Of a stretch of DNA of 64,000 nt, positions 1-64,000 are shown piece by piece. The notes under the pieces were generated by a model. That model saw only the letters and a list, made by a program, of their open reading frames with translations, ran no database searches and was not told the origin of the DNA. Within the stretch, counting starts at the first letter, position 1, and each line of letters opens with the position of its first letter. A program made the translations under genes and the position numbers. The stretch is from a bacterium. GTDB lineage: Bacteria; UBA8248; JACPRG01; G963555815. The stretch is from the NCBI GenBank assembly GCA_965261595.1, contig CBDHDG010000006.1, forward strand, positions 1,600,001 through 1,664,000, read 5' to 3'.

Positions 1-723
1 GGTCGGGGCGCCCTGGTAGGCGTCGGGCGCCCACATGTGGAAGGGGACCAGGGCGACCTTGAAGGCGAAACCGGCCGTCAAAAGGATGATGGCCAGCGTC
101 AGGATCGGGCTCCCCCCGGTGCCGGAGGCCAAGGCCTCCCGAATGCCGTCCAGGTAGAGGGTCCCGGTGTAGCCGTAGATCAACGCGATGCCGTACAGAA
201 CGATGGCCGAGCTGAAGATCCCCAGGAGGAAGTACTTGATGCCGCCCTCCTGCGACATCAGATCCCGCTTCAGGAAGCCGACGAGCAAGTACACCGGAAT
301 GGAGAGAAGCTCGAGTCCGATATAGATCGTGAGGAGGTCGTTCCCCGAGGCCAGCACCATCATGCCGATGGTCGAGAATAGGATCAGGGCGTAATACTCG
401 CCCCGGTTGATGTCCTCGATTTTGAGATAGCGGAACGAGATCAGGATCGTCAGAAACGCCACGCCCAGGAAGATGAACTTGAAGAAGGTGGAGAAATCGT
501 CCACCCGGTACATCCCCCCGAACAGCTTTACGTCCGTCCCGATCCGCCCGGCCAGAAAGACGCCCGCCACGACGAGGCCCGCCAGCGCCAGGAACCCTGA
601 GAACCCCTTCCTCTTGGGGGACAGAAAGAGGTCCACCAAAATGATCGCGCAGACGAGCACGGTCATGGCAATCTCGGGCAGAATCGGCCCGAGCTGAACC
701 TTGGGCAGAACGATGGGATCCAT
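1..723 (-). CDS. nuoN: NADH-quinone oxidoreductase subunit N (cluster A), runs off the window edge
   Basis: Own translation from ATG at 723: MDPIVLPKVQLGPILPEIAMTVLVCAIILVDLF...GEYYALILFSTIGMMVLASG...EGGIKYFLLG...FKVALVPFHMWAPDAYQGAPT; lies directly after nuoM. Confidence 0.93.
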   Translation of the reverse strand, partial: MDPIVLPKVQLGPILPEIAMTVLVCAIILVDLFLSPKRKGFSGFLALAGLVVAGVFLAGRIGTDVKLFGGMYRVDDFSTFFKFIFLGVAFLTILISFRYLKIEDINRGEYYALILFSTIGMMVLASGNDLLTIYIGLELLSIPVYLLVGFLKRDLMSQEGGIKYFLLGIFSSAIVLYGIALIYGYTGTLYLDGIREALASGTGGSPILTLAIILLTAGFAFKVALVPFHMWAPDAYQGAPT

Positions 724-726
724 GGA

Positions 727-2367
727 CTATTTTCCCGAAACGCCGCGCTTGAATTGGGACACCAGCGCCCGGACCTCTTCGGCGGACCGGGGCGGGACCT
801 TCGGCAGGACCGCCGGCCGCGCGAAGGCCTTGCCGTCGATGGGCTTGCCCGCCTTGGCCAGATTAATCTGGCGGACCAGATTGTTCACCGCGGGCTCCAG
901 GATTCGCAGATAGGGCTTCGGATAAATCCCGATCCAGAACATGAGGATGATCAGCGGCATCAGGTAGATCACCTCCCGCTTGTTCAGGTCGGCCAGGCCC
1001 TCGTTCTCGGGCTTGTCCACGCCCCCGAACATCATCCGCTGGAAGAGCCACAGCATGTAGGCCGCCCCCAGGACGATGCCGAGCACGGCGAAGGCCGCGT
1101 AGATCTTGCTCACTTGGAAGGCCCCCACCAGGATGAGGAACTCGCCCACGAACCCGTTGAGGCCCGGCAGCCCGATGGAGGAAAACATGGTGATGGCGAA
1201 GAAGACGGTGAACACGGGGATCACCTTCGCGAGGCCGCCGAAGTCGGAGATCTCCCGCGTGTGCCTGCGCTCGTAGAGGATCCCGACGATGAGGAAGAGC
1301 GCCCCCGTGGACAGCCCGTGGTTGATGTTCTGGAGCAGCGCGCCCACCAGCCCCTGGGAATTGAGTGCGAAGATGCCCAGCATGACGAAGCCGAGATGGC
1401 TCACCGAGCTGTAGGCCACGAGCTTCTTCACATCGCTCTGCGCCATGGCCACCAGGGCCCCGTAGATGATCCCGATGATGGCCAAAAGGGCCATGAACGG
1501 AACCATCGTCTCACTGGCCTTGGGCAGAAGCGGCAGGCTGAACCGGACGAAGCCATAGGTCCCCATCTTCAGGAGGACGCCGGCCAGGATGACGCTGCCC
1601 GCCGTGGGGGCCTCGACGTGGGCGTCGGGCAGCCAAGTGTGGAACGGGAACATCGGGACCTTGATGGCGAACCCAACGAAGAGCGCGAGGAAGATCCAGA
1701 ACTGGTGCTCCGCCGGAAGCCTGGGCGCCATCTTGTAGAGCTCGAGGAGGTTGAAAGTCAGCTCACCCGAGCCGTACTCCGGATTGGCGTTCAGGAAGTA
1801 CAAGGCCAGGAACCCAAGCAGGAGCAGCACGCTGCCCACCAGGGTGTAGAGGAAGAACTTGATGGCCGCGTACAGCTTGCGGGGGCCGCCCCAGATCCCG
1901 ATGAGGAAATACATCGGGACCAGCATGATCTCCCAGAAAACGTAAAAGAGGAAGAGATCCAGGGAGACGAAGACGCCCAGCATTCCGGTCTCGAGGATCA
2001 GCAGACTGACGTAATACTCCTTCTGCCGTTCCTTGACCGCTTTGTAAGAGCAAAGAATCGCGATCGAGCTCAGGAGCGTCGTCAAGACGATGAGCAGGAT
2101 GCTGATCCCGTCCACGCCGATGGAATACTTCACCCCGAGGGAGGGGATCCAGGAGTACTCCTCCACGTACTGCATCTGCACGTTCTCGGCCTCGAAGCCG
2201 GGAAGCAGCCACAGGGAGAAGCCCAACACCAGAAGCGAGACCACAAAGGCGAAGTTCCTGATGGCCCCCGTCTTGTCCCGGGGAAAGAACAGCATCATGG
2301 CCACGGCCCCCGCGAGGGGGAGGAAAACCATGTACGTCAAAATGGGAAATCCGAGAACGTTCGTCAT
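727..2367 (-). CDS. nuoM: NADH-quinone oxidoreductase subunit M (cluster A)
   Basis: 546 aa; FYVFWEIML, KVPMFPFHTWLPDAHVEAPT and GVLLKMGTYG motifs. Confidence 0.96.
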   Translation of the reverse strand: MTNVLGFPILTYMVFLPLAGAVAMMLFFPRDKTGAIRNFAFVVSLLVLGFSLWLLPGFEAENVQMQYVEEYSWIPSLGVKYSIGVDGISILLIVLTTLLSSIAILCSYKAVKERQKEYYVSLLILETGMLGVFVSLDLFLFYVFWEIMLVPMYFLIGIWGGPRKLYAAIKFFLYTLVGSVLLLLGFLALYFLNANPEYGSGELTFNLLELYKMAPRLPAEHQFWIFLALFVGFAIKVPMFPFHTWLPDAHVEAPTAGSVILAGVLLKMGTYGFVRFSLPLLPKASETMVPFMALLAIIGIIYGALVAMAQSDVKKLVAYSSVSHLGFVMLGIFALNSQGLVGALLQNINHGLSTGALFLIVGILYERRHTREISDFGGLAKVIPVFTVFFAITMFSSIGLPGLNGFVGEFLILVGAFQVSKIYAAFAVLGIVLGAAYMLWLFQRMMFGGVDKPENEGLADLNKREVIYLMPLIILMFWIGIYPKPYLRILEPAVNNLVRQINLAKAGKPIDGKAFARPAVLPKVPPRSAEEVRALVSQFKRGVSGK

Positions 2368-2455
2368 TGAATTCGGTCCTTTGAAGCGCTCCGACCTTCC
2401 ACGAGTCTCCCCGTATCCTGCCCCGCCCTGCCGGGGTCAGGCCGGAATCACTCCT

Positions 2456-4450
2456 TTATCCGTACATCAGGTACAGGCTCACAATCACGAAGACGCCCAG
2501 GAGCATCGCCAGGGCGTAGTTCTGGACGCCCCCGGTCTGCACCCGGCGCAGCCCCCGCGCCCAATTCGTCAGAATGACCCCGACGCCGTTTACGGCGCCG
2601 TCCACCGTCTGAAGGTCAAAGATGCCGGACAGCTTGCTCAGCCAGACGGTCAGCCAGGATGTCCCGTTCACAGTCCCGTCCACGCCTTTGGCGTCCACCG
2701 TGTACAGGGCCTTCATCAGCCACATGATGGGGCGAACGATGCAGGCGTCGTAGATCTCGTCCACCCAGTACTTGTTCAGCAGCAGTTGGTAAGTCCCCTG
2801 GAACTTCTCGCTCAGCCGCTTCGGGACCTCCAGGTTTTTTGTATACATAAAGCGCGCGAGCATCCAGCCTCCGACGCCGATCGCCACCGACACCACGGCC
2901 AGGACCCAGAGAAGGGCCGTGGACGCGTGGGCCTCGCCCCCCCCCGCCGCCGTCCCGAAAACGGGGCCCAGGTAGGCGTGGAACGCGTTGTATCCGGGGA
3001 TGCCCACCCAGCCGCCCACGATCGCCAGAGCCGCCAGGATGATCAGCGGCGTCGTCATCGCCGCGGGGGACTCGTGCAAGTGATGGGTCGCCTCGGGGAC
3101 CACCCGCGACTTTCCGAAAAACGTCATGTAGATCAGCCGGAACATGTAGAAAGCCGTCATGAACGCGGCCAGAATGCCCAGAACCCAGACGAAATAGTTG
3201 CCCGACGTGAAGGCCTCGGCCAGGATCTCGTCCTTGCTGAAAAAACCGGCAAGGGGAGGAATCCCCGAGATGGCCAGCGCGCCGATGTAGAAGGTCAAGG
3301 ACGTGACGGGCAGATGCTTACGGAGCCCGCCCATGAACCGCATGTCCTGGCGGCGCCCTTCGTCCGGGTCCCCGTGCAGGGCGTGGATGACACTGCCCGA
3401 ACCCAGAAAGAGCAGTCCCTTGAAGAAGGCGTGGGTCATCAGGTGAAAGATGCCCGCCGTGAAGGCCCCCACCCCCAAGGCCAGGAACATGTAGCCCAGT
3501 TGGCTCACCGTGGAGTAGGCCAGGACGCGCTTGATGTCGTTTTGGACCAAAGCGATGCTGGCGGCGAAGATGGCCGTCAGCCCCCCGACAACGGCCACCA
3601 CCTCCATCGAGACGGGGGCCAGCAGGTACAAGGTGCTCGATCGGGCCACCATGTAGACCCCGGCCGTCACCATCGTGGCCGCGTGGATGAGCGCGCTCAC
3701 CGGCGTCGGCCCCTCCATGGCGTCGGGGAGCCAGGTGAACAGGGGGAGCTGGGCCGATTTGCCGACGGCCCCGACGAACAGGCAGAGCGTGATGAGCGTG
3801 GCCGCCGAGGCGGCGGCCGATCCGGGGCCCGCGGCGCGGGCCTGCTCAAAGACGCCCGCGTAGTCGAGCGTGCCGAACACCTGGAAGATCAGGAACACGC
3901 CGAGCAGGAAGCCGGCGTCGCCGATGCGGTTCACGATGAACGCCTTCTTCCCGGCGTCGGAGGCCGATTTCTTGTGGTACCAGAACCCGATGAGCAGATA
4001 CGAGCAGAGCCCCACGCCCTCCCAGCCGACGAACATCAGCAGGTAGTTGTTCCCCAGAATGAGGAGGAGCATGGCGAACATGAAGAGGTTGAGGTAGGTG
4101 AAAAAGCGCGAAAAGCCCGGGTCGTCGCGCATGTAGCCGGCGGAATAGACGTGGATGAGGAAACCCACCCCCGTCACGACGAACAACATGATCGAGCTGA
4201 GGGGATCGACGAGGAAGGCGATCTCCGCCCGGAATCCGGCGGCGACGACCCACTCGAACAAGCGGACCTGGATGGTTTCCCCGCCGAGGACCGTCCGGTT
4301 GAGGACGATCAGGGCGAAGAGGAGCGAGAGCCCGGTCGCGGCCAACGCCACCCAGTGGGCGCGCCGGCCCGTCCAGCGGCCGAAGAGACCGTTGATGAGC
4401 GCCCCCAGGCCGGGGAGCGCGACAATCCAAGGAACGAGCGTTTCCGCCAT
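2456..4450 (-). CDS. nuoL: NADH-quinone oxidoreductase subunit L (cluster A) with a 26-aa extension of the amphipathic helix
   Basis: 664 aa; GWEGVG, GKSAQLPLFTWLPDAMEGPTPVSALIHAATMV, HAFFK; the DxxxVDGxVNG motif occurs twice near the C-terminus. Confidence 0.96.
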   Translation of the reverse strand: MAETLVPWIVALPGLGALINGLFGRWTGRRAHWVALAATGLSLLFALIVLNRTVLGGETIQVRLFEWVVAAGFRAEIAFLVDPLSSIMLFVVTGVGFLIHVYSAGYMRDDPGFSRFFTYLNLFMFAMLLLILGNNYLLMFVGWEGVGLCSYLLIGFWYHKKSASDAGKKAFIVNRIGDAGFLLGVFLIFQVFGTLDYAGVFEQARAAGPGSAAASAATLITLCLFVGAVGKSAQLPLFTWLPDAMEGPTPVSALIHAATMVTAGVYMVARSSTLYLLAPVSMEVVAVVGGLTAIFAASIALVQNDIKRVLAYSTVSQLGYMFLALGVGAFTAGIFHLMTHAFFKGLLFLGSGSVIHALHGDPDEGRRQDMRFMGGLRKHLPVTSLTFYIGALAISGIPPLAGFFSKDEILAEAFTSGNYFVWVLGILAAFMTAFYMFRLIYMTFFGKSRVVPEATHHLHESPAAMTTPLIILAALAIVGGWVGIPGYNAFHAYLGPVFGTAAGGGEAHASTALLWVLAVVSVAIGVGGWMLARFMYTKNLEVPKRLSEKFQGTYQLLLNKYWVDEIYDACIVRPIMWLMKALYTVDAKGVDGTVNGTSWLTVWLSKLSGIFDLQTVDGAVNGVGVILTNWARGLRRVQTGGVQNYALAMLLGVFVIVSLYLMYG

Positions 4451-4460
4451 ATCTAAAGAC

Positions 4461-4763
4461 TCACCATTTCAGGATGTTGATCTCGTCCACGTTGAGCGTG
4501 GCTTTCCTGCGGTTCAGGGAGATGATGAGGGCCAGCCCGACGGCCGCTTCCACGGCGGCGACCGTGATCACGAAAATGACGAACATCTGACCCATCATGT
4601 TCCCGTGCATCTTGGCGAACGCGATGAACGTCAGGTTCACGGCGTTCAGCATGAGCTCGATGGACATGAGGATCATGATCACGTTCCGGCGCGTCAGAAC
4701 GCCGATGCCGCCGATCACGAAAACCAGCCCCGCCAGGGCCAGGTAGTATTCACCCGGGACCAC
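4461..4763 (-). CDS. nuoK: NADH-quinone oxidoreductase subunit K (cluster A)
   Basis: 100 aa; [19 protein letters not shown] and [11 protein letters not shown]. Confidence 0.95.
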
Positions 4764-4809
4764 TAGGCGCCCCCCCCGTCACATCCGCCGGACAGCCTTC
4801 CGATCACGC

Positions 4810-5325
4810 TCAAATCTCCCGCTTTGCGATCACGATGGCACCGATCATCGCGGCCAGCAGCAAGAGCGACGCCACCTCGAAGGGGAACAGGAACTCGGTG
4901 TAGAGCGTCACGCCGAATGCCTCGGTGTTCCCCCCGTAGGCGTTCAGGGCGGCCTTCGCCGCTTCGGCCGTCTTGGCCGACGGGACCCAAATCCCCTTGA
5001 TGAGGATCACGAAGAACTCCGCCGCCAGCAACGCACCGATGACCCCCGCCGCCACCTTCTGCCGCTGCCATTGGCGCTCGGCCATGGATTCCCGGACATT
5101 GATCAGCATGATGACGAAGACGTAGAGCATCATGATGGCACCCGCGTAGATCAACACCTGGATGGCCGCCAGAAACTCGGCCTCAAGCATGACGTACAGG
5201 GCCGCCGCGCAGAAAAGGGTGAGCAGGAGGTAGAGGGCGGCATGGACAACGTTTCGGCGCGTGATGACCAGCAAGGAGGAGATCAGCATGCCGAGTCCGA
5301 AAATGATGAAAAACGGCCACTCCAT
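4810..5325 (-). CDS. nuoJ: NADH-quinone oxidoreductase subunit J (cluster A)
   Basis: 171 aa; AEFLAAIQVLIYAGAIMMLYVFVIML and PFEVASLLLL. Confidence 0.95.
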   Translation of the reverse strand: MEWPFFIIFGLGMLISSLLVITRRNVVHAALYLLLTLFCAAALYVMLEAEFLAAIQVLIYAGAIMMLYVFVIMLINVRESMAERQWQRQKVAAGVIGALLAAEFFVILIKGIWVPSAKTAEAAKAALNAYGGNTEAFGVTLYTEFLFPFEVASLLLLAAMIGAIVIAKREI

Positions 5326-5407
5326 CTGTCAGGGCCTTTCCTGCGTCATCGGCCAAGAATTCCCGGGGGCCTTCTCCGGCGCCCGGACGCTGAATTCTCC
5401 GAACCGG

Positions 5408-6376
5408 CTACACGAGATACATCAGAAGTCCGGTCAGGAAAATATTCGCCAGCGCGAGAGGGAACATCAACTTCCAGCCAAGCCCCATCAACTGATCGTA
5501 CCGGAGCCGCGGAAGCGTCGCCCTCAACCACATCATGAAAAACATACCGATGAACACCTTGAGAATGAACCAGTGCGCGCCGGGCGCCCCCGGCCCCAGA
5601 TAACCGCCGAAGAACACGACGGCCGCGATGGAGCAGACGACCATCATGTTGGCGTACTCCGCCAGGAAGAAAAAAGCGAACTTCATCCCGCTGTACTCCG
5701 TGTGGAACCCCGCCACCAGCTCCGTCTCGGCTTCGGGCAGATCGAAGGGGATTCGGTTCGTCTCGGCCAGTCCAGCGATAAAGAACAGCACGAAGGCCAG
5801 GGGCTGGTACACAATGAACCACGTCTCCTTCTGGGCCTCGACGATGTCCAGCATGTTCAGCGATCCGGCGAGCATCAGCGGTCCGACGAGGGCGAAACCC
5901 AGAAAGATCTCGTAGGAGATCATCTGCGCGGCGCTCCGGAATCCTCCCAGCATGGAATACTTGCTGCCCGACGCCCAACCGGCCATCACGATGCCGAAGA
6001 TGCCCAGAGACGAGACCCCCACGACGAACAGCAGTCCGATGTTGAGATTGGCGATGACAAAACCGCTCGATATGGGGATGACCGAGTAGACGACGAACGC
6101 CGGAATGAGGGCGAACAGAGGCGCCAGGATGAACACGGCCTTGTCGGCCTCCCGGGGGATGATGTCCTCTTTGAGGAACAGCTTCAGGCCGTCGGCGATG
6201 GGCTGGAGGAGGCCGTGCGGGCCGACCCGCATGGGGCCCAGCCGGACCTGCATATGGCCGATGAGCTTCCGCTCGAAATACGTCATGTAGGCCACCAGCA
6301 GGGATATCACGCCCCAGACGATGGTGATCTTGATCAGCGCGAACAGCGTTTCAAGAACCATGGTGGAAACGTACAC
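5408..6376 (-). CDS. nuoH: NADH-quinone oxidoreductase subunit H (cluster A); start may be ATG at 6361
   Basis: [42 protein letters not shown] and PRLRYDQLM. Confidence 0.95.
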
Positions 6377-6431
6377 TCCTTCACCGGGCCGAAAGCGCCG
6401 GAGGGAGGGGGGGCCGGGACAGTCCGGCCGC

Positions 6432-7571
6432 TCAGCGGTCCACTTCGCCCAGAACGATGTCGATGCTGCCGATGGCCGCGACGGCGTCCGCCACGAGCTG
6501 GTCCTTCAACAATAAAGGCAGCGTCTGCAAATTCACGAATGAAGGCGGCCGGATTCTCAGCCGGAAGGGCCGGTCCGCGCCGTCGCTGACCAGATAGTAG
6601 CCCAACTCGCCCTTCGGCCCCTCGATGCGGTGGTAGACGTCCCCTTCCTTGGGCTTCATCGTCCTGGGCACCCGGGCCATGGTCTTGCCCTTGGGCAGGT
6701 CGGCCACCGCCTGCTCGATGATGTAGCAGCTTTGGCGCATCTCCTCCAGCCGCACGAGGTAGCGGTCGTAAATGTCGCCGTTTTGTCCCACCGGAACCGT
6801 GAAATCGAAATCATCGTAGGCGGCGTAGGGCTCGGCCTTGCGGACGTCGAAGGCCACGCCGGAGGCCCGGAGGATCGGGCCGCTGGCCCCCAGGTCGATC
6901 GCGTCCTCGGCGGAAAGCGTCGCCACGCCGCGCGTGCGCGCCTTCCAGATCCGGTTCTCCGTCAACAGGTCCTCGTAATCGTACATCGCCCGGGGGAACT
7001 CGCGGACGAAGCGCTCGCAATCCAGGAAGAATTGTTGGGCCGGGTCTTCGTACACGCCGCCCACCCGGAAGCTGTGGACGGTCAGGCGGGCGCCGTAGGC
7101 GACTTCGAACAGATCGAGGATCTTCTCCCGATCCCGGAAGCAGTACAGGAACACCGTCATGGCCCCGATGTCGAGGGCATGGGTCCCGAGCCACAGCAGG
7201 TGGCTGGAAATCCGGGCGAGCTCGGCCGTAATAACCCGAATGTAATGCGCCCGAATCGGGACATCCAGCTCCAGCAGCTTTTCCACGGCCTCCACGTAAC
7301 CCAGGTTGTTGGAGGGGGAGGCGACGTAATCCGTCCGGTCGGTGTAGGGGACAAACTGGCCGTAGTTGAGGTTCTCGCCGATCTTTTCCACACCCCGGTG
7401 CAGGTAGCCGATCTCGCACTCCGTATGGCGGACGATCTCTCCGTCGAGCTGGAGGATCACCCGCAACACACCATGCGTGCTGGGGTGCTGGGGCCCCATG
7501 TTGATGACCAGATCTTCGGTCTGGGGAACGATCCGCTCGGGTTGGGGCGCGGCCTGGACCACGGATCTCAC
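6432..7571 (-). CDS. nuoD: NADH-quinone oxidoreductase subunit D (cluster A)
   Basis: [28 protein letters not shown] and C-terminal GEVDR; start placed at the GTG overlapping the nuoC stop. Confidence 0.95.
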
Positions 7572-8278
7572 TTCCTTTCCGTCATGGGGCGGCTGGAGCC
7601 CGGGATCTGGCGCTCGACCCACGTCAACCCGAAGCCGTCCCCGCGGATGGGATAATCTTTGCGGAGTGGAAAGCCTTCCCAGTCCTCCGGCAGGAGGATG
7701 CGGCGCAGGTCGGGATGCCCTTCGAACTCGATGCCGAACATGTCATAGGCTTCGCGCTCGAGCCAGTCGGCCGTCCGCCAGACTTCGACGACCGAGGGCG
7801 CCGCCTCGCCGTCCGCCAGCCGCACCTTCAACCGAAGGCGCTCGGAGCGATCCAGGGCGAACAATTGATAGACCACCTCGAAGGGTTTTTCCCGCTCCGG
7901 GTAGTGGACGCCGCAGAGGTCGGACAGATAATTGAAGCCGTGCTCGGCTTTGAGGTGCGCGCACAACGCACGAACCCGGCCGGCCGGGACGGTCATGCTC
8001 ACCTCATCGGCGCCCCCGGTGAAGGACGTCACCTCTTCGACTTCGTCCCCGAGGAACGCCCGGACGGCCTTCACGCCGGCCAGGGACTCCAGCGGGTCTT
8101 CCGGCGGCTCTTCCGGAGGGGCTCCGTCGCCCTCTCCTTCGCCGGACGCACCCGCGTCCTCGGACGGCTCGGGGCTCGCTTCGGTTTCTTCTGAGGAATC
8201 GGCGGGGGGGGGGGGCTCGTCCGACCTGTCATCCCCTTCGGGCTGATCGGTTTCCGCCGCTTGGTTCTCTTCGGTCAT
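7568..8278 (-). CDS. nuoC: NADH-quinone oxidoreductase subunit C (cluster A) with an acidic N-terminal extension
   Basis: [41 protein letters not shown]. Confidence 0.94.
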
Positions 8279-8293
8279 CGTTATCCTATGCGA

Positions 8294-8770
8294 TCACGCG
8301 CGCAGGAACTTTTCCTGCTGAATTTTCTCCTGGAGCTTCAGGACGCCCCACATCAGGGCCTCGGGCCGGGGGGGGCATCCGGAAACATAAATATCCACGG
8401 GAACAACCTGGTCCACGCCTTGAAGGGTCGAGTATGTGTTGAAAGGCCCGCCCGCCGTGGAGCAGCTTCCCATCGAGATGACCCATCGGGGCTCGGGCAT
8501 CTGGTCGTAGACCTTCCGAACCACCGGGGCCATCTTGTAAGTGACCGTGCCGGCTACGATCATCACGTCCGACTGCCGGGGCGTCGCCCGGAAGATGATC
8601 CCGAAGCGGTCGAAATCATACCGGGAGGCCCCGCTCGCCATCATCTCGATGGCGCAACAGGCCAGACCGAACGTCATGGGCCACAGGGCGGATTTTCGCG
8701 CCCAGCCAACCAGGTAGTCCAGCGTGGTCGTGAGGATGTTCTCCTGAAAACGGTGCTCGACTATACCCAT
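8294..8770 (-). CDS. nuoB: NADH-quinone oxidoreductase subunit B (cluster A)
   Basis: [13 protein letters not shown] and GCPPRPE (cluster N2 ligands). Confidence 0.96.
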
Positions 8771-9153
8771 TCCAGAGCTCCCTTCTTCCAGGCGTAGACG
8801 TATCCCACGAGCAGGATCACCAGAAAGAGCATCATCTCGACGAACCCGAACAGGCCGATGCGGTTATAGACCACGGCCCAGGGGAAGAGAAAAGCGCCCT
8901 CGACGTCGAACAACAGAAAGAGGATGGCGACGATGTAATACCGGATGGAGAAATGCTCGCCCGCCCGGACGAGCGGAGGGATGCCGCACTCATAAGGAGA
9001 GAGCTTCTCCGGATCCGGCTTTTTCGGGCGGACAAGCATCGCGATGAGCAGCGTTCCCCCGCCGAAAGCGGCCACCACCAGGATAAAGATGAAGACCGGG
9101 ATAAACGGGTGAATCGAAGTATAGTCGCTAAAGAAGCGGTTCAGAATCTCCAC
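8761..9153 (-). CDS. nuoA: NADH-quinone oxidoreductase subunit A (cluster A)
   Basis: [21 protein letters not shown] and WKKGALEW. Confidence 0.95.
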
Positions 9154-9255
9154 GCCGACAGACCCCCAACCGGACTTTCACACGCAAGACGTAAGGAAAT
9201 TCCTGAGGTGAATAGAACAGAACTTCCCTGACAACGTCGACCAAGCCTCCCCAAA

Positions 9256-9284
9256 AGTATAATCCCCCGCCCGCTCGGGTCCAA
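9256..9284 (-). promoter_or_regulatory. Putative sigma70 promoter of nuo cluster A
   Basis: TTGGAC-N17-TATACT on the minus strand between nuoN(B) and nuoA(A). Confidence 0.55.
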
Positions 9285-9312
9285 GGACATTCGCGCACTT
9301 TTTTTCACAATC

Positions 9313-10800
9313 TCAGAATCCACCCGCCGCCGCCAGCTTCGCCAGAGAAAGCGCCCCGGACGGGAAAACGCCCAGTTGCAGCGTCCCCCACACCGCGATC
9401 ACCAACCCGGCGGCCGTCAATACGCCCATCCGAAGGCGCGCGGGAGTCTCCTCCGCATCCTCGGTCCGGGACTCCCGCATGAAAATTCGCACCACCACGC
9501 CCAGGTAATAGGTCACCGCCACCACGCTGTTCAGGACCGCGATCACCACCAGCCACGTGTAGCCCGCCTCGACGGCGGCGCTGAAGATATAGACCTTTCC
9601 CATGAACCCGGCCGTCGGCGGCAAACCGGCCAGGCTGAACATGAAGAGCGCCAGAACGAGCCCCAGGACGGGCCGCCGGGATCCCAGACCGTCGTATTCG
9701 GACAACTCCAGCGTCTCCCGGCCGTCGCCGTTCGCCGCGCTCAGGGCCATGATGACGCCGAAGGCCCCGATCGTGCTCAGGGTGTACTGGAAAAGATAGA
9801 ACAACAGTCCCCCCGCGCCGGTCCGGTTCAGGGCGACCAGGGCGACGAGCAGGTATCCGGCGTGGGCGATGCTAGAGTACGCGAGCATCCGCTTGATGTT
9901 GCGCTGGGAGATGGCCGCGACGTTGCCCAGCGTCATGGTCAGAACGGCCGCCACCCAGAGGATCGCGCTCCAGTCCACGTGGAGGGCCGCGAGGGGTCCC
10001 GCGAAAACCCGGAAGAACGCCGCGAAGCCGGCGGCCTTGACGGCGGCGGCCATGAACCCGGTCACCGGGGTCGGCGCCCCTTCATAGACATCGGGCACCC
10101 ACATGTGGAACGGGACCGCCGCGACCTTGAAACCGAATCCCACCACCATCAGGCCGACGCCCGCGAGCAAAAGCCAGTCCATCCCCTCCCGGGCCCCGCC
10201 GGCCGCCAGCCTCTCGGTCAGGACGGCGTGGTCCAGGCTCCCCACGCTGCCGTAGACGAGGGCGATTCCATAAAGCAGAAATCCGGTGGCGAAGGCCCCC
10301 GTCAGGAAATACTTCATCGAGGCCTCGCTCGAGGCGGGCCGCGTCTTGAACATCCCGGCCAGGACGTAGGAGGCGATGGACATCACCTCGAGTCCCAGGA
10401 AGATGATGATCAGGTTCGTTCCCCCCGCCATCATGATCATGCCCGCGGCGGCGAACAGGAGCAGGGCATAGTACTCCCCGTTGCCGATTCCCTCCCGCGC
10501 GGCGTATTCATGGGAGAACAACAGGGTCAGACCCGTTCCCAGAACGAAGATCAGCGTGAAAGCCTGGGTGAGCCGGTCGGCGGCGAACATCCCGTTGAAG
10601 ACCCGCTGGGGCGAGTCCCAAATCCAGACGGCCGACAACGCCGCCCCCGCGAGGAACACCAGCCCGAGGCCGGCCAGCCACCCGCGGGCGTCTTTGCGGA
10701 AAATATCCACCATGAGAACCGTGATCCCACCGACGCAGAGCCAGATCAGGGGCAGGATCGCCTGTAGGTTTACATCGGGGATTTCGGGGGCCACGCTCAC
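9313..10800 (-). CDS. nuoN: NADH-quinone oxidoreductase subunit N (cluster B)
   Basis: GEYYALLLF, EASMKYF and FKVAAVPFHMWVPDVYEGAPTP; start placed at the GTG overlapping the nuoM stop. Confidence 0.95.
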   Translation of the reverse strand: MSVAPEIPDVNLQAILPLIWLCVGGITVLMVDIFRKDARGWLAGLGLVFLAGAALSAVWIWDSPQRVFNGMFAADRLTQAFTLIFVLGTGLTLLFSHEYAAREGIGNGEYYALLLFAAAGMIMMAGGTNLIIIFLGLEVMSIASYVLAGMFKTRPASSEASMKYFLTGAFATGFLLYGIALVYGSVGSLDHAVLTERLAAGGAREGMDWLLLAGVGLMVVGFGFKVAAVPFHMWVPDVYEGAPTPVTGFMAAAVKAAGFAAFFRVFAGPLAALHVDWSAILWVAAVLTMTLGNVAAISQRNIKRMLAYSSIAHAGYLLVALVALNRTGAGGLLFYLFQYTLSTIGAFGVIMALSAANGDGRETLELSEYDGLGSRRPVLGLVLALFMFSLAGLPPTAGFMGKVYIFSAAVEAGYTWLVVIAVLNSVVAVTYYLGVVVRIFMRESRTEDAEETPARLRMGVLTAAGLVIAVWGTLQLGVFPSGALSLAKLAAAGGF

Positions 10801-12350
10801 CGCCTTCCGATCAGGGCTGTAGACACGGGCATCTGCGTCAGGGCCGCGGTCCGCTCGGCCTTGGCCGCGTTCTCTCTCAGCACTCGGTCCACCGAGGCCT
10901 CCATGGAATGGAAGAAGGGTTTCGGCGCCAGGCCGATCCAGAAAATGAAGAGAACAATCGGTCCCAGGACCGCCCACTCCCGCACGCTGAGATCGGGCAG
11001 GGAGCGGTTCTCCTCGCGGGTCACCCCGCCGAAGATCATCCGCTGGACCATCCACAGCATGTACACCGCGCCCAGGATGACGCCCAGCGTCGCCCAGGCC
11101 GTCGCCCAGCGGTGGACCCGGAAGGAACCGAACAGGATGGTGAACTCGCCGACGAACCCGTTCAGTCCGGGCAAGCCGATGGAGGAGAAGGTCACAATCA
11201 GGAAGATGACCGCGTAAGCCGGAATCACCTTGGCCAGTCCGCCGTACGCTTCGATCAATCGCGTGTGCCGCCGCTCATAGATCATCCCCACCAGGAAGAA
11301 CAGGGCGCCCGTTGAAAGCCCGTGGTTCACCATCTGGAGGATGCCCCCTTCGACGCCCTGGGCGTTCATGGCGAACAGCCCCAACATCACGAACCCCAGA
11401 TGACTGACCGAGCTGTACGCAACCAGTTTCTTCACGTCCTCCTGGACGAAGGCCATCAGCGCTCCATAGAGAATGCCAAGAACGGACAGCACAACGATGA
11501 ACGGCGTGTAGTCCCGGGCCGCCAGCGGAAAGAAGGGGATGGCGAACCGGATGAACCCGTACGTCCCCATCTTCAGCAGAACCCCCGCCAGGATGACGCT
11601 CGCGGCGGTGGGGGCCTCCACGTGGGCGTCCGGCAGCCAGGTGTGAAACGGGAACATGGGGACCTTGATCGCGAAGGCCAGGAAAAACGCGCCGAACAGC
11701 CACCACTGGACATCCCCCGGGAGACCGAGGCCGTTCAGCTCCTGATAACCGAACGTCAGGACGCCCGTGCTCTTGTAATTCAGGTAAACCATCACCAGCA
11801 CCGCGACCAGCATCAAGACGCTTCCCGCCATCGTGTACAAGAAGAACTTGACGGCCGCGTAAATCCGCCGCTCGCCGCCCCAGACGCCGATCAGCAGGGC
11901 CATGGGGATCAGCATCACCTCCCAGAACACGTAGAACAGGAACATGTCCAGGGCGACGAAGACCCCCAGCATGGCCGTCTCCAGCAAAAGCATGGAAACG
12001 TAAAACCCCTTGACCCGATGCTGGATGTCTTTCCACGAGCCGAGGATCGCCAGCGGCGTCAGGAAGGCGGTCAGCAGGACCATCCACAGACTGATGCCGT
12101 CCACGCCCAACCGGTAGCCGATGCCGAAGCCCGGGATCCACGAAGCGGTCTCCGTGAACTGCATCGCGCCCACTTCGGGACGGAACGCGGCGTACATCAC
12201 CAGCGCGAGAACGAACGTGGCGATGGACACCGCGAAGGCAATCCCCTTCACCGCGGCCGGCTCCCGGCGGCTCCAGACCCCCACCAGGATCGCGCCGGCC
12301 AGGGGCAGGAACACGATCCAGCTCAACATCGGAAATCCCGGAGAATTCAT
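10797..12350 (-). CDS. nuoM: NADH-quinone oxidoreductase subunit M (cluster B)
   Basis: 517 aa; FYVFWEVML and KVPMFPFHTWLPDAHVEAPT. Confidence 0.96.
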   Translation of the reverse strand: MNSPGFPMLSWIVFLPLAGAILVGVWSRREPAAVKGIAFAVSIATFVLALVMYAAFRPEVGAMQFTETASWIPGFGIGYRLGVDGISLWMVLLTAFLTPLAILGSWKDIQHRVKGFYVSMLLLETAMLGVFVALDMFLFYVFWEVMLIPMALLIGVWGGERRIYAAVKFFLYTMAGSVLMLVAVLVMVYLNYKSTGVLTFGYQELNGLGLPGDVQWWLFGAFFLAFAIKVPMFPFHTWLPDAHVEAPTAASVILAGVLLKMGTYGFIRFAIPFFPLAARDYTPFIVVLSVLGILYGALMAFVQEDVKKLVAYSSVSHLGFVMLGLFAMNAQGVEGGILQMVNHGLSTGALFFLVGMIYERRHTRLIEAYGGLAKVIPAYAVIFLIVTFSSIGLPGLNGFVGEFTILFGSFRVHRWATAWATLGVILGAVYMLWMVQRMIFGGVTREENRSLPDLSVREWAVLGPIVLFIFWIGLAPKPFFHSMEASVDRVLRENAAKAERTAALTQMPVSTALIGRR

Positions 12351-12386
12351 TGCGTCCCGTTCATGCCCCGCCGTATCGCCGAAAAA

Positions 12387-14297
12387 TCAGCGCCAGGAAT
12401 AAAACAACGCGATGGCAGCTATCCCGGCCACCATAGACAACAGGTACGTCTTCGTATGCCCCGTCTGCAAAGCCCGAACCACGCCGGACAAATTCCGGAA
12501 GGCCCCGCCCACGCCGTTGACCAGCCCGTCCACCAGCAAGATGTCCACGCCCCTCCACAGGGCAAGCGCCGTGTTTCTCAGCGGGATGACGAACAGGCTG
12601 TCGTAGAGCTCGTCCACGTAGAATTTGTTCAGAAGAAGCCGGTGCAACGCGGGGAAGCGGTCCGCCGCCATCTTCGCCAATTCCGGCCGGGCCAGGTGCA
12701 TCCGGTGAGCCAGGAAGATTCCAAAACCCGCCACCGCCAGAGAAACGGCCATCAGGCCAACCTCCAGGCCCACACCTCCGTGGGCCTCCACCGATCCGGC
12801 GGCCCCCGCGAAGACCGGCGCCAGGAAGTCCCCGAGGACGTCGGCCCCCTGAATGATGGGGATGCCCACCCATCCGCCGATGACGGCCAGGACCCCGAGG
12901 ACCACCAGCGGCAGGGTCATGACAGCGGGCGACTCGTGCGGCTGGGGCGCGGCCGCGCCCCCGTAGCGGAAAGCGCCGTGGAAGGTCAGGAAGATGCACC
13001 GGAACATATAGTAGGCCGTCAGTCCCGCGACGAGGACGCCCAGCCCCCAGAACACGGGGCGGCCGCCCGCCCAGGCCTTCCAGAGGATTGCGTCCTTGCT
13101 GAAGAAACCCGCCAGGGGGAAGATCCCCGCCAGCGCCAACCCGCCGATCACAAACGTCCAATGCGTCGTCGGCATATGGCGTCTGAGATCGCCCATCTTG
13201 CGGATGTCCTGCTCCCCGCCCATGGCGTGGATGACGCTGCCGGACCCCAGGAAGAGAAGGGCCTTGAAGAAGGCGTGCATGATGAGATGGAAGATCGCCG
13301 CGCCGAACGCCCCCAGGCCGCAGGCCAGGAACATGTAACCGAGCTGGCTGATCGTCGAGTAAGCGAGCACCCGCTTGATGTCGGTCTGGACCAGGGCGAT
13401 CAGGGCGGCCATCAGCGCCGTCGCCATCCCGACGGCCGCCACCGTGAGGAGGACGCCGGGCGCCAACAGAAACAGGACGTGGGTGCGGGCGACCAGGTAG
13501 ACGCCGGCGGTCACCATCGTGGCGGCGTGAATGAGCGCGCTGACCGGAGTCGGTCCCTCCATGGCGTCCGGGAGCCAGGTGTAGAGGGGAATTTGCGCCG
13601 ACTTGCCCGTGGCCCCCAGAAAGAGGAGGAGCGTGATGGCCGTCACAACCGCGCCTCCGGCGGAGAGCTTCTCCGGCGCGGCGGCGAACACCCCCGCGTA
13701 ATCCAGCGTCCCGAACGTCGAGAAAATCAGGAACACCGCGATGGCGAACCCGAAATCACCGATCCGGTTGACGATGAAGGCCTTCTTCCCGGCGTCGGTC
13801 GCGGACTTCTTCTCGAACCAGAAACCGATGAGCAGGTAGGAGCAAAGCCCCACGCCCTCCCAGCCGACAAACAGGACCAGGAAATTATCGGCCAGAACCA
13901 GGATCAACATCGCGAAGAGAAACAGGTTCAGATAAGCGAAATACCGGGTCCGCCCCGGATCTTCGCGCATGTAGCCGATGGAATACACGTGAATGATGAA
14001 TCCGACGCCCGTCACCACGAGGCTCATCACCGCCGAGAGGGGATCGAAAAGGAAGGACGCCCGGACGACAAAATCCCCGGCGGAGATCCAGGTGTAGAGG
14101 GTCTGGTGAACGGACCTGGCCGAAACCTCCAGGCCGAGGAGCGAGATGAACGCCCAGACGGACGCGGCGAAGCTCAGGCCGACCGCGGCGCAGGCGATGA
14201 GACCGGCGTTGCGCGCTCCCGTCCACCGGCCGAACACGCCGTTCATCACCGCCCCCACGGCGGGAAACAGAAGAATCCACCAGAGATTTTCGAGCAT
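12387..14297 (-). CDS. nuoL: NADH-quinone oxidoreductase subunit L (cluster B), standard length
   Basis: 636 aa; GKSAQIPLYTWLPDAMEGPTP; a single VDGLVNG motif in the C-terminal helix. Confidence 0.96.
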   Translation of the reverse strand: MLENLWWILLFPAVGAVMNGVFGRWTGARNAGLIACAAVGLSFAASVWAFISLLGLEVSARSVHQTLYTWISAGDFVVRASFLFDPLSAVMSLVVTGVGFIIHVYSIGYMREDPGRTRYFAYLNLFLFAMLILVLADNFLVLFVGWEGVGLCSYLLIGFWFEKKSATDAGKKAFIVNRIGDFGFAIAVFLIFSTFGTLDYAGVFAAAPEKLSAGGAVVTAITLLLFLGATGKSAQIPLYTWLPDAMEGPTPVSALIHAATMVTAGVYLVARTHVLFLLAPGVLLTVAAVGMATALMAALIALVQTDIKRVLAYSTISQLGYMFLACGLGAFGAAIFHLIMHAFFKALLFLGSGSVIHAMGGEQDIRKMGDLRRHMPTTHWTFVIGGLALAGIFPLAGFFSKDAILWKAWAGGRPVFWGLGVLVAGLTAYYMFRCIFLTFHGAFRYGGAAAPQPHESPAVMTLPLVVLGVLAVIGGWVGIPIIQGADVLGDFLAPVFAGAAGSVEAHGGVGLEVGLMAVSLAVAGFGIFLAHRMHLARPELAKMAADRFPALHRLLLNKFYVDELYDSLFVIPLRNTALALWRGVDILLVDGLVNGVGGAFRNLSGVVRALQTGHTKTYLLSMVAGIAAIALFYSWR

Positions 14298-14301
14298 GGC
14301 T

Positions 14302-14604
14302 TTACATTCTGAGCAGGTTGACTTCGTCCACGTCCACGGACTGCTTGTGGCGATAGATCGAAATGATGATGACGAGTCCCACAGCCGCCTCGGCCGCGGC
14401 CACCGTCATGACGAAGAAGACCAGAATCTGCCCATCCAACGTTTGAAGGAACCGCGAAAACGCGACGAGCGTCAGGTTCGCGGCGTTCAGCATCAACTCG
14501 ATGGACATGAAGATTACGATGACGTTTCGGCGCAAAAGCACACCGATGACGCCCAGGGTGAACAGGACGGCGCTGAGAATCAGATAGTGCGACAGCGGAA
14601 CCAA
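14302..14604 (-). CDS. nuoK: NADH-quinone oxidoreductase subunit K (cluster B)
   Basis: [19 protein letters not shown] and [12 protein letters not shown] start behind GAGGAAG. Confidence 0.94.
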
Positions 14605-14652
14605 ATCACTTCCTCTCCGCGGTGACGCCGCGTTTCTCACAAAGATGTCGGC

Positions 14653-15162
14653 TCATTCGCTCCGCCTCGCCAGGACCACCGCTCCGATGATGGCCACGAA
14701 CAGCAGGATCGACGTAATCTCGAAGGGCAGCAGGTAATCGGTGAACAGGAGCCGGCCGATCGCTTTGACGTTCCCCACCTCGGCCAACCGCTCCGGCGAA
14801 AACGGGCCGACAGGCGCCGGCTGCGGAATCCCGCGCGTCCGGACGAAGAGGAAGACGAGGAGACCCAGGGCCATCAGCAAGCCCGCGACCTTCTGGCCCT
14901 TGAGCTTAATCGGCGTCCTCTTCTCGGCCCCCACGTTCAACAACATGATGACGAACAGAAACAGGACCATGATGGCCCCCGCGTAAACCAACACCTGGAT
15001 GGCCGCGATGAATTCCGCGTGCAGGAGCAAAAAGATGCAGGCCAGGCTGAACAACGTCCCGATGAGGTAGAGGGCGCTGTAGACGGCGTTCCTCGAAGAG
15101 ATCACCATCAGCGCCGTCCCCACGGCCGCGACCGCAAAAATGTAGAACAGGACCGCCGGCAT
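14653..15162 (-). CDS. nuoJ: NADH-quinone oxidoreductase subunit J (cluster B)
   Basis: AEFIAAIQVLVYAGAIMVLFLFVIMLL and YLLPFEITS. Confidence 0.95.
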   Translation of the reverse strand: MPAVLFYIFAVAAVGTALMVISSRNAVYSALYLIGTLFSLACIFLLLHAEFIAAIQVLVYAGAIMVLFLFVIMLLNVGAEKRTPIKLKGQKVAGLLMALGLLVFLFVRTRGIPQPAPVGPFSPERLAEVGNVKAIGRLLFTDYLLPFEITSILLFVAIIGAVVLARRSE

Positions 15163-15164
15163 GC

Positions 15165-15683
15165 TTATCCCCGCCCTCCGCCGCTTGGGACCCGCCTGCC
15201 GCCGATCGGCACCGTGACTTCCCGAGGCTCCGGCTCGGCGGGTCGTCCCTCGACCGGCGGAACGAGCAGCCTCTCCTTCCCGTAGAGCATGGATTCCCGG
15301 TCATAGTCGCAAAATTCGTAACCCTCGCCCAGGACGATGGCATCCACCGGGCAGGCCTCTTCGCACATTCCGCAATAGATGCAGCGGAGCTCGTTGATCT
15401 CGTAGATCGATGCGTACCGCTCCCCCGGAGAGACACGTTGGTCGGGCGTGTTTTCCTCCGATTCTATATAAATGCAGTCCACCGGGCAGGCCGCCTGACA
15501 GAGTTTGCAGCCAATGCAGCGCTCCATCCCCGCGTAGGGGCCGTCTTCATATCGCATCAGCTTGTGAAGACCCCGGTAGCCCGGCACCATCGGAACCCGC
15601 TCTTCGGGGTATTGGACGGTGATCGGCCTCTTGAACAAATGCCGGAACGTCAGCGCGAGGCCTTTTCCCAACTCGGTAATCAT
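15165..15683 (-). CDS. nuoI: NADH-quinone oxidoreductase subunit I (cluster B)
   Basis: TVQYPEE and two CxxCxxCxxxCP motifs (CIGCKLCQAACP, CIYCGMCEEACP). Confidence 0.96.
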   Translation of the reverse strand: MITELGKGLALTFRHLFKRPITVQYPEERVPMVPGYRGLHKLMRYEDGPYAGMERCIGCKLCQAACPVDCIYIESEENTPDQRVSPGERYASIYEINELRCIYCGMCEEACPVDAIVLGEGYEFCDYDRESMLYGKERLLVPPVEGRPAEPEPREVTVPIGGRRVPSGGGRG

Positions 15684-15711
15684 CGGATTTTCCTCACGGT
15701 GGTATGGCTCA

Positions 15712-16695
15712 TCAGCCCCAGAACGCCAGGACGCCGGCCGTGATCAGGATATTGGCGAGGGCCAGCGGGAGAAGGATCTTCCAGCCGAAGTCCATGAGCT
15801 GATCGTACCGGATCCGGGGAAACGTCGCCCGAACCCAGATGAACACGAACAGGAAGAAAAACGTCTTGAGGAGGAACCAGACAACGGGCGGCAGCAGCGG
15901 TCCCTGCCAACCGCCCAAAAAGAGCGTCGAGGCCAGAGCCGAGATCGTGATCATTCCCGCATACTCGCTCATGAAGAACATGGCGAACTTCATGCTGCTG
16001 TACTCGGTGTGGTATCCGGCCACCAGCTCGGTCTCGGCCTCCGGCAAGTCGAACGGGGACCGGTTGACCTCCGCGACCCCCGCGACCATGAACAGCGCGA
16101 ACCCGAGCGGCTGAAGAAGGATGAACGGAACCTTGGCCTGGGCTTCAACGATGTCCACCAAACTCAGGGACCCGGTCAGCATGATCACCCCCACGACCGA
16201 AAGGCCCAGCGTGAGTTCGTAACTGATCATCTGCGCCGAGGCCCGAAGCCCCCCCAGCAGGGAATATTTGCTGTTGGACGACCACCCCGCCATCACGAAC
16301 CCGAGCACCCCCAGGGACGACAGCGCGAAGAAGTACAAAATCCCGATGTTCACGTCGGCGATCACCAAGTCCACCGAGACGCCGAGGACGGTCACCGAGT
16401 CGCCGAACGGGATGATGGCGAACGAGGCGATGGCCGGGATCAGGGTCATCATCGGGGCCGCCACGAAAACCCACCGGTTGGCCTCGCGGGGGATCACGTC
16501 TTCCTTGAACATGAGCTTGATCCCGTCGGCGATGGGCTGAAGCAGGCCGTGAAATCCCACCCGCATCGGGCCCAAGCGGACCTGAATCCGCCCCATGAGC
16601 TTCCGCTCCATATAGGTCATGTAGGCCACAACCAAAAGGAGGATGTTGAAGACGATTACGATCTTCACCACCGTCGCCAGCACAAAGGAGATCAT
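15712..16695 (-). CDS. nuoH: NADH-quinone oxidoreductase subunit H (cluster B)
   Basis: ERKLMGRIQVRLGP and [19 protein letters not shown] at 16695 overlaps the nuoG stop. Confidence 0.95.
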   Translation of the reverse strand: MISFVLATVVKIVIVFNILLLVVAYMTYMERKLMGRIQVRLGPMRVGFHGLLQPIADGIKLMFKEDVIPREANRWVFVAAPMMTLIPAIASFAIIPFGDSVTVLGVSVDLVIADVNIGILYFFALSSLGVLGFVMAGWSSNSKYSLLGGLRASAQMISYELTLGLSVVGVIMLTGSLSLVDIVEAQAKVPFILLQPLGFALFMVAGVAEVNRSPFDLPEAETELVAGYHTEYSSMKFAMFFMSEYAGMITISALASTLFLGGWQGPLLPPVVWFLLKTFFFLFVFIWVRATFPRIRYDQLMDFGWKILLPLALANILITAGVLAFWG

Positions 16696-19250
16696 CCCGC
16701 CCGTTTCTCCAAAGTGACCGCCGGAACCGGCTCGCCGGCCGACAAGAGAACGTTCGAAGGGGAATCCCCCGCGCCGCTCGGGACGTAGACCGCCCCCGGC
16801 GGGGTTTTCCGGTCGACGCGCACCGTAACGGAGATTTTCCCCCTCGGTGAAGACAGGTTTACGGCCTCCCCCTCGGAAACCCCGAGGGCGGCCGCGGCAT
16901 CGGGATGAATCTCGGCGTACGCCTGCGGGCCGGCGGCCTGAATGGCCTTCGACTCGGCCGCCATCGCGCCCGTCGAAAAGAGCATCGGAGAAGTCAGAAG
17001 CCGCAGGCCCCCCGCGCGGGAAGCACCCGCCGCGTCGGCCGCGCCCCCGCCGGAAGATCCCGGCTTCGCCCGCTCCGAGGGGAGCGCTTCCGCCGCCCAC
17101 CGGAACCCGCCCTTCTCCGGCCCGCCGTTTCCGATGCCAGCATAGGCCGGAATCACTTTTTCGATCTCCTCCTGAACGGCGCCCAGGCTGTCCATCCGGT
17201 TCGGCGCGCCGAACCGGCTCATGATCTCCTCGATGATCTCCCAATCCGGCCGGACGCCGGCGCTCGGCCGGACGGCGACGGCGAGCGCCTGGACGTGACG
17301 GCCGACGCCCGTCACCGTTCCCCCGATTTCCGTCGGCGCCCCGGCGGGGAGGACAACGTCCGCATACGCCGCCGATAAATTCGGCAGGCTGTCCTGAACC
17401 ACCAAAAACTCCAGGCCGTCCAGGGCCGCCCGCACGGCCTCCGGATCAGGGAAGTCCCGAGCCGGATCCGCCCCCATGAGGTAGAGGGCCTTGATCCGGC
17501 CTTTCCGGACGGCCGCAAGGATTCCTTGCGCATCCAACCCCGCCCAGTCGGGATACCGGAGGACGCCGGCCTCGAAGAGCGCGTTGTCTCTGCCCACGGG
17601 GAGGTAACCGGGGAAGGCGTAGGGAAGACATCCCATGTCCATCGCGCCCTGAAGGTTCGGCCCGGTGTGAAGGTAGCCGCCCCGGGCGCCGGGGAGCGCC
17701 GACTCCAGTCCGGCGAACAGCGGCGCGGCCGAGGCGTCGCCGACGCCCGGCCCCATCAGCAGGGTGCAGCCTCCGGCCGCTCCGATGATCTCGGCGGCGC
17801 GGCGGAGGTCGTCCGGGCCGACGCCGGCCGTCTCGGCCAACGCGCCCAGCGGGGCTTCCGCTCCGGGAGGCGGCGACAGATCCGCGCCCCCCTCCTTCAA
17901 CGCCGCCCAAAGCCCGAGCATCAGGGCGCGCTCCGCTCCGGGCGCGTACTGAAGACGGACCGCCACGGGCGTATTCACCGAGACCCGCCGGGGATGGGCC
18001 AAAACCAGTTTCCCGCCCGCCTGGACGGCCTTCCGCAGCCGGAGCGCCAGGATGGGGTGCTCATAGAACAGGTCGGCCCCCAACACGAAGGCCGCCGGTG
18101 ATTTTTCCAGGTCCTCGAAGCCCAGGCTCAACCCCGGATATCCGCGCGCCCGAATGTAGGCGTCGGTGGCGGCCAGATCCAGGGGCTGGGTGCGCGCATC
18201 GACGTGGTTCGTGCCCAGGACCCCGCGGAGCATCTTCTGGAACAGGTAGGCGGCCTCATTGGTGGACCGCGCGCCCCCGATGCCCGCGACGGCCGCCGGG
18301 CCGTTTTCGTCCCGGACGCTTCGGAGGGTCTCGACGGTCCGGGTCAGAGTCTCCTCCCAGGTCTTCTCGGTCCGGGCCCGCGCGCGGCCCGCCGCCGGGG
18401 ATCGCAGCCGGTTCGGGCTTCCGACGAACTCCATGCCCCAGCGGCCGGCGTCGCAGATCCAGGTCTCGTTGACGGCCTCGTTGTGGCCCGCCGTCACGCG
18501 TCTGATGTCGTTCTCCCGGGTCCAGACCGTGCTCGAGCACTGAACCGGGCAGAGCAGGCAGGGGACCTCCATCTCCTCCATCTCCCAAACGCGCGCCTTG
18601 AACCGATAGGGTTTATTGGTCAACGCGCCCACCGGACAAAGGTCGATCACGTTCCCGGAGACGGTGGATTTCACGGAGACGTCTAGACCGTGGTAGGTGT
18701 CCACCATCGTCCGGTCGCCCCGATCCACGAAACCAAATTCGCTCGCCCCGTCGATCTCCTCGCTGAACCGGATGCAGCGCGTGCAATGGACGCACCGGTT
18801 CATCTCGGGCTCGATGTACGCGCTGATCTCCAGCTTGGGGTAGGTGCGCCGGACGAACTCGCTGCGGGTGATCGACTTGCCGAAGGCCATCGTGATGTCC
18901 TGGAGGGGGCATTCCCCCCCCTGGTCGCAGATGGGGCAGTCCAGTGGGTGGTTGAGGAGAAGGAACTCGACGACGCCCTTCTGGGCCTGGACGGCGACTT
19001 CGGAGGTGGTCGAGACGACCATCCCGTCGGCCACGGGCGTCGAGCAGGCAGTGAAAGGTCTCGGCGCGGCCCCCGGAGGCGGGGCCGGCTGCTGGATCTC
19101 CACCATGCACTGCCGGCATTGCGCCACAACGGACAGCTTCGGATGGTAGCAGAACCGGGGGATGTAGATCCCCAGCGCGTCGGCCGCCTGGATGATGGTC
19201 GAGCCGCGCTTGACGGTGATCGTTTTTCCATCGATGGTGACGGTCGGCAT
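16692..19250 (-). CDS. nuoG: NADH-quinone oxidoreductase subunit G
   Basis: MPTVTIDG start; PRFCYH..CRQC, HPLDCPICDQGGEC, CVHCTRC and an N7-type CLLCPVQC...C motif. Confidence 0.95.
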   Translation of the reverse strand: MPTVTIDGKTITVKRGSTIIQAADALGIYIPRFCYHPKLSVVAQCRQCMVEIQQPAPPPGAAPRPFTACSTPVADGMVVSTTSEVAVQAQKGVVEFLLLNHPLDCPICDQGGECPLQDITMAFGKSITRSEFVRRTYPKLEISAYIEPEMNRCVHCTRCIRFSEEIDGASEFGFVDRGDRTMVDTYHGLDVSVKSTVSGNVIDLCPVGALTNKPYRFKARVWEMEEMEVPCLLCPVQCSSTVWTRENDIRRVTAGHNEAVNETWICDAGRWGMEFVGSPNRLRSPAAGRARARTEKTWEETLTRTVETLRSVRDENGPAAVAGIGGARSTNEAAYLFQKMLRGVLGTNHVDARTQPLDLAATDAYIRARGYPGLSLGFEDLEKSPAAFVLGADLFYEHPILALRLRKAVQAGGKLVLAHPRRVSVNTPVAVRLQYAPGAERALMLGLWAALKEGGADLSPPPGAEAPLGALAETAGVGPDDLRRAAEIIGAAGGCTLLMGPGVGDASAAPLFAGLESALPGARGGYLHTGPNLQGAMDMGCLPYAFPGYLPVGRDNALFEAGVLRYPDWAGLDAQGILAAVRKGRIKALYLMGADPARDFPDPEAVRAALDGLEFLVVQDSLPNLSAAYADVVLPAGAPTEIGGTVTGVGRHVQALAVAVRPSAGVRPDWEIIEEIMSRFGAPNRMDSLGAVQEEIEKVIPAYAGIGNGGPEKGGFRWAAEALPSERAKPGSSGGGAADAAGASRAGGLRLLTSPMLFSTGAMAAESKAIQAAGPQAYAEIHPDAAAALGVSEGEAVNLSSPRGKISVTVRVDRKTPPGAVYVPSGAGDSPSNVLLSAGEPVPAVTLEKRAG

Positions 19251-19309
19251 GAATTCCCTACCTCTTGATTTCGAAAAGGGGCGGTGGCTTGCCTGCCCGC
19301 GCCTTTCTT

Positions 19310-29621: not shown

Positions 29622-29684
29622 CCAGAACAACGGGCTGGAGAAGGGTGCTCACTTCACTCGCACCTCTCAGCCGCATCGTTAGCG
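29622..29684 (+). mobile_element. Integron attC recombination site
   Basis: CCAGAAC-AACGG-GCTGGAGAAGGGTGC-loop-GCACCTCTCAGC-CGCATC-GTTAGCG: AAC...GTT ends, imperfect palindrome with extrahelical bases, 63 bp; the next ORF starts 13 bp after it. Confidence 0.72.
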
Positions 29685-29696
29685 AGGATATCGAGC

Positions 29697-30545
29697 ATGG
29701 AGGAGATCGCGACGGCAAAGGTTCTGACCATCCGCGAGTGTGGCCACGACGAATACTGGCTCCGGGACAGGATTTTCGAAGATCCTGCCATCCTGGGGTT
29801 GGGCGATCTGCAGGCAGTAATGAGGGAGAAGACGCAGTCTCAAGGAGGTCGACTGGACCTGCTCCTCAAGAAACCCGAAGGTGATGCGATGTTCGAGGTT
29901 GAACTACAGCTTGGTGCCACGGACGAATCGCATATCATCAGGACGATCGAATACTGGGACAATGAGAAACGAAGGTGGCCAAAACGGAGCCACACGGCTG
30001 TTTTGGTCGCGGAGAGGATAACAAACCGGTTCTTCAATGTCGTACACCTGCTGAGCTTGGCGGTCCCAATTATCGGAATCCAGGCGATTGTTATGCAGGT
30101 CGGTGAAACCAAAGGACTCCATTTCAATAAGGTTATCGATTCATACGAAGAACCGGAGGAAGCAGAGACTCCAGAACGGACCTACGATGAGAAACATTGG
30201 GTCGACAAATCCTCGGGAACATTGGAATGCGCGAAGTGGTACAAGGCCTTGCTAGAGAAGTTCTACGGAGAAGTTCCAACGAAGTATTTCGAGACCTACA
30301 TTTCGCTTTCCGTCGGCGACGTTGCTCGGGTTTGGGTTACCAAGCGGAAGAGCAACCGCGCGTTTATTGAAGTGAAGCATGGAGAGGACAACTTCCAGGA
30401 AGCGGTCGACCACCTGAATGGCGAGGGGGTTTCGTTCGGCACGCGGAGCGGAAAATATCTGACGTTCAACGTGAACGCGGAACAACTCAAGGACAAGGCG
30501 ACGACGCATGAGTGGTTGTCAGCGCGGTTGTCGCCCAGAGCATAA
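29697..30545 (+). CDS. Hypothetical protein with an N-terminal PD-(D/E)xK-like (NucS/DUF91-like) nuclease domain; probable integron cassette gene
   Basis: 282 aa, lower GC; E...GRLDLLL...FEVELQLGATDESHIIRTIEYW; lies immediately after attC. Confidence 0.65.
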   Translation: MEEIATAKVLTIRECGHDEYWLRDRIFEDPAILGLGDLQAVMREKTQSQGGRLDLLLKKPEGDAMFEVELQLGATDESHIIRTIEYWDNEKRRWPKRSHTAVLVAERITNRFFNVVHLLSLAVPIIGIQAIVMQVGETKGLHFNKVIDSYEEPEEAETPERTYDEKHWVDKSSGTLECAKWYKALLEKFYGEVPTKYFETYISLSVGDVARVWVTKRKSNRAFIEVKHGEDNFQEAVDHLNGEGVSFGTRSGKYLTFNVNAEQLKDKATTHEWLSARLSPRA

Positions 30546-30686
30546 AACTGAGTGTCCGCAAATCCTCAATTTTCGTCTGTGGTCTATTTCTACTTTGCGC
30601 CCCAAGCCGAAGTACCAGGACGCTTCGCAGACACTCTGCGAAACGTGATTTCCTAACTCGGAGAATAGGACGAGGTTAAACAGCAT

Positions 30687-31262
30687 ATGTCCTGGATATT
30701 TCCCCCCGAAGAACTGGCCCGCCTCGTCAGGCCCCAGCGCTTCAGGCGGTGTCCGCCCTTCAAGACGCTGAGAATGATGGGCCTCCGGAGGGGAATGGAC
30801 GTGGCGGACATCGGGTGCGGTCCCGGGTTTTGGACGCTCCCGGCGGCCCGGATCACCGGAGCGGCGGCCCGGGTCTACGCCTGCGACATCTCCCCCAGAA
30901 TGCTGGCGGCGGCGAGGCAGAGGGCATCGGCCGGCGGCTGCGCGAACATCACATTCAAGAGATCCAGGACGTACCAGGTTCCGTTCGCCCCGGCGTGCGT
31001 GGATTTCTGCATGATGAACTACGTCCTGCACGAAGTGGACGATCCCCCGCGTCTTCTGGCCGAGGCGGCCCGGGTCCTGCGGCCCGGGGGGGTTCTGGCG
31101 GTCTACGAGTGGGCTGTGGTGAAGACCGAGATCGGCCCGCCGCTCTCCGAGCGAATCGGGCAAGCGAAGATAAAGACCTTTTTTCGGGCGGCCGGCGTGC
31201 GGCCCGCGGGATCGTCGAGACCGGACCGCGCCAACTACATCCTTCTCGGCGTCAGGAAATAG
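30687..31262 (+). CDS. Class I SAM-dependent methyltransferase
   Basis: VADIGCGPG motif I, YACDIS, VLHEVDDP and RVLRPGG. Confidence 0.85.
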   Translation: MSWIFPPEELARLVRPQRFRRCPPFKTLRMMGLRRGMDVADIGCGPGFWTLPAARITGAAARVYACDISPRMLAAARQRASAGGCANITFKRSRTYQVPFAPACVDFCMMNYVLHEVDDPPRLLAEAARVLRPGGVLAVYEWAVVKTEIGPPLSERIGQAKIKTFFRAAGVRPAGSSRPDRANYILLGVRK

Positions 31263-31316
31263 CCCTGGACCGGGCCGCCCGAATGTCGCCTCCCGAACCT
31301 GTTCAGGTTTCTTGAC

Positions 31317-31949
31317 ATGCCGCTCGCGGCCATCCTCGGGCTTGGGGCGGGCCTATGCTACGCCCTGTCCCACTTTCTGGTCAGGCTCGGCCTGGGCCGG
31401 TCCAACCCCTCGTCGGCCGTCGCGGTCAACGTCGTGGTCAACGCCCTGGGGTTATGGGTGTTGGCCCTCTTGTTCTCTCCGATCCGTCCCCTCGCGTCGC
31501 TCGCCGCGTGGCCTTTCATCCTGGCGGGATTATTCGCGCCCAGTTTGGCCAGAATGCTCCTGTACGGTGGGATCGCGCGCATGGGCTTGGCGCGTTCGGC
31601 CGCCCTCGTGGGCGCGATGCCCCTGTTCGCGGTGAGCATAGCCGTGATCTTCCTGGGAGAGCGCCCCTCGCCGGGCATCATCACCGGCGCCGTCGCGGTT
31701 GTGCTCGGCGTGGCGGCGTTGAACGCCTCCCGGATTTCGGGCGAAGGGTGGGCGAGATGGACGATCCTGCTTCCATTGGGGGCGGCGCTTTGCTTCGCCC
31801 TGCGCGACATTTTCAGCAAGGCCGGTCTCCGGGACATCCCGCTCCCCTTGGCCGGGGCCGCTCTTGTGGCGACGACTTCCGTGTTGGCCTTTTACTTGTC
31901 CTTCTGGGTTTCAAAAAATCGCGAGAAGATTTTGTTGCTCTTTAAGTAA
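31317..31949 (+). pseudogene. EamA/DMT-family transporter, apparently 3'-truncated
   Basis: One full EamA repeat (..PLFAVSIAVIFLGERPS..) plus about two helices of the second; stops at 210 aa where the sequence abruptly becomes AT-rich. Confidence 0.65.
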
Positions 31950-32103
31950 ATAAATCCATTCTCATCAGCCGTGAAATATCACTATCATATTGATATTATT
32001 GGATAATACACATTATTACTGCTCTTGCTTAGAACTCGCCTTGCGTAGACCGTAATCAAAATGAAAGCGGATTTGTTAAAATGCCCGCGCATCCAGGCGA
32101 GCC

Positions 32104-32595
32104 CCTGTCGGTAACCGTTCGCTCGTGGGGTGATGATGGCGCCGGGGCCAGCAGCGGTCCGTTGTCTTGTCCGAACGTGGTCGCCCCGACCCAGTGCTTT
32201 CGCAATTCGATGGCGGCAGGAGAATCAAGCGGTTGCGGTACACGGCCAAAATTCTCAACATGGTCATCATGTCCGTGCACCCGCCGTCAAGCTAGACCCA
32301 GACGATGCTGTAGTCCGCTCTATCACCCCACGACTGAACGGTTACCCCTGTCGGTAAGCATTCAGTCGTGGGGTGATGATGGCACCGGGGCCAGCAGCGG
32401 TCCGTTGTCCTGTCCGAACGTGGTCGCCCCGACCCAGTGCTTTCGCAATTCGATGGCGGCAGGAGAATCAAGCGGTTGCGGTATACGGCCAAGATTCTCA
32501 ACTTGGTCATCATGTCTGTGCACCTGCCGTCAAGCTAGACCCAGCCGATGCTGTAGTCCGCTCTATCACCCCACGGTTGAATGGTTACCCCTGTC
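32104..32595. repeat. Two tandem 237-bp elements (32110-32346 and 32353-32589) with about 25-bp terminal inverted repeats, separated and flanked by CCTGTC
   Basis: GGTAACCGTTCGCTCGTGGGGTGAT...ATCACCCCACGACTGAACGGTTACC; period 243 bp; CCTGTC at 32104, 32347 and 32590. Confidence 0.9.
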
Positions 32596-32639
32596 GGACT
32601 GTTGCTCCTTCACCCTAACATAAAAAAAGTTCGACCCCG

Positions 32640-33735
32640 TGTATGGGTTCAAGACATATGAGACACCGGGGCCGTTTTTTTGAATGTCTCCAGAACCTGG
32701 GCGGGCGTCAGGTAGTCCAGGGCCCAGTGGGGTCGAATGTGGTTATAGACTTGCTCCCACTCGCGAAGGCGGACGTTGAGCGAGGCCACCGTCCAGGGGA
32801 GTTCGTACACCTCGTAGAACTCCTCCGTATGGGTCCTGTTGGCTCGCTCCACACGGCCGTTGAGCTTGGGCGAGCGGGGCGGCAGCTCAAAGAGCAAAAT
32901 CTCCCGCTCCGCGCACGCGCCTCGAACACCGCCCGGAACTCCGAGCCCCCGTCCACCTGAATCGCCCGCAGCGGGAACGGAGCGCGCGCCTGAAGGGTGT
33001 CCAAAAACCGCCGGGCGCAAAGGGCCGTGGCGCACGAGAAGACCTCCATCACGTCCCAGCGCGAGACCATGTCCCGGGCGGTGAATTGCTTCAACCTCAC
33101 CCCGGCAAGGGGGGAAAGCTCGAGGGTGTCCACCTGGACCAGGTCTCCGGGAAGGCCGGGCACATAGCCCTTGGGCTTGCGCGTGGCGTAAGGCCGCCGC
33201 GCCCGACGCCGCTTCGCGCTCACCACCTTGCCCCTCGGCTCGACCAGCAGTCGCCGGCGCTTGAGATCGGCCAGGATGCGGCCCACCGTCGAGACCGAGG
33301 TCACCAACCCCTCGCGTCGAAGCAGGACCGCCAGCTTGGCCTTTCCCCACCGGGGGTACTGCTCCCGAAGCTGCAAGACCGCCTTCACCAGCTCTGGCGA
33401 CCACGTGGGCTGCCTCACCCGGCGCGGCCGGCGCGTGCGCTCCTGCAGGGTCGGCAGGTCTCGGGGGTCAAACCGCTTCCGCCAGCGGTACAGCGTGGCC
33501 CGGCTCACCCCAAATGTGCTGCAAACCAATTTCGCATTCCCGCTCTCCCGCCAAAGGCTCAGGGCGCGAAGACGAGCCCGGCCCTCGGGGGACAACTCCA
33601 CCGCCCCGTAGCCTCCTGCGCGCAGGAGGCTACGGGGCCACCCAAACACTTGCATCCAGGGACCTCCTCTCTCGTGGCCCCTGGCACTCTACTCCCTAAC
33701 CAAGGAGATGTCTCACATCTAGCTGAACCTATACA
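32640..33735 (-). mobile_element. IS481-family insertion sequence
   Basis: Imperfect terminal inverted repeats TGTATGGGTTCA...TGAGAC and GTCTCA...TGAACCTATACA flanking an rve-type transposase. Confidence 0.82.
32649..33655 (-). pseudogene. IS481-family transposase with a frameshift near 32919
   Basis: HTH (GVSRATLYRW), LVQVDT and IQVDGGSEF in one frame; PPRSPKLNGRVERANRT...YNHIRPHWAL continues in another frame. Confidence 0.82.
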
Positions 33736-33742
33736 CAGCCGT

Positions 33743-35067
33743 CTAGAAGTCATACTTCATGCCGAGCTGGATGTGCGAGGCTTGGCCGTCCGTCGCCTTG
33801 GTCGGGTCGACCACCTTGCCATCGACCTGGGGGTTGGCCTCGCGCCAGCCGTGCATGAACTCCAGTCCGACGGTGAGCCGCGGTACCGGGTTCCAGAAGA
33901 CGTTGGCGTGCAACGACCGCAACTCCGCGTTTTCCGTTGCCGCAGCCTTGGCGGCCAACCCGTTATTGGTGTCGTGGTTGACCCATCCGTAATGGAGGCC
34001 CGAGCGCAAGCTGTCGGTCCACCTATGCATGATGCCGACGAACCCGCCCATCATGGCCTGGCCCTCAAGCCTGCTGTCCTTCAAGGTCGCGATGGCTCCG
34101 CCACCGACCATGTAGCCCGCTATGCCGCTACCTATGTTGATCGTCGCCATCAGCCTGGTGCCTTCGGCTACGTTGACATGCGCGCCTGCATGGAATCCGT
34201 AGACGACCAGGCTTTCGTCCGCGGTACTGACCTCGCGCAGCACGCCGCTCAAATTGACAGCGCCCCAGCCAGGCCGGTATCGCAAAGCCGCCAAGAAATT
34301 CGGCATCCGGTCACCCGAGTCCGACGTTTGAACACTATCGTCATCGACTTTCAATTTCGCCTGCAGGATCGTACTGCTGGGTGTCTCGACCGCGATCTGG
34401 CCGGTGAGATTCTTCCCCAAGCTTTGGGTATACCGGAACTGGGGCTTGCGAGAGATGAGCATCCCTACCGGTCCCTCGAAATCCACCGTCGAGGCGAACG
34501 TGTCTTCTTCCATGAGAATCGACCAGGCCTGCCCCGCGAGCACTCCGCCGACCGTGCCATAGGCGTGGCGCAGCCTGAGGACATTGCCGCCACCGAAGAA
34601 ATCGGTTTCGATCCGCGTGGTCAGAGGCCCCCATGTCGTGGCCGTATGGCTGTCGAACCGGAGGCGCGACTACCTGGCGTGTAAAGTGAAACTCCCGTCC
34701 TTGCTGTCGGATTTGGCGCCATCAAGCTCAATTTTACCGACAGCAAGGACAGGGCCGAGATTGTTGCGGGTATCGTAGATCGTATCGACTTTGACATAGC
34801 CACCAAAAGAGATCGAGGTGTCGGACCCCGGCACCTTCCAGGAACCGGGGCTCTTCCCGGCGACCACAGCCTTCGCCGATGCGGCTGATTTCATCTTCAT
34901 ATCTGCCGGCTTTTGCGAGACCTCAAGCCGAGCCAGCCGTTCACGAAGAGCTTCAATCTGCGCCTTCAACTCGTCGATCTCTGCGGCGTTGACCGACGCA
35001 ACGCCCAGGATGACCGCAGTGCCCACACCGATCAACGCGGCCTTAACATGAATTTTTCGACCGCCAT
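33743..35067 (-). pseudogene. DcaP-like outer-membrane porin, interrupted
   Basis: Signal peptide and coiled coil, FGGYVKVD, HAR*SRLRF (in-frame TAG at 34670-34672), LRLRHAY and C-terminal KYDF; the ATG at 35067 behind an RBS-like sequence is out of frame with the signal peptide. Confidence 0.75.
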
Positions 35068-35202
35068 TAGAAAGTGCCCCTTTTCAAACCAACGTGTTAA
35101 GCCGGAATTTCCCATATCAAATCCGGACAGCCCTGTACCGACCCCTCGTTGCTACTTAACTCAATTAGACCCTTCTCTACCGGACCTGTCAATCCCATTT
35201 CC

Positions 35203-36636
35203 GAGTCAATGCCATTCTTAGTTGAAATTCCGGAGTGACCCCTGGGTGCATGTTAGGCCACCTCGCGCTCGTCGCAGTCAGCCCGAAGGCCGAGCGCAGA
35301 GCGGATGGCGGCCCTCAAGACCTGCAGATGCCGGTAGCCCTGGACCCGGTTCAGCCGAGGCTCGATGTCGAGGAGCGCCGTGGCCACCCAGCGCTGCTTC
35401 TAGTCGCTGTTGCGCCAGTGGTCCACCCTGTCCGTTCGCTGAGCAATGAGCGACATGATCGACTCCAAGCAGTTCGTCGTCTTCAAGCTTCTCCCCAAGA
35501 TGGGAAAGACCCCCAGGCGATGGAGCGTCAAGGCCTCCTCCAGGCCTTCGTCCAGGCTCTTCACCGCCGAGCGGTTGAGCAGCTCAAGCTCTTTGCGAAG
35601 CCTCCCGAGCGCCCCCTTGGCCCCCTCGTAAGTGGGCTCATCATAAGCCGCCTGGAGTTTCCGCCCGATGCGCCCCTGCCGGCCCTTGGGCAGGTGGCTG
35701 AGCACGCCCTCGCGCTTATGCCACTGGCAGCGCTGCACCACCGCGTGTGCCTCAAAAACCCGCCGGATCGCCGCCCGAAGGCCCTTGGAGCCGTAGATCA
35801 CACAGAGCAGACCTGCCTCAGAGCGCAGCCCCCGCTCCACCAACTCCCGCAAAAACGCCGTCAACGCCCGCTCGGTCCCGGTCCCGGTCTGAACAAACCC
35901 CAACACCACCTTTTCGCCCTGAACCGTGATGCCCAGGGCAATCACCATGAGGTCGTCCTCAAAGCGCTTGCCGTCCAGGACCAGGCCCACGAAGTCATAC
36001 CCTTGCAGGGGGGGCGCTCGCAGAGCTCTTTGAGCTTGCGGGCGCTGGCCCGGATGAAGCGGCGCGAGACCGCCGAGGGGGAAAGCCCAAAGGCCTCGGG
36101 CGCCGCCTCGGCGCATCCCTCATAGTCCCGACAACTCAGCCCCTTCAGCACCCGGCGGAACAGCCCGGCATCGGCCCCGCGCGGCCTCTGCAAGCGCGTG
36201 TACGTCTCCAGCGGCGCCTCCTGGCCGGTGAGGCGATTTCTGACCCGAGGAACCTGGATGGGCAGCTTCTGATCGGCCAAATACACCGAGCCTCGCTGAC
36301 GGCCCCACCGCACGTGACCGGCCAAGCCGTCCCCACGACGGCAGCGCGCCCCCGCCAAGCGTGCCACGTCCGCCTTCAGACAATCCCCCACCGCCATCAA
36401 CCCCAAAGGGATCAACGCCTGGAGAGACTCGACCAACGTGTAAGCCGGAGCATGCAGCGCAAAATCCGCCAACGTGACCCGCTTCGGCTCTTCACCCTTG
36501 ACCTGCCTCTTCCCTCGTCGCACCGTGTTCATGGAGCGTCTCCTTTCCTTCGGTGGGTGGATGTGCATCTCACACAACCCAACTCCACCACGGGGGGGGC
36601 GCTCCGTCAATTTTCAACTAAGTTTGGCATACCCTC
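35203..36636 (-). mobile_element. IS256-family insertion sequence, degenerate
   Basis: Inverted ends GAGTCAATGCCATTCTTAGTTGAAA and TTTCAACTAAGTTTGGCATACCCTC; transposase (VPRVR, LVLDGK, QRCQWHKR, TTNCLES) from about 36532 with a frameshift near 36010, D-to-Y in VI(D)GSKGL and an internal TAG at 35400. Confidence 0.82.
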
Positions 36637-36699
36637 GACGGGGGGGTGGGATTCCGCGGCCTCCGTTCCACCGCTCTTATACGAAGCTCACGGCAGATT

Positions 36700-36717
36700 T
36701 GTCACTTTCAGGTGACA
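36700..36717. promoter_or_regulatory. Putative TetR operator downstream of tetR
   Basis: TGTCAC-TTTCAG-GTGACA, same form as the two boxes upstream of tetR. Confidence 0.5.
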
Positions 36718-36744
36718 CTATGGGGCCAATCGGGGCTGCCGTGA

Positions 36745-37443
36745 TCACGCTTCACCGCGTCCCTTGCCTTCTATCGTCCGGTCGAGGATCAGCTCGATTG
36801 CGGCCACAACCCGCCGCCATCCATCCAGCGAGCCCAGGTCGATGCCCGCATACCGGGCGGTCCCACGGGACCGGGCCACCAGGTAGTCGACGGCCCCGAA
36901 GAGGAGCGCGAGGACGGCCGCCGCGTCGGCGTTGTCTCCCTCCGGCAATCCAAGCCTCTCGATCAACTCCTGCGTTCTCGTCTCGCGCAGTTCCCCGAAC
37001 GCGGCGGTGAGGTCGTTGCGCTCGGTCATCTCCCACGCCAGGAGCTCCCGGGTCACCGGCCGCCGCCGGATGGCGCCGAGGTAGCGGACCGCCACCAGCG
37101 CCGCGCGGCCGGACGGCGCCATGCGGCGGAACGCATCCGGATCGGGACCCATCAGGTCCTCGACGGACGGCCAGATGTCCCCTTCCCGGCCATACGCCGC
37201 CAAAAGCTCCGGCAATCCGCCGAAATAACGGTAGATGAGGACCTTGTCCACCCCCGCCTCTTTGGCAACGGCATTGACGCCAATCCCCTTGAAACCCTCC
37301 CGCGCCAAAAGCGCCCCGACGGCTTGGATGAGCTTCTCCCTGGCCACCGCGCGGTTCCGGGTCCGGACAGGCTCATTCGAGGGGTGATCCGTTCCCGATC
37401 CCGCCGTCCGGTTCGGAATCTTTTCCGGCATGGCCGCCTCCAT
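36745..37443 (-). CDS. TetR/AcrR-family transcriptional regulator
   Basis: REKLIQAVGALLAREGFKGIGVNAVAKEAGVDKVLIYRYFGG helix-turn-helix. Confidence 0.92.
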   Translation of the reverse strand: MEAAMPEKIPNRTAGSGTDHPSNEPVRTRNRAVAREKLIQAVGALLAREGFKGIGVNAVAKEAGVDKVLIYRYFGGLPELLAAYGREGDIWPSVEDLMGPDPDAFRRMAPSGRAALVAVRYLGAIRRRPVTRELLAWEMTERNDLTAAFGELRETRTQELIERLGLPEGDNADAAAVLALLFGAVDYLVARSRGTARYAGIDLGSLDGWRRVVAAIELILDRTIEGKGRGEA

Positions 37444-37488
37444 TGTTTACCCGCTGACTACAAGCGAAATCCCGGCCCTTTCCATGAT

Positions 37489-37526
37489 GTCACCGGTTGG
37501 TGAATATATAGTCACTTTTGGGTGAC
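37489..37526. promoter_or_regulatory. Two putative TetR autoregulatory operators
   Basis: GTCAC-CGGTTG-GTGAA (37489-37504) and GTCAC-TTTTGG-GTGAC (37511-37526). Confidence 0.55.
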
Positions 37527-38031
37527 TTTACGAGGCTTTTCCGGGAAATAACGGCCCTTCACTTGGGATGATGGATGAGAAACAAGGCCTTCCGGGCAGG
37601 TGCGCTGGTTATTGGCATCCGCCCGGAAAAAGGGTCATTGCGTGAATTACACGGTTTTCACGGTATAAAAGAGCAGGTGGCGAACCGCCCAATAATATCA
37701 ACCCCACGGCCGCATCTCTTCCAACCCAATCATTTTGCTGTCTAATTTCCATCGGAGGGTGCATATTCCTCGCGACGCAGGCATGAATTTTGACCCTGCG
37801 CTGATCACGGGCTGTCCGGCAATGTCCTTTAAGCCGGGTTTCTCACCAACTTTTGGACGGGATGGTTTGATCGGTGGCTTGTTGCCGTTGGTGTGGGCCG
37901 AGCGGCGCGACGGCGCTCTTTTCGGGTCGGTCCCCGCACCAGATAATGGGGTCATGCATCGGTCGAGGCTTTATCCGAACGGAGGGCCGGAGGGAAAACC
38001 AGCTTCTTGCGGTCGCTTGGACGTTTTTCTC

Positions 38032-38087
38032 TTGACATGCCACAACATCTTGTGTTTTCTTATCAACGAGATATCAACATCATGTGG
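38032..38087 (+). promoter_or_regulatory. dcd promoter region with tandem NrdR-like boxes
   Basis: TTGACA at 38032; CCACAACATCTTGTGT (38040-38055) and TATCAACATCATGTGG (38072-38087), 32 bp apart. Confidence 0.6.
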
Positions 38088-38204
38088 AAAACTTCTCATT
38101 CGGTGCGAATTCCGGCCGCGGGAATCCCTCATACGGCCAGGGCAGTGGCTGCCAGTCCCTCTGGTGGAACCATCAGAAAACGGGAAGAAAGGCGGAACGG
38201 GGTC

Positions 38205-38759
38205 ATGAGCATCAAATCCGACCGCTGGATCAAGTGGATGGCGAAGGAACAGGGGATGATCGAGCCTTTTCAGGAGGGCCAGGTCCGAAACGGGGCGATC
38301 TCATACGGTCTGTCTTCCTACGGGTACGACATCCGCGTCTCCGACGAGTTCAAGGTCTTCACGAACGTCGACAGCTCCATCGTCGACCCCAAGGCGTTCG
38401 ATGAAAAGGCGTTTGTGAACAGAAAGGGTGATGCCTGCATCATCCCGCCGAATTCCTTCGCCCTGGCCCGGACGGTGGAGTATTTCCGGATTCCCCGGAG
38501 CATCCTGACGCTTTGCGTCGGCAAATCCACGTACGCGCGCTGCGGAATCATCGTCAACGTCACCCCCTTCGAGCCCGAATGGGAGGGGTTCGTGACGCTG
38601 GAGATCTCCAACACAACGCCCCTGCCCGCCAAGATCTACGCCAACGAGGGGATCGCCCAGGTCCTGTTCTTCGAAAGCGACGAAGTGTGCGAGGTCTCCT
38701 ACGCCGACCGGAAAGGCAAGTATCAATCCCAGGTCGGCGTGACGCTGCCGAAGATGTGA
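38205..38759 (+). CDS. dcd: dCTP deaminase
   Basis: [40 protein letters not shown] and YADRKGKYQ. Confidence 0.96.
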
Positions 38760-38855
38760 GCGGGGGGCCGGCTTATTATCCACAGACGCCGTCCCCGCGC
38801 AGGCAGGGATTACACAGATTACGCAGATTGTTATTGGGTGGGAACAGCGGTCGGA

Positions 38856-39141
38856 CGGGGTCAGGTCTTAAGTTGCAGTATAAACACAGGGCGCGTGGTC
38901 CGCTGGACAACAGCGATCGAATCGGGGTCAGGTCTTACATGCCAACAGTTTGGAGAGCGACGCTCACAAACCAAAAGGGTGGTCAAGACTCACATTTCAA
39001 GATATCGCCCTCGATTCGCGGAACGGCTCTACGGTCCACCACGAACTTGGGGTCGAATAACCCCTCAAGAATTTCCATGACGGTGATGTTGGATTGTAAG
39101 ACCTGACCCCCAAGCACTGCTGAAATAAGTATGGTGTCCCC
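38856..39141. repeat. Cluster of REP-like short repeats
   Basis: GGGGTCAGGTCTTA at 38857 and 38924, inverted copy at 39095-39110; TAAGTATGGTGTCCCC at 39126-39141. Confidence 0.7.
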
Positions 39142-39149
39142 ATAATTCC

Positions 39150-39398
39150 CCCCCGCGCCTTTCCGCCCTTCATCCCACCAAGCCGCCCCAATGCGACCGC
39201 GTGTGGATTCTTGCCCTCGTCCTCCGGTGACACCTCCGGTTCGCCCTCGGTAGCCGCATGGGCTATGCTGGCCGCTAGCTTGTTCAGGTCGGCAGGGTGT
39301 CTCTTTCTTGTCCGCTCGGGCATACCCTAAAGCCAGCACACCTTGACTGAATTTTCCGGGGAATCTGGCACTCGAGAAAATCAAACTGACCCACTACC
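39150..39398 (-). mobile_element. Remnant end of a possible IS1-like element with a truncated small basic ORF
   Basis: GGTAGTGGGTCAGTTTGA (39381-39398, minus strand); ORF from 39323, MPERTRKRHPADLNKLA...KNPHAVALGRLGGMKGGKAR, breaks at the adjacent repeat; family assignment from recall only. Confidence 0.45.
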
Positions 39399-39484
39399 AA
39401 AAGTTTCGCCGGAATGTAAACGCGAGTTTTCGAGGGGGGATTGGGGGGCCGATTTTCAAAAAGCCCCCCCCGCGGTCTGAAGTT

Positions 39485-40492
39485 TCAAATCCCCCAATCC
39501 CGCGCGTACCGGAAATCCCGGTCGATGGTGCGGCTGGAGACTTTGGCGATGACGGGGAGGCGGCGTTTGTACTGGTTCATCCGGACGAGGCGGTCCACCT
39601 GGTCGATGAACCCGGGGGCGAAGCCCTTCCTCAGAAGCTCCTCGCGCGAGCAGCGCAGGTCGATGAGGTGGTAGAGGAGCGCGTCCACGTCGGCGTATTT
39701 GAAACCCAGGTCGTCCTCGTCCGTCTGGCCGACGACCAGGTCGGCGCTGGCCGCCTTGCCGACGATCTCCTCCGGCACCCGCATGTGCGCCCCGAGCTGC
39801 CAGACTTGCGTCTTGTACAAGTCTCCCAGGGGATTCAGGGCGTGCGCCATGTCGCCGTAGAGCGTGCCGTACCCCAGGAGCAGCTCCGACTTGTTGCTCG
39901 TCCCCAGGACGAGCGCCCCGATGGCGGCTGACTGATCGTAGAGGATCGTCATCCGCTCGCGGGCCATCTTGTTGCCCTTGCGCATGCCGTCGATCTCGGG
40001 AAACCGGGCGAAATAGGCGTCCACCATGTCGGAGATATCCACCGTCATGGACCGGACGCGCGTCTTCTTGAGCACCAGACGGGCGTGCGCGACGCTCTCG
40101 GGACTGCTGAGGCGGTAGGGCATGACCACGGCCGTCACGTTCTCCCGGCCCAGGGCCTTGGCGGCCAAGTAGGCGCACAGGGCGGAATCCACCCCGCCCG
40201 ACAGGCCGATGACCACCCGGGCGAACCCCGTCTTCCGGACAACGTTCTCGATGAACCCCACGAGAAGCCGCTCGACAAGGGAGACGTTGATCTCGAGCTC
40301 GGAGATGGGCGGAACGTGGTTGTGATTCGGGACGGGCGCCGCGCGGCGGGCGTTTTTTCCCGTCCGGCCGGAATCTTCCGCCGATTTGGCCCCCTTGCGC
40401 GCGGTCCCGGCGGGCTTCGCGGATTTTCGCGGCGCGGCCTGCTTCGAGGCGATCCGGGTCGATCCCGCCCGTTTACTCGCCGGCATCTTCAT
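39485..40492 (-). CDS. nadE: NAD+ synthetase (synthetase subunit) with a basic N-terminal extension
   Basis: [50 protein letters not shown] and QYKR. Confidence 0.93.
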
Positions 40493-41354
40493 CTTCCGAA
40501 CCGCCGTTCTCGCGCGTGCGACGCAGATGGAGAAGCTCCTGAATCGTGAGGTTCAGGTCCTCATCGCCCAGCAGCGGGGAAGCGACCCGCGCCCTCCGCA
40601 CCTCGGCCATGTCCAGGTCCGCTTCGAGGATCGCTTCGTCGAAGTACGGGGCCTTGGCGACCTGCCGCCCGGTGGGACCCACCACTTCAGAGCCGCCCCA
40701 GAAATTGATCCCGTCCTCGTACCCCACCCGATTCACGAACATGCAAAACTGCATGAAGAGGGTCGCGTAAACACGGACCATACTCTCCCACGTGTCGCTG
40801 ATGTCGAGTTTCTTGCCCTTCCGCACGCCCCTTCCGGGACTGGAGGCCGGGAGCAGGAGGATCTGGGACCCCGCCTGGGAGGCGAGGTAGACCGTCGAGG
40901 GGTGCCAGGCGTCTTCGCAAACCAGCATGGCCACCCGGCCGAACCGCGTGTCGAAAGCCCGGACCTTGCTCCCCCGCGAGAGATACCGCTCCTCGTCGAA
41001 GATGCCGTAGGTCGGCAGGTAAACCTTTCTGTGGACGTGAAGGATCTCGCCCTTTTCCACGTAGAGGACGGAGTTATAGAAAAAGTGCTCCGGCGATTCC
41101 TCCACCAGCCCCACGACGATGGAGACCTTCCGGCTGGCCCGGCGGATTTCCTTCACCAGCTTGGAATCGAGCCGTTGGGCGACGGCCGGAACCATGTCCT
41201 TGAGGAAATAACCCGTCAGCCCCAGCTCGGGGAAGACGAGAAGGTCGATCCCCCGCTCGGCGGCGTTTTTTACGCTCCGGCGGAAAATTTCGACGTTGCG
41301 GTCGAGGTTGCCCAGCGTCGGGTTGATCTGGGCGGCGCCCAGTTTGAATTCCAT
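40473..41354 (-). CDS. Nitrilase-family carbon-nitrogen hydrolase, probable glutaminase subunit of NAD synthetase
   Basis: [22 protein letters not shown] and VCEDAWH (E-K-C triad); overlaps the nadE start. Confidence 0.88.
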
Positions 41355-41357
41355 GAA

Positions 41358-42221
41358 TCAATTCCCGGCCGTGTCACGGCGCGCGGCTCGAAGACCGCTG
41401 GATGCCCGGCTTCGGCGGGTCTCGATCCCGAAGCGCGCGTACAGTCGGCGGACCTCTTCAGTGTACAACCCGGAGGCCGCGCAAACAACGAGGGGACGAA
41501 GCGCCCGGGGAGACGGCGCGGCTTCGGGTCCCAGCGCGGGTCCGGGTCCCAGCGCGGGTCTGGGTCCCGGCGCGGAGGCCTCGGCCAGAAAGATCGCCGC
41601 GGGTCCACCGCGCGAAGGATGGACGCGGCGGAACCGCCGCAGCGCGAAACCCGCATCCTTCAATCCGTCGAAAACCTCGGTCTCCCGTTCCGCCAAGTGG
41701 GAGAAGAACAGCCGGCCTCCCGGCGCGAGCAGGTGACAGGCGGCCTCGATCCAGGAGGCCAAAGGGAGCGTCAGCTTGTGCCTCGCCATGGCCCGGGCGG
41801 GGTCGGGGCTCAGCCGGCCCGTCCCGGCCTTGCGATAGGGAGGGTTGATGACGGCCGCGTGAAACGACCCGGGCCGGGCCCACGCGTCCGCCCGCCGGAC
41901 GTCCGCCCGGATGAACCCGACGCGGCGCGCCAGGCCACTCCTTCGGGCGTTCGCGGCGGCAAAGCGGAGCGGACGGTCCTGGAGCTCGATCCCCGCAACC
42001 CGGAGCGCCGGCCGCCGGGCGGCCATGAGGATGCCGACGGCGCCGGTCCCCGCGCACAGATCCGCGACGAGCGGGGCGGCGGGATTCATGGATCGAAGGG
42101 ATCTCAAGGAGGCGGAGGCGAAGTCCGCAAGGAGAAAGGAATCCAGCGTGCGCCGGCCGCCCCGGGGACCGGGGTCGAGATAAAGAGACAAGGATGAGAG
42201 GGCCTGCGGGCGGAGACTCAC
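41358..42221 (-). CDS. tRNA1(Val) A37 N6-methyltransferase-like protein (YfiC/TrmN6 family); start uncertain
   Basis: LDSFLLADF, VADLCAGTG, GIELQ, NPPY and ARAMARH. Confidence 0.72.
   Translation of the reverse strand: MSLRPQALSSLSLYLDPGPRGGRRTLDSFLLADFASASLRSLRSMNPAAPLVADLCAGTGAVGILMAARRPALRVAGIELQDRPLRFAAANARRSGLARRVGFIRADVRRADAWARPGSFHAAVINPPYRKAGTGRLSPDPARAMARHKLTLPLASWIEAACHLLAPGGRLFFSHLAERETEVFDGLKDAGFALRRFRRVHPSRGGPAAIFLAEASAPGPRPALGPGPALGPEAAPSPRALRPLVVCAASGLYTEEVRRLYARFGIETRRSRASSGLRAARRDTAGN
41525..41575. repeat. 18-bp in-frame tandem repeat (about 2.8 copies) within the methyltransferase gene
   Basis: CGGGTCCCAGCGCGGGTC twice plus a partial copy; encodes GPRPALGPGPALGP. Confidence 0.8.
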
Positions 42222-42291
42222 GGGAGGGGGGGCTCGATGGCGGGGGGCGCAACCACGTTGTGGGGAGGTGTCCCGATTCGGCGCGATTGCT

Positions 42292-42726
42292 TTAGTGGCT
42301 CGGGGCGTCTTTCCCGCCCCCGACATGGAGCCGGAGCGTGGCCCGCTTGAACGCCGCCATGGCGCGGTCCGTGTCGACATCTTCACCCCGTTTCGACAAC
42401 TGCTCAAGGGCTCTTTCGCGGGCGGACTCGGCGCGGGGGACGTCGATCCCCTCCACTTTCTCCGCCGTCTCGGCCAGGATGGTGACCGCCTCCGGCCCGA
42501 TCTCGGCGTATCCCCAGGCGATGGCCAAATCGGTCGTCCGGCCGCCGGCCTGGTAGGACACCCGCCCGATGGTCAGCGTCGTGAGCATGGCGGTGTGGCC
42601 CGGAAGGACGCCGAACTCGCCCAGCGCGCCGGGCGCGTTCACGCTGTCCACGTCCTCGCTGACAACGACGCGCTCGGGGGTGACAATCTCCAGGTGGATC
42701 TTTTCGGGCAATTCCGCCACGTTCAT
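42292..42726 (-). CDS. atpC: F-type ATP synthase subunit epsilon
   Basis: LEIVTPER, GEFGVLPGH and VTILAETAE. Confidence 0.95.
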   Translation of the reverse strand: MNVAELPEKIHLEIVTPERVVVSEDVDSVNAPGALGEFGVLPGHTAMLTTLTIGRVSYQAGGRTTDLAIAWGYAEIGPEAVTILAETAEKVEGIDVPRAESARERALEQLSKRGEDVDTDRAMAAFKRATLRLHVGGGKDAPSH

Positions 42727-42792
42727 CTCCGTTCAGCCCCTCCCCCCACCGGAGGAGGAGGACCTTTTCGGGCGATTCGCCGGTTCGGGCGA

Positions 42793-45170
<2,378 letters not shown>

Positions 45171-45185
45171 GGGTTCCGCTTCCCG

Positions 45186-47312
<2,127 letters not shown>

Positions 47313-47316
<4 letters not shown>

Positions 47317-47906
47317 TTCATCTCTCCCACCTTCGCGATGTAATCTTTGGTGAAGCGCCGCTGATCCTCAGGACCGAGCTCCCGCTCGAGCGCCTTTTCC
47401 GCCAAATCGAGGGCGAGCTCCGCCGCTCGGGCGCGAATCAATTGCTCCGCTTTCTTGGTCTCCTGCTCGATGGTGAACCGGGCGTGCTCCAGGATGCGCT
47501 CGGCCGATTCGGCGCTCTCTTTCAGAAGCCGGGCCTTGAGGGCCTCCCGGTCGGCCTCGGCCTGGACCCGCATCTTCGCCAGCTCCTCGTCGAGATCGGC
47601 GGTCCGTTTCTCATATTCCTCGCGGAGGCGTGCGGCCTCCGCGCGCGCCTCCTTGGCCTCCTCCATCGCCTTGATGATCCCCTCCCGGCGGGCGTCCATC
47701 GCCTTCCGAACCGGCTTCCGGAGGATAAAGTACAGACCGAACAAGACGATCAGGAAGTTCAGGACGCGAGAGAACTCGAACCAGGAATCCCAGACGTTTT
47801 CGAACCCTTCCACCGAAGCGAAGCCCAGGGCGGGCGAAAAAATCAATGCCAGCGCGGCCGTCAGAGCCGCCCGGAAAACGGGACGGTGGGATGGGCGATC
47901 AGACAT
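47313..47906 (-). CDS. atpF: F-type ATP synthase subunit b
   Basis: RVLNFLIVLFGLYFIL transmembrane segment plus coiled coil; operon position. Confidence 0.88.
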
Positions 47907-48330
47907 GAATCTCCCTCCCGGCGAGGCGGCGCCCGATGACGCCGGCCAGATCCCGCACCCGGCCCTCAAGCGACTTTTCGGCTTCCCGGCTCTGGGCTTC
48001 GATGCTCGCCCGGGCCTCTTCGGTCATACGCTCTGCCTCGACCCGTTTTTCATCCATGACCCGGCGAGCCTCGGCGGCGACCTCCCTTTCCATCTCCAGG
48101 ACCTGCTCCATGCCCTGACGCCGGGCGGCGGCGATGGCCTCTTCATAATCGGCCATGCGTTTCTCGGCTTCGGCGCGGTCGGCCGCGGCATCGTCCAGGT
48201 TCCCCCGGATCGTCCGATTCCGCTCGTCCATCCGGTCGAGGATCGGACGAAACAGAAAACGGTTCAGCAGATACAACAGAACAAGGAAGTTCAGCCACTG
48301 AATCAGGAATGAGCCATCCGGGATAATCAC
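47899..48330 (-). CDS. F-type ATP synthase subunit b'
   Basis: GTG start; IQWLNFLVLLYLLNRFLFRPIL..MDER plus coiled coil. Confidence 0.88.
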   Translation of the reverse strand: MIIPDGSFLIQWLNFLVLLYLLNRFLFRPILDRMDERNRTIRGNLDDAAADRAEAEKRMADYEEAIAAARRQGMEQVLEMEREVAAEARRVMDEKRVEAERMTEEARASIEAQSREAEKSLEGRVRDLAGVIGRRLAGREIHV

Positions 48331-48397
48331 TTGCGCACCCTCTCCCCGGGACGACCGGGAAAAATCCGCCAGGGCCGCGTTATCGCGGCACCGGTTT

Positions 48398-49036
48398 CTA
48401 AACGCCCGCGCGTCCGGCATCGGCCTTGAGGAGTTCCTTGATCCTCATCAGGGCGGAGACCGTCGAGCGCGCCATTTCGTCCAGCTTCAGCGTAATGAAC
48501 CGAATCGTGTCCTCCAGGTTCGGAATGAGCACGTGCTCGAGGGCGTTGACACGCCGTCTGGTCTTCTCAATCTCGTCGGCCAGCCGCTCGACCGTCTTTT
48601 CCAGCTCGGCCAGCCGGATCAGATCCGGCAACAGGTCATCGAACCGCTTAACGGCCGCGTCCAGCTCGGCCGCCGTCCCCTCGAACCCGTACGGGAAGAG
48701 ATCCCCCCGCCGCTCGGCCCGCAGCTTCACCGTCCGGACGCTCATGAGGTTCACTTCCTCGATCCGGACTTCCAACACCGACGCCGGGACGGACAGGGCG
48801 GCGTCCTGGGCCTCGGGCGGCATGCTTCCGAACGCCCGCCGGGCCTGCGCGTAGGCGGGCGCCAAACGAGCCTCAACGCCCCGCCTCAATTCCTGCACTT
48901 GGCGGACGACGGAGATGAACTCCCGGATGAGGGCGTCCAGCTTGTCCTTGAGGAGTTTATGCCCCCGTCTCGCCATGGCGAGGCGGCGGCGCAACCCCAG
49001 GAGCTCCATCCGGTTTGGACTAACGTTCAGGATCAT
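48398..49036 (-). CDS. ntpD: V/A-type ATPase subunit D
   Basis: PNRMEL, RGHKLLKDK and EIEKTRRRVNALE. Confidence 0.95.
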   Translation of the reverse strand: MILNVSPNRMELLGLRRRLAMARRGHKLLKDKLDALIREFISVVRQVQELRRGVEARLAPAYAQARRAFGSMPPEAQDAALSVPASVLEVRIEEVNLMSVRTVKLRAERRGDLFPYGFEGTAAELDAAVKRFDDLLPDLIRLAELEKTVERLADEIEKTRRRVNALEHVLIPNLEDTIRFITLKLDEMARSTVSALMRIKELLKADAGRAGV

Positions 49037-49135
49037 CGGCTGCCCGGACCTCCGGGCGCGGCCACTCTTTTCCGCTTGTCCGCGAATGCCGGCCGCGGTC
49101 CGCCGGGAAATCCCTTCCCCAGGCGAAGCGGGAAC

Positions 49136-49197
49136 AATCTAACGAATGGCCGCGAACCCGTCAACCCCCTCCACTGAATTTGTGAAACATTTCACGT
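49136..49197 (-). promoter_or_regulatory. Internal sigma70 promoter plus Rex/CRP-like box upstream of ntpD
   Basis: TTGACG-N17-TAGATT (49164 to 49136, minus strand) and TTGTGAAACATTTCACGT (49180-49197) in the 246-bp ntpB-ntpD gap. Confidence 0.55.
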
Positions 49198-49282
49198 GGG
49201 CGACGCCGGAAAAATCCCCGGCCGCGGCGTCTCAGGGCCGCCTTCGCCGTCACCCGGAATCACGCGCCGCCCCGGGCGGCGA

Positions 49283-50680
49283 TCAATCACCCTCCGTAGG
49301 CGCGTCCTTGCTTTGCTTCAGGTATTGGTCCAGGAAACCCTCCCGGATCCGCTTGAGCTCGTTCCGCGGCAGGAGCGACAGCAGCTCCCAGCCCATGTCG
49401 AGGGTGTCCTCGATGGGGCGGTCTTCATCCTCTCCCTGCCGGACGTAGCGGTCTTCAAAGGCGGTCGAAAACTGGATGAACCGCTTGTCGGCCTCGCTCA
49501 GCGCCGACTCGCCCAGGATGACGGCCAGCTCTTCGGCGTCTTTCCCGCGGGCATAGGCGGCGTAGAGCTGGTTCATGGTGTCGGCATGGTCCTCGCGGGT
49601 CTTGCCGGGCCCGATCCCCTTGTCCTTCAGCCGGGACAGGGACGGCAGCACGTTGACGGGCGGATAGACGCCCTGCCGGTGAAGCTCCCGGCTGAGGATG
49701 ATCTGCCCTTCCGTGATGTACCCGGTCAGGTCGGGGATGGGATGGGTTTTATCGTCCTCGGGCATGGAGAGGATGGGGATCTGCGTAATCGATCCGGTCT
49801 TTCCCTCGATGCGCCCGGCGCGCTCGTAGAGGGAGGCTAGGTCGGTGTATAGGTAACCGGGGTAACCCCGGCGGCCGGGGATCTCTTTTCGGGAGGCGGA
49901 CACCTCGCGCAGGGCCTCGCAGTAGTTGGTCATGTCGGTCATGATGACGAGGACGTGCATCCCGAGATCGAAGGCCAGGTACTCGGCCGCCGTGAGCGCC
50001 AGCCGCGGGGTGATGATTCGCTCCACCGCCGGGTCGTCCGCCAGATTGATGAACAACACCGACCGGGCGATCGCCCCGGTCCGGTTGAAGTCGGAAATGA
50101 AGTAGTCCGCTTCCCCGAAGGTGATCCCCATGGCGCAGAAGACGATGGCGAAGCTCTCCCCCTCCCCGAGGACCTTCGCCTGCCGGGCGATCTGCGCGGC
50201 CAGCCGGGCGTGGGGAAGACCCGCGCCCGAGAAGATCGGGAGCTTCTGGCCGCGGACGAGGGTGTTGAGACCGTCGATGGTCGAGATCCCCGTCTGGATG
50301 AATTCGGCGGGATAATCCCGGGCGTAGGGGTTGATGGGGTTTCCGTTGATGTCGCGCCGCACCTCGGCCAGGACCGGGGGGCCGTCGTCGATGGGCGTGC
50401 CGGCCCCCTGAAACACCCGCCCGAGGATGTCGGGGGACAGGGGCATCTGGATGGTGTTGCCCAGGAACCGGACGCGGGACTCGTTGAGACCGATCCCCGT
50501 CGTCCCCTCGAAGACCTGCACCAGCGCCTGTCCGCGGGCGGACATGAGGACCTGCCCCCGGCGGGTCTCCCCCCCCGGCATGGCGATCTCGACAAGCTCC
50601 TGATACTGAGCGTCCTGGACCTCCTCGACCATCATGAGGGGCCCGGTCAACTCCGAAATGTTCAGATACTCTTTCAGCAT
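49283..50680 (-). CDS. ntpB: V/A-type ATPase subunit B
   Basis: [24 protein letters not shown] and [15 protein letters not shown]. Confidence 0.97.
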
Positions 50681-50712
50681 CGAATCCTTTCCTCGCGCCG
50701 GAAGGGCGTCTC

Positions 50713-52497
50713 TCAGCCCCCGGCCGCGGGCTGCTCGGTTCCGCGGAGAATCTCCTCCGCAATCTCTTTATACGTCTCCTCGGACTCCTCTTCGGGCACA
50801 TATTTGGCCCGGGCGATCCGCGACCGGACGGGATCGTCCAGCAACCCTTCCATCGGCTCTCCCGCCTCCAGCCGTTTCAGGCTCGAATCGTGCTCCAGCA
50901 GGATCAGCCGCAGCATCGACGCCTGCTTCCCCAATAAGGAGTACGTGTCCACGTCATCAAAAGCATTCTGATGGAGAAAGTCCTCCCGGAGGGACCGGGC
51001 GGTCTCCAGGAGCAGCCGCTCTTCCCGCGACAAGGCGTCAATCCCGATGAGCCGGACAATTTCCTGAAGCTCGGCTTCCTTCTGAAGGATCTCCATGGCC
51101 TGCCCCCGATCCGCCAGAAACCCCTCGCCGATCTCCTTGGAAAAATAATCGCCCAACTGCTCCAGATAAAGGGAATAGCTCCTGAGCCAACTGATGGCGG
51201 GGAAATGCCTCTGGTACGCCAGATTGGCTTCGAGGCTCCAAAAGACCGACACCGTCCGCAGGGTGTTCTGAACCACCGGCTCGGACAGGTCGCCCCCGGG
51301 AGGAGACACGGCGCCAATCACGGTGATGGTCCCCTCGCGCGCTTCGGTCCCCAGGCATTGAACGCGGCCGCCCCGCTCGTAAAACGACGCCACCCGCGTT
51401 CCCAGGTAAGCGGGATAGCCCTCTTCGCCCGGCATCTCTTCCAGGCGGCCGGAGATCTCGCGCATCGCCTCCGCCCACCGGGAGGTCGAGTCGGCCATCA
51501 GCGCAACGTCGTAACCCATGTCGCGGTAATACTCGGCGATGGTGATCCCCGTATAGACGGACGCCTCTCTGGCCGCCACGGGCATGTTGGACGTGTTGGC
51601 GATGAGGACGGTCCGCTGCATCAGGGGTAAACCCGTGTGGGGATCGGTGAGGTGGGGGAACTCCTTGAGCACATCGGTCATTTCATTCCCGCGCTCGCCG
51701 CAACCCACATAAACGATGATCTCGGCGTCCGACCACTTGGAGAGCTGATGCTGGACCACTGTCTTGCCGCTTCCGAACGGCCCGGGGATGCAGGCCGTGC
51801 CGCCCTTGGCGATGGGGAAGAACGTGTCGATCACCCGCTGGCCCGAGATCAACGGGGTCGCCGGGGGGAGCTTCCGGGCGTACGGCCGTCCGGAGCGAAC
51901 AGGCCATCGCCGCATCATGCCGATCTCGCGGCGCTCGCCGTCCCCGCCCTCGATGACCGCCACGGTCTCCTCGATCCGCAGGGCACCCGACCGAATCTCT
52001 CCGACCCGGCCCGAGATGTCCGGGGGGACGAGAATCCGGTGCTCGACCGCCTCGGTCTCCTGGATCACGCCCAGAACATCGCCGGGGCCGACCGGCGCGC
52101 CCGCCTCCGTCCTCGGGATGAACTCCCACGTCTTCTCACGGTCGAGGGCCGGCTCTTCCACGCCCCGGACAATGAAATCGCCCACTTGCGCGCGGATCAG
52201 ATCCAGCGGCCGCTGAATCCCGTCGTAGATCGCGCCCATCAGGCCCGGACCCAGCTCGACACTGAGCGGCAAACCGGTTGTGACGACCGGCTCGCCCGGC
52301 GCGACGCCGCCGGTTTCTTCATACACCTGGATCACCGCCCGCCCTCTTTCCAGGCCGATGACCTCCCCCACCAGACGGCCTTCTCCCACCCGCACCACGT
52401 CATACATGTGGGCGCCCGGCAGGCCCTCGGCCGTCACCACCGGACCGTTGACCTTGACGATGACGCCGGCCGCCTGTGCTCCTTCACGCATCTCCAT
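50713..52497 (-). CDS. ntpA: V/A-type ATPase subunit A
   Basis: [26 protein letters not shown] and [10 protein letters not shown]. Confidence 0.97.
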
Positions 52498-52537
52498 CTG
52501 GATGACTGTCTCCTCGATCTTCGCCGGACCCGGCCGA

Positions 52538-52882
52538 TCAGGCCGTGTCTTTGGCGCCCGCGGCGTCCGCCCGCAAGATCAGGCTGGACCCCAAGGCTTT
52601 CTCGACATTTCGCTTGAGGCGCTCGAAGGCCATCCCGCCGGCCGAGGTCGCCCCCGGAAGGACGGCGACGGCCGGAAGGGCCTCCGCGCGGAGGACTGTA
52701 AGGCGGTCCGCCGCCCAGCGGGCGCATTCCTCCGTGATCAACAGGACGGAACAGCCGTCTTCCACGGCGCGGCCCACCTGCTCCACCGCCGACCCGGCAT
52801 CCTCCGCCTCCAGAACTTCCACGCCCAGGGGCCTGAAGGCCAGCGTCGAGACGCGGTCGCCCACGAACACCACCTTAGACAT
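52538..52882 (-). CDS. V/A-type ATPase subunit F
   Basis: MSKVVFVGD...LAFRPLGVE...VEKALG; lies between the C and A genes. Confidence 0.85.
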
Positions 52883-53903
52883 AGGGTCTCCGGAGGTCCG
52901 CCAGGATGTCTTCGGTCTCCTCGCCTTGCGCCAGACCGCCCAGAAGGCGCCGCACGTTCTTGACTTCCATCTCGATGCCGTGAAGGTAGCCCACAAGCGG
53001 CTCCGGCCCGAAGGAGATGTACTTCCCCGCGTGAACGAGCTCGGTCAGGTGATCGTCCGCCAAGCGCTCCAAGCGGCGGCCGGCCTCCGCCTCATCCTCC
53101 GTTTGCTGAAGCTCCTCCGTCAACTCCCCGAGAACCGTCGCCGCGAAGGGAGCGGCCCACGACGCGATCGATCCCGCGCCGGTCCCGCCGATCGCTTCCA
53201 GGAAAAGGGACTCGGACAGACCGCCTCCGGGCGCGAGCCATCCTCGGGCTTCCTGCCGATCCGCGCCCCGAAGTCGTGCGCGCAGGGCGACGCCGAGGTT
53301 CGACAAATCCGCCCGGCGCGCAAAAAACCGTTCGGCGAAGGGGACCGGGCTCTCGGCAAGCCGCCGAAAAACGATCCGGTGCATCTCCGTGTCCAGCACC
53401 CGATCCACGGTCTGGGGAAGAAGCTCCCGCGCGAGGCCCTCGGACAGCCGCGTCAGGACCTCGCGGTAATCCAGAAGCGCGCCCCCTTCGAGGAGAAAGC
53501 CCCCCCCCCCCTCCTCCACAATCCGATCCAGCCGCTCGGGTTCAGCGCCCTCGCCGAAAGAGATCCGCCGCGCCCTGTCCTTCAGCCGCAGAAAATCCCA
53601 CCGAATGGCGAAGACCCCGGCCACGGGCGAGACCGACGTCATGAAAGCGACCTCCCGGATGGATTCAGCCAGCCGCTCCGCCAGGAGGTCTTCGTCGTTC
53701 ATCCCCGCCGCGTCGATACGGTCTCCCCACCACGGGCTCGCGTCGCGGAGGACCCCCCGGGCCCGTTCCACCGACCCGCCCTCGACCGCCCGCTCAAGAT
53801 CGCGCCGCCGGAGCAGGGCGCCTTCGAGCGCCCGGACCCGCCCGGCCGCGTAGAGAAACTCGTCCGCCTCGTTGAACGTGGCCGCGTACAGACCCTGGAT
53901 CAA
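52875..53903 (-). CDS. ntpC: V/A-type ATPase subunit C
   Basis: YAAGRVRALE..LL, DLSNL and FGPEPLVGYL...EVKNVR. Confidence 0.88.
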   Translation of the reverse strand: MIQGLYAATFNEADEFLYAAGRVRALEGALLRRRDLERAVEGGSVERARGVLRDASPWWGDRIDAAGMNDEDLLAERLAESIREVAFMTSVSPVAGVFAIRWDFLRLKDRARRISFGEGAEPERLDRIVEEGGGGFLLEGGALLDYREVLTRLSEGLARELLPQTVDRVLDTEMHRIVFRRLAESPVPFAERFFARRADLSNLGVALRARLRGADRQEARGWLAPGGGLSESLFLEAIGGTGAGSIASWAAPFAATVLGELTEELQQTEDEAEAGRRLERLADDHLTELVHAGKYISFGPEPLVGYLHGIEMEVKNVRRLLGGLAQGEETEDILADLRRPYV

Positions 53904-54520
53904 CCCGAGACCTCCCGGGCGTCATCCGCGTCAAACAGCAGCTTCGCGGCCGACTCTTCGAGACCCTCCCGGACCTGCCGCGCCATGACCTCCAGGGAGA
54001 GGTTCACTTCCACGCCGCCGCGTTGGAGCACCGCTCCGGCCACGATGTCCGGGTCGGCGTCCGACAAGCGGATAGCGCCCTTTCTCCCCGCCGTCTCCAG
54101 CGCGCGGTTCAGCTTCTCCACGAAAGGCCCTCCCCACGCCTCCCGGTCCGCGGGGGGAAGGAGGAGGCTTTCTTCTCCCGTCTCGACAACGCCCAAGAGG
54201 GCGCGACGCAGGGCGGCGCGAAAATCCTTTTCCGAGGCGGCGAAGGCATCCATCGCGGCTTGGAACACATCGTCCAGGGCCTTTTGCTTTTCGGCGAGGA
54301 CGGCCTTTCGCGCGGCGAGGCGGGCATCCGTCACGAGCCGGTTTTTTCGCGCGTCCGCATCGAGGCGCGCCTTGCGAAGCAGGCGGCGCTCCGTTTCCTC
54401 CGCGTCACTCGCCCCCCCGGAGCGGACGGCCTCGGCCTCGCGCCCGGCCTCCGCGAGGCGGGCTTCGGCCTTCGCCTTCGCTCCATCCAGAACCCGTGAT
54501 TTGATCTCGTCCAGACCCAC
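53900..54520 (-). CDS. ntpE: V/A-type ATPase subunit E
   Basis: MGLDEIKSRVL coiled coil and GAVL..GGVEVNLS. Confidence 0.87.
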   Translation of the reverse strand: MGLDEIKSRVLDGAKAKAEARLAEAGREAEAVRSGGASDAEETERRLLRKARLDADARKNRLVTDARLAARKAVLAEKQKALDDVFQAAMDAFAASEKDFRAALRRALLGVVETGEESLLLPPADREAWGGPFVEKLNRALETAGRKGAIRLSDADPDIVAGAVLQRGGVEVNLSLEVMARQVREGLEESAAKLLFDADDAREVSG

Positions 54521-54574
54521 AGCGACACCTCAAACGCGCCGGCGAACCCGCTGTCCTCCGCGCCCGCCCTATCG

Positions 54575-55126
<552 letters not shown>

Positions 55127-55144
55127 TCAAAGTCATGGCGTGAA

Positions 55145-57205
55145 TCAGGTCTCCAAATCGACGTATCGGGGCGCGGCCCGGAACGGAGCGAACGCGCGGC
55201 CTCCCCCCTCGTAGAACTTGGAGAAAAACTCCACATACTGGAGACGCGCCGAGTGGATGAAAGCCCCCAATGCGCTGATCACCAGATTGAACGAATGGCC
55301 GATGACAAAAACCAGGGGGATCAGCACCACACCCACCACGGGAACCTGACCCAGGATCTCGGTAAAGGTGTTCACGATAACCGCGATCACGCCCGTCGCC
55401 AACCCCAGCGCGAACAAGCGGGAGTACGAAAGGATGTCGCCCAGATAATTGACCAGCCCATAAAGCCCGAGCAGTCCCCCGCCGAGCTTCGCGAAAATGT
55501 TCTTGTATTCCCTGCCTCGCACCAGGACCGTCGTCCCCGCCGCCGCGATCGCCGTCCACGTCGCCGCCGGCCCGAGGGACTCACCCAGCACCCCCGCTTT
55601 GGCCAAGCCCAGGAACAGGAATCCGCTCAGCAGAAAAATCTCTACGCCATCGCTTGCCAGGGCTTCCCCCCATCCGGTCCTCCCCCGCGTGGCGATAAAC
55701 TTGGAGACGAGGCCGACGTAAATCTGGATGACTCCGAGAATGAGAGAGAGGATCAAAAACGGCACCGGATTCCGGATGGGGTCGAGAACGAGAATCGCGT
55801 TCGCCCACCGATCCAGAAAACCCAGGCTCGCCGGGAGGATCTTCAGCGTATTGCCGAACCAACCCCCGACAAGCGCGCCGAAGACAAACGCCGAGATTCC
55901 TCCCAAAAGGAGGAGCCGGAAAAAATCCCGCGCCGACGGCCCGAGGGCCATCTTGCGAAGACCCCACCCGAAGAGCAGGGCAATCACCAGACCATAACCC
56001 GAATCCGTCAGACACAGCCCGAAAAACACGAAGAAGAACGGCATAAGGATCGGCGTCGGATCGGCTTCGGTGTGCTTGGGCAGACCGTAGAGATGTGTGA
56101 TGACCGTAAAGGGACGGGTGGCCGCCGTGCTCTCAAGTTGAATCGGAGGGGTGTCCTCAGGGCGATTGTCGAGAAACTCCAGATGGATTTCCGGGATCGC
56201 CTCGGCGAGACCGTTGCGAAGCGCCTCCGTCCGATCTTCCAAGACCCAGCCCATGGCCAGGGCGACGTCGCCCGTTTCGACGAGCCAGCCCGCCGCGTCC
56301 TTGCGGGCCTTCAGAATGTCCACATAATCCGACGCGGCCTGAAGCCCGGCCCGGTAAACCGCCAGCTCGCGGGCGCCAGCCAGAACCTCCCGCTTTGAAT
56401 TCTCCAGAACCGAGCCGCGCTGATCGAGGCGGGTCAGGATCTCCGAGGGGGTCGCCCCCCAATCGATTTCTTCGTCACCGGACAGCGGATTCTCATCGCT
56501 CCCGGGGGAATCCAAAGCGGGGGGGGGGGGGGGCGGCTCCTCGATCACGGTGAGGCCGGCTTCCCGCAGCGCGGCCTCCAGGACGGCCCCATCCTCGCTC
56601 AGAAATATCACGATGAGCCGTTCGCCCTCCTTGCCGGACGAAACCTCCTCTGTGTACACCCGCGCGGAGGCGTCGCCGAGGGCTCGCGTCAGCGATTCCC
56701 GCGATCCCGGGGGCCCGGCGGCCAGGATGACCTCCGTCTCCCGAAGCCCCCTGAGCCGATCCGTCCGGACGTCCACGTCCCGCCATTCGGCAAGGCCCTC
56801 CCGGCGCTGGGCGATCTCCGTCTCTTCCGCCGCGATCCGCTGAAGGACCGCCTCGGCGGCGCGAACCTTTCCGGAGACTTCGTCCAGCGGAAACTTCCCG
56901 AAGTCGTCCGCGAGGCCCTGAATGCTGAAGGCGGGTTTCGGTGAAAAAAGTTTTTTGAGGCCGCCCGCCTCAGGGGCATGGGCGTCGAGAAAGGTAAGGG
57001 CGCGGCGAAGGATCTCCGCCTCCCGTTCCAAATCGAAGGGGCGATCGGCGTATGGGCCCGCGCCGCCGAGGTCTGCGTCCTCGACGGGCCACGCTTCGGG
57101 AGGGATGGGCTCAAAAAGCCCGTTCTCCTGCAAGGCCGTCAGGAGCGCCGGGGCTTCATCGGCGTGGACCGCCAGGAAGGCCCGCTGTGCCTTAACGACC
57201 GCCAT
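55145..57205 (-). CDS. ntpI: V/A-type ATPase subunit I
   Basis: DPTP, DILSYSRLFALGLA and HSARLQYVEFFSKFYEGGG. Confidence 0.95.
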   Translation of the reverse strand: MAVVKAQRAFLAVHADEAPALLTALQENGLFEPIPPEAWPVEDADLGGAGPYADRPFDLEREAEILRRALTFLDAHAPEAGGLKKLFSPKPAFSIQGLADDFGKFPLDEVSGKVRAAEAVLQRIAAEETEIAQRREGLAEWRDVDVRTDRLRGLRETEVILAAGPPGSRESLTRALGDASARVYTEEVSSGKEGERLIVIFLSEDGAVLEAALREAGLTVIEEPPPPPPALDSPGSDENPLSGDEEIDWGATPSEILTRLDQRGSVLENSKREVLAGARELAVYRAGLQAASDYVDILKARKDAAGWLVETGDVALAMGWVLEDRTEALRNGLAEAIPEIHLEFLDNRPEDTPPIQLESTAATRPFTVITHLYGLPKHTEADPTPILMPFFFVFFGLCLTDSGYGLVIALLFGWGLRKMALGPSARDFFRLLLLGGISAFVFGALVGGWFGNTLKILPASLGFLDRWANAILVLDPIRNPVPFLILSLILGVIQIYVGLVSKFIATRGRTGWGEALASDGVEIFLLSGFLFLGLAKAGVLGESLGPAATWTAIAAAGTTVLVRGREYKNIFAKLGGGLLGLYGLVNYLGDILSYSRLFALGLATGVIAVIVNTFTEILGQVPVVGVVLIPLVFVIGHSFNLVISALGAFIHSARLQYVEFFSKFYEGGGRAFAPFRAAPRYVDLET

Positions 57206-57524
57206 AGGCCTCCCTCATTTCTTTGATGATCGAATCGATGGCCGCCTGCCGCCGTGAAGGGAAAGATTCTTTCATCCGCTCAAGGGCCTTCCGGGTGTGA
57301 GAGGCGATCTCATCGGCCTCCCGCCGGCCCTCCGCTTCGGCGGCTTCAAGGAGAGCGTCCCGCTCGGCCGCGCATTTCTCCCGGACGGCTTCCAACCGGC
57401 CGCGGGAATCCTGCCGGGCCCGCTCGACGAGGGCCAGCGCTTCGGCCTCGGAGCGCTCAACCGTGGCCCCGGCTTCATCCTCCCAACCGGAAATATCCCG
57501 AATGACGTCGCCGACTTTGGACAT
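57192..57524 (-). CDS. V/A-type ATPase peripheral stalk subunit G/H
   Basis: 110-aa charged coiled coil; first gene of the operon, overlapping ntpI. Confidence 0.72.
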   Translation of the reverse strand: MSKVGDVIRDISGWEDEAGATVERSEAEALALVERARQDSRGRLEAVREKCAAERDALLEAAEAEGRREADEIASHTRKALERMKESFPSRRQAAIDSIIKEMREAYGGR

Positions 57525-57690
57525 ATGAGCGTATGAGTGTAAGAGATGGTCAAAGGAATCGAAGGCCGGAAAGCCCTGTAAAGCAACGTTAATAAATAAG
57601 GTTTTTCACCTCCCATGTCAATGATTTTTCGCCCCCGGAGCTCCATGTCCCCGGTGGTCGATTCAATCGCGAAACCCGCATGCGCCCGGG

Positions 57691-58560
57691 TCAGGGATTC
57701 AGGATGTCAACGAGCCTTATCAGGTCATCATTTGTATAATATTCGAATATGATTCGTCCGGATTTCTCTGTCCCGTTGATCGAGACCTTCGTTCCATACT
57801 TCCACTTAAGCCCCTCCTCCGCGCGGCTCAGATGGACATCACGCGGGGAAGCCGGTTTTTTCTTCGCGGGTCTTTGGGGGGCGCTCACCAGGGCCTCCGC
57901 CTCCCTGACCGAGAGACCCCTGGACTTGATGCGCTCGGCGAGAGCCATCTGGGCTTTGGGCGTCGCAAGGGTGAGGATCGCGCGGGCGTGGCCGGCCGAC
58001 AGGGCGCCGGCGATGATATCACCCTGGATATATTTCGGTAACTTCAATAATCTCAAAGAGTTAGATATAGTCGAGCGGTCTTTCCCGACCTTTCGCGCCA
58101 CCTCTTCCTGCGAGAGATGGAAGTCGTCGGTGAGACGGAGATATGCCTTGGCCTCTTCGATGGAGTTGAGATCCTCCCGTTGGAGGTTTTCGATGATGGC
58201 AACCTCCATGACCGTCCGGTCGTCAACGTTTTTGATGATGGCCGGGACGGTTTCGAGGCCGGCCAGCTTCGCCGCCCTCCAGCGCCGCTCACCCGCGATG
58301 ATCTCATATCCGGAACCGGGCAAAGGGCGCAGGATCAAGGGTTGGATGACGCCTCCCGCCTTGATGGAATCCGCAAGCTGGGCGAGGGCGTCTTCATCGA
58401 ACCGGCGGCGGGGCTGATGCGCGCCAGGGCGGACTTTGGCCAGGGGAACCTTGGCGATTGTCCGGCCGGCGGGGGTCTCGGCCGCGACCGCTTCCGAAAC
58501 CGGCGGCGAGGCTTCGGGGATCAACGCGGCCAAGCCCTTCCCCAATCGTTTTTTTTCCAT
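57691..58560 (-). CDS. parB: Chromosome partitioning protein ParB
   Basis: LGKGLAALI, QPRRRF, IIAGERRWRA and ENLQREDL. Confidence 0.96.
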   Translation of the reverse strand: MEKKRLGKGLAALIPEASPPVSEAVAAETPAGRTIAKVPLAKVRPGAHQPRRRFDEDALAQLADSIKAGGVIQPLILRPLPGSGYEIIAGERRWRAAKLAGLETVPAIIKNVDDRTVMEVAIIENLQREDLNSIEEAKAYLRLTDDFHLSQEEVARKVGKDRSTISNSLRLLKLPKYIQGDIIAGALSAGHARAILTLATPKAQMALAERIKSRGLSVREAEALVSAPQRPAKKKPASPRDVHLSRAEEGLKWKYGTKVSINGTEKSGRIIFEYYTNDDLIRLVDILNP

Positions 58561-58644
58561 GGTTTCCCTTCCCTCCCCCTCCTCATTGGGGGGCGTGACG
58601 GAATTCAGGCGGCCGGCGGTTTCTCCGTGCCGGAGAGCGCCCCA

Positions 58645-59406
58645 TCAACCATTGGCGATGACCTCCCCCGCGAGCCTCAGATAGGCGGCCGCGCCGGTGG
58701 AGTTGATATCGTAGAGGATGATGGGCTGCCCGTGGCTTGGGGCCTCGCTCAGTCTGACGTTTCGGGGAACAACGGTGTCGAAGATGCGCCCCTGAAAGTT
58801 TTGCCTTACGTCATCGGCAACCTGTCTGGCGAGGGAAGTGCGTCCGTCGAACATCGTCAGGAGGACGCCTTCCATCGTGAGACCGGGATTGAAGCCCTGT
58901 TGTACAAGCGATACGGTATGGCTGAGTTTTGAGAGGCCCTCAAGGGCGTAATACTCGCACTGGAGGGGGATGATGAGGGAATTCGCCGCGACCAGCGCGT
59001 TCAGGGTGAGCAGGCCGAGGGAGGGCGGGCAATCGATGAGGATGTAACGGTAACGCCCGGTCAGGGGCTTGATGGCTTCGAGGAGGCGGAACTCGCGGCT
59101 CTGGGTTTGCACGAGCTCCATCTCCGCACCGGTCAGGTCGATTCCCGACGGGATGAGGTGGAGGTGTTCGAGGGCCGTGGGCCGGACGACGGATTCGGCG
59201 GAGCGCCCGCCGACCACCAGGGCGTTCGAGCCGCCTTCCGTCCCCGGGTCTTCGCACCCCAGACCGCTGGTCGCGTTCCCCTGGGGGTCGAAGTCGACGA
59301 GGAGGGTCTTTCGCTCGGCGGCGGCGAGACAGGCGGCGAGGTTCACGGCTGTTGTGGTCTTTCCGACCCCGCCCTTCTGGTTGACGATGGCTACCGTCCT
59401 GGCCAT
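58645..59406 (-). CDS. parA: Chromosome partitioning ATPase ParA/Soj
   Basis: NQKGGVGKTT, DPQGNAT, DCPPSLG and QCEYYALEG. Confidence 0.96.
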   Translation of the reverse strand: MARTVAIVNQKGGVGKTTTAVNLAACLAAAERKTLLVDFDPQGNATSGLGCEDPGTEGGSNALVVGGRSAESVVRPTALEHLHLIPSGIDLTGAEMELVQTQSREFRLLEAIKPLTGRYRYILIDCPPSLGLLTLNALVAANSLIIPLQCEYYALEGLSKLSHTVSLVQQGFNPGLTMEGVLLTMFDGRTSLARQVADDVRQNFQGRIFDTVVPRNVRLSEAPSHGQPIILYDINSTGAAAYLRLAGEVIANG

Positions 59407-59426
59407 TGCTCTCCAAGGTCCCCGAT

Positions 59427-59442
59427 TGTTTCACGTGAAACG
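59427..59442. promoter_or_regulatory. parS centromere-like site
   Basis: TGTTTCACGTGAAACG, 15/16 match to TGTTTCACGTGAAACA; overlaps the rsmG stop just upstream of parA. Confidence 0.85.
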
Positions 59443-60123
59443 ATCGGCCCCGTGTCCCAAAGACATGATCCGGTCGCCTTCAAGCTCAACGAGGCCCCTC
59501 ATAAAAGCGCCGCATTCATCCAGCGCGCCCCGGGCGGTCTCCAACTCCGCGGCGACCTTTCTTCCCTGACGGATCAGGAGCTTCCCCTCAGGGGCCAACA
59601 ATCGCCACACCATCGGCGTCAAAACCCCGACCGCCGCGACCGCCCTGGACAAGATTGCATCATATCCGCCGAGATGTCCACCCCGATCTTCCTCCGACTC
59701 CCCGGCCGCGCGATCCAGCCCCAGGCGCTCGAACCGCCCGTGAATCACCCGAAAATCCCCGACGCCCACCTCCCGAACCGCCTGTTTCAAAAACGCCGCC
59801 TTACGGCCTCCCGATTCCACGAGCGTCATCCGGATTCCGGGAAACAGCACGCCGATCGGGATTCCGGCAACGCCGGCCCCCGCGCCGACATCCAGGGCCT
59901 CCTCCCCGTCCAGCGGGCCCCAAAGGCCCAGGAAATCGAGAGACTCGGGCAAAAGACGCCCGGCTATCCCAACGGGATCGAGGACGCCGGTCAGGCGCAC
60001 CGCGGGGTTCCATTTGTTCAAGAGCGCGACGTAGGCCGACAAGGCGGCCACTTGAGAATCGTCGAGAGGGAAACCCCGGCGGGCGAAGGAGGATGCAAGG
60101 GCCTCGCGGACTTCAGGGTTCAT
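59431..60123 (-). CDS. rsmG: 16S rRNA m7G527 methyltransferase
   Basis: LLNKWN...LT, LDVGAGAGVAGIP, LVES..RKAAFL and SRAV; lies between mnmG and parA. Confidence 0.88.
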   Translation of the reverse strand: MNPEVREALASSFARRGFPLDDSQVAALSAYVALLNKWNPAVRLTGVLDPVGIAGRLLPESLDFLGLWGPLDGEEALDVGAGAGVAGIPIGVLFPGIRMTLVESGGRKAAFLKQAVREVGVGDFRVIHGRFERLGLDRAAGESEEDRGGHLGGYDAILSRAVAAVGVLTPMVWRLLAPEGKLLIRQGRKVAAELETARGALDECGAFMRGLVELEGDRIMSLGHGADRFT

Positions 60124-60338
60124 GAAACCCGGATAAGGCGAAACGAGAACCCATCGAAGCGATAAGCCGTCATGGTCATGTCTCGTCAATGGGTTTGTGT
60201 TTCGGGTGCGCGTACGGGAGTCAACCGACTCACCCCCCCCCCCCCCCCCCCAAGGGCAGAATGCCGGATCCACCGGTTCGGCGGCAAGGACGGCAAGCCG
60301 GGGTTTTCAAGCGGGCGGGGCGGGCAGAATGCCGGCCT

Positions 60339-62249
60339 TCAAGCCGCTGACCGCCGGAGCCGCTCGAGGTGAACCATCAAAAGACCAATGGCGGAAGGCG
60401 TGACGCCGGAGATGCGGCCGGCCTGTCCGAGCGTCCGGGGGCGAATCCTGTCCAGTTTCTCCTTCACTTCGGCCGATAACCCGCGAACTTCTTTATACTC
60501 AAAAGCTTCTGGGATTTCCCGGTCTTCGAGGCCCCGGGCGCGCTCGACCTGCCGCTCTTGCCTGGCGATGTATCCCTCATACTTTATGGCAATCTCGACC
60601 CGCTCCCCAATGTCGCCGGTAGGTGACTCATCTCCTTCGCAAGGGGCTTCACCTACCGCTCCCGAGGCCGGGGGCCCGAGCGCCCTGACGGCTTCGTAAT
60701 TCAGCTCGGGCCGTTTCAACAGGTCGGCAAGCGACGAGGGGGTGTGGATGGGCGATGTCCCGAGGCCCTCCAGCGCGAGATTCAACTCCGGCGTAGGCGT
60801 CACGCGGGCCATCCTGAGACGTTTGATTTCATTCTCGACGGCCGCGCGCTTTCGGCAAAACCGCGCGTGGTCTTCATCGCACACCAGGCCGGCCGCGTGT
60901 CCAACGTCGCACAGCCGCGCGTCGGCGTTGTCATTTCGGAGGAGAAGCCGGAATTCGGCGCGGGAGGTGAACATCCGGTAGGGCTCATTCGTCCCCTTGG
61001 TCACGAGGTCGTCGATGAGGACGCCGATGTATGCCTGGTCTCTGCGGAGAACAAGCGGCTCTCTTCCCTGAACGGACAGCGCGGCATTGATTCCCGCCAT
61101 GAGCCCCTGGGCCGCCGCCTCTTCGTAGCCCGTTGTCCCGTTCAACTGCCCGGCGTGGTAGAGGCCCCGGACCCGTTTGGTTTCAAGTGTGGGGCGGAGT
61201 TGCGTCGGCGGGACGAAATCGTATTCCACGGCATAGCCGGGCTTGGTCAGCTCGGCCCGCTCCAGTCCGGGGATCGTCCTGATGAACTCGCACTGGGTTT
61301 CCTCGGGCAGGCTGGTCGAGACGCCGTTTGGATAAATCTCGTCGGTGTCCAGGCCCTCGGGCTCCAGGAATATCTGGTGGGCGGTTTTCTCCGCGAACCG
61401 GACGACCTTGTCCTCGATGGAGGGGCAATACCGGGGTCCGACTCCTACGATGGTGCCCGAGTAGAGCGGCGAGTTCGCCATGTTTTTTCGGATGACCGCG
61501 TGCGTCCGCTCATTGGTGTACGTGAGGTGACAGGGGACTTGCTCCCTGTCGATCCGCCGGGTGGAATAGGAGAACGGCGGCGGCGGCTCGTCCCCCGGCT
61601 GAACATCAAGCCTTGCAAAATCAATGGTTTTCCCATCCAGCCGCGGCGGCGTCCCGGTCTTGAGGCGGCCGATCTCGAAACCTTTCGCCTTCAAGGCTTC
61701 CGACAGCCCCAGCGCTGCCGGATCCCCCATCCGTCCCGCGCGGACCCGCTCGAAGCCGATGTGGATCAGGCCGTTCAGGAAGGTTCCGGGCGTCAGAACG
61801 ACTGTTCTGCCGTAGACCTCCTCGCCCGCGTCCGTCAGGACGCCCCGGACTTCATCCCCCCCCCCTTCCACCAGGACGTCCACGGCCATTCCCCGTTTGA
61901 GAGCAAGACCCGGCTCCTCCCTCAAAACCCGGCCGGCGTGTGAACGATAGAGGGCGCGATCCGCCTGGGCGCGAAGGGCGCGGACGGCCGGGCCTTTCCG
62001 CGTGTTGAGCATCCGGAACTGGATCCCGGTGGCGTCGATCATCTTCGCCATCGCCCCGCCCAGGGCGTCGATCTCCCGAACCAGGTGCCCCTTGGCAATC
62101 CCGCCGATGGCCGGGTTGCAAGACATTTGGCCGATCCGCTCCAGGTCGCCCGTAAGCATGAGCGTATCGGCGCCCATCCGCGCCGCGGCCAGGCAGGCTT
62201 CGATTCCCGCGTGCCCCGCGCCGATGACGATGACATCGTAAGTCCGCAT
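60339..62249 (-). CDS. mnmG: tRNA uridine 5-carboxymethylaminomethyl modification enzyme MnmG (GidA)
   Basis: [33 protein letters not shown] and [17 protein letters not shown]. Confidence 0.97.
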
Positions 62250-62661
62250 GCGTCGATTTCCTTTCCCCGGCCCCGGGAATTCGCCAGCCCCGGATCAACC
62301 GAGAAGGTTTTCGTCGATTCGATCCCCTCCTATTTTATCCCCCTCCGGACGGTTTGCCAGCCCGGGGGTCTCGCCGCGGCCCTTGCCGAATCACCCTCCG
62401 ACATTCGATACAACGAATTGCGAGACCCTCCGCTATGCCCTGAATTTCAGGTCAATGATAAATCACTCGGAGTGCGCGGAAGAAGAAAATGATGACCAAG
62501 AAACGGGGGGCCCTCCCTGTTGGCGGGGACGCCCGTAAAAATGACGAGATAAACTGGGGCCGGCCCTAAAGGAGAGAGGGTGGTTTTGCCGATGACATAT
62601 ACAAGGGTGATCTACAAAACTGAGGCCAGGCAGGCGAGACGCTCGTCCAGCGGGAGCTCGC

Positions 62662-63219
62662 ATGAACGTTAAATTCCAGGATGTCTTCACAGACCAGGAT
62701 GACTTCGAAAGGTACGAGGCGCAATTCCATGGGGAGGCCGCCCGGATGGAAGAGGCGATCCGGCTCCAGAAGATGGTGTACGCGGCCCGAATCCGGGAGG
62801 TCGGGCGGCGCTCCAGAAAGCTCAACATCCTTGTGGTGGAAGATTCCAGCGAGGCGCGCAGACTCGTCTGTGGAATCCTTCGCAATCTTGGCCTCGGCCG
62901 GCCCGTGTCCCCGATTGAGGCGGAAAACGGGAGGGAGGCCTTGTCGGTTCTCGGCATGAGGCCCGTGGACGTTATCCTGTCGGATTGGCGGATGCCTGAG
63001 ATGGGCGGACTGGAGATGCTCAAGGAAATCCGTGAAAAGAAGAACCTGAAGGACATTCCGGTCATCATGCTGACGGCCGTCGCCGAGAAGGACGAGATCA
63101 TCGAGTCCATTCAAGCGGGCACGACGGAGTACCTCCTGAAACCTTTCACGATTGAAGACCTCCAGGACAAAATCAGCTCCGTCCTCCGATTGGCCGAAAG
63201 CGCGAAACAAGGATCCTAG
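62662..63219 (+). CDS. CheY-like response regulator with an N-terminal extension of about 50 aa
   Basis: ILVVED, SDWRMPEMGG, IMLT and YLLKPF. Confidence 0.87.
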   Translation: MNVKFQDVFTDQDDFERYEAQFHGEAARMEEAIRLQKMVYAARIREVGRRSRKLNILVVEDSSEARRLVCGILRNLGLGRPVSPIEAENGREALSVLGMRPVDVILSDWRMPEMGGLEMLKEIREKKNLKDIPVIMLTAVAEKDEIIESIQAGTTEYLLKPFTIEDLQDKISSVLRLAESAKQGS

Positions 63220-63304
63220 ACGGGTTTCATTCACCCGAAGCCGTCGAGCCGACTTGACCTTTCCGGTGCGTTGACCCATTCAGCCCCTCGACAGGACTTT
63301 CGAA

Positions 63305-63673
63305 ATGGCGAAGATCCTGGTTGTCGATGACGAAATCGAGAGTCGCGAGCTTTTGTCTGAATTCCTGACCATGCGGGGTTTTGAAGTCGAGACGGCATCG
63401 CGGGGGAGCGTCGCGCTCGAGAAGATCGCGGCCGGCCCGCCCAATTTGGTGCTCCTGGACGTTCGGATGCCGGGGATGAACGGCCTTCAAATCCTCAAAG
63501 CGGCCAAAGCCCTGCACCCCGACCTGGGGGTGATCATGGTCTCGGCCGTTCTCGACGGGGCGATCGCCCGGGAGGCGATGAAACTGGGCGCCTACGATTA
63601 CATCACCAAGCCCATCGACATTAATTATCTGGCCACCAAAGTGATACCGACATTCCTGGCGCTGATTGGGTGA
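63305..63673 (+). CDS. Single-domain response regulator
   Basis: ILVVDD, LLDVRMPGMNG, IMVS and YITKP. Confidence 0.92.
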   Translation: MAKILVVDDEIESRELLSEFLTMRGFEVETASRGSVALEKIAAGPPNLVLLDVRMPGMNGLQILKAAKALHPDLGVIMVSAVLDGAIAREAMKLGAYDYITKPIDINYLATKVIPTFLALIG

Positions 63674-63685
63674 GAGAGCTTCGAG

Positions 63686-63881
63686 AATTAAAGGGACGCC
63701 ATATCTAACCGCATGGCGAAAAGGGGGGCATAAGGGGATATAAGCATGGTGTCCCCGTAACTCCTTCTACGTGAGACAAACAAATGCCGGGCGAGGACGT
63801 TCGGCCGAAGCCTACCAGCCCCCGCCCGGGGAATTAAGGGGGGGGGGGGGGGGGGGGATTAAGGGGACACCATACTTAATT
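63686..63881. repeat. REP-like repeats of the GGGGACACCATACTTA family around a G20 run
   Basis: Degenerate copy at 63692-63707, inverted copy at 63741-63756, and a copy at 63863-63878 that is the exact reverse complement of 39126-39141. Confidence 0.72.
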
Positions 63882-63951
63882 CCTTTCCCCCGCTCTAGGG
63901 TTTTGTTGGACACTCGATTGATCCATGATTCATGGAGAAAGGGGTGTCGCG

Positions 63952-64000
63952 ATGAACGAACAAAAGCAAGAGGGGGCTTTGGCGGAGGGCGCCCGCAGGG
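63952..64000 (+). CDS. Start of a possible IS3-family transposase ORF, cut by the window edge
   Basis: RBS-like AAAGGGG then MNEQKQEGALAEGARR; upstream TGTTGGACAC resembles an IS3-type end; only 16 codons visible. Confidence 0.3.
   Translation, partial: MNEQKQEGALAEGARR

Follow-up and report, generated by a model that had tools for sequence, protein, structure and literature searches.

A NuoL with a doubled lateral-helix module beside a single nuoM in a tandem complex I gene cluster that lacks nuoI

Does a lengthened NuoL encoded beside a single nuoM mark a complex I with an additional pump? The form known as 2M complex I is defined by a second NuoM together with a lengthened NuoL (PMC6606698, PMC12342949, PMC11636273 and PMC7117926, all citing Chadwick et al. 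2018), and its NuoL carries an insertion of 26 residues in the lateral helix HL (Yu et al. 2022, PMC9040806). The matter bears on energetics, as complex I owes its H+/e- ratio to how many pump subunits it has, and this ratio decides whether the enzyme is able to drive reverse electron flow to low-potential acceptors, the role proposed for the 2M form. The locus analyzed here lies at the left end of a 64-kb stretch of DNA, the window, and combines a long-helix NuoL with one nuoM in a cluster that is itself the second of two.

The left 24 kb of the window hold two complex I gene sets head to tail on the minus strand (Table 1). The upstream set, cluster B, is a complete 14-gene nuo set, and cluster A behind it reads nuoA-B-C-D-H-J-K-L-M-N by Pfam and NCBIfam assignment. 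Cluster A has a single nuoM and is without nuoE, nuoF, nuoG and nuoI by Pfam and by tblastn of the window, in which the one nuoI belongs to cluster B. The initial annotation had counted one nuoM in cluster A from gaps of 88 and 3 bp along nuoL-nuoM-nuoN, and the coordinates bear this out (2368-2455 between nuoL and nuoM, 724-726 between nuoM and nuoN). A tblastn search with all nuo proteins against the window returned six antiporter-like genes, namely L, M and N twice each, and no further one in the 64 kb. Inspection of the nuoL-nuoM and nuoH-nuoJ intergenic DNA of cluster A turned up nothing telling. The junction between the two clusters measures 159 bp (9154-9312; its counterpart in the related locus L012 is 5294-5495) and has, in the window, one weak promoter-like site and no terminator-like site.

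Table 1. Features of the two nuo gene clusters in the window (A and B in parentheses denote the cluster).
Feature	Position	Strand	Remarks
nuoN(A)	1..723	-	first 241 codons; cut by window end
nuoM(A)	727..2367	-	546 aa, sole nuoM of cluster A; E146, K236, K267, E409 conserved
nuoL(A)	2456..4450	-	664 aa, long lateral helix; Pfam Proton_antipo_M/N; TIGR01974; AF2 pLDDT 94.4
TM16 anchor helix of NuoL(A), residues 642-663	2462..2527	-	AF2 model
Helix HL of NuoL(A), residues 560-637	2540..2773	-	one continuous 78-residue helix, DSSP of AF2 model
HL module 2, residues 612-637	2540..2617	-	T615-D617 aligned with E. coli NuoL P564-N566 kink
HL module 1, residues 586-611	2618..2695	-	extra 26-residue unit, motif D..VDGxVNG
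nuoK(A)	4461-4763	-	Pfam, NCBIfam
nuoJ(A)	4810-5325	-	Pfam, NCBIfam
nuoH-nuoJ gap of cluster A, 82 bp	5326..5407	-	expected nuoI place; no nuoI
nuoH(A)	5408-6376	-	Pfam, NCBIfam
nuoD(A)	6432-7622	-	Pfam, NCBIfam
nuoC(A)	7568-8278	-	Pfam, NCBIfam
nuoB(A)	8294-8770	-	Pfam, NCBIfam
nuoA(A)	8761-9153	-	Pfam, NCBIfam
nuoN(B)	9313 to about 10790	-	cluster B
nuoM(B)	10797..12350	-	517 aa, 56% identity with NuoM(A); candidate second M in trans
nuoL(B)	12387..14297	-	636 aa, one HL module; internal control
nuoK(B)	14302-14640	-	cluster B
nuoJ(B)	14653-15162	-	cluster B
nuoI(B)	15165..15683	-	window's only nuoI
nuoH(B)	15712-17244	-	cluster B
nuoG(B)	16692-19544	-	cluster B
nuoF(B)	19310-20587	-	cluster B
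nuoE(B)	20584-21153	-	cluster B
nuoD(B)	21150-22526	-	cluster B
nuoC(B)	22378-23076	-	cluster B
nuoB(B)	23200-23679	-	cluster B
nuoA(B)	about 23689-24027	-	cluster B

The C-terminal part of NuoL(A) contains a repeated motif. Copy 1, DAKGVDGTVNG (residues 586-596, nt 2663-2695), and copy 2, DLQTVDGAVNG (residues 612-622, nt 2585-2617), lie exactly 26 aa or 78 nt apart within nt 2585-2695, and NuoL(B) has one copy, DILLVDGLVNG, both as first described. Taken by itself the repeat is within chance, since shuffling the NuoL(A) protein 200 times gave a self-match of 7 of 11 residues in 46 cases; its reality rests on comparison. The two 78-nt units have just 27 of 78 bases, and 7 of 26 residues, in common and are therefore no recent duplication. 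In solved NuoL/NdhF chains the single C-terminal motif aligns to both copies, and the label of insert could be given to either module. NuoL(A) belongs to the NuoL family, scoring 775.2 bits against TIGR01974 (curated cut-off 407.5) and 750.3 bits against NF005141 (cut-off 556). Its TIGR01974 alignment ends at residue 601, profile position 596 of 630, and that of NuoL(B) reaches the end.

The comparison was drawn from a search of 1.84 billion cluster representatives, in which the query was aligned with 149 of the best 150 (150 rows) and the HL span was measured from the DExY aspartate to the QTG glycine (D564-G640). Spans of 50-55 aa were found in 103 of the 150 rows, two of them apparently frameshifted, and spans of 77-78 aa in 34, the query included. 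The remaining rows have spans of 103-105 aa (three), 89 aa (two, one frameshifted) or 81 aa (three, with another insert at another place), or a span that is absent or aberrant (five). As the spans cluster at about 52, 77-78 and 103-105 aa, HL grows in 26-residue steps. Among the 38 rows that are longer by one such step, 31 could be stacked without gaps, and these have FD..VVDGxVNG in both modules with similar information content. Among the 120 best relatives of the C-terminal part (90% clustering), the span is 77-79 in 96 and 52-53 in 15, nine being not scorable. Relatives, where labeled, come from Nitrospinota, NC10/Methylomirabilales and Tectomicrobia MAGs. The C-terminal 149 aa of NuoL(A) also matched nine plasmid records, all of single-module NuoL by match length. 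The insert of NuoL(A) agrees in length (26 aa) and position with that of 2M NuoL, as the initial annotation had proposed (PMC9040806, PMC6606698), and NuoL(A) is thus a true representative of the long-helix NuoL type known from 2M enzymes.

Two further forms of HL occur among the relatives. Three proteins (P0009, P0078 and P0107) have three HL modules, with a span of 103-105 and an addition of 52 aa that would fit two extra subunit widths. Another three (P0079, P0106 and P0125) have a different insert of ~29 aa (DGRFWHDWFH...) earlier in HL, which from its sequence looks like an independent lengthening of the helix.

AlphaFold2 monomer models were built from 150-row alignments, that of NuoL(A) being rich in long-helix rows, and reached mean pLDDT values of 94.4 for NuoL(A) and 95.4 for NuoL(B). 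The models are alike up to residue 558, beyond which DSSP assigns to NuoL(A) a continuous helix of 78 residues (560-637) followed by TM16 (642-663); in NuoL(B) a helix of 54 residues (558-611) is followed by TM16 at 615-635. Over residues 601-650 the pLDDT of the NuoL(A) monomer drops to 75-88. The insert is predicted to form a straight extra helix rather than a loop, and this predicted helicity joins conservation and quantised length as established features of the insert. The core fold of NuoL(A) matches solved NuoL chains with TM values of 0.75-0.86. Foldseek rmsd to E. coli 7p64_L is 11.9 Å for the model of NuoL(A) and 6.9 Å for that of NuoL(B), and to 3rko_B 10.1 Å and 6.7 Å, respectively; the higher values of NuoL(A) fit a displaced TM16 in the model, a point of little weight as the NuoL(B) model is also far off. 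No four-pump enzyme was among the 50 best PDB matches of the NuoL(A) model in Foldseek.

The position of the modules relative to NuoM can be gauged from E. coli. When the tail of E. coli K-12 NuoL (from its RefSeq record) is aligned with NuoL(A), P564-N566 falls on T615-D617 of the latter, within the motif. This E. coli segment is a kink that comes closest to, and is in contact with, NuoM, and P552 is located between L and M (Belevich et al. 2011, PMC3274701). As we read the same work, its Y590 truncation lies about the start of TM16, and the stretch from the NuoM contact to TM16 would then be about 26 residues (564 to about 590), or one module. Helix length matters in E. coli, where 6-7 additional residues placed between L and M left no more than a fifth or a quarter of the pumping; elsewhere in HL, insertions were tolerated (PMC3274701).

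To place the long helix in genomic context, contigs were scanned and the best 80 of 573 relatives were taken as loci. Among these 80 no locus has two nuoM, and the long helix is found in four (L012, L028, L059 and L011), with 72 lacking it and four not scorable. In L012, L028 and L059 NuoL is 59-61% identical to NuoL(A) and has an insert of identical length. All three loci share the synteny of the window, with A-B-C-D-H-J-K-L-M-N placed behind the end of a B-type cluster, and the tandem of B then A is kept in all four genomes of the clade. The ten-gene set of cluster A is conserved in the three relatives at 44-73% identity, and nuoI is absent between nuoH and nuoJ in each of them as well (9118-9159 in L012). 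A second nuoM right after nuoN(A), which the initial annotation had named as fatal to its proposal, is unlikely: permissive tblastn detected no antiporter-like gene after nuoN(A) up to the locus ends, ~7 kb downstream, in any of the three. The sole extra match downstream is a 54-codon stretch in L028, and in L012 opposite-strand genes directly follow nuoN(A).

The fourth long-helix locus, L011 from a Terriglobia MAG, reads C-D-H-I-J-K-L-M-N (5007-15266) with one nuoM, and tblastn found nothing antiporter-like within 10 kb on either side. All four long-helix loci with context, from two lineages, have one nuoM nearby. In L011 the gene order begins with nuoC, nuoA and nuoB being absent from the 5 kb upstream, and nuoI is separated from nuoJ by a 131-codon ORF (8521-8916) that has no match in Pfam.

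A FastTree phylogeny of 160 NuoL rows, from which the helix columns were removed and eight broken rows left out, groups the window with L012, L028 and L059 (support 99). On this tree the long-helix state is scattered, requiring at least 18 changes, six of them forced by well-supported branches, with deep branches weak. Chadwick et al. (2018) are said to claim repeated origins of 2M complex I in their title. A scattered long-helix state fits such a history, though the deep branches are weak.

Cluster A looks functional by the residues that it retains. NuoB(A) keeps four cysteines in a CCxxE...C...CP pattern, which we take to be the N2 cysteines, and in NuoD(A) the motifs HPSTHG and DY are likewise present. 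NuoM(A) has retained E146, K236, K267 and E409, and NuoL(A), aligned with 149 representatives, has every invariant family column; the charged residues kept in the two proteins are presumably the key ones. Lacking nuoI, cluster A cannot work alone, and NuoI and any N-module are needed from elsewhere. In all four genomes cluster B lies ahead of cluster A, and it is the obvious source of these subunits. The need for NuoI in trans makes a second NuoM in trans less far-fetched, and a separate NuoF has been proposed to serve a 2M cluster in Nitrospira (PMC6606698).

Some peculiarities of the other subunits may be recorded. NuoD(A) is of a short type, matching NF008974 end to end with 504.3 bits, just below the cut-off of 522; it is without 25 residues that are present in NuoD(B) inside the 49-kDa domain, a deletion common to L012. 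The C-terminal tail of NuoM(A) (727-830, minus strand) is ~30 residues longer than in the L012 orthologue and NuoM(B), and the NuoM of L011 has a long tail as well.

Set against 2M complex I, cluster A has the same 26-residue lengthening of HL at the same place but is missing the second nuoM, the defining gene of that form, and is without nuoI besides. The 2M form of Nitrospira clade 3 resembles cluster A in that N-module genes are missing and partners are needed from elsewhere. In Chloroflexi, M1 and M2 of the 2M enzyme form separate NuoM clades and nuoBCDI are located separately (PMC7117926), and N. moscoviensis has non-operonal nuoM and nuoL (PMC6606698). For a long helix combined with a single nuoM there is precedent in Ca. 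Manganitrophaceae, whose Complex_I_1 and Complex_I_2 have the HL insertion in NuoL and one nuoM per cluster, as in cluster A; Yu et al. left both readings open for these, extra pumps already or a transition (PMC9040806). Those two clusters are described as canonical in gene content and order, whereas cluster A is without nuoE, nuoF, nuoG and nuoI and lies in tandem behind a full cluster.

The canonical 14-subunit Nuo, represented by cluster B and E. coli, consists of the same subunit families as cluster A but has one HL module against two in NuoL(A), with 54 versus 78 helical residues in the AF2 models of B and A. The 11-subunit complex I-like enzymes without N-module do include nuoI, unlike cluster A, which therefore falls outside that group. 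The green complex I of rhizobia and Complex_I_3 of Ca. Manganitrophus also add pump subunits, and the MrpD2 of Complex_I_3 has an HL extension (PMC9040806). In these two, MrpD-like subunits replace NuoL, and none is found in this window. Our literature search found no relevant report of nuoI-less clusters in tandem behind a full cluster, and none on the frequency of the long helix in this neighborhood of NuoL; for a long-helix NuoL with a single nuoM it found only PMC9040806. The contention of the initial annotation that surveys counting nuoM would miss such complexes is fair, but the pattern itself had not gone unnoticed, Yu et al. (2022) having reported it (PMC9040806).

Given the above, HL of NuoL(A) may be described as two 26-residue modules instead of one, each with an FD..VVDGxVNG kink motif, which would move the TM16 anchor ~39 Å (26 x 1.5 Å), about one antiporter-subunit width, away from the NuoL core. 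Such a helix would be built to pass four, not three, antiporter-like subunits, and the place of the fourth would be taken by a NuoM-type subunit for which cluster A has no second gene. Candidates are NuoM(B) from the complete cluster directly upstream, NuoM(A) itself in two copies, or a paralogue encoded at an unlinked site; supply of subunits in trans would be needed anyway by a cluster without nuoI, nuoE, nuoF and nuoG. A fourth antiporter-like subunit in the cluster-A enzyme is in our view the most economical reading, if one held at a little under even confidence, because the extension is real, conserved and modular and duplicates the NuoM-contacting element. Against it stands the single nuoM of every long-helix locus inspected (4/4). 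The cryptic 2M complex suggested in the initial annotation is thus partly supported: its premises on helix length and gene count hold, and the conclusion is plausible. The more specific proposal, a complex with the four pumps of the 2M form whose operon has no second nuoM of its own, is rather doubtful, whether one NuoM were to occupy two adjacent positions or a hybrid were to take NuoM, NuoI and the N-module from the neighboring operon. Two copies of NuoM(A) are disfavored because in known 2M enzymes the two M subunits come from genes that have diverged from each other (PMC7117926).

Nearly as likely as a fourth subunit is an enzyme with three pumps, L-M-N, and a long clamp, in which the extra module would either bulge or bring the TM16 anchor inward, to that side of NuoN where NuoK/J/A lie; it may be in transition toward or away from the 2M form and still partly constrained. 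The one nuoM of the window cluster and of the four long-helix loci agrees with this, Yu et al. (2022) raised a transition for single-nuoM clusters (PMC9040806), and several HL insertions are tolerated in E. coli (PMC3274701). Moreover, with at least 18 gains and losses of the insert on the tree of 160 rows, six of them forced, the helix state changes easily. However, a strict length of 26 residues and a kink motif equally conserved in both modules are unexpected for a spacer or a relic, the forms with 52 additional residues show unit modularity, and the module equals the E. coli spacing from NuoM contact to TM16 (residues 564 to about 590; PMC3274701). It is improbable that the enzyme is an ordinary 2M form whose genes are split, its dedicated second nuoM lying just beyond the left end of the window or unlinked. 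The window is cut inside nuoN(A), and nuo genes are often dispersed, as in L011, which runs from nuoC, and in the Chloroflexi (PMC7117926) and N. moscoviensis (PMC6606698) cases, but downstream of nuoN(A) the three syntenic relatives have genes on the opposite strand and no antiporter-like match, and the 64 kb hold no further antiporter-like gene. That cluster A is a decaying duplicate making no working enzyme, its long helix without present function, is very unlikely in spite of the missing nuoI, nuoE, nuoF and nuoG: all ten genes are intact (nuoN being seen for its first 241 codons), the NuoB(A) cysteines, NuoD(A) motifs and NuoM(A) charged residues are kept, and the same ten-gene set persists at 44-73% identity in three other genomes.

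Should a long-helix NuoL alone mark four pumps, the trait would be far commoner than operon surveys suggest (34 of 150 representatives; 96 of the 120 closest C-terminal relatives). With four pumps attained in the absence of a second nuoM in the operon, per-operon counts of nuoM would understate high-stoichiometry complex I in lineages labeled Nitrospinota, NC10 and Tectomicrobia. Hybrid assembly from two operons, if true, would be a new principle for complex I. If the enzyme has three pumps, some other explanation is required for the strictly conserved extra module, and the length of the helix is no safe marker of the 2M form.

The window region around the two clusters is dense in bioenergetic genes. 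Divergent from cluster B on the plus strand (24384-28965) lie a NuoE-NuoF fusion of 574 aa and then a protein of 929 aa whose N-terminus is NuoG-like and which has molybdopterin oxidoreductase domains and resembles a formate dehydrogenase. About 9 kb from cluster B, a minus-strand gene (32708-33655) encodes the transposase-type helix-turn-helix domains HTH_32 and HTH_Tnp_1. Further along the minus strand, an F-type ATP synthase alpha-like gene occurs together with V/A-type ATPase A, B and I genes (45186-46988, 49283-52497 and 55145-57205).
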